61,466 bases of DNA from Girardia tigrina (lineage: Eukaryota). The position numbers and the translations under genes were made by a program. The notes beneath the pieces were generated by a model. The model was not told where the DNA came from. It was given only the letters and a program-made list of their open reading frames with translations, and searched no databases. How positions within the stretch are numbered: position 1 is the stretch's first letter; each line of letters begins with the position of its first letter. Shown here piece by piece: positions 1 to 61,466 of the stretch. The DNA is taken from the NCBI GenBank assembly GCA_001938485.1, contig MQRK01217243.1, positions 52,097 through 113,562 on the forward strand, written 5' to 3'.

Positions 1-286
1 TGAAATGAAAAGCACTTTTCAACCGACATGCACAACGAAATGCAATTATCCAAACGAACATTTCATAGAATACAGCAACGAGAACAAATGCTTTCCGATA
101 GAAAAAGTTTTCGAAGTTCGGATGAAAATATCAGTGAACGCAGCCAACAAACTACTGGACATCAGGCTTGTGGAGGAGGTCTGTAAACAGATTCGCCAAA
201 ATCACTGAGAGAGAAACTTAAAGATCTACAGTTTAGACCCGAATCCACAGCCATTTAATCCATTTCTATTGATTGGTAGACGAGGT

Positions 287-575
287 GAATTTCACAATTA
301 ATATGGCAATAAATTTAAAATTGCATCAAGACCATATGCTTTTATTGAGTTCGAGAGATATATTCAAAAGGCAAAAAAGATATTTACAGACACCAGAACA
401 TCGAGAAATTTAGCTCAAATTAATTGTGAATTGAAGGATGTTCAAAGAATTATGGTGAAAAACATTGCAGATGTAATTCAAAAAGGAAAATCTCTGAATG
501 CTTTAGATGATAAATTGACAAATATTTCTTTTCTTCCCAAAATAACAAGGAGACACGATTTAATGAATTAATTCT
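287..575 (+). pseudogene. SEC22: SEC22 (vesicle-trafficking R-SNARE) pseudogene fragment, end of longin domain + SNARE motif
   Basis: Manual translation EFHN*YGNKFKIASRPYAFIEFERYIQKAKKIFTDTRTSRNLAQINCELKDVQRIMVKNIADVIQKGKSLNALDDKLTNIS resembles SEC22b ...[63 protein letters not shown]. In-frame TAA at 299-301, frameshift near 535, no introns. Confidence 0.85.
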
Positions 576-599
576 CATTATTTTTTTAGCAAATGGGGA

Positions 600-886
600 A
601 ATAAATATTTTAATAAAATATTCACTCAAAACTTATTGGATAATAATTAAAATGATAATTAATTATTTATAAAATATTAATTTGATTTATTTATTAAATA
701 TTATAAAAATTAATAAACTTATTTAAAATTTTAAAATTATTTGAAATTAAAAATAAATTTAAACATTACATATTTTTAGATAATAAGAATTAAAATATTA
801 ATCATCCATCTGGGTAGGAGAGACACATTTACAAATCAACATACATATTCAAACACAAAACATCAAACATTCAAATATTCCTCACA
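600..886 (-). mobile_element. Solo/partial LTR of the Gypsy family also seen at 55150 and 56403
   Basis: Reverse complement starts TGTGAGGAAT...TGTGTCTCTCCTACCCAGATGGATGATT, matching the LTR start at 55150/56403. It abuts and truncates the mariner-like element at 887. Left boundary approximate. Confidence 0.7.
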
Positions 887-1916
887 ACCCCCACACAAAA
901 AATCGAGTGGTGTCAAATCAGGTGACCTGGCCGGCCATACATATGGACCACATCGTCCCAGCCACGTTGTGGAAACGCTTCATCCAGAAATTGTCGCACA
1001 ATCAGTGAATAATGAGCAGGTGCTCCATCTTGCTGGAACACAGCTTTCCGTTTGCATGTTCTTGATAGCGATGGCATAAAGCAACTTTTTAACTTATCCA
1101 GGTAAAGCACCGCTGTTATGTTTCCTTCAATAAAAAAGGGCTAATAAACACGATTTGAAGACAACCCCATCCAAACATTAACTTTTTCACTTGCCTGTGA
1201 CCTCTGATATGTTTCGGTTGTTGTTTCAGTACCCCAAATGCGACAGTTATGTCTGTTTACAATGCCGTTAAGATGGAAAGTTGACTCCTCAGAGAATATC
1301 AGGTTACTAAGAAAATTTTCATCTGCATCTATAGATTTAATTAACGTTTCACATATAACACATCTAAAGAGCGCAATCTTCTTCATACAAAAGTTTCGTG
1401 GCTTGAATTCTGTAGGGGAACATTTTTAAGTCGTTTCGTAATACTTTTTGAACAGTTCCATAAGAGCAATTCAGAATTGATAACAATTTCCTGATAGAAG
1501 ACTGGGATTTTTGCATAAAATGTTCTGCTATCTCATTTTTCTTTTTATCATCAATTGGTGGTCTTCCAGATTTTGGGGCATTTAGAACGCTTCCTGTTTC
1601 TTCAAACTTTTTGAAGATGCTTCTAATACTTTTTTCGGTTGGAATATTTTTCCATTTAAGTCGTTGAAGTTCTCTTCTTACTAAAGTCACTGACTCATGC
1701 TTCACAAATAAAATAACAATTTTTACACGTTGATTTACATCCATTTTGAATCTTTCGCTTAAAACAATAACAAAAATTAATACATTTAAACAAAATGTAC
1801 TTTTAATTAAATTTTAAAGAATAAGCTTCAAGATGCCTTTATAATTAAAAAGAAATAAAATATAATTCAAAAGTTATTGCAGTTTATAACTCGGTAGTTA
1901 TTTTATGATCACCCTG
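887..1916 (-). mobile_element. Tc1/mariner-superfamily transposon (maT/DD37D-like), frameshifted and 3'-truncated
   Basis: ORFs 1364-1744, 1141-1386 and 913-1110 give an HTH region (KFEETGSV..KSGRP), FSEESTFHLNGIVNRHNCRIWG, FQQDGAPAH and WPARSPDLTPLDFFVWG. TIR end CAGGGTG at 1916 followed by TA. Confidence 0.88.
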
Positions 1917-3283
1917 TATAAAACCAACAGTATTTTTTTAAACATGTTATAAATGATAGTTTTCCAAACGGAAGGAAAAATTGAACTAGTTATTGTAATC
2001 ATAAAAACAAGAGATTAGTCAGTTTTGGACGGAACAACAGTAACTCAATTAATGTTAATCACTTTGTTTAATAATTATTTAGTAACAGCTTGACGGTAGT
2101 TCTTTTTATAAAATATATTGATTTGAAGATTGAAATTTATTTGTTGATTGAATTTTCTAAATTGAAGTCTTTAGAATTTTATAAAAATTCTTCAGTGATT
2201 TTTCAGAGGATAAATTTAATTTCATTCTTTTTAATCAGCTGCAATCAAGAATCCTCCTATCTAACAATATTTTCTTGTTTAGCAATATTCATTCTTCGTT
2301 GTTGAAAGACTCAGTAATTATTAACTCTATAATTATCACTAGCCATATTGATAGATTTTATATTTTAAATGATTACTAGACTTATACACCTATAATTCAT
2401 ACATTCTTTATTGTTACAAAAATATTTTTTTAACTTTAAAAAGTATGTCGATTTGCCAGAAGTAATAGTATGAATCTGTCATATTAGCATTAAAGGGTTC
2501 GTAGAAGGAACTTTCATATTAATGTATCTAATCGTTACAAAGAAAGATGAGGATGAAAAAAATTACTTGACTTATTAATCCTTTTCTCTTAAACTTTCAT
2601 TAAATAAATTGATTCGCGAAGTAGTTTTGGGGAACAGTATGAAAAAGGCTTTTCAAAACAATCCAAAGAAGCTGAAATAAAGCGTTTGTTTTGATTGACT
2701 TTCAAAATTTCTTAAAAAAATTATCGAAATTTATGATAAATAACTAAATGTGATTTCCAAACAGTTTCACTATAGTTAAAAATTTAATGAGTTCTTCAAT
2801 CGAAATAATATATTGTTGAAGTAATAATATCTTCATATACATATGTAAGTACAAAAAAGAAATATAATGGATAAATAAATACAACCATTTAGTTTAAAAA
2901 TCTATAAAACTATTAGATATATTGGTAAAGTACGATTGGAAACTTAAAATTATAAGATAAAGTCTACTTTAGTATTGTGAATGTTTAAATTAATTTAATT
3001 TCGTTATTAATACCAAGTTATTCCAATAAGTTTTATTGAAATAAAGCGTTTGTTTTGATTGACTTTCAAAAGTTAATTGCAAAGAATTTTTATATTAATA
3101 AAATATTCTTAAAATGATTTTTTTAAATACATTAATTTTCTGTTAACAAAAAGTTTTGTTATTTTTTAAGCAATTTGAATCAGAGATGCAAAATATCTGG
3201 TATAAGTAATCATGAATAGAATGCTAATTTCGTTTTATTTAAGTTGTTAACAGAATGAATAAATTTGTTTTCATTATTTTCAG

Positions 3284-3361
3284 TGCGAATTCGGACCTGA
3301 ATATTCACCATTAAATGCGAAATCATGTCAAAAATTCCTTAAAACGTTAACTTCATTGAGA
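3284..3361 (+). CDS. PXK: PXK exon (CEFGPEYSPLNAKSCQKFLKTLTSLR)
   Basis: ttttcag acceptor, gtaaag donor, phase 0/0; aligns to ADLGPDKYLSDKDFQCLIKLLPSCL. Confidence 0.8.
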
Positions 3362-3636
3362 GTAAAGTTCATAAAAATCGTTTGAAAAATATTTTAATTT
3401 TGATTCAAATTAAGCATGAATACATATATCCAATTGACAATGTTACCATAAATGATAATGGGGTGTCCATAATTCGGTTATTCAGTGAGTTAGGGTCTCT
3501 TCATGATTTTATGTTCAAGGTAGCTTATTCTCATTTGAATATACTTTAATTATCTTTGTTATATATATATATATATATATATATATNNNNNNNNNNNNNN
3601 NNNNNNNNNNNNNNNNNNNNNNNNNNNNNNNNNNNN

Positions 3637-3685
<49 letters not shown>

Positions 3686-6600
3686 GCATATTTATTTTTT
3701 GCTCCTTAGAACATAGCTGATCATAGATTGGTTACCATTATGAATAATTATATTTGTTCAGATACTTATTTGAGAAAATATGCAGTTGTTTAAGACTCAT
3801 CTTTCCCATTAAATAAGTCTTATTGAAATTCGTTATTGTAAAAAATTTTTTACTGACTCATTTTCTTTAAGTATTACTATTAAAGAAACTTTTGATGTTA
3901 TGGTAGTTGGGTAGGAGAATCATGGTGGTATGTATTCCCTAGTCGTAATATTTTGGATTCTTTCCATCAGTTCTATCCTTTTGAAAATTTGATAGATAAT
4001 AGATTAATTTTTCAGGATTTCGAAAAAGGATTGCATGAAGGTTTTTAATCGTATTTGATTGTGCAACAAATACTTTAAAGCAATGAAATATTTTTAAGTC
4101 TATCTGATTTTTACGACCTATTGACAGTTACTTAATATCGTTATTCATTACGGCTTGTGCAACATCATTAATTTTTACATTAATGATTTTTATTATCTCA
4201 ATGTCAAGATTTTTGCCCACACAGAGAGGCTCAACATACCTGAGTATATTTAAATCGATTTTATTTTGGTAACCAGAATCAATAATAATTTCAAAATCAT
4301 AACTTTTTAATTTATCAGTGTCATAATCTTTGAACTGTAACTTTTAGCACAATTATAATTATCTATTTAATCTTCATTATTGATGATTTAAGTCATTTTA
4401 GTGATAGAATTTTCCATTAACATTATGCAACAAGAGACCAAACTTTTTTTAACTTGATTTATTATACACCACTTTTTTAATTGGGACAATAGTCTCGTAC
4501 ACATTTCCTCAAACACAATACATAAGCCAATCAGACACTCCTACCGATCAAATATAAACATACAAACACGCATACATAATTACATCTACAACTCACAGAC
4601 TATTCCCATCAGCACAAATTCTTTTATCTGATTGGTCATCAAATCAAAACCACACACTTGCAGCAAACAACACTTTCCTCAACGTAAGTATTTTCCTTTA
4701 AAATGTAATTAGAGACAGAATAAAATAAATAAATAAAAGGTATTCAGACAAAACACCGCGAACAAAAACGCTTCGGACAAAAACTCCACGATTAAAAAGT
4801 CGAATTTAATAATTAAATATAATTTTTAATATTATTATAATATTAATAATATTATATTTTAATATTATTAAAATTATGAAATTTAGTAAACTTTTATTTT
4901 ATTAATATGAATATTATTAATTGAAAATTTTTGAAAAAAGGGCTTAAATTAACCTATAAATAAAATGTGGGATAAATAAAATGTTTATTTAAATCGTCAA
5001 AAGTCGATATCAGAGTTGTTTTTGAAAATAAAATTTGCAAGACTTATTTTATTTCTTCTAGAATCTCACAAGCTATCGCGGTAATGAGGATCTTGAAGAT
5101 AGTTCTGCAACACGACGGACGAGAAAACGTCTCGGTATAGCTCGAGAGGTTTCGTGAATGCGCGGATACACTCCGCGAGGATAGAATGACGATGTTGTCG
5201 CTGGCGCTGTCGGGCGAGGCAGCAATCGTTTTTCGTGGATTTAAAGAAACAACACGTCAGGATTTCGAGAAGAACGCAGCGGCGCTCACAGAAGCTTTCG
5301 CCCCAAGTCCGAGGCTGTCGTGGCCGAGTTTTGCTTCCAGACGGATGGCTCCCGGAGAGAGCGTTGATTTCTTTATAGCAGACCTGAAACGGTAGCGGCC
5401 GTAATTTGCCGCGGTGCAGGAGGCGGCTAGGCTTTTGTGACCCAAACTTTCATAAACGGGCTGCCGGAAGCGGCTATAAAAAGCCTGTATAAAAAGGCCG
5501 AGGCGCTCGGAAGGGCGCAAGATTTAGACCGATCGGTTCGGTTGGCGCGCATGCACGCCAAGGCAACAGACGTTCTTTCTGAGGAAGTGGCGGTCGTCGG
5601 GCGGCAAACCCTCTAGAATCTCGTCGAACACCGACGAATTAATATGCTTCCGCTGCGGTGGGAAGGGGCACATGGCGCGCGAATGCGCATCAGGAAAGCG
5701 ACGCGTTCAGTTCATAACCAACCGAGCTTCGATCAAAGGGGGGCAAATGTGGCGGAATTGCTTCAGTCGCGGCCTCATGGGGCACATCGCAAGAGACTGT
5801 CTCGTGGCAGAGCGGAAATTGGCGGGAAACGGACCACAGGTCCCCACTGCTGAGCGGGTGGGGCTTGAATATAGAGACGCGTGACTAACAATCATCCCAG
5901 CGACCGTGTGCGGAAGGAAAATGAGAGCATTGATTGATACGGGCTATTCGACAACAGTCGTTGCAAAATCGGTGGTTCCACTATCAAATCTGGTCCGTGT
6001 AATGGAATCGATGCAGAGGATGAACGGATCAGATGTGAATGTTCAATTCAGAGCGACAATACCGATCGAGTGCAGCGGAAACCAAATCGTGTGCCGCGTC
6101 CCAGTGGTGCCGGAAGTCATTTCGTCGAGGGCCGAGATGCTTCTCGGCATGGATGCAATCAGTCAACTCGGGGGAGTATGGGTTCCAGGCAGAGGCGGTG
6201 CCCCAAGTTTCGGACGCATCGAGCATCGAGCAGCAGTGAGTATGGTTAAAAAACCGGGGCATGCACGGATTGAGCATGCAGATTTTTCGGTCGAGTTTGA
6301 TGGCCGCTCGTATACCGCGGCATGGAGATGGAAGAACGACGCCGCACCGGAACAAATGACCAAGGGAGCCGCTGCATATGCGTTTGCAAAGCAGTACAAA
6401 GAAGAAGTGGACCGGAAGCTATCCGATTGGAAGAGAAACGGGTGGCTCATCCCGTTCAAAGGCGAAGCAAAGGCGATACTAACGCTAACGGTAGTAGTGC
6501 AGGCGGTCAAAGAAAAGGTGCGACCGGTCATGGATTATCGAGCGGTGAATGACTTTGTGTCGAGTCACACCGCTGAGAGCCTGGTCTGTGCCGAGAAACT

Positions 6601-9600
6601 GCGCAAAAGGCGGCAAATGGGAAAAAAATCTGAAGATAATCGATTTAAGACGGGCGTACATCCAGATCAAAGTGGATGAAAACCTATGGTCTTATCAGGT
6701 GATAAAACACGAGGGCAGGCGTGGTGTCTGACACGATTGGGCTTTGGACTGAACGTGGCACCAAAAATCATGAGGCGTATCATGAACCACGTTTTGGGAT
6801 CCGATGAGATGGAGACATAGTGCGCAGACTCTTACTACAACGACGTCATAGTCGACACCGAGAAGGTGGTCTTCAACAGTTTCGGGCTCCAAACAAAACC
6901 GCCTATGAAGATAAACGGAGTAAGAGTGCTAGGGTTCGCGGTCCGTGAAATTAACGGTGAGTTGCAATGGTACCGGGACGGCAAGATTCCGGAGTTGTCT
7001 GGTCGATTGACGCGACGGAATCTGTTCTCGTGGGTCGGAGAGCTGGTGGGCCATTTTCCAGTCGGCGGCTGGTTGAGGCCAGTGTGCAGTTTCCTTAAGA
7101 GGATAGCCAGTGGCGGCGGATGGGATGACGAGGTGGGACCGCGAGCAATGAACATCGCGAAAAAGTTGGAAAACGTCTGCAGAGCGAAGACCCAGTTACC
7201 GGCCGATGGGAGGTTCCCGGCTGCAAACAGGGAAGAGTTTGGTGCGACGCGAGCTCTATTGCAACCGGTATCTTTGTAGAGATAGGGGGAGCGGTGGTCG
7301 AAGATGCATCATGGTTGCGAAAGGAGGACGATGCAGTTCACATAAACTTGGTGGAACTCGAAGCGGTGAATGAAGTAATAAAAGCGGCGGTGGCATGGGG
7401 ANNNNNNNNNNNNNNNNNNNNNNNNNNNNCCGCCACAGTGTTTCGGTGGATGATCAATGCCATGAGGGGCGATAAACCGATCAAAGCTAGTGGAATGAGC
7501 GAGCTGCTGGTCAAACGACGGATCAGTACTATTAAAACGACTATTGAAGAGGAACAGCTACAGATAAAGTGGAAGTTAATAAGTTCAGCAGAAAACAGAG
7601 CAGACCGCCTCACTCGCGTTCGTAGGACTGGTTGATACCAGTAAAAAAGCCGATGGGAGTGTCAGCATTAGCGATCTAGTTAGAGCAAGAATTAGCAGAC
7701 AGTCTAGAGAAGCTCCACTGAATTCACCATTTCGGAGTGAGACGGATGAAGTTTCTGGCGAGGAAATAGTAGGGTCCGGGACGAGTATCAGAAAGCCAAA
7801 TTCAAGCAGTTGTTAAAGAATGTACTCAGTGTGCATCGATCGATCCCACCACAGTAAAATTGGAGAAAGGTGACCTGGGTGTCAAAGGGACGTGGCAACG
7901 ACTTGCCATGGACTTGACGCACACCACCGAGGATAAGTTTATGGTAATGATTTACTGCGGTCCAGGGTGGTTCTCCTTATGGAGAAAGATCGAATCAGAG
8001 AACGATGAGGAGCTGTGTACCGCAATCAAGGCGGTGTTTAATGAATTTGGCTCCCCACAGGAGCTACTGATGGACAATTTTGCGATTAACCAGGGAGCAG
8101 CAGTCAAGAAGTTGCTAACGGAAACGGGTGTACAAATCCGGTTTCGGTGTGCAAATCGACCGATGGAAACGGCATTGTTGAGCGATGCCACCGGACCTTC
8201 AAGCGCATGGCGGCACAGAGTGGGAAGTCAATCGAGGATATGGTAGCGTGGTATAACGCTGCTTCAAATTCAGCCGGCATAATTCTGGCATCGACGGTTT
8301 TCACGCAGAATCGGCGACTGTTATTGTCGGTCGACTATGCGGATCGCTTTCCGAAGACCCGAGAAGTCATATAAACTGCGGAGCTACAAACATGGGATGC
8401 TGTTCTCGTGAAACCAGCAAATTCGAAATTTACGACTAGGTGGAGACGATCAGTTGTGGAAGAAGTTCGCCCCCCCCCATCAAGTCATGATCGACGGAAT
8501 TCCGTATCATGTGTCACATGTCAGACGTACCCCTGAAGAAAAATTAATACCGGCCAACGAGGAGTCAATGAGGCAGAACTTTGATGGCCCAGAAACAAAC
8601 GGTTATAGCGACAGTTCTGATGAGCATGACGAGCAGATAAGGAATGGTGATGTTTCAGAAAGACAAATGTATCCGGGGGAAGCGACCGAGCAGAGGTCAC
8701 ATCGAGCGATCGTGCGACCGGTGCGATTCAAGGATTTTGTCTGCACCGGGTAGACGCACACAGAAACGGGCAGTACTCCACAGTGCACGGAGTTCGTGTA
8801 CATTTGTACCTTAAGGGGAAGGGGAATGTGGGATAAATAAAATGTTGTTTGTTTAAATCGTCAAAAGTCGATATCAGAGTTGTTTTTGAAAATAAAATTT
8901 GCAAGACTTATTTCATTTCTTCTAGAATCTCACATTAATATTATTAAAATGAATATTATTAATTGAATTTTTTTCAAAAAAGGGCTAAAATTAACATATA
9001 AATAAACTGAAAATGTCTGGAAGTCGCAAAAATTTCAATGCATATTTGTGGTGAAAAACTAAATTATAGAAAATTTAAATGAAGCCGAATCCGCTTTGTA
9101 GATAGAATGTTAATATTTTGTCTGTAAGAAAATATTTTACAAAAGTAAAAATATTTTTAAATAATAAATATATAAAAATATTTTATTCTAAGTTTTGGAA
9201 TTATTTTATAAAAATATTAAAAAACCTTTTCAGCTTATTTATATGTAGATTTAAGACCTTTTTTGAAAAATTTTCAATTAATATTCATTTTATTAATATT
9301 AATTAAATAAAATTTTACTAAATTTAATAATATTAATTTAATTATTAAATTCGATTTTTTATTCGCGGTGTTTTTGTTTAATATGGCGACCATTGCCAGT
9401 AATTCATATCAACTGATATCGTGCAAAAGAAAAATTTAAAAAGTAAAATCATGAGTTGCTATTCCTTCCGTCGTATTCACCATTTCTAAATCCCAGTGAA
9501 ATCATGTTTTCGAAATGGAAAAGAATAATAATTAGTGCATGATCAACTAATGAACAAGAGGTTTTGTTAAATATTAACAATGCCCATTTATCAATTTCGA

Positions 9601-12016
9601 GTGAAGATTGTAATGGACTTTGTATGAAATTTTTCAAATTTATTCCATTTTGTTCAAATATGCAACCAATTTACGATTTTATTTAAATAAAAGTATTTTA
9701 GCTTAATTTCAATATTTATTTCATTTTTATCCCTAAAAACTAATAAAAAGTTAAGTTTTATACTTTTCAAAATGAAATATAGTAATTGCACGATAACGTA
9801 TCTCAATTACGAAATGTAATGTAATTACAAAATGAAATGTCGCAAATACGAAATAATGTGTCGAAATTACGAAATGACCTGACTGACCCTGTAATATAAA
9901 AATCATTTAAATATTTATCATGATTTATTCATACACACAGGCCAAGCTCTTATATGATGATGTTTGTGAAATATGTAACGTGGGAATGAGCGTTGTCATG
10001 CTGCAAAATCATTTTGACTTGTCTGTTAAGGAACATTCGTTCTACCGCAGTGTAAACTCGCCTAAATTGATCGCAATAAATGACGACATTAATATTTGAG
10101 TTTTCTGGAAACAGTTTCTAGTGAATAACCCCATGAACATGCTACCTTAGAAATACATTAGAATACTTGATGAGATAGTTATCAGTTTGTTTCATTAGAG
10201 ATTGGATACTGTTTCAGATAATTTATTTGTTTATGTCAACTAAATCTCTACATGAGTGAATAGTCAGAATTTTGTATCATATTATTTAGGAAAGTACTCA
10301 TATATCTAAAATTTTCAATATCGTGTATTTATACCAAAATAAGTCCCATTTTACGAAACAATATGAATTAAGATGTGCAAAGGTGAATCGGCAAGAATAA
10401 CTAGTCCAAAGACTATTTCACGAAAAGTAAATAATTATTTGAAGATACTCTTTTAGGCTCTCAATTAGTTAGCTAATCTGTGAAGGGGTTTTCAAAGTTT
10501 TAAGTTATTCATATTTTCTGAATATTTCAAAACAATCTTACTTAATTGTTATTAATTTATTAAAACTTAGTTTCCTTAAAATTTTATTAAAACTCTTAAT
10601 TTTCGTGGAAGGACTTTACAAACCATATTAGTCTAATATTTATTAAATGATTAAATTAATAATTTTTAAAAAATAAATCACAAAATATAATGTAATTTTT
10701 AGTTATAAAATATCATTAAAAGTCTTGGTTTTCAGAACTCAATTTGAATCTCAAAATATTTACATAATTAATAATCTTGCTTTCTTTTACAATGCTATTC
10801 AATTTAATATTTAACTGATTATATTTAATTTACTTGAAGACAAAACCAGTTAATTCAATCATTTGTAAATATGGAAATCCAAACAATAAACCAAATCTGT
10901 TGAATGAAGTAGCACTATTCGGTCGCCAAATATTGTTGGGTCTAAAATATTTACATGAAAAAGGAATTCCTTATGGTGAGCATTCTTACATACCCCACAT
11001 TTTCTAATAAAATTAATACTTTTATTACTTTATTGATAATGTTAATCAATATTTTCAAGAATGTATTTGAAATTAAAATTCGCAAGTTTGTCTCAATTAA
11101 TCAATTGAACTAACTCAAAGAAAAATGGCGTGGAATAATTTTTTAACTAATAAGTTTCAATTGATGTGATTATAAAATTAGCTTTTGTTTAAATAGGCGA
11201 AGTTTAGGTACGATTAAAAAATGAATTTTGTCTTTGTCTCCTATTGTCTATCGTTTCAATAAATGTTTACTCAACAAGATCGTTTTTCGTTTTCTTGTCG
11301 AGGTTCAAGTTCACTCTTTTGGGTACAATCAACTTCCACAACGACCGTAAACTAAAATAATTTTTGAAACGTCTCATCTCAATAAATACTTACAAAAATA
11401 AATCTAAAATTCGATATTGTAGAGGAAATGAAATAGATACAATCTCTAATTTACGTTGGCATGTCTTTTAGTCTTAATTATAAAAACAATAATAATGTAC
11501 ATTTCGTATTGTTATTGTCTAGAAAATCATTCTTGTAAAATTACAATTGTTAATCAACTTTACGTATGTAATAACAAGTATAAAATCCTAAAAAATAAGT
11601 TGGTGTCTATGGAAATTCGTGGAATGAAATGAAGTAAATTAAATTAATGCAATCTAATTGTTTATTTTTAACTAAAATAGTTTTGCATTTATGTTTCTTT
11701 TTATGTATTATTATTAAAATCGATATTGAGAGATTTCCTTTAATATTTTATCAATAGTTATGATTAAATTTAGAAATCAATTGTATAAGTTGGTTGAACT
11801 TCTATGCTTATATTTGAATGCAGTAACCTAGCATCCTTTCGTCAGTAAGATGCCCAATATGATAAAATTTTATATTCCATTTTTTACTCCACTTATTTAA
11901 TGTTTCTAAATCCTTAATTCAAACAAAATACAAGTATTATTTTCGAACTTTTTACTACCAAAATTCTGAATCACTGTTAAGTTTTAATGTTATAAATGGA
12001 AAGACATTCATCTGAG

Positions 12017-12068
<52 letters not shown>

Positions 12069-15000
12069 CATCATATCTAGATTTTAATTAGGGTTCTTTT
12101 TCAAAATTCAAAATTAATAATAGACTAACCTGAAAAGCTTAAAAATGAAATGAAAAGTTTTTAGGTCAATAAAATCAAAAGTTTCTTTGATAAGTTAATA
12201 AAGTCAAAAAATATTTTAAGTCAATGTAACACGTGAAAAGTTTATTTTCAAAACACTGTTTAATTGATAATATTCAAACAAAATATTTATCAAAAAAGCA
12301 TATAATAAAAATTTCAAATAATTAAAATATCTAATATCCAACACTCCCACCAGATTCGTCCTCAGAAGAATCTGAATCCACGATGTAATCATTTAGATAA
12401 GACGGTCTTCGTCTTTCTCAACTAAGCCTACTGTTCAATGATTGTTCCTCTTGTGTTTGATTGTCTGGTAGTGATGTGGTTTCCTCCATATTCATATAGT
12501 ATGACTTGGAATTTTCAACCAAGTCAGGCTGTCTAGGTCGAATGTCTGCGATATGTCTTGGACCACAAAATCCGTTGCAATTTACTAGATATTTCCTTTG
12601 ATCTATTCTTTTCACGATAACACCCTTGGTCCATTGCTGTGTACATGGTGTACTGTTTTCTGGTTTTACCCACACTAATTGATTCTCAACATAATCTGGA
12701 TTTCCACAAAACGGTTCCTTTTCACTTCTTCCAATTATATATAACCCTATGGGCAAATAGCTATACAGCGCCGAGCTTGGTGTTTCTTTTCCTTCAGATG
12801 GCGTGTTATTATACAACCATAAGGCTTCCAATATGCTGATATTTGATCTGGACGCAATTCTTTTGATTGTTCTATGATTCCTTTCTATTATTCCGTTGCA
12901 GTTAGGTCGATTGATGGCACGATACATTACTCGAACGTTCCATTTTTCCATTAGCTTGTTGCATTCTACTAAATGAAATGTGGTATAATTATCGATAATT
13001 AGTTCCTTGGGGGACCCACGTTCACAAAACAAACTTGAAAATTCTGAGACAATTGACTTGATGTCTTCAGCCTTAATTAATTTCCATATCGCAAAGCGAG
13101 AAGGACCACAATCGATTACTCTTAAAAATTTTTGTTGATTGTACTTTGTAACATCCGCAGCAAGTCTTGTCCAGTTTTCGTTGACGCTCAGCCTACCGGT
13201 TTTCCATTTTACGGGTGCCGGATCGATGAATTGACATTTTTGATATCTTGAAATCAGATCCTTGATATCCGCGTTTTACACACCTATTCCTTGCTTTGCA
13301 CATAGATATCGCATTCTGTTTGTGCCTAAATGACACTTATCATGAAGTTGCTGCAGCTTGAGTAGATCGTCCGTAACCGTTAAAAAACAATTGCTTCTTT
13401 TTAATTGTTTTGGGATTCTTGTCAACTCGTCAGCCTTGTTATATTCGCTATTAACAAACTCGATCTCATACTCCTGATACAGCTCCTTGATCATCGACAG
13501 TCTTCGTTTTATTAAAAGCTCAGATGAAGCCTTGGTATTTAATTTTTCGCGATCTGAGATTGTTGTGGTTACCCACGAAACTACTGACTTATTATCCGAT
13601 TTTACTATCACGCTCCTTAAACCCCATTTCACACATAAGTTTAAACCCTTTACAACTGCTTCTATTTCTGCTACATTAATATGTCTAGAATTATCAGTTT
13701 TTCTCAACCATGATGCATCCTCGATTATGTTCCATTTGACTTCTAACGCCGCACTAATGGCTATTGAACTTGCGTCGCACCATATAATACCTTCCCTGCA
13801 GTCATCAATGGCCCATAAACCTCTGCAAGGATCACTCTCCCTCACTGTCTTTAAAACCCATTTAATCTTCTCGAATAATTCATCGTCTATCTTTTCATCC
13901 CACCTTCCCTCACTAAGTTGTTTAAGATATGAACATGACGGACGTAGCCAACTAGCTACCGGATATATTCCTACTAATTGTCCACATAACGAATATAACT
14001 CACGACGGGAAATTGATTTCACATTCAGCTCATCCCTTACCTGATTGTCTCTCTTCCATCTCACTACATGTTGGTCCTTAAAGACTTTCATTCCTAAAAC
14101 TCGAACTTCGTTGGCTTGTGACAGATTTTCCGGTTTCTTACATTTGAGACCGAAGTTATTGAACACTTTCTCTACTTCTTGAACAGAAATGAAACTTTGA
14201 TTTACATAAATATCATCAATATAAGAGTTGGTATTTTCACGCATCCTGGTGTCAGAGTTCAGAATCCACCTGACGATTTCGGTCATTATAGTTGGTGCAA
14301 TGTTTAAACCAAAACCCATCATAGTTAAAGCATATTTCTTGTTATTAATGATACAAGATTGGTAACGCCACATCTCATTATGAACATGAATCTGCATGTA
14401 CGCCTCTGACAAATCAAGCATTGAAAAAGTCGAACCCCTACGTCGCCAATCGCGGAGCTTTTCTAAACATATGTCCCGAGAACCACTATAAACGTCCTCG
14501 TTTAATTTTCTAAAATCAAAAATGGGTCTTATCTTGGACTTATTAGCCTGTAATATTCCAAATATCGGTATGGATCCTATCGATTTACCCATTTCTTTCT
14601 CATTGTACTCGATTAGATAACCCTTTTCTACCAAACCGTCTAAAATTTTCAACGTTGCAACATCTTTTAATTTGTTGTCCTTAAAAATTGACTGACGATT
14701 CGGAAGATGACTCGGAGCCTTACTTTTCCAATTCCATTTAATCGACCAATTTTCCTTAAACTCAATTTCAAAATTATGCTTTTTTATACTAACAAGAGTT
14801 GCAGTACAACTCAAGCATCTATCGATCCCTTTAATTTCTTCTTCACCGAACTCAATAACACCCTTATTAATTCTCACACCGCCCAATTTATCTATGATAT
14901 CCATACCTATTAAGATCCCTAGACCATACGGCAAATGTTCCATGACCGAACATTCCACCCTAATGATCCTACCATTTATATTCAGCCGCACTTCACCCGA

Positions 15001-18000
15001 ACCTACTCTAACACCCTTTCCATTCACAAAACCATACTTTCTCCGTCAGAAAACAACATACAATCACTAAATAACCCTTTTAAAACAACCGTTTTCGAAC
15101 AACCCGAATCAATCAACGCTATGGCCGACCTGTCATTTACGGTGACGATCATCGTCGGCAACGCCTGCAACTGTGAAGGGAGAAAGCCGGCGTCTACAAA
15201 CTCCCCTGTTCGTTTCCCGACCGACAATATTTTGCGATATGACCCGGTTTCTGACATTTGTAGCAAATTGTTTGTCTGTTTGATTGCCACTGAGAACCCT
15301 TATGATGATAACTTTACTTCGATTCGGTGTCTCTCTCACGATAAACATAGGGTCTTTTCTAAAGATTTGCTCTGGGTTTATCGAGTTCTCCCTCACCTCC
15401 GGAACTCACTGTTTCTTTGTTGTTGTTTTCATATTGTATTGCCGCCATTGAACCCTGTAATAGAGCCCTTTTAATCCCCAAATACCTGCGGCTATACTCG
15501 ATCATTTCCACCAGGGGTTGGTCACCGGCCCATTATAAATCCACCTGCAACTCGAAAGGCAGTCCAGCCATGAAGACAACCTTTGTTAGATCGTCGACCT
15601 TTGTTGCTAACATCTTCTCCTGAGACGCATATTCATCGATATTATCGCCATCGTGATACTGTAAGTTTATCAATTGCCGATGCAATTGTATGCAGAACGA
15701 CTAGTCAGGCCGAACGAATTGTTTAATATCTTGAAGAACCGATCGCAGCTGCTTTGCGTCTTCTCGTCCGATTCCATATCGATGTTCAGTGCAACCCCCG
15801 ATAGTAAAAAAGGAGATACGCGACTGGATCAGTAATCTGCTGGATTTTCATGACCATTTCAAATTTCTTCTGCCAAATCTCGAAGCTGTTGCTTCCATCG
15901 AATTTTTCCAAAAACTCCAAAACGATTTTCATATCATTCATTATGCCCGGATAGCTTGTAACACGTGAAAAGTTTATTTTCAAAACACTGTTTAATTGAT
16001 AATACTCAAACAAAATATTTATCAAAAAAATATATATTAAATATTTCAAATAATGAAAATATCTAATATCCAACAGTCAATTTTGTTTAATCTAATAAAT
16101 TATAATAACAATGATTTTTTGCCATAAAGTCAAAATTAAAATTTAAAAATAGACTGGTCTAAGATTGATAATTTATCATTAAAAGAATATCATTTTAAAA
16201 TAATTTTTTTAATTTTAAGTAAAATAAAAAAATGTTTTTATGTGGAATAATTTTTAATGTATTTTGATAGCCGTTATCATTTTCTACTTGATTTAAAACT
16301 GCTAGATAAAAAGTAATTCTGTTTTTTTATATTTCGATTTATATATTTTATTCAGTTTTTAAGATGTCTAAAACTAAATGTAGCTACATTTGCAAATTCA
16401 AAGAAATAGTTTGACATATTCAGGTGAATTTACACCTTTTAGGGTTCAGCTTAACTGTTAGTTGTGCTATTGTTTTGTTTATTGCGAAAATTTTTTTTGA
16501 TTCTCACAGAAACAGTCTAAAGTGTAAAAACTTGCTGAGATCTCAAAATTAATCAACATTTGCATTATATGAAGCACCGATAGAGGGTTCTCGGGCTTAT
16601 CGTGTTACTAGAGCGTTTATCCAAGTTGATATACCACTGTACAAAAATCATTAGCAAAGCATTCTAGAGGTATTTTACTAGCATGAACTAGCAATTACCC
16701 TCAGTCTCAAATGGTAGATCAGCGGTTGAACTTAGTTGTCCGAATATACTTTAAGATACAAAGGATAAAATTCACATAAAAAATATGTCACTACATTGAT
16801 CGGAGATATTTCTACTCCATCTTTAGTGCTGTCTTATTGCTTGCAGGTCTTGTAGATTCTAGCCCAATTATCAATATCATCGTTCAAATCGCTTAGGGCA
16901 ATCTTCGAAAAATGGTTATACCAAAAATTTATTTACTGTCATTAATATCTGATACAGCATGACTCAAGCAAGTGAAAATATCAAAATTCAGTACCCAAAT
17001 ATCTCTCATATTACCTGTTTAGTTCATTTACTCCATAATTGTGCTGTTATGGTCAAATCATATTATAAAGACATCGACAATATTATATCAAGCATTAAAG
17101 CTTTTTTACAAATAAAGGTAGAAAGTAATTATTCTCTAACATATGAGGTCCACCTGAGCCACTTGGCAACAAGGTGGGGATCTTGTCTGTGAGTAGTCCA
17201 GTAATATTTAAAAAACTACCAACAGCAAAAATGTTTGTCTCATCTGTTGATAGAAATGGCATCATAGCAACTAAAACAAAAGAATCTTTTCTATCCACTA
17301 ATCTTGCTCAAAATCTGGCTGAAATATGCTCAACTTATCTTCAAATTAATGATTTGTTTATTTTTGTTGACATTTCAACCTGTACAATCGAAAATTTTTA
17401 CTGACAGAGAAAAGCTCTCAGTTTTGGCAATAGATCAGTTAAAATTTAGGAGGACACAAATCTGGTTGATTATGAACTCGTCAATTTTTCAGTCAAATTT
17501 TTACATTAATTAAGTAAAACCAAATTCATTTAGTTAATTTAATTTTTTATTAATTTTGTGATTTTGTTAAGTTTTGTTTTATCAATTTAAATAATGGTCA
17601 CTACAATATACATTTATAATAATATAAATATTTTCAGGACATCTACATTTAAGAAATGTCTTAATGCTTAATGAAGTAAAATGCGCACTGACGGATATTG
17701 AAAATTCCATTTTAGGATTGGTATCTCAAGACAGACATTATTTTGTCGGAATATTAAAGAAATTAGTTATATTTTGTGATATTTTTCTTATTTTTGTTAT
17801 ATATTCTTTAATTTAGACTTTCGAGGAAATAGATATTTACTGTTTCGGCAGATTAATTTATGAAATAATATTTGGAGAACCTCTTGCTTCTACCTTTATT
17901 GTAAATGATGACAGAATCAAATGGCCCACTCTAACTATAAGTAATATTTTTTGCTTTTACGTTTTAATAAAAATATGAAAAACATTAAGTGATTTTAAAT

Positions 18001-21000
18001 GATTAATTATCGTTAACGGACACTTCGTCATTTGAGACTTTATCGCTGAACACTTTATCACTTAGACATTTCATCACTTGAAACTTCATCACTGGGTATT
18101 TTGTCACTTGTATACTTTATCATTTTACATTTTGTTTACAATTTTATGAATATTTTTTCATTTTTTTCTTATTGGTTTTATCACGTTTCAAATGTTAATT
18201 TTTTAATTTGGAATATTTTTCATGTTTAATATCAAAAAATTTAGTATATGATTAAAAATATTTGTTAGAATTAACTGTTTGAAAATATAATTTTTATTTT
18301 AAAGGTAAGTTTTTATTCAATTTTTTTATTAGCTTACTTTCTATATAGGTATATATACATATATATATATATATATATCCATGGAATTTAGAAACCTGTT
18401 TTTGATGTCTTTTTACTCAATCAATGTTCTTCAAACTTGACACATTTACTCATTCTCGATGACAATAAATGATTATGTAAAAATTTTATCGAAAAAAACT
18501 TTTAATGATCCCAAAATTGGAAAAAACGGAAAATTCGGAGTTCCCGAACAATATTAATTGCGAGATATCTACTTATACATTATAAGTAGTTTATATTAAT
18601 TGTTATTGTTTTTTTAATTAAAATTTTTTAAATTTTCAAAACTTTGTTGGTAAAGTAGAGTTCTTTCTGCATAAAGAATGGATATAAAAATTTTAATTTT
18701 CTGATTTACTAGTTTTAATCCTATCATAAACATATTTATTTTTTATTGTTCTGCACTATGTGTGATAAAACTATCACATACAGAAAATCGATAAAAGGAA
18801 AATCGTTAGGAATATATGAAATATGAATTTTTAAAGCACAGGGAATATAGTGCGGCAGAAATCTATATAAATAATTGAAATATCGAGCATTATTACCACA
18901 TTAAACGTTAATGCCGTGGATATTGGACTTGGAGATATTTATAGTTCAGAAAACTTTTCATAACGTTTGGAGAAGAAAAAAATATTTTTGTGAAAAATGC
19001 TGTTGAAAAGGTAACAACAGAATATTGGATCTTTCAGCAACTACCACTGTTTTTAAAGACATCCTAATAAAGAACTAGAACCAGGCTCTCTATTGGAATT
19101 ACTTAACAACTATTCACTTGAAAAACTGTAACAAGAAAAACACTCCATTTATCCCCTTTTAGAAATTCATGATGGTTGAAAAAAACGTAACAATATCACT
19201 GATCCCTTCTCCCTAAAGCGTTACATAATAAGTGAACGTTCCCTATGAGTTGCAAGAAACGGCTTGGATTTGGAGATATTTATAGTTCAGAAAACTTTTC
19301 ACGAGGATTATGGAATAAATACAAAGCTTCAGCAGATAACGTTGTAAGAACAATAAATGCAGTCACAAGCATTGTTTCTATGTCGTCTTCCAACGTTGTG
19401 GTAATTTATGCTCGGAATTTAGACCAAAAAACAAATTCAAAATTATATGTTTCTTAAGGGAATTTCTGATGCAATATTTCATACGTTAAGGAAATACAGT
19501 ATCGTGAAAGAAATAGTCAAAAGGCAGTTAAACGTTGCAATTCTAGTAGAATTCTCATTTAGTTATACTGTATTGTGCATTTATCTAACTTTTTATTATT
19601 GTATATATATTTGATGAATATTTTTGTTCTTTTTTTAATTTCTGTTTAAAAATCTTCTTATCTTATAAAAGCCCAAGTCACTCACTGCCTGCCTCACTGC
19701 CTCACTAATGCTGTAAGGTAAATTTTTGAAATGATTTTATAATCAATAAAGAAATGATTGTATATTAATAAATAAANNNNNNNNNNNNNNNNNNNNNNNN
19801 NNNNNNNNNNNNNNNNNNNNNNNNNNNNNNNNNNNNNNNNNNNNNNNNNNNNNNNNNNNNNNNNNNNNNNNNNNNNNNNNNNNNNNNNNNNNNNNNNNTT
19901 ATACTCGAAACACTGAAATTTTCAATAAAAATGCTTTCAGAAAAAAGTCGCGTGATCTAATAACATTGAACCCCCGGCAAGAGAGGGCCGCGAAGCGGGC
20001 CGAGCGCGCTAGTATTTCAATATTTATAAAACATTTCATGTTTTCAATCTTATCATTTTAAAATGAAAGGAAATATACATCTGTTACAATATGCTTTTTT
20101 TTAATTTTAAGTGAAAGTGTCTTAATAATACAGTACCCCCTTAAAAAGTGTACAACGTTATTAAATGCCTAAATTTTAATTATTCCAAGTGAGTTTCAAG
20201 TGATAAGGTGACTAAACGATTAAATGTAAGTGATGAAATGTCACGTGACAAAGTGTCTCCAAATCATTAATATATTTAATTGAATAAATAAATATATTTA
20301 ATTAACCAATTTGTCAAGGGTAATGTCATACAGTAATTGTTTAGCTTTATAAATTTTTAGAAGTAACCAATGTTATTTATTACTTAATTCGAACGTGTTT
20401 TTATTTACCTTAATATTATGGCAACATTGTTTAATTACTAATAGTGAGAATTGTAGAACAGTCATTAATGTTTATAGATTGCTTAATATAAAAAAACCCA
20501 ATGTTTTTCAGACCTGTACACGTATCATTAAGGTACATGACAATTTTTATTTAAGCATTATTAAAGAAAAAAAATTACGATATCCGTAACCATATGAAAC
20601 TAGTACAATCATCATTGTACAAGAATGATTGCACATTTAAATAAACAAATTAATATTTGTTTAATTATCTGGTAATATAAATGTATTAGTGTAACGCATA
20701 TATGCATAAGTTTTTATTAATATAAATAAAGCATGGTATACTATGATGCTACAAATATGATCAGGGAAAACCAAATTGGCAGAACAATTGAAACATTTAT
20801 GCGGTCATTATTGGTTTATTAAACATTTTTTGCTTAATGCTTTTATTTCAGTACATTTAAATGTCATTAAAGTATAGTGAAAGAATATTTAAATTTTGAT
20901 ACACTCTAGATGCTTTAACATATTTACTTTAGTTTTTTTTACCCCCAAGACTCATCTAATATGTTTATTAACACATTACCTTCTGCTGGAAGTTACACAT

Positions 21001-24000
21001 TAACTGTACTTCTGTAATTAACAATGCTTAAGATTCTGTTTGAATTTTTTATTCTTAATATAACACTATCAGTATTTCACACAGAAAAAGAAAAGTACCG
21101 ATTTATAAATATTCGGTATTCTTCGTATAAGTAAACGTAAATCATATTTTTAAGTGTCACTACGATTAATATGTTAATAATTGTTAATATCTATTACATT
21201 ATTGTGATATTTTAAATATAAGAAATTATTATATAAAAAGGATAATTGTTATTAGATTAAACGTTTATTAATTCCTAAAAATTCACAAATCATGTTTCGT
21301 ATTTAATAGAATATCTGCAGGTATGTTATCCAAAGGAAGAATAGCATATTTCACAAAAAAACTACAAATAAATAGTCTGTATTGAATGACAGAAATTATC
21401 ATTTATTTTCGATAATACATAAAAATACAAATGGTTTGACAAAGAGTAGTGACAATGCACATTATCTTGTTGAAGAAATATTTGATAGAAGATTTTCTAG
21501 TTTTGAAGTTCTGGAATAAGAAATTTATTCAACATTTCTAGTCAAGTACCACTATTGACTGCAGTCTGTTAAATGAAAAATGGTTCAACACTGCGCTATG
21601 TACCGAAAATTCATAATCGGTGTTATCCATTTCAAATAAAAGAGCCAATTCCGGTTGTAAGATTTATTAATTATGACACAATAGCATCAATATTAAGTAT
21701 TTAATGGGGAAAATAGGGATGTTATAATGAATCCCATTTTAAAAGCCTTTTCATTGGTTTACACTCTCAAACACACACATAACACACACATTAACATGCA
21801 TCCAACATACATTCAATTAAATCATATTGTTGTAACATCACTACTGATGTTATACAATCAATTTCATCAGCAAACACACCATAATTATTACATACTTATT
21901 CTTAATTATTTTTGTTAATAATACACAATAATTATTACGTAACTATTCCCACTCACAATCAGAGAATCTATGTAATGCCTCCAGATTTCATGTGACATTG
22001 GCTTCCCAAATACGGCAATTGTGATAATTCAATCTCTCACTTATGTCAAATATTGCTTCATTTGAGAAAGTCGATTCGTCAAGAAAGTTTATGATTATTG
22101 CACATTTTGACAACATGAGTTGATAAAAGTCTAATATGGAATTAAGAATTTCTTCCCATAACATTTAAACCACTTGAATTTTATTTTCAGAATCTTTTAA
22201 ATAGAAGAAAACTGAATGTTAGTTCAACATTTATGTACATCACTTTGAATTAGTTGTAATGTTCCTTCTGATCTTGATCATCAGATACCTGAACAGGGAT
22301 ATCTACAACCAAAACCCTGGTCTGGTAGACCAAGCCTCATAAAAAATTACGGAACGTAATAAAGATGGATTACTGTCATTCGCGAATTTGAACAAAATCC
22401 AGCTGTCAACTTAGACTTCAACTTGGCTTTTCAAATAGAACAGCAAACACCATGTGTCATAAAATGAAATTCAAGAATCAAGATATGTTAAGTCGAATTC
22501 CATTTCCTGCCTAAAACATACATAGACAATTAGAATGGCGTCGAAGACATCCCGCGGTTTCACTTCACACCACATTTTGGGATGAAAAGTGGTGGAGGAT
22601 ATTCCGAGGAAGGGAGCAGTTCATTTGGGCACCGCAATAAAGTGTATTAAAGTAATACTTTTATTTTTAATCAAGTATTTTAATAAACAGCGCGCAAATA
22701 TATAGACAAATGAACACAATTTCTTTTATAAATCTTTATTATCAATAATACGTATTAACACTTAGGTAATTGATACACGTTATCAGATCACAGTTATTTA
22801 ATATCAAAACTGTAAATCCTTAAAACGTACAATACCTGCAGAATCTGAAAGATTCAAAATCTTTTTCACCAATACTGGATACTCAATGATTTAGTAGCTA
22901 GCTTTTAGTAATAACAAATATTTAATACAAGAAATAAACTCTACTTAAATGATCGAAGATCGTGATTCTTCCTAAATTGATTTATTGTAATAGAAATTTT
23001 GGGACAATTCTAACTGAATTCATTCTCGTTCATATAGTTCTTTTGATTACCTTGAGAATTGATTTAATAAAACAAATGAAGTTTATTCTTATTAAAATTA
23101 AAAAGTTCAATTTATTTTTGTATAAAAATTTGAGTGAATAAAATACCCCTTTGTAAATAACATTCATTTCAGTTTAACACTCTTCTTTTTTTATTTTTAA
23201 ATATACATATATTTACAATGAAATAATAAAAATAATTTAAAATAATTAAGTATGTAAAATAATTCGAATTGTTTATACACTGGATATTGTATCTATACTA
23301 TGAAGTATAGTCTTCCCAAGAGCACTGTAGCTAACATCTTGAAAATGAAAGATAAAATTAAAGAAGATTGGCACCCCATTGCAGCAGGTTCAACAAGAAA
23401 TCATCTAACATCGATGGGACCTGCGAATAATGCCTTCTCAATGTGGTTTAATCAACAGCACACCTTGAATGTGCCTATTAGAGGACCTTTATTGGCAGAG
23501 AAGGCGCGCCAAATTGTACTGGAACTCGACAAGGAAAGCCTTTACGCCAGTAACGGTTTAATCGACCGTTTTAAAAAGAGACATCGTTTAGTCTTTAAAG
23601 CTGTAAAAGGAGAAGCAGGGGCCGCTGATGAAGATGCAGTTTATCGATGGAAACAACTATTCTTCTTTCTTTACTTCAGTGTTATTCTGCTAAAGATGTG
23701 TAAAATGCTGACGAATCGGACTTTTTTTACCAATGTATGCCATACAAGACCTTCTAAGTAGACAGATGTAAAGGTGGTAAGAAAAGTAAAGATCAGGTGA
23801 CTTTGTTGTTTTGTGCTAACGTGGATGGCAGCGACAAAAGACAACATATTTTTATTGGCAATTAAACCAAACCATGATGCTTTAAGGGAATCGATGCAGT
23901 GAGACTTCCAGTACAATATACACTAGTAGTAACAAAGCTTGAATGAATCGCTTTCTTTGAAACGAATGGCTCACTAAATTCGATCAGCAAATGACACGGA

Positions 24001-27000
24001 AAATCGCAAGATTTTACTAATTGTCGACAATGTCTCAAGCCACTCTGCGCCGCTTCTTTCATCTATTGAATTGTTTTCCTTCCACCTAATACTACGTCAC
24101 GTATTCAGCCCTGTGATTAAGGAGTTATTGCAGCTTTTAAGATGCACTATAGAAGAGTCATGGTGAAGCGCCTTCTTCATATTGAATTGAAATAATCATT
24201 GGCAGAATTCGGCGTCTGTATTTTGAATGCTATTAATCTCACAGCAAAAGCATGGGAAAATATCAGTTCAGTCACTGTCGCTAATTTTTCTCGAAAGGCC
24301 GGATTTCAACAATCATTGTTCCTGCAGAAATTACTGAACCACGGTAAAATTTGGTTGATATGTAGTTCATCTGGGAAGTTCTAAGGCAAGATTTTTGTTT
24401 CACGTTCAGTTTAACGTCATCTAAGGAAGAATTTGTTAACATCAATGAAGACATTGCGACGGAATGAATTTTTAATGATGAAGAGATTCTTAAACAATCT
24501 CGAAGTGAGAATGACGAAGGAGAAGAGGAAAAAAAATGAGTCTCTCTAACCACAAGCAGTATCCCTATCTGAAGCAATTGGTGATCTCTTTGATCCGTCT
24601 GTATTGCAATGAGCACGGAATATCCGGAAACATTTCGGTCATAGATTTAGAAGTCACTTTGGTGAAATCTCCTTTAAGTCGACGACGTCAAGCCACACTG
24701 GATTAACGAAATGATTTTCAATAAAGTATATTTATTTTTATTCTTTAAATTTTAAAAATGAATAGTAAATAAAATTGGAGGCGGAAGGGCCATTACAGTC
24801 AAACCTCACTTTAACGAATATTTTCGCGATACCCGTGTTTTTCGTTGAACCAGGGGTTGACTTTATAATATAAAATATAATTTTTGTAAAATTTGCCCAT
24901 GATTTTTAATAATTCTACATTTTTTAAAGTAACAAATAAATTTTAGATATGTTAGCACTATTTGTTGTTTTTATTTGAATTTATCATTGAAAATACATAT
25001 TTGGTATTAAGGAGAATTCTTGTTTTCCGTGTTGACTGAAGAAGTTCTCAAATCAGGTTTTCCAACGATTGATAATTTATTAGATTTAGTGTGAGTCAAT
25101 ATGATTAATTCATTTATATCTATTTTATTGAAGTGAATTTATTTTCCATGTTATTTTATAGATTATTATCTATAATTATATTCTTGTCAATGGTATTGCT
25201 TACTACATTTATGAATGTTACCGAAAATCATAGTTTCATAACAAACAATAAATTTATTGAAGATTGTTTATGATTATCTTTATAGCTATTCATATAGACT
25301 TAAATTATGTGCATTATAGTTTTATTATTCAATATTATTTATTATTATTATAATTATAAATGAATTAAAAAATATAAGCTATTCTCGTTTAATGCGGTTT
25401 TTTATTAGATTTTAGAATAACAAACAAAAAATTTTTAATTTATAAATTATATATGATTCATTGAAAGTTGAAAAACCTACTCTTTTTAGTTTGTGTTCGT
25501 ACGTTTTTTATCAGTATACATGTAATGGGTCAAATGCCACAAACATTGTCCATCATTTTTGCAAACGAGACCACGAACGCGCTTATAGAGGGATAAGAGT
25601 AAAATTGTTCAACATAGGAAAACTTGTAAATGTAATTTGAGTATAAATGATTTCAAAATTCTGTGCAGCATTTTAAAAATGATTGGGAGTGTCTTGTGAA
25701 GCTTTGTTAATAAATCCTAGTGATCCTAAAATCAATGTTCAAACGACAATCAACCAAGTGTTTTCGATTAATTTTAGGTAATAGGTTACACAATCACCTA
25801 TTTCACATATATAAGCCGTAAAAAGCTTAAAATCAGTGATATGAAGATGATGGTAAAACCGTCGAAATATATTATCCTAAAATTTATTTTGAAATGGCGT
25901 TCTTTTTGTTTTTGTAAAAATAATTGGAAAATTAGAATAAATAAATATTTTTTATAATTGTATAATTTTAAAAATATTTTTTTTATTTTTGTAAAATATT
26001 TTCTTAAAATATAAATTATTAAATTCTGAAATTCTTATCTTGCTAATAGAATTTTGAAATTTATGTTGTGTATAATATAGGCTTTTTAAAGTTTGAACTC
26101 CCTTTGAATGTCATTCAACTTGCATTTCTCAAAATATTGAAACTAACCCTGAGAATCATGAAGTATATAAAATATAGAACCAAAGGGTATCTGACTTTTA
26201 CACGGTATCGTTTTCATTATATATGCTGTAGGTATAAATAACAATGGTTAATCATAATAATCATTCTTAGATGAGGTAGGTAGAGAACAAAAATCCTCCA
26301 TTAATGTAAAATTTAGTTGATCAATATCAAATTACAATTCAAATGTTCACTGCACTCAGCATTCAAACAGCAACAGTTAATAACAATTTTTAAGAAACGC
26401 TTTTTTGTATCCTTTTATCGAATTTAAACCGGAAAAAATTTTAAACATTAATATTTGATTTTAATTTCGTTTTGTGAAGTTTAGTTTCATGAACATTCTT
26501 TTCGGATATTTTATCACCTTTTCTTATTGTAAATTCCTCTTATCTTTAATAAAGATTTCAATGACCTTTAATTCTTGATATAAGAATTTTTATATTTCTA
26601 GTTAGCTTTATCTTCAAAAATTTTCCACCCGTCTCTTGAGTTTCTAGTAATAATAATATTAATAATAATAATAATAAATAAATATTTTTCAGTTTCTAAT
26701 ATTTTAATTTGTTTGAAATTAGTCCTTTAGTTTTATTTAGATGAATTTAAAAATTATCTTTAAACGGATGTTTTATTAACCTTAATATATGATTCAATAT
26801 AAGATTTTGCACCGATGCAATAATTATATTTGCAAATTGTATTTAACTTGAATTTGCGTTAATCTCACAATTTATTATTGGTGTTCACGTATATTTACGT
26901 TGACCATCGGTCTAAATATTATCTAAAAAATAATCATCATGGTTGTTTTGTTTGAAGTATATCTGAAATGAATTTTGAATTTATCATTTAATTTAAGTTA

Positions 27001-30000
27001 ACTGTAAAATGATCTGTAAAATTTTAAGGTAGAGTACTATAGTATAATAAATATATCTGTTTATTTCATTAGTTCATCTGTATAAAACATCTCCAGTTTG
27101 GTAAATTCCTATCAAAACACTGTGTAATATTTTTGTCATAGACTTGATTGGAATGATTGTATCATGATTACGCTCATGATTTCAGCCTTTCTGTTAATTG
27201 AGAAATTGATTTTTATATCTATTTATTGTTTTCCGGTCATCTTAATTTATTTTAGTTATTCACATTGAACTGTTTTTATATTTAGTTTTGCACCTAAATA
27301 ATTATTTTACAAAATTAAATAATTATATGAAAACAAAAAAATGATTACATAAATAACATTTTAGATATTTTAATGGGAAAATAATTAATAAAAGTTTTAA
27401 AAATAAGAATTTGAAAATAAATAATAAACGCATTAAAATTTATAATATTTTTAAGTCAGTGCCCTCCTTTTCTGGCAGTTTGTGCAGCTTTCTACGATTT
27501 TCTTTATCTGTTGTCTCATTCGTACATATTGAAGTCATCTTTTATTTAATTTTAAACTTTCTTACTTCCCACGTGGTATTACATTTTATGTATATCTTTT
27601 ATAAAATCGGTTCTCTTCTTCACAGGGATCCAATATTTGTTATCTCTTGTCGTCACGATACTTTTTTCAGTAGCCATTTTTTGTCTTTCCCATTCTAATA
27701 TTCCCTTTAATCTGTTTTATCTCTTTATTATTCGTCTGCCATATGAACTCTTCTGAATCTTCAGTTAATGCAAGGATTCTAGTTTTAACTTTTCCCTTTA
27801 TAGCGTCGTCATGCATTGTTTGATATTGTACACATAGTTCACATGTATTTCTCGACATTGCGTCTGCACTAGTGTTTTACCCCCTTCTGGTATCCCTTTC
27901 TCATGTTTGGTCTAATAAGGAAGTTTATCCAAGTTTAGAATTGTGGAGTTATTGGGTTTTTCGCCGTCATCATGAATGTGATGACCTTATGGTCTTTTCT
28001 AACTAGGAGCATCTTTCTGTATAAGAAATTTTTGAAGTAAGGGGTGAAGTAATATATCGCCAATAATTACTTTCTTGTAATAGAGTATCCACGTTCGTGT
28101 TTGTTCATCTTGTGGGATCAATATGCAAATATTATTTCCCTTCTGTGCCAATACTCCTGTGATTAAATCAAAACTTATATGTATCCAGTATGAACTCCTC
28201 AAAATCTTGGATAGGCTAGGATCGGTGTTTTTTCCATTTTTCTATCTTTTTATTAGCTTACTTTCTGTATAGGTATGTAGGTTTATATGTATCCATGGAA
28301 TTTAAAAACTTATTTTTTTACTCAAGGCTTTTTACTCAATCAATTTTCTCCAAACTTTGCACATTTACTCATTTTCGATGGCAATAAATGATAATGTGAA
28401 AATTTGATCAAACTAGTAAATCAAAAAAAATCTTTTTGCAAAAAAATGTTTTATGATTATCCACAATTGCTTATACTGTATTAAATAGACATGTTTCGGT
28501 TTTTTCCTTTCATGCTTTGGAAAACCTACGATTTTCGGTTTTTTTCACTTTTTCTGAGCTGATATGAACCATCAGTTCGGTTCTCGAGCTGAAAGCTGTT
28601 GATAAATTTGATATATCCCCATACATATTACAGTTTATTATGTTATAAGTAACTATTTATTTGCAAAATGGAGTTTTAAATTTTTTTGTATGAAATTTTC
28701 CCTTCTGCAAAAGATTTTAATAGTTACTAATAACATAATAAATTGATTAAAAATGTAATAATAATTTCTCTTCTACAAAAGATTGCAAAAAAAAATCTGT
28801 TGGCCAAGTAAAGTTCTGTCCGAATAAAGAATAGATAAAAAAATTTTTTGATTTATTAGTTTCATTTAATGTCTGAAATGCTTCGTTACACTACTTTGTC
28901 GATGTCAATTTTTTATCTTTATTTTTTTCCACACGCCAATATTTTTGAATATTTTGCTTAATCCTTCAAAAAAAATTTTTCTAATAGTTCGTTAGCCCCA
29001 GGAAACTTCTTAAATGTTTAATGCATGAAGAGTTTTGAAAGTTGTCGATCACTTCAATTTTGGTTTTTTCTGTCTCTATGCTATCTTTGTCCATGACATA
29101 TCCCAAAAAATTGTCTTTTCTACTAGGAATTGACAATTCTCAGGGTTTATCCGAAGGTCTGATTCTTTTATCTTTTGAAATATGTAAGTAAAATAACATT
29201 TCGACTTCTTCTTTCGATATATCTAACAAACCAATCTCGTCCATTTGAAATTTAATCGGATTCAATAATACGGGCAATACGCGACTTTGGCCGAACAGAG
29301 AGTTCTTAACAGTGTTCATCAGAGATAATAATGCGTACACGAGAACATTCAGACCTATCTATGAGCTAAGTTGATTAAATTTTAAATTTAAACTGTAATA
29401 TGTATGGTGATTTATCAAATTTATCAACAGCTTTCAGCTCGAGAAACCGAACTGATGGTTCATATCAGCTCAGAAAAGGTGAAAAAAAACCGAAAATCGT
29501 AGGTTTTCCACATTAAATATCTTTTTATTAATAAAACGTTTAAAATATCCATATGTGACAAGTAGCATCTAGTTGAAGCCTATGATTCATATAAACATGG
29601 GAAAGACTATATATATGTCCCGGGAGCTAGAAATATGTGAATCAGCCGCAAGGGGTATCATTTACTGATACCAGAAGAATGACTTTGTCAATGTCGGACA
29701 TCGTGGCGGCAACAAAAACATTTAATATCCGAAGAATTAGGAATGAAGATTCTTCAATTCATCTTCGAAAATGCAACTACATTTCTGAGGGAAATAAAAC
29801 AGTTTTTATTTCAAACGAAAAGAATGTAATACAGTAGGAACACAATTTCCCGATACTTGGAGGCGAAATTGATTACCCTCAAGAAAATTCTCTGCTGCTA
29901 ATATCCCAGAGATAACGAATTGATTTTCTTCAGACAGCGATTTCAAATAAATTGCAGAAGGATAATTATTCAAATCTTAGACCATATTATAGACATTGTA

Positions 30001-33000
30001 AGGCCTTTCTAGGTCTATGTATTCCCAAAGTTGATATTTTGGGTAATTAACCTAAATCAAGAAGCAGTAAAAAGGATTAAAAATAATACTAGATTTATTT
30101 AATGACGTAAATAATTTGGATTATATATTTTTTTAAACATTTAACATTACACATTTGTTAACAAATGAATACTTAATATTAACGAATAGACTTCACAGTA
30201 TGTAGTTTATCTGATTTTAATTTTATAATAAAAATGTGAATGCAGATAAGTTTTGAGTGTCTGAGTTATTATTCTAAATTTATAAAGCTTAAACATACCA
30301 TATTATCGACTTTTGATAGCTTCTGCATTTTGAGGTCCAACAAATACTTATCAGCATTTCTGACAAAAATTTTAAAATAAACAATAAAATTTTATTATAA
30401 AATATAAGTTTTATACATTTCATAGACAAAGTTTAAATGATTAATATACGACAGAAATTATGAAAATTGATGTTAGATATAAAAGGATCATTTTTCAGAT
30501 TGTTCAAGTCTTGCAATAATAAACCAATTGATAAATCATCATTCAAAATGTCAGGTTTGATATTTTTGGTATAAAAATAACAATTTCGCTCCTAATCTTT
30601 TGCAGTCCCTTGTAAAGATTTTCTATTATCAATTCAACAATATTCACTCAAATTGTTGGCAAGTGATCAGAAACTTGTTAAATCTCAAAGACGCAAATTA
30701 GAAGCTGACGCTCTTGGAATAAAAATGAAGCAGCAAAGAAAAGAAGAATCGAGGCGAACGAAAAATGTTAATGTTACTGGAGATTGTGTTGAGGATTCAA
30801 GCTCAAATAAACCAAAAATTTCAACAAGTAGACTAAATTTATTTATTCAAAATTATTATTCGGTCATTATTTTAAAACTTTTTCGTTTTTATTTCATTTA
30901 TAACGTTAATCATATTGAGGATGTTTATGAATTGTAAATGAATGTATAGATCTTAAGTCAATTAATTTTCATTTCATTATCTTAATGGTTTACAAATTAT
31001 TTAGTTATATATTACTAAGAATTATTGCTAATTTTACTTCACTGAACGATTATTCATTTTCAGCGTTAAGACATGTTTTGCAATGTTGCACGATATTTTG
31101 TTAGTATATAAACGAACGAGAAATCAATATTTTGTTTCATCTAGATGAAAAAACATAATTTTGAAACAACTAAAAATTTTAAAATTATTTAATATTTATA
31201 TATAATTAATATTCGATTTTAAAATTAAAACGCAAAGACGTGCTAGTATATCAATATATCAGTATAATAAAGATATATTTTAAAATTCAACCTTTATAAA
31301 TATTTGCCTTTGTTAATACGATGTTCACTAATATAGATTTCGTCACAGTATACGGATCATAAATTGCAAATCAAAAAGATCAATACAGCAGCTATAAATT
31401 TGCATCATTGAAACAAGTATTCATCATCCGTTTTTTTGAAATCAATAACAACTTTATATTACATTAGCACTTAATATTAATAATGATTTTATAATCTTTG
31501 TCCCAATAGAATTTAAACTTTAGAATTTAAACCTAACTATTTGTCTTATTTTCTCATATTCAATAGTAATATGGCACTGATTAACCAAAAATTTCATTTT
31601 CTCCACTCCACCCTGACATTGCTCATGCAACCATGTTAATTTTTTAAAATCATTACTAACCTCTCCAGCTATTGCTGACAAAACCTCATTTTCATTGACA
31701 ATCCACCGTTTAGGATTTCTAGTTAATTCATCCACACGATTCTTTTCTGACGATACCGACACAATTTCAATACTTAATTCGTATTCCTGAACCATATCGC
31801 TAATCAGTTGTAAACGACGCCGTAATAACATTTCTGCAACCGCTGTAGTTTTAACCCTCCGTTTATTCGATAAAACATCTTTAACATATCCTGCTGCAAT
31901 CTTACTATCTGTCCTAATGGTAAAAACGCGAAGATTCCATAAAATTGCAACATTAATTGATTCACAGATTGCTTCCAGCTCGGCCAAATTGATGTAACGA
32001 CAATCTGATTTTTTCCGTAACCATGCAGTGTCTTTTATTATACATCTGTCGATCTTCAAACACACCCCAATCGCTAAAGAACTAGCATCACACCAGATAC
32101 TACTTTTATTTTTTTTATCAGGATTCCACACTCCTTTTGCTGGATCTTCCATTCTAACTCGCTCGACTATCCCCTTAAGTTTCTTTGCAACGTGCTTGTC
32201 AACTAATGTTTTACAGTCCCCAATACACAACCGTTTGATATAAGCACATACAACTCTTAACCAACCTAAAACTGGATGAATACCGCATAACATACGGCAA
32301 ATGGAAAACAACTTTCTTTTTGTTAAACAATTCGAACCAATCTCGGTTGACAATGGGTTCGCTCTTCTCCAATATAATTTTTCTTCGAATCGAAATACCT
32401 CTAACCCCAACACTCGAACAGGATTTGCTATCGTCACTCGTTTCCTCGGTATTCAATCCGAATTTTTCAAATGCTTGGCTACTTATTCGACAGAAATTTT
32501 ATTTTCATCAACTCTAATATCGTCGATATATGTGTCAGTAGCATCCTGAATATCCTTACACAGCGATAATGCCGTTTTCACAATCGTTGACATCACCGTA
32601 GGTGCAATATTGAGCCCGAATCCTATACGAGGTAATACGTATAATTTGCCGGCATATTTTATCGTCTGAAATACCCATAAATCAGGATCAACTCTTACTT
32701 GCATATACGCTTCTCGAAGGTCGAGAATTGCACTACATCCCAAGTCTCAATCGAATTTTCTCGATATATATAGCACTAGTACCGGAATACACATCGATAT
32801 ATCGATTCATCTCCATAAAATCAAATATTGGTCTCACCTGCTTCTTATTTAGCTGCTCCACGGCAAACATTGGTACCAAACCCTGAGGGTTTAGCATATT
32901 CTTATCATACGGTAGTATATATCCCATTTCTTTCCAATCATTCATTTTCTTGTCAAACTATACCATAGTTTTCTTATCCATTTGGTAATTTGACACAGTA

Positions 33001-33534
33001 TTCTTTATATTCATTGATGATTAGTTAAGACAGGGATATGTTTTGTTGATTGTCAAATAAACGGTTAATGAATCACAATTGAATAGGAATATTTTCTCGA
33101 TCGTCAAATAAACGGTTAATAGATTGATCAGTTAAATAGGAATGTTTCTTGTGTTCCGGAAACGAGAATAATATTTCTTGGGTTTGATTTAATATTTCTT
33201 TTATATTTATTTCTTTTAATATTTCTTTTGTCTCAATTTTAAATGATATCCTTCAAACTAATTTATCTTATATTTGGTTCCTAATATAGCTCAGAGTGTT
33301 TCCAAAATAAAGGATACAAGTCCTGCATCTCCAGTTCCACCGCCACCACCTCCCCCACCACCTGGTTCTCCACCTCCGATAGATCCATCTTCTCCGTCTC
33401 ACACATCACAAGCATCTCCAGCTTCAACTGTCAGTAATCCAAAAGTTGGACCGCTACTTAATGCGATATCGGGTTTCAATAAAGGAAATCTGCGAAAAGC
33501 GACAACAAATGATAAAAGTGCTCCTCGATTATAA
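3284..33534 (+). CDS. PXK: PX domain-containing protein kinase-like protein (pseudokinase + coiled coil + polyPro + WH2), 9 exons found, 5' exons not identified
   Basis: Exons 3284-3361, 3415-3519, 10840-10975, 17638-17765, 17817-17940, 25012-25090, 30499-30554, 30606-30827 and 33290-33534 are all GT-AG with consistent phases and total 1173 nt open to TAA. Peptides such as HEYIYP..IRLFSELGSLHDFMFK, FGRQILLGLKYLHEKGIPYGHLHLRNV, TDIENSILGL, IDIYCFGRLIYE and LLNAISGFNKGNLRKATTNDKSAPRL parallel vertebrate PXK. Confidence 0.92.
3415..3519 (+). CDS. PXK: PXK exon (HEYIYPIDNVTINDNGVSIIRLFSELGSLHDFMFK)
   Basis: Follows a 53-nt intron; aligns to HPYIYRVTFATANESSALLIRMFNEKGTLKDLIYK. Confidence 0.88.
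3560..3680. repeat. (TA)n microsatellite with assembly gap (others at ~12019-12064, 46746-46789, 47567-47610)
   Basis: Seen directly. Confidence 0.95.
4966..8934 (+). mobile_element. Compact full-length LTR retrotransposon A (gag-PR-RT-RH-INT, Gypsy-type order), degenerate
   Basis: LTRs 4966-5070 and 8827-8934 (TGTG...CACA, near-identical); PPT AAGGGGAAGGGGAA at 8813-8826. Gag CCHC knuckles (CFRCGGKGHMAREC), protease ALIDTG, RT VRPVMDYRAVN and RLGFGLNVAP, RNase H EDASWLRK..HINLVELEA, integrase MDLTH/ELLMDN/GNGIVERCHRT. Several stops and frameshifts. Confidence 0.95.
5071..5082 (+). promoter_or_regulatory. Non-canonical primer-binding site AGCTATCGCGGT (complement of a tRNA-like nt 1-12)
   Basis: Directly abuts the 5' LTR. 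Reverse complement ACCGCGA-TAGCT fits tRNA T8-A9-G10-C11-T12. gag ATG follows 1 nt later. Confidence 0.65.
9385..9891 (+). mobile_element. 3' relic of an IS630/Tc1-type transposon
   Basis: FLPSYSPFLNPSEIMFSKWKR at ~9462-9525, subterminal TACGAAAT repeats, end GACCCTG|TA. Confidence 0.7.
9940..10140 (-). mobile_element. mariner (DD34D-type) transposase fragment
   Basis: Minus-strand translation GVIH*KLFPENSNINVVIYCDQFRRV...MILQHDNAHSHV. Confidence 0.65.
10840..10975 (+). CDS. PXK: PXK exon (TKPVNSIICKYGNP...FGRQILLGLKYLHEKGIPYG)
   Basis: AG acceptor, gtgag donor, phase 0/1; aligns to AKPKDPFLKKYCNP...YGRQILEVLKFLHDKGFPYG. Confidence 0.92.
12225..16075 (-). mobile_element. Compact full-length LTR retrotransposon B (same lineage as A), degenerate
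   Basis: 119-bp LTRs at 15957-16075 and 12225-12343 (TG...CA); perfect 5-bp TSD GTCAA (12220-12224 / 16076-16080). gag EKFDGSNSFEIW, protease ALIDSG, RT LDLSEAY..GFGLNIAP..SYIDD, RNase H WCDASS..HINVAEIEA..NKAD, integrase ELIIDN..NGIIERNHRTIK. Confidence 0.97.
15945..15956 (-). promoter_or_regulatory. Non-canonical PBS AGCTATCCGGGC, exact complement of tRNA-Lys(UUU) nt 1-12
   Basis: + strand reads GCCCGGATAGCT, the 5' end of animal tRNA-Lys(UUU) (GCCCGGAUAGCUCAG...). It abuts the 5' LTR; gag ATG is 3 nt downstream. Confidence 0.75.
16360..17520 (+). mobile_element. Degenerate hAT-like transposase relic (its left subterminal region at ~12089-12224 appears to be the target of LTR element B)
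   Basis: YPNISHITCLVHLLHNCA...DIDNIISSIKA...ATRWGS (CxxH and TRW motifs); TAAAGTCAAAA/AATAGACT repeats on both sides of element B. Confidence 0.65.
17638..17940 (+). CDS. PXK: PXK exons 17638-17765 and 17817-17940 (51-nt intron between)
   Basis: HLHLRNVLMLNEVKCALTDIENSILGL...KKL / TFEEIDIYCFGRLIYEIIFGEP; aligns to HLHASNVMLDGDTCRLLDLENSLLGL / TLESVDVHCFGHLLYEMTYGRP. Confidence 0.92.
18320..18720 (-). mobile_element. 3' terminal segment of the mariner-like family at 40300-41915 (another copy at 28245-28870)
   Basis: TTATTAGCTTACTTTCTATATAGG...ATCCATGGAATTT...CATTTACTCATTCTCG is shared with 28250-28410 and, reverse-complemented, with 41540-41915. Confidence 0.7.
19653..20012 (+). mobile_element. 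Non-autonomous Helitron
   Basis: A|TC start, CACT/GCCT microsatellite near the 5' end, GC hairpin GGCCGCGAAGCGGGCC followed by CTAG|T; gap in the middle. Confidence 0.75.
21960..22250 (-). mobile_element. Tc1/mariner (DD37D-like) transposase relic
   Basis: FSNEAIFDISERLNYHNCRIWE, the same motif as in element 887-1916. Confidence 0.55.
23270..24862 (+). mobile_element. pogo/Tigger-type transposon, degenerate
   Basis: CENP-B-like HTH (KYSLPKSTVANILK..WFNQQ..PIRGPLLAEKA..ASNGLIDRFKKRH), NADESDFF, LLIVDN, FLPPNTTSRIQPCD*GVI; terminal CAGTCAAACCTC-type repeat at 24796-24862. Confidence 0.88.
25012..25090 (+). CDS. PXK: PXK exon (REFLFSVLTEEVLKSGFPTIDNLLDL)
   Basis: Phase 1/2, gtgagt donor; aligns to VLESTLSCEACKNGMPTISRLLQM. 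Confidence 0.85.
25440..25910 (+). mobile_element. Penelope-like element 3' relic: GIY-YIG endonuclease followed by hammerhead motif
   Basis: SYVFYQYTCNGSNAT...CKRDHE...SKIVQHRKTCKCNLSINDFKIL...EALLI...PKINVQ; downstream AAATGGCGTTC is shared with the copy at ~48120. Confidence 0.75.
25838..25876 (+). ncRNA. Minimal type I hammerhead ribozyme, degenerate (C3->A)
   Basis: GAT-aTGAAGA-T-GATGGT AAA ACCGTC-GAAA-TATA-TT-ATC. Confidence 0.6.
27590..28240 (-). mobile_element. Gypsy pol fragment (RNase H to integrase linker) of the 52800-55149 family
   Basis: ADAMSRNTCELCVQYQTMHDDAIKGKVKTRILALTEDSEEFIWQTNNKEIKQI parallels ORF 53768-54193. An RT scrap (NPENCQFLVEKT) lies at ~29040-29180. Confidence 0.8.
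28518..29510. repeat. ~95-bp inverted repeat pair (28518-28613 / 29413-29510) bracketing mixed TE debris
   Basis: TGGAAAACCTACGATTTTCGG...GCTGTTGATAAATTTGATA and its reverse complement. Confidence 0.8.
30499..30827 (+). CDS. PXK: PXK exons 30499-30554 and 30606-30827 (51-nt intron between), coiled-coil/basic region
   Basis: LFKSCNNKPIDKSSFKMS / VPCKDFLLSIQQYSLKLLASDQKLVKSQRRK...; phases join both neighbouring exons. Confidence 0.8.
31520..33010 (-). mobile_element. Internal pol fragment (RT-RNase H) of the compact LTR lineage
   Basis: VRPIFDF, LDLREAYMQ, RIGFGLNIAP, TYIDD, WCDASS, YINLAELEA; no LTRs. Confidence 0.92.
33290..33534 (+). CDS. PXK: PXK terminal exon, polyproline + WH2 actin-binding motif
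   Basis: PPPPPPPPP...GPLLNAISGFNKGNLRKATTNDKSAPRL* vs GALLSSIQNFQKGTLRKAKTCDHSAPKIG; phase-1 acceptor atatag; AATAAA about 50 nt downstream. Confidence 0.92.
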
Positions 33535-33646
33535 AATTCCTTAAATTTCTCCATTAATTCAATTTGATTTTATGTGATTTAACAAATAAATTCAATTGCG
33601 CAATTCGGTTTCGTTTCGTCAATATTTTATAAGTATCATTTAAATA

Positions 33647-34875
33647 TAGTCCGTCCCTAAAGGTTTGTCCACTTTAATATTTTTCAATATTTCAATGTAA
33701 AATAATATCTGTCAAGAAATTATTATTTGTATCACTTTTCATTTGTTTAAATATATTCTTTTAAAGCACATATTTAAAAATTATTTTAATTATTGGTATT
33801 TGAAGTGAGTTTTAATTTTTTAGCTATGTCCCTTAAGGTTTGTCATTTTAGAATGAATCGATATAACAAGTTCCAGGAAGAAGAAAAAATGTTTTTAACA
33901 TTAAAATATGAGGAATTCGAGAAGTCTAGAACTTCCATCACTGAAATAACCAAATTATTAATGAACGTTTTCAAAAATCTGTCTGTCGAAAGACGATATT
34001 CAGATTTCTTCACAATCCGGATAATTATGATAGAAAAAAACCAACTACACGGCCTAGAAGAATCTCTGAGAGAAGTCGACGAACAATTATCGACATGTAC
34101 ACTACATCTAAAGATTCATCTAATGATAGATGTTATTGAAGGAACTCTAAATTCAGCGCGATACATAGAACTCCTCGGGGAACATATTGTACCTTTAATT
34201 ACACGTGCCAATGAAGACTTCTTATATCAACATGATAATGNNNNNNNNNNNNNNNNNNNNNNNNNNNNNNNNNNNNNNNNNNNNNNNNNNNNNNNNNNNN
34301 NNNNNNNNNNNNNNNNNNNNNNNNNNNNNNNNNNNNNNNNNNNNNNNNNNNNNNNNNNNNNNNNNNNNNNNNNNNNNNNNNNNNNNNNNNNNNNNNNNNN
34401 NNNNNNNNNNNNNNNNNNNNNNNNNNNNNATTTGGAGTGGAATTGATTCAAATACCTTACAAAATTTGGCTTTTTCGATACCTGAAAGATTAATCAATGT
34501 TATAGAGAAAGGGGGAGATTTAGTATGACGAAATTTACATGTCTACTGTCTGGTGTATTACGCAATATATAATATTAGGTCCTACTTAATATCTTATGTA
34601 ATCGTGATCGTTAATAATAAACAACATATGTTGAGTAACAACTTTTATCGGTATTTAGGAGCATTTGGACAAACCTTATGGGACACTAAAAAATCACAAA
34701 AAAATACATTTTTACCATTTCATAAANNNNNNNNNNNNNNNNNNNNNNNNNNATATTTATTCAACAAAAAGAAAATAAAGTTACATTGTATGTTATTTAT
34801 CTTATTCTAACAGTATTTGTCGTTCTTTGTAAAATTTGTAATTTGTGTATTGGACAAACCTTTAGGGACGGACTA
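33647..34875 (+). mobile_element. Tc1-like transposon with IR/DR-type ends, internally deleted
   Basis: TA|TAGTCCGTCCCTAAAGGTTTGTCCA ... TGGACAAACCTTTAGGGACGGACTA|TA; inner repeat copies at ~33826 and ~34665; IEGTLNSARYIELLGEHIVP..FLYQHDN..LQNLAFSIPERLINVIEKGG. Confidence 0.88.
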
Positions 34876-35446
34876 TAATTATTTTATTTCTGAATCAAAA
34901 ATCGAGGAAGACATTCTTAACATTAATAAATGTTATTATATATAAACAAAGAAATAACATTGGCCACAAATTTCTATTCAAATAATGTTTTTACATTCTA
35001 GAGCAACCTTTTCAGACAATGTACCTCTTGAGAAATATCATTATCCCACGTATTCCTTACAATTTTCGAAATTTAGATGTAGTTAAAGTGCAATTTCGTT
35101 TTCAAACTTACGAATATATACAAATTTTACAATCATAGAACTAGTATACATTACTTATATCAAGACTATCTCTTTACATAAAAAATTATCAATTATTTGT
35201 TTGGTTTTCGATATAACTCTCCACTGGTACACTACATTTCGATAAACATATTACATAAAGAGAAAATTACTTTATCCACAACCACACATTTACCATACAC
35301 ACTGGCTCTATGATACTCGCATATAGATGGGTCCTGTCGGGTCTCTCATTGCTCAAATATTTGAAATTATACTGTCCATCTTAACTCATCCATGCTGTCT
35401 ACATATACTACCCCCTATTCGCACATCCAGCGTGTTCAGTCTACAT

Positions 35447-37980
35447 CAGTGGTTCTCAACCTGTGGTCCTCGGACCACTAGTGATCCGCGGACATATGCC
35501 TGGTGGTTCGCGAGCAAAGTGTGAAATGCAAGTTTTTTTTAAATAAAATAATAAGAAAGAATAGATGTTGTCACTTTTTAAAATTATTGATTCATTTGAA
35601 TTGCTAGATGGCGATAGCGAAAATGTGTGTTTCGTTTTTTTTGTTTAATTTTAGTTACACCGGAAATCAGTGGCGTCTTCCTGTTTATATTGACATTAAA
35701 AATACAAAAATTAGTGGGTTGTTAAAATACAATTAATAAAGTAATAAAATAATTAAATTGATTGGAAATATGGATAAATTTCTAACAAAGAAAACAACCG
35801 AAAATAAGGACATTGATGATGATTCCTCATACTCATCTTCACAGCCTGAGTGTGAATCAAATGCATTTCCGAAGAAAAAAAGACGAATTGCCATACGACG
35901 GTATGATGAAAAGTATTTGCGCTTTGGATTTATATGCGTCATAGTAAATGATCAACTCAGACCGTAGTGTGTTATATGTTCACAAATTCTTGCAAATGAA
36001 GCGATGAAACCGCCGAAACTCCGAAGACATCTTAAAACTAATCATGCTGACTGCTCGGAAAAACCTTTGGAATATTTTCTGCGCAAAAAGTTCACTTGAT
36101 TGTCAGAAGTCTTGCATTGTACAAACAACTAAAGTCAATGAGAAGGCTTTAAGAGCATCATTTTTAGTGGCAATTTCAGTTGCACAGGAAAAAAAGCCTC
36201 ACACAATAGTAGAAACTCTGTTTATGCCTGCTGGTATAGATATGTACCGAGATATGTTTGGGGAAGCTATGGCTAGTAAACTAAAAAAATCCAATTTCAA
36301 ACGACACAAATCAACGCCGTATAACTTTGGCGGCAGCTGACGTTGAAGAACAGTTGATTTCAAGGCTGCAAGATTGTAAACAATTTGCCATTCAATTGGA
36401 CGAATCGACGGATGTTTCTAACCAGGCACAATTAATGGTTTATGTCAGATATATATGGATGGATGAAGTTGAAGAAGACTTTTGTTTTGTAAAACTTGTC
36501 CGGTTCACACAACAAGTGCAGAACTTTTTGATATCCTTGATAATTTTATGGCAGCCAATGGCATCGAATGGTCCTGGTGTATCGGAGTATGCATGGATGG
36601 TGCTGCAGCAATGACTGAAAACGAACAGGCTTGTGGGAACGTGTGCGTTCCAATGTGCCAACTGCTACAGTTACGCACTGTATGATTCATGGCGAAAGTC
36701 TTGTAAGCAAAAGAATGAATGCGGACTTGAAATCTATTTTGATCAGGCCGTGAAAATTGTTAATTTCATCAAAGCTCATCCACTAAATTCTCGTCTCTTT
36801 GCTTCATAATGTTCTAATACTGATCTTGATCATGAATAGTTGCTGATGCACACTGAAGTTCGCTGGTTATCAAGTGGAAAAGTGTTTAACAGATTGTTTG
36901 AATTACGTGATGCTGTGAGAGTGTTTCTTGGAGTAAAAAATTCACAGCTTGTTGTTCATTTGAATGACAATTCATGGATTGCTGTTCTGGCTTACTTGGC
37001 TGACATTTTTGAACAGCTGAATAAACTGAATTCATCTCTACAAGGGAAGCAGACAAACTTAATTACCATCAGTGATAAAGTGTCTCCTTTTATGAAAAAA
37101 CTTGATATGTGGAAGAAAAAATTATTTCAGGGTAACTTTGACATGTTTAATCAATTGTATGAATTCATCGAGAAACAAGAAAATGCTAAAATCAACTTGC
37201 ACAAGTTGGTAAATTTGATTTCTGAACATAGTCAGTTTTTGCTGAATCAGTTTGGCTTCTACTTTGGTGATTTGAACGTTGAGAGTTTTTCGTGTGTTTC
37301 CAGTTCGTTTCTTGAACACATTGATGCATTAAATTTACCAAAAACGGAATTAGACCAATTCATTGAACTGACCAGTGATATTACATTAAAGATATTGCAT
37401 CCAAGAGTGAGCTTGATGAAATTTTGGACACCAGCTTCACATGAGTATCCAGAACTGTCTCAGAAAGCTTTCAAAATAATTTTACCCTTGCAACATCATA
37501 TATTTGTGAATGTATATTTTCTGCACTGGTTAACATTAAAACAAAATATCGTTCAGGGCTTGAAGTTAAAGATGAACTCCGATTGAGTCTTTCGAGCATT
37601 ACGCCTCGTTTGGATAAGCTATGCTCAACGGTGCAAGCTCAAGGCGCACACTGAAATTAAATGTAGCATTATTTTCAATATTATAATTTTTATTTGAAGT
37701 TGAAACATTTATTAAAATATACAATAAATTATTTTAAATAACAATTTTAATACACCTATAGTCAAGTGTGGTAATTGTAGTTCTTTAAATCCAAAGTCTA
37801 ATAGTTATACTAAGAACCATGTTATACTAACTATGTGTAGTTGTTACACCATCATATGAAATAATAATTATATTTATACAAATTTCTAGTGAGCTAGTAG
37901 CAAAATTTTCAGTAGTTGTCCGTGGATGAGACACACACTTTTTAAGTGGCCTTTGAATCTCAAAAGTTTGAGAACTACTG
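35447..37980 (+). mobile_element. hAT transposon (Buster/Charlie, ZBED5/SCAND3-like transposase), full-length but frameshifted
   Basis: TIRs CAGTGGTTCTCAAC / TTTGAGAACTACTG; perfect 8-bp TSD GTCTACAT. BED finger (YLRFGF..CVIC..KLRRHL..H), FAIQLDESTD, CMDGAAAM, HTEVRWLS, LAYLADIF. Confidence 0.96.
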
Positions 37981-39205
37981 GTCTACATCTCTGGTCTCTT
38001 TTACATTTAACCTCACAGTATTTGTAAAATCCTACAACACGCATATCAATTTGAATTTTTTATGGAATCAGTAATATTCCATTGATTTTTATATTATTTT
38101 CAAATTTTAAATAATTATAATTAAATATATAAAAGCGGGGGCAATTTTCTGTCTAGACTTTCTTTCTTTTCTTTAAAAAACTTCTTCTTTTCCGTTGCGT
38201 ATTATCTTTATATTTAACAGACAAATAAGGTACAACAAATAAATAAATACATGACACAAAAAATTAATTCAACTTACATCGAAAAAATATGAAACAAAAC
38301 TAAAAATTTCTAATATCTAGAGAAAGTACGATAATACCCCACCGAGAAAAGCGTAACTACACTCATTAAATTATATAATTATATATATAAATATAATTAT
38401 TTTAACTATATAAAATCTGTGTATGACTGTAATTGGTAAACTACAATGTCGATTGATGTGGGCCTCAATTGGGGAATGACTCACGTAGCGTTTGAAGTGA
38501 TTAACCTGTCAAAAATCTTCCGAAAACTATCTTGAGAAAATTAAAGTGATGTTGGAAACTTTCTGTCATGAAGATTTAAGATGCATAAGATGCGCTTTTT
38601 CTGGTGCCTGATAATAGTACAACAAGTATGTTTGCAGAATTATATAGATCGTAAAATGTTCAGCTCATTATTTTTATCTCTAAACGAGAAAGAATAAGCA
38701 TTGAAAAATATGGTTAAACGCGTTTAATGATTGCTAACCGTTTACTCAAAATTATGAAACTAAACGTTTAAAGGGGCGTTTAAACGTTAAACGCACCTAC
38801 CCCTAATTGTGGATAACTGATAAAAACGGTTAAAACTTCGAACTTGTTAGTGCTGATAAAGGAACTCAGAAATTTAAAATTTTTCATAAATGCAATCATC
38901 TTATCATTAACGCTAAAAGTAATATTAGCAGAGTCTTTTATGTTGAGACGGACTTGTTTTATTTTTCCTAAAATATCGACAAGGTGGTCAAAATGTAAAC
39001 CTGACGCTCATCGAGGAGATATTCCGAATGTTCTATTAACATTTTGGCTTCGTGTAACCTAAAGTGATGCATACCACAAAAATTCTACAAAAAATCATCA
39101 ATTGATCTAAAATGTCATATAATTCTATTTCTTCAAATAAATGGTATATTGTGAATAAATTGAAATAAAATTGGTAAGTTATTAAAATCAAAACTTGAAA
39201 ACCAA

Positions 39206-39266
39206 TTGAAAACGTTAATTAATTTCGACGGTTTAACCGTCATCGTCAGAACAAATGATTTTTCAA
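39206..39266 (-). ncRNA. Minimal type I hammerhead ribozyme, intact core (mirror copy, AUU triplet)
   Basis: Reverse complement TGTTCTGACGATGACGGTTAAACCGTCGAAATTAATTAACG. Confidence 0.82.
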
Positions 39267-39360
39267 ACGAAATTTACTTATATAGTGCAGTTAATGATTA
39301 TGCAACCAATACGTAATCAGTACATCATTTGATTGCATAATCATTAACTGCAAATTTCGT

Positions 39361-39421
39361 TTGAAAAATCATTTGTTCTGACGATGACGGTTAAACCGTC
39401 GAAATTAATAAACGTTTTCAA
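39361..39421 (+). ncRNA. Minimal type I hammerhead ribozyme, intact core
   Basis: TGTT-CTGACGA-T-GACGGTT A AACCGTC-GAAA-TTAA-TA-AACG. Palindromic stem III, AUA cleavage triplet, stem I extended by TTGAAAA/TTTTCAA. Confidence 0.85.
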
Positions 39422-40299
39422 TTGACTTTCAAGTTTTGATTTTAATATGGTATATGTTTATAAAATTAATTGTAAGATGTTTGTCTCAAAAAATTTATTT
39501 TCTGTTAATGTGGTTTTCTGGAAAAAATCCAGTGGATGTTTAAATAATTGAAAGTAAATGTTGTAATTTTTTAAAGTGAGAATAAAAATATTCAAGATTC
39601 TTTTGTAATCAGTAAATTGAGTGGAATGAAATTATTTTTATCAAGTTGAATGCAAGTACTTAAACCAGTGCTAATATTAAAAGGAACAAATTTATATGGT
39701 ATCGAATCGGTTTTCAAACATTCATCAAACATTTCATCAAAAAATATCACGAAATATTTCTCCGAATCGAGTTTCAATTTGTATTTATTTAAATTAATTA
39801 ACGAAAATCGTTCGGATGAAATCAAAATTTTCGTTTTGAATATTTTCGAATGTTTCATTAGAGAATTTTATCGAAATTAATCGACAACAAAACTCAATCG
39901 ATTTTCGAACGAATTATGTTGAAAATCGTTTCTTTATCTGAGATTTCAGACGGTTAACATAAAACAATCGCTAGATTTCTTCGTAAATCATCTTCTAAAA
40001 TCAGTATAATCAGAAATTTGTGTAATGGAGAACGAGCAGATTTAAATTAAAGAATCGCATCCGATTAAAACGTCTGTGGAAGCCGAAAATTCATATTTCA
40101 AAAAATATTTCGACAAATTAAATAAATATTTCGATTTTGAAAGTATTTTGAATAATTGTGATGAGGAATTGAATAAATTCGTGGAATAAAATGAAATTTT
40201 GAAAATAAATGATATGAATTCAAAGAGCTTAATTTTGGGAAAATGTCTTTCTTTCATGGGGAAATTTGAAAATGCGACTCGCGAAAAGAAAAAAATTGA

Positions 40300-41915
40300 A
40301 TAATCTGAAAAAACTCAAAAAATTATGGCCCCAGCACCGAAATGTCAAGCCGTGTATCAACACTTGTATTAAAATTTATAGTAACTGGAAGCTTGTCAAA
40401 TATGCCTAAAATAGTCCTTTCATCTGAGAACAAAAATTTAGTACAGAAGTTTTCTAAGAATACTCACATCCGAATAAACGCCAATTGGCATTTATTTTTC
40501 TTTATATTTTTCTTTCCAAAAAATTAAAAATAACATTTTTAAGAAGGCTCTAGACTGTTTTTTTATTCTCTAAACATAAAAAATTTTTCATAAAGTTTCT
40601 TATTGCTAATGTCGACCACTTGCTAAAAGAATTCGAATTATTGAAAATTTTAAAACGTATAAAACTTTGTATAATTACTGTTAAAAACATTTTCTGATTA
40701 TACGTTGTGGGTGTTTATTTGAAAGAAAACTTAGTTCCTTTGCACCTAGATTTCCAGATTTTACGCTCTGTGTGTATGTTTATAAATTTCTTGTTTTAGC
40801 TGGACTCGTTCATTTTCCCAAAAAATATTTCAAAAACATTACAAGAGCTTTAAAAATACCTTAAACCTCACTCCACTGCATTTTGCATGATAAAAATCTA
40901 AAACCATATAGTTTTATTGAGAAACAAAGCTTGATTCAAACTAAATGGGCATGTTAGTTGACATATTGTGTTTATTGTGACAGTGAGAATCCACGATGTA
41001 TTATTGATATAGAAGTTAATATTCCTGGAGTCACAATCTCGTCTAGAATCAGTTGCAATGATCTAGTTGGTCCATGCTTCTTTGAAGGAGCAATTAATAT
41101 TGAACGTTATCTTGATATACTGAAGACTAAACTAAACCAAAACTAAGACTAACTTTTCTATTGTTTATACGTTCCGCAATTTCTGTGACTTTAATTTTTA
41201 AAATGATGGAGAACCTGCTGACTACATAGAAGATGTCAATTGTAAAATTCGGCAATTATAAAACATTTCCTGATCATTAGATTAGATGTTCGGACCAATC
41301 ACATGGTGGGCCAGATCCAAGTATCTGACGTTGCCTGATTTCTTTTTATGAGGATTCCTGAAGAACTTAGATTATGCTAATAGGCCCAGGCTATTTGGTC
41401 AACCAAAAAAAAGTATTCATCGCGAATTGAACCCAATTACAGAGAAAACCTGCTAGAAAGTATGTCTCAATGTTGTCCAGAGATGTCGAGTTGGAATTAC
41501 AGTTTAACGGATATATTTTTGAACATTTGTGAATATTAACTAGTAAATCAAAAAATTAAATTTTTTATATCCATTCTTTCTGCAGACAGAACTCTTCTTT
41601 GCCAACAAAGATTTTAAAATTTAAAAAATTTCAATTAAAAAACATTAAAAATTAATATAAACTACTTATAATTTATAAATAGATATCTTGCAATTAATAT
41701 TTTTCGATAACTCCGAATTTTCCGTTATTTCCCATTTTAAAATCTTAAGATTTTCTTGATCAAATTTTTACATAATCATTTATTGTCACCGAGAATGAGT
41801 AAATCTGCTAAGTTTGAAGAAAATCGATTGAGTAGAAGGCCTTCAAAAACAGATTTCTAAATTCTATGGATATATATATATATATACCTATATAGAAAGT
41901 AAGTTAATAAAAAGA
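40300..41915 (+). mobile_element. Highly degenerate Tc1/mariner (DD37D-like) element
   Basis: LVLKFIVTGSL, LNGHV..CVYCDSENP, VGPCFFEGAINIERYLDILK, WWARSKYLTLPDFFL*G; 3' end repeated at 18320 and 28245. Confidence 0.7.
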
Positions 41916-42322
41916 ATTGACAAACACCCATTAAATTTGATTTTTATATTTTATTTTTATTTCAATTTAGAATTAGATTTCATTTTGAGACAGTGGGGAA
42001 TTTAAATCTTATTTTGCTTATGTTTTCATGTAGATCATATTATAGGAGGAAAAAATTTCAAGGTTTAAAATAATTATTTCTTGGATCTCTGAATTGTTTG
42101 GGAAGTTAGATATAGCAATCCGCTAAATAATATTTTGTTTTTAAATCCTTCATTTAAATTGTTTTTTTTGAAATAGTGACGGGTATAGGAAAGTGTTTTG
42201 ATTATTTAATCATATTTCTTGTGATTTGGAATGGCTTTAGAAAGTTCTTTCAAGGAAATTGGTTCACAGATATCTGATTGCAGATATGATGATATAGAGT
42301 TTGAACAAAATGCAGAATATAA

Positions 42323-43688
42323 TGGTGACCCGCCAAAATAGCGAACGACAAAATAGCGCCGAAAAAAATAGCGCCGACAAAATAGGGCCGACAAAATAGC
42401 ACTGACCAAATATCACCGACATAATAGCGCCATCCATTGTTTTTTTTATTTCCATTTAACTAAAGTAAAAAATAACTTCCCATATTGAGTATAGGGCAAT
42501 CTATCTCTAATAACATTCAATGTTTTGCATGATTAAATTTTTTAAATAAAAGTTTATAAATTTTATAATTGTATTTATAAAAAATATAAAATATATTGAT
42601 CAAGGCACGTTAATTGATTCAGCAAGGGGAGTAAGCTAATCAAATTTACGGCCATTAGGCCGCACCTAGAGTAACCGAGTCCAGTATGTTCCCAAATTTC
42701 AACTCGGATCCCGCGGTAGCCAAAAAATTCAATTTTTGCACTTGGACCGCATTACGAGTCACCGATTTCAGCCCGCGCCCGAATTTCAGAGACCAGTAGT
42801 CAGGGTAAGACCTATGGTGTTTCTGCCCGCCTGTCCGAACACCATGCGATAGACCTGCACCATGGCGACTCACCGCTCGCCATCGGTCCTCTCTGAGCAC
42901 TCCATGTCGCCTTTGCTGCCCTGATGTCCTTTGAGCCCCGCACACACCGCAAGCTCAATGAACACCTAATGTTTTGATCGTTTCCGCGACGACCACTAGC
43001 AGCTATTTCACGTTACCCGAGAAGTGCGAATCAAACAGACCATCCTTGACATTGCACGCACCATCGGCAACTTGCAGTAGAACAAGCCAGCTTCATGCTA
43101 CAAATCGCTCTCCGTTTCTTGTTCGTCCACGACTCGCCTCCCAATTATTTCCATGTCCACCTCATCCTCAAACATGCTGTCACCATGTTCCTACGTTTGT
43201 TCTAATAATTGTAGCCAAACCCGGGCGCTTTCACCGCGCACACTGGCTTCCTGAGTACCCGCCAGCCTAGCACGAGCGCCATAAACGCCCTTTCTTCCAC
43301 GTTCTCTGCCACCAGCACGAATGGCCCACGTTATACTCTCCGAGAACAGAATATATGCGTCCAGGAACTCGAACCTCGCGTCACTGTCTGCTCTGATAAA
43401 ACACGGTGAGATGCTTCCACGATTGAACCTCATCAGCGTCCTGGCATTCTCAACCGCCGTCCATTCCGATCTTCTGAATCCCCTTCGAGATCAAACCGCC
43501 GACCCGCCCGTCCAGTTCGTCTAAATTGCCAGTTCTAGGCGATCTCCTTGGGCGCTCCCCATCGGAAATCGATTGAATTGGCGTCTTTGTTAATTTTCCC
43601 CAATCTGTACTTATAATACACAACAAGTAGTATACAAAGCCAAAATTTTAATATTTAATAAATATTAGTGCTATTGTGTCGGGGAACC
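42323..43688. mobile_element. MULE-like TIR element enclosing the Hsp60 fragment
   Basis: Left end GGTGACCCGCCAAAATAGCG plus ~7 tandem 15-bp CCGACAAAATAGCG units (42323-42430); right end GTGCTATTGTGTCGGGGAACC is the inverted counterpart. No clean TSD. Confidence 0.55.
42700..43560 (-). pseudogene. HSPD1: Mitochondrial chaperonin Hsp60/GroEL pseudogene fragment, intronless, with internal deletions
   Basis: Colinear motifs across frames: PKEIA*, DGRVGGLISKGIQKIGMDG, MRFNRGSISPCFI...EFLDAYILFSE (cf. MKFDRGYISPYFI...EFQDAYVLLSE), VLVAENVEERAFMALVL, VCAVKAPGFG, QVADGACNVKDG, KSVTRNAVQ. Confidence 0.88.
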
Positions 43689-44574
43689 AGAGAATGATTT
43701 GTTGAAGTTTGTCAGCAAGATAAGTTTTTAAAGAGCAAATTTGTGTCTGGAATAATACAAATACTAAACATATTTTATAATGAAACTGTTGTTAAGAGAT
43801 AATATCCCTTTTATAGGATAAGTCAGTTCGATTCAAGTTCAAATTTCAACAGATTTATTTACGTCGAGATAGAAAAGTACGCATATTTTGGATTGTGTTA
43901 TGATAGTTGTAGTGAATAGAAAAAATAATCAAAAATAACTTTTTTAATAACAAAAACGATAAAAAAATATGAACGACTGATCGGAAATGAAAATGTGTGG
44001 CGGTGATGTGGAGCGAGAATAAATAAAAATTATGAATGAAAAAAAATGCCGGACAATTTTGTTTATTAGAATTAAATAAATATATTTTTTGAACACGAAT
44101 TTGAATTTTGATATGTTACGAATGACTGAATCGAACTCACTCACGTTCCCAAATTATTTCAAAGCGGTTATTTCTCAACCGCCACCGGTTCTATTGGAGT
44201 TTTATTTAAACTCTGATGAACACGCGCATTCGGATGAATTAGCGGCGACGAACAATCTAGAAATCGATTCTCGCGACATCGGAGCGAACGAGAGATTCTG
44301 TGCGTTTTGCCGACTTATCGAGCTCGATCCAGCATATCACTGCTCGGCTCGCGGCACTTTGGTTATTGACCGCGGCAATTCAAGCTGCTTCGCATGTGGC
44401 CGCCCGATTCTGATTGATGATGCGTCATCCAAATATGGTAATTTAATTTTTACCGGAGCCAGTCTTGCTCATCGATCTTCCCAGCGGAAACAGCATGGTT
44501 CCAAGCGTTCGTGCGCGTGCAAATTCCAATTAATGAAGTTTTTTATTATATTCGATATTTTCTTCCTTTCTTTA

Positions 44575-44860
44575 ACAGGGACATATTTAATATTTTATGT
44601 TTGAATGTTGTGTGTTGATTTGGAATTGAGTCTCTCTTACCCAGATGGCTGATTAATAACTTAATTCATGTTGTATATAATGTTGAAATTTATTTCTAAT
44701 TTTAAAAGATTGTAAAATTTTAAATACGTTAATAAAATACGTTCATAAAATAAATTAATATTTTTTAAATAATTAACATTCATTTTAATTTTTAACCACT
44801 AAAATTTTTAGTAAATATTTTAACGGATTATTCAATCTCCATTTAGTCAGATAATAAAAT
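44575..44860 (+). mobile_element. Diverged solo LTR of the 55150 family
   Basis: TGTTGATTTGGAATTGAGTCTCTCTTACCCAGATGGCTGATT matches the LTR core; boundaries approximate. Confidence 0.6.
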
Positions 44861-46744
44861 TAAAGTATATTGTCAATTAAAAGGATGCAAGTATACGAAA
44901 GCTTTGACTAACTTGTAATATCAATAAAAATATTGAAAACCATATGGGTGTTCTTAATATGCAAAATTATTCCGATTAAAACCGACCTGAAATCTGAATG
45001 TAGAAATCGGTTGCAAAGGTTAAAATTGATTTTACAGCACATGACGAAACATTTATTCTAATATTATCCTTTAAACATTTTAGGTGTTTTTTTCTATATA
45101 CATTCTTGTATTTGAACAGAGACTTGATATTTTAGAAATACTGCATTAAAATTTGTAAAATTGAGGAAGTTATAAGAAATTATTTTATAATTTAAATATA
45201 TAAATTAATATCAAACATACATCAATTCTTCATATTAAAAAATATGTTTATTATTATCACATAAAAAATATAATTATTTCTACAAGTTTCCAATAAAACG
45301 TAAATTTTGCAAAACTCCAGCCTGCATCAAAGAAATAAAAATGAAAACAATCAATATACACAGAATGTTCAAATGGGACTTTTCCAGGGGGAGTGACAAC
45401 AGTTTGGCCTAAATTATAATTTTTATTAATTTATTTATATAATTTTCATTAATTATACAATATGACAAATTAATTGAATAACGTAAAACGTTCTTACAGA
45501 AAACGTTACTCATTCCGTACAGAAATACTATTAGACATATGAATTCATTTATTATTTATTTATTATACCAATAATGTTAAAAAATAATATATAAAGAATA
45601 ATATCTTATAGATATGACCAATAAAAATGTAATTATCAAATTATAATTTATTATTTGGAGAACAAATTCCCATCTTTCAGAAAAGTATATCTTACAGCCT
45701 GCTGGGTTCTTAATCAAGAATTGAATTCATTAAAACACAAAACTTTATTTTCCTAACAATTAACAATTATTTAAACAATTTTTGTTGAGGAACCCTTCTT
45801 TTATTTTCTTTTCGACCAGATTCATTATACATAAAAATACTGAATTATAAATACTGATAAGTTATTTATTAAAATTGTTTTTTTACAAATTGAATTTATT
45901 ATTTTATTTTCTTTTTAGTTACAATAATTTTACAGAAAGGCATTCAATATTTTATAAAATTTAATTTAAAATGAATTTCAAAATCTCTAAAATTTAAGTA
46001 CAAATAATTCTCAATAATAATTCTCACATTTCAAAAATCAACTTTTTTTACAAATTAATTATTTGACGAATAATTTAAAACTTACATTTTTAACAAATAA
46101 AATTTCACAAAAGTATTTTGAGATGTACTTCTTTTTAATTAATTAGAGGTATTTTTAATTATAATTCTTGTCAAAAACTTTTGATTTTGGATATTTTCTT
46201 ACTTTCAATATTCAAAAATTTTAAGAGTGTGTCAGATCCTCACACAGTCAAAGTAGACGTCCCGAAGATTCCACAGAATCATTTGATTCAAAAAACTCTA
46301 CTATATTTACATTTATCGTATTGGAATTCGTTTCAACCTCAATTATTAGTATCTAATCTATTAACTGTTAGTTGTATTGGGGGTTTCTAGATTTGTTATT
46401 GTAGTGCACGCAATTTCAACATTTAATTATAATTTAATTTAAATTTTAAATTAATTTACTTAATGCCACCCGGCGGAATTTGAAATATGATTGGTGCGGC
46501 AGCAGCGCAGTGGAAGCTTATATCATCTCCGCGGGTCATCAAGGAGATGGAAGTGGGTTCGATAATGATGTTCTCTAATTTATTATTATTATTGTTTTTA
46601 TCTCTATCATCGTTACTGTTAATTTTATCCTTATTGCTTTTATTTTTATTATTTTTATTTTTGTTAATTCTTTCACTATTATTTTTACTATTATCTTTAC
46701 GGTTATTTTTATTATTATTTTTACATTTGCTGATATCTATTTTA

Positions 46745-46792
<48 letters not shown>

Positions 46793-47564
46793 TCTTGTGA
46801 NNNNNNNNNNNNNNNNNNNNNNNNNNNNNNNNNNNNNNNNNNNNNNNNNNNNNNNNNNNNNNNNNNNNNNNNNNNNNNNNNNNNNNNNNNNNNNNNNNNN
46901 NNNNNNNNNNNNNNNNNNNNNNNNNNNNNNNNNNNNNNNNNNNNNNNNNNNNNNNNNNNNNNNNNNNNNNNNNNNNNNNNNNNNNNNNNNNNNNNNNNNN
47001 NNNNNNNNNNNNNNNNNNNNNNNNNNNNNNNNNNNNNNNNNNNNNNNNNNNNNNNNNNNNNNNNNNNNNNNNNNNNNNNNNNNNNNNNNNNNNNNNNNNN
47101 NNNNGTTATTTCAATACTTAAAATTTTTAATTAAAAAACTTTTGCCATATTACCCAATAATACTTTGATAAATAAAAATGTTTAATTTCTTTGTTACCAT
47201 TTAAAGTAAATTGTATTTATTAATTATTTATTCATTTATATGCTTGTTACATTTTCGGCATAACTTAGAACCTGCAGTTGAAGTTTTTTCGGAATTATTT
47301 TGATTGTTATTTACGTTTTCGTATCCGTCAATTTCCAATGAGCTTTTATCAGTAATTTTACTTCTCTTAACAAAACATTCATTTTTTATTGGAGTACCAA
47401 AATCGGTTGTACCCAGTCGCTTATACTTTTCTCCCTCATTATCAAAATATTTAGAATTCAATTTCAGTATTAAATTAACTTTATTGATTTATTAACATTG
47501 ACAATTAACCAATTACGGAGTTTCCGTGAGCAATTTAAAATAAAACTAACATTTAAAACAAACT

Positions 47565-47614
<50 letters not shown>

Positions 47615-48099
47615 TTTTATCATTAAATTAAATTAAGATCTTTTTGACTTTATAAAAAAATATTTAAGATATTATTTTTTCTTTTTAACTTAATTTACAT
47701 TAATTTACGAAAACATAAAAATTTACTTTATTTTAGATTCCTAAATTTAACGAAATTCTAAATTTATTGAAACATAAAATTAACTTATTTAAATTCTAAT
47801 CTTAACGAAACCGAACAATGATTTTTCTTTAATATATGTTTTTTTAAATCTAATTAGTATTTTTTATGTCCCCCATCTTGTTAATCATCGCAACCGGGGG
47901 CCGAAAATAAATGTTAAACAAAAAACGCAATTGAAAAAATTCAATATACAATTTTGTTTTAATAAACAAAATTTTGGTAGTTTTTTAATTCAATAAAGAT
48001 TTTTGAGTAAAAGAATTTTTTCTTTTTATTTTTACACACAAAAGTTATATTTAATAATATATTTACAATACTAAGGAATTTAAAAAATAATGGCAATTT

Positions 48100-48540
48100 A
48101 TATTCATTATTAAAAAGTGAACGCCATTTTTCACAATTTATTTTCGTAATTAATTTCGGCGGATTACCCGCCATCTTCAGACTAANNNNNNNNNNNNNNN
48201 NNNNNNNNNNNNNNNNNNNNNNNNNNNNNNNNNNNNNNNNNNNNNNNNNNNNNNNNNNNNNNNNNNNNNNNNNNNNNNNNNNNNNNNNNNNNNNNNNNNN
48301 NNNNNNNNNNNNNNNNNNNNNNNNNNNNNNNNNNNNNNNNNNNNNNNNNNNNNNNNNNNNNNNNNNNNNNAGAATTTTAAAATCATTTTCTCCGATTTTC
48401 TTTTTACATTTTAAATTATGTTCGGCAATATTGCTCCCATTATCCAACCGACTATGCTCTTTGATCCGTTTGCAGAGATGACGAGATATTTACAATAGTC
48501 GTATAAATAAGGAACATAATTATTTATACTTGTTTTTTAC
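48100..48540 (-). mobile_element. Penelope-like element 3' relic: GIY-YIG endonuclease followed by hammerhead
   Basis: SRHLCKRIKEHSRLDNGSNIAEHNLKCKKKIGENDFKIL, then a gap, then the hammerhead and AAATGGCGTTC. Confidence 0.8.
48145..48183 (-). ncRNA. Minimal type I hammerhead ribozyme, intact core
   Basis: GT-CTGAAGA-T-GGCGGG TAA TCCGCC-GAAA-TTAA-TT-AC. Confidence 0.8.
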
Positions 48541-48759
48541 TATAATTAATCATTTAAATTAACTTCAAAATCAATTTTAATTCAAAATTTACTAAATTAA
48601 TTATTTAGAAAATTTTAGATTATTAATTTCAGTTAATTAATAAGTAAAAAAGTTAACTTCTTTCAATTTTTTTTAGATTTATAGTAACTACTGCATAGTG
48701 TAGTAAAAAATGCCGATAGTAATTTAGCATTTATAGTTTTCAAATTTTGTCTACTTTTG

Positions 48760-48830
48760 ATAAGCGCTGTTTTGGGAATCGCTGTTTGGGAAAGCTCTGT
48801 TTTAGGAAGCGCTTTTTTGGGGATATACCA
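48760..48830. repeat. Tandem ~15-bp subterminal repeats of a MULE-like end (opposite-orientation copy at 52669-52720)
   Basis: GCGCTGTTTTGGGAA-type units ending GGGGATATACCA; TGGTATTTCCCCAAAACAG at 52669. Confidence 0.55.
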
Positions 48831-49795
48831 ATGTGGATGAGTTCAAATCTTCCACAAATAGAACCTTATCAATTTTAAAAAATATTTTTTTATTTTTCCG
48901 TCGAATTTTGAACTTGATTATGATTGGCTGTACTATTGATTATCGTTGCTAAAACTCATTAATTAATATCTGAAATCGGACAAGTAAAGCAGTCTTAATA
49001 GTAAATATTGCAATTAATTTATAAAAAAAATTACAATGGAAATAATAATTTGAATTATCATAAAAATACATTTAAATAAAATTCATCAGTATACAGTTTC
49101 TTTATATTTTTAAATACTAAATGAATATATTTAAATAATAAGCATTTTACCAATAAATCATTGGATAAAAATGAATTTATTTGATAATTTTTAAAAATTA
49201 AGTATAAATAAACTAAAAGCAATCTCACACATTAAACATTGCTATTTGAGAAAACGATATTTTTACACTATTATTCCATACTTTAACGGATAGCAGCAAC
49301 ATATGATAAAGATGACTGCCAGCCAACCAAGAGCAAATCTATGAGATGAAAGTGATTGTCATTTCATTGCCATTCATATGACAATTGTTAAGTAGATTTA
49401 AGAAAAAAATATTTTCCCGTCTTTTAGAGTTCGTAATTATTTACTAGTTTTTATCTCTTTTTTTGTCATAATTTATCCCAATATTTCTTAGATCTGTCAT
49501 TATTACATTTTCTGATTCGGAAATATTTATTAAGATAACATAATAATAATGATAATAATAAATCGCCAATGTTACCTTTGATTTATAACCAATTGTATAA
49601 AGAAGAAACGAATCTAATTCCTTTCTTTTTTCTTTGCGATATCCGAAAACAGACATGTGCATGGCCCAATCTTTGAAGTAGGTTATCGTATTATTTAATT
49701 TGACACACTAAAATTATTTATCAATAATTTTATTATTATGTTGTGACCAATATTATCAAGAATAAACAATGTCATTTAGAAAATATTATTATTAA

Positions 49796-50030
49796 CCCTA
49801 CAATGCGCAATTTTTTTAATTATCATAAAAAAACTGAACTGTATTACAACAAACTGAACTGTCATTTTTGTTGACAAAATATATTGCATCTATGACTTTA
49901 TGGGCAGTTATCATTCCATAGACAATGTTTTTGGTTCACAGTATGTAAACACTCAAAGAATATCACGTGATTAAAAGATATTGAGGTAAAATATGGTTGA
50001 TTCAAATATGAATCACGGCGCATTGTAGGG
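49796..50030. mobile_element. piggyBac-type MITE (235 bp)
   Basis: TTAA|CCCTACAATGCGC ... GCGCATTGTAGGG|TTAA: perfect 13-bp TIR and TTAA TSD. Confidence 0.9.
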
Positions 50031-50639
50031 TTAAAATTTCTTGTATGAATGAGTAATTGACGAAATGATCCAGTCATAAACTAACGCATTTACTAGTTAT
50101 AAACTGCGTAGTGCTAACTATGGAAATTTGTACAACCCCCTTCTCTTCGAGATAGACCGTAGTAAAATATGTACCATCTCCTGCTCGCCCCCTTTTTAAT
50201 TACGCAACAAAACATTTTTTTGAAAAATTTATTCAAATTTCAAAATTAAACAATTTTTTTCCTTTATTTATGTTTTCAGTTATTTATATAAAACTAAATG
50301 TACATCCACAAAATTCTTTTTATTTGGTTAATCTTGTTTTTCCTTTAATAATCCCTTCTATGACATCTCTCTTGATCTTGATGAAGTTATTGTAAGTAAA
50401 TGTGTACTTATATATTTTTTTACTTATGTACCTTGCTTAATTTCAATCTCTACTGCATTAATAAGTGAAATATATTTGTATTTAGTATATGATCACCTAT
50501 ATGTATATAAAAAGAGGGCGTTTTTCCGATTTATTAAGAATTTTTTAAGACTTACAAAATTAGGTAATTAAAATAGGATGTTGTATCAATAGAATATATA
50601 GGTAAGATATTATTAGAAAATGTTACAAATACAGAAAAA

Positions 50640-50900
50640 ATGCTCAAGGAAATTGAATTGGATCACATCTTTTTATTGCTTCATTTAATCCAGCTTCAAT
50701 TTGAGGAACCGCTTTTAACAAATTTTTGTCTGTTTCTGTTTTTAGTTTACGCTGAATGGTTTTACAGTCAACGACCACCTAGGTTCGCAATCGATGTAAT
50801 ATAACCTATCGACTCATCATCAACCAACATCTCAAACAATTTATCAATGACATTCAATTTAACTTTAAAACTAATCATTTTTTGTTGTTGAAATTCTTAA
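50640..50900 (-). mobile_element. pogo/Tigger N-terminal HTH relic
   Basis: KMISFKVKLNVIDKLFE..DESIGYITSIANLG..TVKTIQRK resembles the psq-type HTH; frameshifted. Confidence 0.45.
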
Positions 50901-52799
50901 CTTTGTTATTTGTGAATTTCTTGTATTTTTTATTTTTTTCTAAATTGTGTGGGCCTCTGTAATGGTACCATCTCTGTAATGGTATTGAGCCTAAGGCTCT
51001 TTAGAGGGTCCACCCAAACTAAAGTCCTTAAGGGCCCACCGATAGGCCTCCTACAGGGTCAGTGGCCTCCCACCTCTGAGCAGTCGTCTTGCCAGTAACG
51101 AACGACCAACCATGGAACTTGGTACCATGGCCGTACATGCCGTTGGCTGTTACGGTGGACGCGTCTAAATTGTGTAAAAATTGTGACACTGACAATTTTT
51201 GTTTAAATAATAAAAGTTGCATGCCGAATTTGAATTTTTATTAATCATATTACTCGAGCTTTGTTTTCTGCATAAATGAACGTAAAGATAAGTAAAAATT
51301 CTGAAATTTCAAGGTCCATAGAAAGTAATGGATTGCGGAAAGTCAATGTCGTGCCATTTCCTGAACTAAATAAGGAATTTAAGATTTTACTATTAACCAT
51401 AAAATGAAATAGAGTTTATAAATGTCCATCCTTTCTGATGTCATTTATCTACCCACATAATGTAATGCATCTAACTCCATTTAAAATCCAAATTTAACAA
51501 AAGTATTAAACACAGTAAACATTCATCATTCCCTATCACTCTTCAAGAACTGGTAATAGAGAATAGATAGATAGAGAATTAAGGTAATAGACAGAGAATT
51601 AAGATATCAGTTTCTAGGGAACATGTCACTTTTGAGACCACTGAATTAATCTATAAGGAATCCTGTTATCTTGAGATTTTGAAATAAAAAAATACATATA
51701 CTAAATATTCTTTTAAAAGAGGTCAGGCTAATTGCATTCTTTGTTATCGTGCAAGCTTGATAAATGCTCACTCAGTTAGAGGCATAATTTAACATAATTT
51801 TTGTCTCTAAAATAATGGTTATTTTTGAAATTTTATAATCTTTTGTAAAAATGAATCTTATTATTAAAAAAAATCAAAATACAACCTGTATCAGTGGTAC
51901 CACTACAACCGGTATTAAATGAATAACAAAATAAATCCGGAACACTAATTTTAGATCTAAAATTTTTGGTGTGATAACATCTTTATTAAATATCATATTT
52001 AGACCTAAATTAAAAATTAACTATAAATTAAAATAATATTTCACAAAAAACAAATAACCTCTCACAAGCAAACTCATATTGAAAAAGTATATCAAAGTTG
52101 TCATCATTCCAGTTGTACTGTTGATGAGATCTATCGCGATACTAATGATTTGGATATCCTAGGTTTAATGTTAAACATAAATGTTTAAACATAAAAAGGA
52201 ACATTATGATCATTATAAAATAAACATCATGTATGTTAATAATTTGATAAGCTCGTAAATTTTTTGAATTGAAAAAGAAAAATGTAAAACATTTTAAAAT
52301 GATAATTCATTAAATTTTATAATTTTACGATTTAAAATATTAATTTAAAATTAGAGTTTAAAAGTATTGTTGAAAACATTTTACACAGCTATAAATTAAA
52401 TAAGTGAATATTATTTAAAAAAGTGAATTTAACATAATAAATTAAATACTTTCGAGACGAAACTAAAGAGAAAATATTGAAAATGTTTAAACAGAATTAA
52501 TAGTTTCACAAATTAAATACAAAATAAAAAGAAAGTAGATTTGAGAAAACATTCAAAATAAATTTTAAAATGTGTTTAGTTTAAAAAAATTTAATATCTA
52601 AAAAAATCTAAATAAATCTTATATTAAATATCAAAATATCATACATTTTAAAATAGAATAGTTTAAAATGGTATTTCCCCAAAACAGTGATTCTAAAATA
52701 GCGATTCCAAAACAGTAATTTTAATAATAGGTATAATAAAATAAAAAGTGATCATTACAATAAATAATTACATCTTATGAGTTTAAGAGAATGGAAAAA

Positions 52800-55700
52800 G
52801 AGACCTTGGAAAATTGAAATCACGTAGAAAGAGACCAGTGAACAGTTCTCCATGGAACTTCCATCTGGTGTGTGTATGGAAAAAAGAGAAACAAGACATT
52901 CGAGTGTGTGTCGATTTTCGACAGTTGAATAAAATTACGGTAAGACCGTCATTTCCCATGCCAAATGTGGATGACATGTTAAACACGTTGAATGGAGCAA
53001 AATATTTTAGTACAATCGATCTGCGTTGAATTAGAAGAAGAATCAAAGATTAAAACTGCGTTTTCAACAAAGAATGGTCAATATTGTTTTAAAAGAATGC
53101 CTTTTGGAATTGCAGCGGCTCCAGTTACCTTTCAAGAATTAATGGTAAAAGTTCTAGGAGATTTGAATTGGAAAGAAGCAGTCGTATATTTGGATGATAT
53201 TTTGATTTTTGCAAAAGATAGAGAAGAACATCTTCAAAGAATACATAACGTATTTGAGAAAATTAAAGAATCCGGATTGAGAATAAATCCAGAGAAATGT
53301 CAATTCCTAGTAAAAAAACGAAATTTTTAGGATATGTCATAAGTAAAGAAAGTATTGAGACAGATAAAACAAAGATTGATGCAATTAGAAAATTTCAAAA
53401 CCCATCATGTATCAAACATTTAAGAAGCTTTTTTGGTTTGACGAATTACTACAGGAAATTCATAAAGGATTACGCTAGATATGCAAAGGTTTTAGGAGGC
53501 TTATGTGGTAAGATCAAGGATAAAAAACTGATTTGGACTGAAGAATGTGATGAAGCCTTTCAAAAATTAAAAGAAAGAATGATTAAGACACCAATTTTGG
53601 CATACCCTGATTTTTCAAGACTTTATACTCGATACAGACGCAAGTTTTGAAACAATAGGAGCGGTGCTATCACAAAAAGACGTGTGGAAGAGAAAGAGTA
53701 ACTGCATATGGTTCCCATAAAATGAATAATCATGAACTTGGATATTGCATAAAAAGGAAAGAACTGCTTGCAATTTATTATTTCACTAATCATTTTAAAC
53801 ATTTTTTGTATGGGAAAAGAATTTTGTTACAAAGCTATCACTTTTATGATGACTACAAAAAACGCTATTACACCACAGTTTCAAACATGGATAAATTTTC
53901 TTAGTGGTCTTGGCATGAAAATAGAATATCGGAAAGATGAGAAACATTCAAATGCTGACGCGATGTCTAGAATTTCTTGCGAATTGAATAGCCAATGTCA
54001 GACGATGCATGAAGAAACCAAGAAAGGAAAGATCAAGATGAGAATTCTTGCATTGAACGAAGAGTCAGAGGGTTTCAAATGGCAAAGGAATAATGAAGAA
54101 ATAAAACAAATTGTTGAAGATATCGGAAAAGGGAAAATGAGGAAATGGACACTAAAAATGACGTCGTGGAAATTCAGGACAATAAATACTTGATCCCAAA
54201 AGAAAAACGAACAGATTTTATTGAAGAGATGCACAAGCTGTTATGTCATGCTGGTAGTAAAAAAGTCTATAACTATCTTCGAGAAGATTTTGACATGGAA
54301 AATATGAGAAATTTCATTAAAGAAATAGTCCAAAGTTGTTTATATTGTCAAAAAAGAAAGACATATTAACAGCGAAAACGAAAAAAAAACATATAAAGTT
54401 GTCGACAGAGGAACTTTTCCAGAAAATATACATGAACTTCTATGGACTATTCAAAAGAAACGTAAACGGATATCAATACGTACTTGCAATAATAGACCAA
54501 TTCAGTAGATTTATTAGCCTGAATGAAGTTGCTAGTCAAGATGAAAAAAACAGTTCGTAGAGTGATATTGGACAGATGGATATGGAAATTTGGACCTCCA
54601 AAAGAAATCCATGTTGATAGAGGAAAAACATTTGATTCGGCTTTGTTCAAAGATACAGTTAAAAGGTTCAAAGTCGAGATAATCTATTCAAGTCCATATC
54701 ATCATAATACAAATGGGATAATGGAAAGGCAATTTTGAACAATCAGAGATGCTATAAATATTAGAATGAAGGACGGAAACCACAGAGATTGGACAGAAGA
54801 TTTGTCGAAAATAGAATTTATGTTGAATAGTACAGTTCAAGCTACGACAGGTGTTTCACCGGCTGAAATAATATTTGAGAGACGATTAAGGTATTGGTGG
54901 AAGAACAATAAAGAAACTAACGGAAACCAAGTTAATGTCGAACAAAATATGGAGACAAGAAGAGTTTTTGAAGTTGGAGACAGAGTGTTGATAAAAAAAG
55001 AAAATATATCAAAAAAGAAGATGACCGTTACATGGGTCCGATAATTGTGTTGAAACGAAATCACGAAAGGAGTTACGAGTTACAGCTCGAAGATGGTAGA
55101 ACTTTGATTAGAAATGTTGAATGGCTAAAGCCATTTAAACCGAAGGGGATGTGAGGAATGTTTTGAATTGTGTATTGATATTGTATATGTTTTATGTTGA
55201 TTCGGAATGTGCCGCTCCTACACAGATGGATGGTATTTTCTTTGATTCCTACTAATGAAAAATAATTTAATTTAATTGTAAATTAAAAAGATTTAAAATA
55301 ATTTTTGAATGTATTATTTATTTTTTATTGAATTTAAAATAAATATATATTTGTCTTAATCTGTGACTGACTGACTGATTCTGTCAAGAACGCTTATATT
55401 ATTTACTTACAATTGTAAGTAGATAATTAAATTAATAATTCATACGAGAATCGGATCGTTATTCGATATGAATTTCGCACAATTTAAATAGGGGTATTTG
55501 GAATAATTTTTGTATATAGTTACAATGTCTTTTAACATCTGCATTTTTAATAAGAAACTGAGAAAAATATTATATCTTATTTAATTAAGATTTAAATATT
55601 TGTTCTTTGAAAATGATAAATTTGATGCGATAAAACAAAGGTATAATTTTTATTAAACATTTAGTTTTTTGCAAAACGTTTTTTTACTTTACATAATGTA

Positions 55701-56178
55701 TATTTGAGAAATAGACATTAATTTTAATAATGGGACCTTGTGATGAACGAAAATTATAATGACATTTAATTAATTTTTTTCGTGATTTAGATGAATAAAT
55801 GACTGATTATTTAATTTCAGTAGGAATTGACTTATAATAAAAAATAAAAAAACTGTGTCCATAAGTCTGTGGGTAATAACGAAACATCATTTACAATAAT
55901 AATTAATGTATATTATTATAGAATGGAAAAAAAATGAATTTTAAGAATAAAACGTCTTTTGAAAATTTATTCTATATAATTATGCCCGTCATACATGACG
56001 GGTTATTTATTTACTAGTTTTAATATATTAATTTAATATGTTGATTTTTAAAAAAATGTTTAGATTTAATTTTAACCAATTAGATTCTTTATAAATTAAT
56101 AATTTTTATTAACAGATTGTCATTTATTAAAAATAATTAGTGTGAACTCAGAAATATATCGATCAAGAATATTTCATA
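52800..56178 (+). mobile_element. Gypsy LTR retrotransposon, 5'-truncated (RT-RH-INT + PPT + 3' LTR 55150-56178 interrupted by a Helitron)
   Basis: RVCVDFRQLN, RMPFGIAAAP, VYLDDILIF, LRSFFGLTNYYRKFI, HSNADAMSR, HKLLCHAG..CLYCQ, IHVDRG, TNGIMER; PPT GAAGGGGA then TGTGAG. Confidence 0.93.
55340..56017 (+). mobile_element. Non-autonomous Helitron inserted in the LTR
   Basis: Absent from LTR copy 56403. Inserted between A and T without TSD, (GACT)n near the 5' end, hairpin CCCGTCAT-AC-ATGACGGG then CTAG|T. Confidence 0.85.
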
Positions 56179-56402
56179 CCCAATAACCGCAACGCAAATA
56201 ATCATAATTCATCACGTTGCGGTTCAAACGATTGCAAATTTCAACCTAAATTTAATTTTTTATAGTTAATAATTTTTAAATTTGCATAACAAGGTCCTGG
56301 AAAGCTTTTTTTCAAAATTTCGGTAGCTCTTGAGCAAAATACAGTCTAATATATATTACTAATATTATTTTGTAACACAATGGAATAACACTCTGGGAAC
56401 TT

Positions 56403-56745
56403 TGTGAGAAATGTTTTGAATTGTGTGTTGATATTGTGCATGTTGTATGTTGATTTAGATTGTGCCTCTCCTACACAGATGGATGATTGGTATTTTCTTC
56501 GATTCTTATTAATTAAAAATAATTTAATTTAATTTTATAGTAAAAAGATTTAAAATAATTTTTGAATGTATTATTTATTTTTTAATGTATTTCAAATTTT
56601 AATATATTAATTTAATGTTCTTTTTTGAAAAAATGCTTAGATTTAATTTTAACCAATTAGATTCTTTATAATTAATAATTTTTATTAACAGATTTTCATT
56701 TATTGAAAATAATTAGTGTGAACTCAGAAATATATCGATCAAGAA
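56403..56745 (+). mobile_element. Second LTR copy (solo, 3'-clipped) of the same Gypsy family
   Basis: Colinear with 55150-55339 + 56018-56169. Confidence 0.9.
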
Positions 56746-57504
56746 AAATGCCAAATAGTGAATGCGCTTGTGATATTAATAAATGTTGTAAAACTCATAT
56801 TGATGTTGTTAATATGGGTGTTTAACAATAAAACTTTGTTGATTTTTCATGTTTTTCTGTGTATAATTTTGCTATGATACTTCTATAATTTTGCAATGCT
56901 GCTTGTATTGACATACAAACTTTATTAAAGAAAAATCCAAATCTTTTTCTATAAATTTAAACAAGAAATACAAATTTAACATATTTACTTACATTTTTTA
57001 TGACGTTCAATTTTATGCATCTCATTTCGATTTTTTTATTGATAGCATTGACATAGAATTTCACGAGTTCACAATAAAGTATATAATTCAGCAAAACGAC
57101 TGTTGTCACAATTGATATAATGATAAATCCAAAGAAATCTAAAATAAATAAAAAGGTTCCCCATTTTCTAAATAATGACCAAAAATGAAAGGTAAAAGTT
57201 ATAAAAATTACTCGATATCTTTATCTGTTTGACAGACATTCAGGTTGTAAAAAGGATGTTTAAATGTATCGTAAGCGACGTCATAAATAATATGATTAAC
57301 TACTGAAAGTATGCTCCATATTACCGCTAAAACCATCCACGATGTTAATGTTGTTTTCACCTTGAAAAACTTTAATGAATAGAGTATTTAAATTATTTTC
57401 ATTTAAATAAATAGAAAAGTTTGTAGTTTTCCATAATTGTTAATAAAATTTAAAATCAAATGTGACTTTTTCTCTTGGCTATATTTGGTGGAACAATTGT
57501 TGGA

Positions 57505-59960
57505 GGGCTAAGTAATATTTTTGAATGTTGTTTATTGTATGTTATTTTAGGATTGTGTTTCTCTCATCCAGATGGAACATTGATATTTTAAATGTTTTAA
57601 AACGTCGAATTATTTAATCAATTAAAAAAATATAAATAACAACTTTAAAAATAAATTAATATATCATAAATAATATATTTAAAATAATTTTTTAAATAAT
57701 TAAAATTAAATTTTAATTTAAATTTGTTTGAATAATAAGACGTTTAGAAAGAGAATTAAAAAAAATTATCAATCAAGAACAATGACTAGTTACAAAAGTT
57801 TTGTGGAGAATTGTTCTAGTGGAAATTCAAGTTGTGATATGTCGACCAACGACCATGTGACTCCGAACATCAGAGATACAGAGATATTCGACGGATCTGA
57901 GTCAAAAGTAGAGGAATTCTTAAAGAGCTTCGGCAGAGATGCGAAGATCATGGGATTCTCAGAAGAAAGAAGAGTATAGGTGACAGCATTCATGAATCCG
58001 AAAGCAATAAGTAAATATGATAATTCACAGGGAGATACCTGAGAAACAAAAATGAAATCTCCATTCAACAGAGAAAAGAACATCCTGTAGATAATGAGTG
58101 AATTTGTCGAAATAAAAATCTGATCGAACGACCCCTCAACCGTATTTCAAAAAATAGACGAAATAATTTGGAAACTAGTAGAAAAGAAATTCGGAAAAAA
58201 GAGATATCAGACCTGGAATATGCTAACGCGGTAGATGATAGAAAAGTGAAGAGAGAGATAGCTCCAAGAGATGTCTCGAAAGCTGAAGATATCAAATGTA
58301 TACAGATGAAAATATATGAATTTGAATCAAAGAGCAGAGATTTAAGGGTGGACGCCTATTCAACAAAGAGGGACAATGAATGGAGAAGAAAAACATAATA
58401 TACGACAGCCAAGACCACGAAACAAAGGAAGAATAATAGAAGAAACAAAGAGAATTTCAAAACGAGAAGAATTTCTTGTTGGGCATGCCACAAAGAAGGT
58501 CCCGTGAGAAGAGAATGCTAAATTATAATATGAAACCACTGTAACAGAAAATGACACGTAAGAACACAGTACTTTGAAAATTCGAATAGATGCAGAGAAC
58601 GGGAGCAATAAAAACGAGACAACGGATAGACTGGAAGAGATGACAGGAGAAATTATTCGAATGTGAAATATGGTGAGCAAAGGACAAAGACAAATAGAAA
58701 GTATTCAGTGGTAGAATTAGGAATGGTTAGATAGATAGAAAGAATAGATAGAAGGTAAGATGTGACAAGAAGAGATTACTTCCCGAATAATAGGAAATTC
58801 GGAGAAGAACAGGGATACGAGGACGCACTATCACACTGAGAAGTGATTGGTGTGCTATAATAGGGAGTAAATGTAAATGTGTGATTGATTGTATAAATGA
58901 ATGTGTATGTGATTGTATGTTTGATGATGTGTATAAAAATATTCCTCTGGTGAGCATGACGGAAATGATGAAAAATGTGATAGCATGAATACTGAAAAAG
59001 TGAAGAAAAAGAGATATAGTGAGAATACACATGTTTAACATAAATTATAAAAAATTGAAAGGACGACCAAGTATAGAGTTTCGCATAAAGAATAAAAATG
59101 TACAGTGCATCCTGGACACATGGGCCAATGTAAACGTTATTAAATCAGAGATAATCAAAGATATAAAAGAACTATATGAAAATAAAATCGACGACCAACT
59201 AATGTAACTTTTAACAGAATATAAATCAATCTTTATGGCGGAAAAATAGGATATTTGAAGAACTTTACTGACAAAACATAAAATCGAAACACATGGAGAA
59301 CCGGTATTAGTGAAACCTTATCGACAACCGAAATTTTTCGAGCAAATATTAGACGATATTATTAGAAATTATGAGGAAAACGATATTATCGAAAACTGCA
59401 ATTCCACGTGGAATCTTCCTCTAGTATGTATTTGGAAAAAAGGAGAAACAGAACATTAAAGTGTGAGTAGATTTTCGGCAATTGAATAAAATCCCGGTCA
59501 GACCTGCATTTCCAATGCCAAATGTGGAAATGTTAAACACACTAAGTGGAGCAAATTTCTTTAGCACAATCGACTTGGAAAGTGTATACCGTCAATTAGA
59601 GTTGCAAGATGAATCAAAAATCAAAATAGCATTCTCAACAAAGAATGATCGATGCTGTTTCAAGATATTGCCGTTCAGAATTGCGGCTGCACCAGCAACG
59701 TTCCGAAAAGTAATGGTAAAAGTTTTGAGCGAAGTAAACTGGAAAGAGGCAGTTGTGTATTTGGATGATATTCTGATTTTTGCGAAAGATAAAAAAGAAC
59801 ACCTCAAACGAATTGAACATGTATTTGGTAAAATAAAGGAATCGGGTCTAAGAATAAACCACGAGAAATGCCACTTCATGGTTGAAAAGACAAAGTTTTT
59901 GGGATATGTGATCTGCAAAGATGGCATAAAAACAGATCAAACAAAGATCAATGCAATATC
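57505..59960 (+). mobile_element. Gypsy element 5' part: diverged LTR, PBS, gag, protease, RT (3'-truncated, degenerate)
   Basis: LTR-like 57505-57794 ending TACA; TTGTGGAGAAT at 57801 resembles the canonical TGGTGGAGAAT tRNA-Ala PBS. IFDGSESKVEEFL, CWACHKEG knuckle, CILDTWANVN, VYLDDILIF. Confidence 0.85.
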
Positions 59961-59974
59961 ATTTATATACCTTG

Positions 59975-60636
59975 TTGGATAACAATTATCATATTTCATC
60001 GAGGCCGCCGGCTTCCTCTCGCAACTATTTTAAAAGCCAAAACAATTTCTTTTCTTCTCAAACATATCTTGGTATTTTTGGCCATAGAATTCAAACTCAC
60101 TTTTTGATAATCGGTTTACGTTTGTATCCTTCCCTTTGCTTTCAATAAAAACGAGTTACATTCAAAATAACATGATTGCATTTTCATCGGTGATACAAAA
60201 TTTTGAACATAAAAGAACCAATAAATGAACCAATAAACTTTGGGCATTCTCCTCCCGTTCAATTTTTATTACTTCAAATTATCAAACATTTCCAGTCACT
60301 TTTTTGAAATATTTCTTTCAATGCCGTTTCGATTTCGTTAATGTCATTCTTCCTCGCTTTATTTAGATTTAACCAAACATTATATGCATTATCTTCGAGC
60401 AGCATCAGCATTGCTTTAGTCAGGTCCTCATTAGAAGCTTCGGTGATGACTTTGCACAATCGAACCACTTTACGAAATTCTCGTCCGAATTATACTGTTT
60501 GACTGTTTTGATTAACGTCTTCAATTAGACCAAGTAGCTTGTAGTTTCTAACGAAACGAAACAAACACTCTTTTTCAGTCAATTTAATATTTAAAAAAAC
60601 CACCTCCCTGTCATCATAGATCAAAATATTCTAACA
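59975..60636 (-). mobile_element. 5' fragment C of the compact LTR lineage: ~97-bp LTR, AGCTA-type PBS, gag relic
   Basis: Putative LTR 60540-60636 (TGTTAG...CTACA on the minus strand), PBS AGCTACTTGGTC at 60528-60539, gag-like AMLMLLEDNAYNVWLNL..NDINEIETALKEIF. Confidence 0.65.
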
Positions 60637-61064
60637 ACGATTTAATTAGTTAATTTCCATAAACTTGAATTCACGTAAATAAAAGATTATTTAAATAATA
60701 TAAATTGGCAAAATGATTATTAGTCAAAATAAGAAATGAAAATTTGTTCGAATTTGTGTATAATAAAAAATATTGATTGCTCTATTTATGAATTCAAATA
60801 TTGATATGACTAACAAAATTATTGGGCATTATTGACAAATTTTTATGTAAATTGACTTTTCAAATAACTTTCTTTACATTTTTGTTTTTAATAAATTTTG
60901 AAAGCTCTGATGGACGTTAATCTTATGTTTATATATAAAGGTTAGGTATTTTTAAAATTTTTGTAAACTCTTAATTTTTTTAAATTATTTAAAACTCAAC
61001 TTACCAGTGAAGTGGCACATGAGCCTACATATAATATTCCATTTATCTTTTCTAATTTTAAATA

Positions 61065-61466
61065 CCCTAATTTCTTGCATATAACCCGCACCAATGTATA
61101 ACCCGCACATTAAAAATATCAAAAATTTCTATGAAAAGTATATTTTTTTACGTATAACCCGCACCCATTGTATAACCCGCACTTAAAAAAAGTCAGTTTA
61201 ATTTCTACCTATTAATGTACTATTAATGTACTTTTAATATAATTACATTGTAATAATAATTTAAATAAAATCTAATAGTTTTGAAAATGTTGTTTTAATA
61301 TTATAAATATTATGGATTTGAAACCAAACAAAAATGCCACCGAAACGTAAGTCTTATACCTCCGAATTTAAATTAAAAGTAGTCAAATATGCTGAAGAAA
61401 ATGGCAACAGAAGTGCGAGTCGTGAATATTCTGTGGATGAAAGTATTGTCCGAGATTGGAGAAAAA
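61065..61466 (+). mobile_element. 5' end of a pogo-type (POGK/Brinker-DBD-like) transposon; ORF starts at 61334 and runs off the window
   Basis: TA|CCCTAATTTC start, four TATAACCCGCAC repeats, MPPKRKSYTSEFKLKVVKYAEENGNRSASREYSVDESIVRDWRK. Confidence 0.85.

What the first reader, a model, noticed from the sequence alone, without database searches (positions are those of the whole stretch)
15945..15956. LTR retrotransposon lineage apparently primed by the first 12 nt of a tRNA, not the CCA 3' end
Seen: three different elements of one lineage have, flush against the 5' LTR, AGCTATCCGGGC (B, 15945-15956, minus), AGCTATCGCGGT (A, 5071-5082) and AGCTACTTGGTC (C, 60528-60539, minus). None has the canonical TGG. 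Their reverse complements are GCCCGGA-TAGCT, ACCGCGA-TAGCT and GACCAAG-TAGCT: an invariant TAGCT at positions 8-12 after seven variable bases. Established: tRNAs have a 7-nt acceptor strand followed by U8-A9-G10-C11-U12, and GCCCGGAUAGCU is the exact 5' end of animal tRNA-Lys(UUU). Known exceptions to 3'-CCA priming are anticodon-cleaved half tRNA-iMet (copia, Ty5) and Tf1 self-priming, where RNase H cuts after nt 11 of the element's own RNA. The 12-mers are absent from the LTRs, which argues against self-priming. Inference: these elements anneal a tRNA 5' end and prime from a 3'-OH at U12 in the D-stem, possibly generated by their own RNase H (a trans version of Tf1 priming), with different subfamilies using different tRNAs. 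I do not know of a description of this mode but cannot exclude one.
Basis: partly seen in the sequence, partly recalled or inferred. Interest (0 to 1): 0.92.

Follow-up and report, generated by a model that had tools for sequence, protein, structure and literature searches.

The report
Retrotransposons primed by tRNA 5' ends
A widespread family of very small (about 3.9 kb) animal LTR retrotransposons has, where the primer-binding site should be, a 12-base block complementary to the first 12 bases of host tRNAs (Phe, Lys and others) rather than to the usual CCA 3' end, which points to a way of starting reverse transcription that I found described nowhere.

Summary
Elements A (4966-8934, +) and B (12225-16075, -) are compact LTR retrotransposons. 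They have 105-119 nt LTRs, a polypurine tract and, in B, a perfect 5-bp target duplication. Their genes run gag, then PR-RT-DUF7047-RNase H-integrase. Each has a 12-mer flush against the 5' LTR, 1-3 nt before the gag ATG.

The same layout recurs in 60 related loci. These include all 36 metagenome loci with enough upstream sequence, plus a barnacle, a leafhopper and an acanthocephalan. None has TGG within 0-5 nt of the LTR end.

Conservation covers exactly the last three LTR bases plus the 12 positions. The 12-mers fall into a few discrete classes that recur in separate branches of the pol tree. They have no complement inside the elements, so Tf1-type self-priming is not supported.

Three classes equal nt 1-12 of tRNA-Phe, tRNA-Lys(UUU) and tRNA-Lys(CUU) as printed in papers. 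Three more begin tRNA genes in phage contigs.

Details need correcting. Only tRNA positions 4-7 vary. A's 12-mer is a one-base variant of the commonest unassigned class. C is an unverifiable fragment.

Cleavage after nt 12 and the priming itself are inferred, not shown. I found no prior description in the held library.

The parts
16076..16080 (-). Element B, target-site duplication (TTGAC), upstream copy
   Evidence: Read directly; identical to 12220-12224.
15957..16075 (-). Element B, 5' LTR (119 nt, TGTTGG...GTTACA)
   Evidence: Direct repeat with 12225-12343, 95% identical. Holds a TATA-like run and an AATAAA.
15945..15956 (-). Element B, putative primer-binding site AGCTATCCGGGC. Its complement GCCCGGATAGCT equals nt 1-12 of tRNA-Lys(UUU) as printed in papers.
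   Evidence: The same LTR end, 12-mer and gag start occur in close relative L081 and the same 12-mer class in L058.
15263..15941 (-). Element B, gag (broken: at least 2 frameshifts and 4 in-frame stops)
   Evidence: tblastn with the intact 224-aa gag ORF of L081, 82% identity, whole query covered. The ATG lies 3 nt after the 12-mer.
12334..15152 (-). Element B, pol: PR-RT-DUF7047-RNase H(RVT_3)-integrase (broken: at least 1 frameshift and 2 in-frame stops)
   Evidence: Pfam hits. tblastn with P0001 covers all 953 residues at 73% identity.
12344..12356 (-). Element B, purine-rich tract before the 3' LTR (..GGTGGGAG)
   Evidence: Read directly.
12225..12343 (-). Element B, 3' LTR
12220..12224 (-). 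Element B, target-site duplication (TTGAC), downstream copy
4966..5070 (+). Element A, 5' LTR (105 nt, TGTGGG...CTCACA)
   Evidence: Direct repeat with 8827-8934, 95% identical.
5071..5082 (+). Element A, putative primer-binding site AGCTATCGCGGT, one base from the common family class AGCTATCGCGGC
   Evidence: The ATG lies 1 nt downstream.
5084..8812 (+). Element A, gag-pol region. Pol homology spans 5894-8458 (broken: at least 3 frameshifts and 6 in-frame stops). The gag frame is also interrupted and too diverged to align to B-type gag.
   Evidence: Only 34% aa identity to P0001, so A belongs to a different family of the lineage from B.
8813..8826 (+). Element A, polypurine tract (AAGGGGAAGGGGAA)
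8827..8934 (+). Element A, 3' LTR
60528..60539 (-). Fragment C, 12-mer AGCTACTTGGTC after ..AAACTACA
   Evidence: It fits the family pattern with one mismatch.
60540..60636 (-). Fragment C, putative LTR (TGTTAG...ACTACA); boundary not verifiable
   Evidence: No second copy in the window.
60274..60527 (-). Fragment C, short gag-like remnant
   Evidence: No BLASTP match to B's gag, so membership of the lineage is unproven.
31535..32993 (-). Fourth, 5'-truncated pol fragment of the same lineage (no LTR or 12-mer left)

Best explanation
A and B, and probably C, are dead copies of a large, compact LTR-retrotransposon lineage. Members are about 3.9 kb. They have a gag with two CCHC knuckles and a pol ordered PR-RT-DUF7047-RNase H-integrase. 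The 12 bases directly after the 5' LTR are the minus-strand primer-binding site, and they are complementary to nucleotides 1-12 of a host tRNA: the acceptor 5' strand, U8, A9 and the first three D-stem bases. Different sublineages are matched to different tRNAs (Phe, Lys-UUU, Lys-CUU and others not yet assigned). Shown here: the position, the exact 12-nt extent, the discrete recurring classes, the identity of three classes with published tRNA 5' ends, and the lack of any partner inside the element. Inferred: the tRNA 5' strand is unwound and annealed, probably with help from the nucleocapsid knuckles. A 3'-OH is made after nt 12, by the element's RNase H cutting at the end of the RNA duplex as in Tf1, or by a host nuclease. 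DNA synthesis then runs from there into U5. Plus-strand strong-stop synthesis later copies the 12-nt primer to its natural 5' end. That would explain why the block is exactly 12 nt long and why it is reset to a perfect copy of whichever tRNA was used.
For: Position: by the logic of reverse transcription the first base after U5 pairs with the primer's 3' end. In B the LTR end is fixed by the LTR pair and a perfect 5-bp duplication. Recurrence: 60 loci carry the block, including 36 of 36 metagenome loci with at least 1000 nt upstream of pol. None of the 60 has TGG within 0-5 nt of the LTR end. Extent: information content is high from -3 to +12 and falls to background at +13, and positions 7-9 are variable. 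Discrete classes (tRNA sense): GCCGAAATAGCT in 15 loci, GCCGCGATAGCT in 13, GCCTAGATAGCT in 10, GCCGTGATAGCT in 7, plus rarer ones. Elements that share a class have unrelated LTR ends and leaders, and their pol proteins are mostly a third to two thirds identical. On a pol tree of 53 tips the classes need 23 changes. The minimum is 14 and shuffles average 35, so classes are inherited but also gained repeatedly. No internal partner: the best complement within each element has 3-4 mismatches of 12, the same as shuffles, and no constant place. tRNA identity from printed sequences: a human tRNA-Phe primer starts GCCGAAATAGCT and a tRNA-Lys,3 primer starts GCCCGGATAGCT. A fragment printed in a catalogue of tRNA fragments starts GCCCGGCTAGCT, and a listed paper on the 5'-tRNA-Lys(CUU) half holds that string (context not read). 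The Drosophila 'tRNA Phe GAA 5' probe' ends in AGCTATTTCGGC. The zebrafish 5'tRF-Lys(TTT) probe ends in AGCTATCCGGGC, which is B's 12-mer. In both probes the bases next to the block differ from the LTR end ACA, so the match stops at nt 12. Named hosts: a barnacle, a leafhopper and an acanthocephalan all carry the Phe-type block. The three unassigned common classes begin ARAGORN-called tRNA genes (Phe, Thr, Met, Ser) in viral contigs. One rare class has ..TAGCG (L064).
Against: No host tRNA set could be obtained. No tRNA gene lies in the window or in any fetched eukaryotic locus. The classes GCCGCGA.., GCCTAGA.. and GCCGTGA.. together cover half of the loci, and no eukaryotic tRNA is documented for them here; the phage tRNAs only show that such 5' ends exist. 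All classes share GCC at 1-3 and A9, which is much narrower than a full tRNA repertoire. Many classes are one base apart, so part of the pattern could be drift of a constrained element. I know of no described 12-nt tRNA fragment ending inside the D-stem (my own knowledge, not checked). Nothing here shows priming, cleavage or the cutting enzyme. The window copies are dead.
Confidence: 0.75

Rival explanations
1. The same primer-binding site and the same tRNA 5' end, but the primer is a ready-made short 5' tRNA fragment produced by a host nuclease and packaged, not a tRNA cut by the element's RNase H.
For: Nothing in the sequence says who makes the cut. 5' tRNA fragments of Lys and Phe tRNAs are abundant enough to be probed in animals.
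Against: The fragments printed in those papers are about 30 nt or longer. From my own knowledge, short 5' fragments end in the D-loop at about nt 14-16, not at nt 12, and their extra 3' bases would not pair with the LTR end ACA (searches show ..CTG next to the block in the probes). The only documented precedent for an 11-12 nt RNA primer, Tf1, relies on the element's own RNase H (reference titles).
Confidence: 0.3
2. The 12-mer is a conserved cis-acting signal unrelated to tRNA, for example for packaging, dimerisation, control of gag translation or integrase binding. Its likeness to tRNA 5' ends is coincidence, and priming happens otherwise.
For: GCC at 1-3 and TAGCT at 8-12 are almost fixed, classes are often one base apart, and the gag ATG follows within 0-17 nt.
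Against: The four 'variable' positions stay fixed in elements whose LTR ends and leaders are unrelated, yet the same values reappear in separate clades. This calls for a partner sequence, and none exists in the element. Three classes are exact 12 of 12 matches to the three published animal tRNA 5' ends of the form GCC....TAGCT. The block begins at the first base after U5, where the primer's 3' end must sit. No other conserved block or TGG lies nearby.
Confidence: 0.08
3. Tf1-type self-priming: the 12-mer pairs with the 5' end of the element's own transcript.
For: The 12-nt length is close to Tf1's self-primer (11 nt, from my own knowledge; documents the mechanism), and no TGG is present.
Against: No complement of the 12-mer occurs in the LTR or anywhere else in 58 elements beyond chance level. 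The one near-match, in L071, is what 58 trials would give (my estimate), and it is not tRNA- or R-like.
Confidence: 0.03

Closest known systems
Tf1/Tf2/Tj1 and the Tf1/sushi group (self-primed reverse transcription)
   Same: A very short RNA primer (11 nt in Tf1, 12 nt here) annealed to a PBS flush with the LTR. The primer's 3' end is internal to a longer RNA, so a cut in an RNA duplex is needed. In Tf1 the element's RNase H makes that cut (and the reference titles there; the 11-nt figure is from my own knowledge).
   Different: In Tf1 the primer is the 5' end of the element's own mRNA and its complement lies in the LTR. Here no such complement exists and the partner is a host tRNA acting in trans. 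The proteins show no special relation to Tf1: no chromodomain and no Pfam RT_RNaseH hit.
copia, 1731, Ty5, Osser, Bianca: half-molecule tRNA priming (1/2 tRNA-Met, 1/2 tRNA-Ile)
   Same: A host tRNA is used after internal cleavage, so the primer's 3' end is not the CCA end.
   Different: Those primers end in the anticodon loop and the PBS pairs with the anticodon-stem region of one tRNA species (my own knowledge). Here the PBS pairs with nt 1-12, the cut would lie in the D-stem, and several tRNA species are used. Those elements are Ty1/copia with integrase before RT; these have integrase last.
Canonical LTR-retroelement priming by the 3' end of a full tRNA (PBS starting TGG)
   Same: A host tRNA is the primer source. 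The PBS sits directly after U5. PBS type goes with sublineage and switches now and then.
   Different: Opposite end of the tRNA: 0 of 60 loci have TGG within 0-5 nt of the LTR end. The PBS is 12 nt and is bounded by the tRNA's 5' end.
Known LTR-retrotransposon superfamilies (Ty3/gypsy, Bel/Pao)
   Same: LTRs, 5-bp duplication, polypurine tract, gag with CCHC knuckles, order PR-RT-RH-IN.
   Different: The Pfam hallmarks of either superfamily, as I know them, are absent: no RT_RNaseH or RT_RNaseH_2 and no Peptidase_A17. DUF7047 and an RVT_3-type RNase H are found instead. Elements are only about 3.7-4.2 kb with LTRs of about 100-300 nt. Placement in a superfamily was not resolved.

Membership tests
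LTR retrotransposon (order Ortervirales in the broad sense) | Two direct terminal repeats ending TG..CA, flanked by a short target duplication | tested here: met
   B: 119-nt LTRs at 95% identity, TGT..ACA ends, TTGAC duplication. A: LTRs at 95% identity but no matching duplication.
LTR retrotransposon (order Ortervirales in the broad sense) | gag plus pol with protease, reverse transcriptase, RNase H and integrase; polypurine tract before the 3' LTR | tested here: met
   Pfam hits in window ORFs and in relatives; CCHC knuckles in relatives' gag. Purine tracts read.
Canonical 3'-CCA tRNA priming | PBS beginning TGG within 0-5 nt of the LTR end, complementary to a tRNA 3' end | tested here: not met
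   0 of 60 loci. Positions +1 to +3 are 98-100% fixed as AGC.
Tf1-type self-priming | PBS complementary to a stretch in the 5' LTR (start of the transcript) | tested here: not met
   Best complement in each of 58 elements has 3-4 mismatches of 12, equal to shuffles.
copia/Ty5-type half-tRNA priming | PBS complementary to the anticodon-stem region of tRNA-iMet (or Ile), with the primer ending in the anticodon loop | tested here: not met
   The 12-mers match the very first 12 bases of published Phe and Lys tRNA sequences and probes. No iMet sequence was compared directly.
Ty1/copia (Pseudoviridae) | Integrase upstream of reverse transcriptase | tested here: not met
   The order is PR-RT-DUF7047-RNase H-integrase.
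Ty3/gypsy (Metaviridae) | Order PR-RT-RH-IN and an RT/RNase H of the Ty3 type (placement in an RT phylogeny) | tested here: inconclusive
   The order is met. Pfam gives weak RVT_1 hits (below the curated cut-off in P0027) plus DUF7047 and RVT_3, but not the RT_RNaseH families. The fold search gives only generic likeness to caulimoviral and retroviral Pol at 11-20% identity. No reference phylogeny was possible.
Bel/Pao (Belpaoviridae) | Pao-type protease/RT region (Pfam Peptidase_A17) and Pao-type gag | tested here: inconclusive
   No such Pfam hit at E up to 1. No phylogeny was made.
Priming by tRNA nt 1-12 (the class proposed here) | PBS equals the complement of nt 1-12 of a tRNA of the same host | tested here: inconclusive
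   Met against published animal Phe, Lys(UUU) and Lys(CUU) 5' ends. Host tRNA sets were not available, and three common classes are unassigned.
Priming by tRNA nt 1-12 (the class proposed here) | Minus-strand DNA physically joined to a 12-nt tRNA 5' fragment | not testable with these tools
   Needs sequencing data from natural host tissue.

The most novel reading that the evidence does not exclude
A whole, widespread animal lineage of miniature LTR retrotransposons starts reverse transcription in a way not described before. The 5' strand of a host tRNA is pulled out of its acceptor stem and D-stem and annealed to a 12-nt PBS. The element's own RNase H then cuts it after nt 12, a trans version of Tf1 priming. 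The tRNA's natural 5' end sets the PBS length at plus-strand transfer.
Probability: 0.35. Interest if true: 0.9.

Novelty: new variant of a known kind. Interest (0 to 1): 0.8.

Why it matters
Priming of reverse transcription is one of the most conserved steps in retroviruses and LTR retrotransposons, and only three solutions are on record in what I could read: the tRNA 3' end, a half-tRNA cut in the anticodon loop, and Tf1-type self-priming. A fourth solution, used by a family with about 1,800 protein clusters across several animal phyla, would have several consequences.

- It would show that the tRNA 5' end can be recruited as a primer.
- It would link tRNA-primed and self-primed mechanisms, since both would use a short primer and a cut in an RNA duplex.
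- It would explain why standard annotation tools, which look for TGG and tRNA 3' ends (method), would report these elements as lacking a PBS.
- It suggests that 5' tRNA fragments, and not only the 3' fragments already studied, might interfere with retroelements.
- It gives a simple signature (..ACA + AGCTAYNNNNGGC + ATG) for finding the family.

Tried and rejected
- Self-priming: I searched each of 58 elements for the complement of its own 12-mer. Only chance-level matches turned up, and the one near-match, in L071, is not meaningful.
- Canonical PBS: there is no TGG and no second conserved block in the 20 nt after the 12-mer.
- Host tRNAs: ARAGORN found none in the window, in the 80 metagenome loci or in the six loci from genomes. 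The host of the window was not identified. Its long ORFs outside the elements are transposase-like or give no Pfam hit.
- Text searches for the three unassigned classes, with T or with U, gave nothing useful.
- Scans of viral contigs for tRNA-shaped patterns found tRNA genes starting with these 12-mers. These are phage tRNAs, so they show only that such 5' ends exist.
- Prior art: six word searches and one search for the PBS strings and 'DUF7047' found no description. Bowen & McDonald 1999, Ganko et al. 2001, Levin 1996 and Atwood-Moore et al. 2006 are not held.
- Classification: Pfam, PDB sequence search and a fold search of a confident model (pLDDT 80.5) gave only generic Pol likeness.
- Close relatives P0001, P0002 and P0004 lie on contigs cut inside gag, so they gave no PBS. 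The Aplysia locus shows no recognisable junction. P0090's contig had no DNA available.
- Drift of a free cis-element was rejected as the main explanation. The variable positions are held fixed within lineages whose neighbouring sequence is randomised.
Full report
**1. What is in the window.**
- Element B (minus strand) spans 12225-16075. It has 119-nt LTRs (15957-16075 and 12225-12343, 95% identical) with TGT..ACA ends. A purine tract precedes the 3' LTR, and a perfect 5-bp duplication, TTGAC, lies on both sides.
- AGCTATCCGGGC (15945-15956) therefore begins at the first base after the LTR. The gag ATG follows 3 nt later.
- Element A (plus strand) spans 4966-8934. Its LTRs are 105 and 108 nt (95% identical). 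The polypurine tract AAGGGGAAGGGGAA precedes the 3' LTR, and AGCTATCGCGGT (5071-5082) is flush with the 5' LTR, 1 nt before an ATG.
- Both elements are only about 3.9 kb. They encode gag and a pol ordered protease, reverse transcriptase, DUF7047, RNase H (RVT_3 type) and integrase.
- Both are dead. B's gag has at least 2 frameshifts and 4 in-frame stops, and B's pol at least 1 frameshift and 2 stops. A's pol has at least 3 frameshifts and 6 stops, and A's gag frame is also interrupted.
- A and B are distant relatives: A's pol is 34% identical to B's close relative P0001.
- 'Element C' is only a junction-like sequence plus about 250 nt of gag-like remnant. No second LTR exists in the window and BLASTP finds no likeness to B's gag. 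Its membership and its LTR boundary rest on resemblance alone.
- A fourth, 5'-truncated pol fragment lies at 31535-32993.
- No tRNA gene is in the window. I did not identify the host. Nothing suggests that the window is human. The N runs were left as they are.

**2. Relatives.**
- B's 583-aa pol ORF has 101 relatives in the length window searched. Most lie on contigs of 3.1-4.9 kb. Named ones come from a barnacle, a leafhopper, a sea hare, an octopus and an acanthocephalan.
- A profile search finds 1,844 cluster representatives at E <= 1e-30.
- Eighty metagenome loci were fetched. Many are circular or tandem assemblies with a unit of about 3.7-4.2 kb, as expected when two short LTRs collapse in assembly.
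- In every locus with enough upstream sequence (36 of 36 with at least 1000 nt before pol), the same layout is present about 0.9-1.0 kb upstream of pol. The LTR ends ..ACA, then comes a 12-mer of the form AGCTAYNNNNGGC, then the gag ATG after 0-17 nt in most loci.
- Where both LTRs are on the contig (L009, L017, L040, L044), the block is flush with the LTR end and a G-rich purine tract precedes the 3' LTR.
- Loci from named genomes show the same layout with AGCTATTTCGGC: Amphibalanus amphitrite, Macrosteles quadrilineatus and Pomphorhynchus laevis.
- L081, 93% identical to B in pol, has B's LTR end, 12-mer and gag start.
- In all, 60 loci carry the block, and none has TGG within 0-5 nt of the LTR end.

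**3. Shape of the conservation.**
- Over 54 distinct junctions, information content is near maximal from -3 (the ACA of the LTR end) to +6 and from +10 to +12. It is low at +7 to +9 and falls to background from +13 on.
- Positions +1 to +5 were part of my search pattern, so their score is partly circular. The sharp 3' edge and the variable core are not.
- In tRNA sense, positions 1-3 are GCC, positions 4-7 vary, and positions 8-12 are TAGCT (TAGCG once, in L064).
- A's ACCGCGATAGCT is the common class GCCGCGATAGCT with one changed base in a decayed copy, not evidence of a tRNA starting with A.

**4. Why a partner RNA, and why an external one.**

| 12-mer class (tRNA sense) | Loci |
|---|---|
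| GCCGAAATAGCT | 15 |
| GCCGCGATAGCT | 13 |
| GCCTAGATAGCT | 10 |
| GCCGTGATAGCT | 7 |
| GCCGGGATAGCT | 2 |
| GCCCGGATAGCT | 2, plus window element B |
| GCCCGGCTAGCT, GCCGTAATAGCT, GCCGAGGTAGCT, GCCGTGTTAGCT, GCCTCGGTAGCG | 1 each |
| one- or two-base variants | a few |

- Elements that share a class have unrelated LTR ends and leaders, and their pol proteins are mostly a third to two thirds identical. The 'variable' positions are therefore under selection within each lineage.
- On a neighbour-joining pol tree of 53 tips with 15 classes, the classes need 23 changes. The minimum is 14, shuffles average 35 and the lowest shuffle gives 30. Classes are inherited, but the same class arises in separate clades.
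- Fixed within lineages, different between them and recurrent: this is what a sequence copied from, or matched to, a partner looks like.
- The partner is not in the element. The best complement of each 12-mer within its own element has 3-4 mismatches of 12, the same as shuffled sequence, and sits at no constant place. Tf1-type self-priming is thus not met.

**5. Why tRNA 5' ends.**
- Sequences printed in papers give exact matches that start at base 1.
- A human tRNA-Phe forward primer begins GCCGAAATAGCT, and a tRNA-Lys,3 primer begins GCCCGGATAGCT.
- A catalogue of tRNA fragments prints fragments that begin GCCCGGCTAGCT and GCCGAAATAGCT. A listed paper on the 5'-tRNA-Lys(CUU) half holds the first string; its context was not read.
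- The Drosophila 'tRNA Phe GAA 5' probe' ends in AGCTATTTCGGC.
- The zebrafish 5'tRF-Lys(TTT) probe ends in AGCTATCCGGGC, which is exactly B's 12-mer.
- In both probes the bases next to the block are ..CTG, not the ..ACA of the LTR end. Complementarity therefore stops at tRNA nt 12.
- Two of the three named hosts with the Phe-type block are arthropods, like Drosophila.
- The three common classes with no text match begin ARAGORN-called tRNA genes in viral contigs: Thr, Met, Phe and Ser for GCCGCGATAGCT, mostly Phe for GCCTAGATAGCT, and Phe and Thr for GCCGTGATAGCT. That shows they are legitimate tRNA 5' ends. It does not show that the hosts have them.
- From textbook tRNA numbering (my own knowledge), the fixed positions fit the near-universal U8, purine 9, G10 and pyrimidine 11, and G1.

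**6. Mechanism, with shown and inferred steps kept apart.**
- Shown: a 12-nt block, bounded on one side by the end of U5 and on the other by what would be tRNA nt 1. It is complementary to nt 1-12 of known tRNAs and is present throughout a large lineage that lacks any canonical or self-priming site.
- Inferred from the general scheme of LTR-element replication: the base after U5 pairs with the primer's 3' end, so the primer must end at tRNA nt 12.
- Inferred: because nt 12 is internal, a cut is needed.
- Inferred: plus-strand strong-stop synthesis would copy the RNA primer to its 5' end. This explains the 12-nt length and the resetting of the PBS to a perfect copy of whichever tRNA primed.
- Open: who makes the cut. 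Candidates are the element's RNase H, as in Tf1 where RNase H cleaves an RNA duplex (reference titles), or a host nuclease.
- Possible reason for the narrow choice of tRNAs (GCC.., A9): the need for bases that pair freely and for partial match when primers are switched. This is speculation.

**7. Comparison with what is known.**
- A survey of plant elements lists four PBS states: tRNA 3' end, half-molecule tRNA (Met, Ile), self-priming and none.
- The fission-yeast literature describes self-priming.
- None of the papers found by six word searches, nor by a search for the PBS strings themselves and for 'DUF7047', describes a PBS matched to tRNA nt 1-12.
- Several older papers are not held, so an earlier description cannot be excluded.
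- The lineage itself could not be placed. It has the gypsy/Bel order of domains but not their Pfam hallmarks. A confident model (pLDDT 80.5) resembles caulimoviral and retroviral Pol only generically.

**8. Verdict.**
- The details for A and C are corrected.
- The chemistry remains inference.
- I rate it a new variant of a known kind: tRNA-derived priming of an LTR retroelement.
- The decisive functional experiment lies outside what this report may propose. The descriptive tests are listed under next steps.

- None of those letters was entered in a tool.
- No claim here rests on them. Claims of tRNA identity rest on strings printed in papers and on ARAGORN calls.

Noticed in passing
window 4890-4966 and 8935-9009: Element A is bracketed by a direct repeat of about 75 nt (87% identical) that ends exactly at the 5' LTR start and begins exactly at the 3' LTR end. 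A has no matching short target duplication. Possible causes are insertion into a tandem repeat or recombination between two copies.
   Followed up: partly
window 52925-54747 (+) and 59482-59979 (+): Two copies of a different reverse-transcriptase lineage (strong RVT_1 hit), 75-84% identical to each other at the DNA level. The second lies next to fragment C on the opposite strand.
   Followed up: no
window 23300-23761 (+) and 1364-1744 (-): ORFs with a Tc5-transposase DNA-binding domain and a DUF4817 helix-turn-helix domain. The window is rich in transposon remains, and no clear host gene was found among the long ORFs.
   Followed up: no
L002, L015, L023, L027, L028, L029, L036, L050, L062, L064, L073: Contigs whose two ends are identical over 90-2701 nt, so they are circular or tandem assemblies with a unit of about 3.7-4.2 kb. 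The likely cause is collapse of the two short LTRs in assembly, but real tandem arrays or one-LTR circles are not excluded.
   Followed up: partly
P0178, P0182, P0187, P0189, P0190: Proteins of 1343-1416 aa match only the PR-RT-DUF7047-RNase H part of the profile. They may belong to a larger sister lineage, and its primer-binding site would be worth reading.
   Followed up: no
L071:1286-1297: A one-mismatch complement of this element's own 12-mer lies 327 nt upstream of it. By my estimate this is at chance level for 58 elements, and it is not part of a tRNA gene.
   Followed up: yes
L083:2830-3870: A Tc1/mariner-type transposase gene (DDE_3, HTH_Tnp_Tc3_2) sits directly downstream of a 62%-identical relative of B, cutting off its integrase end.
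   Followed up: no
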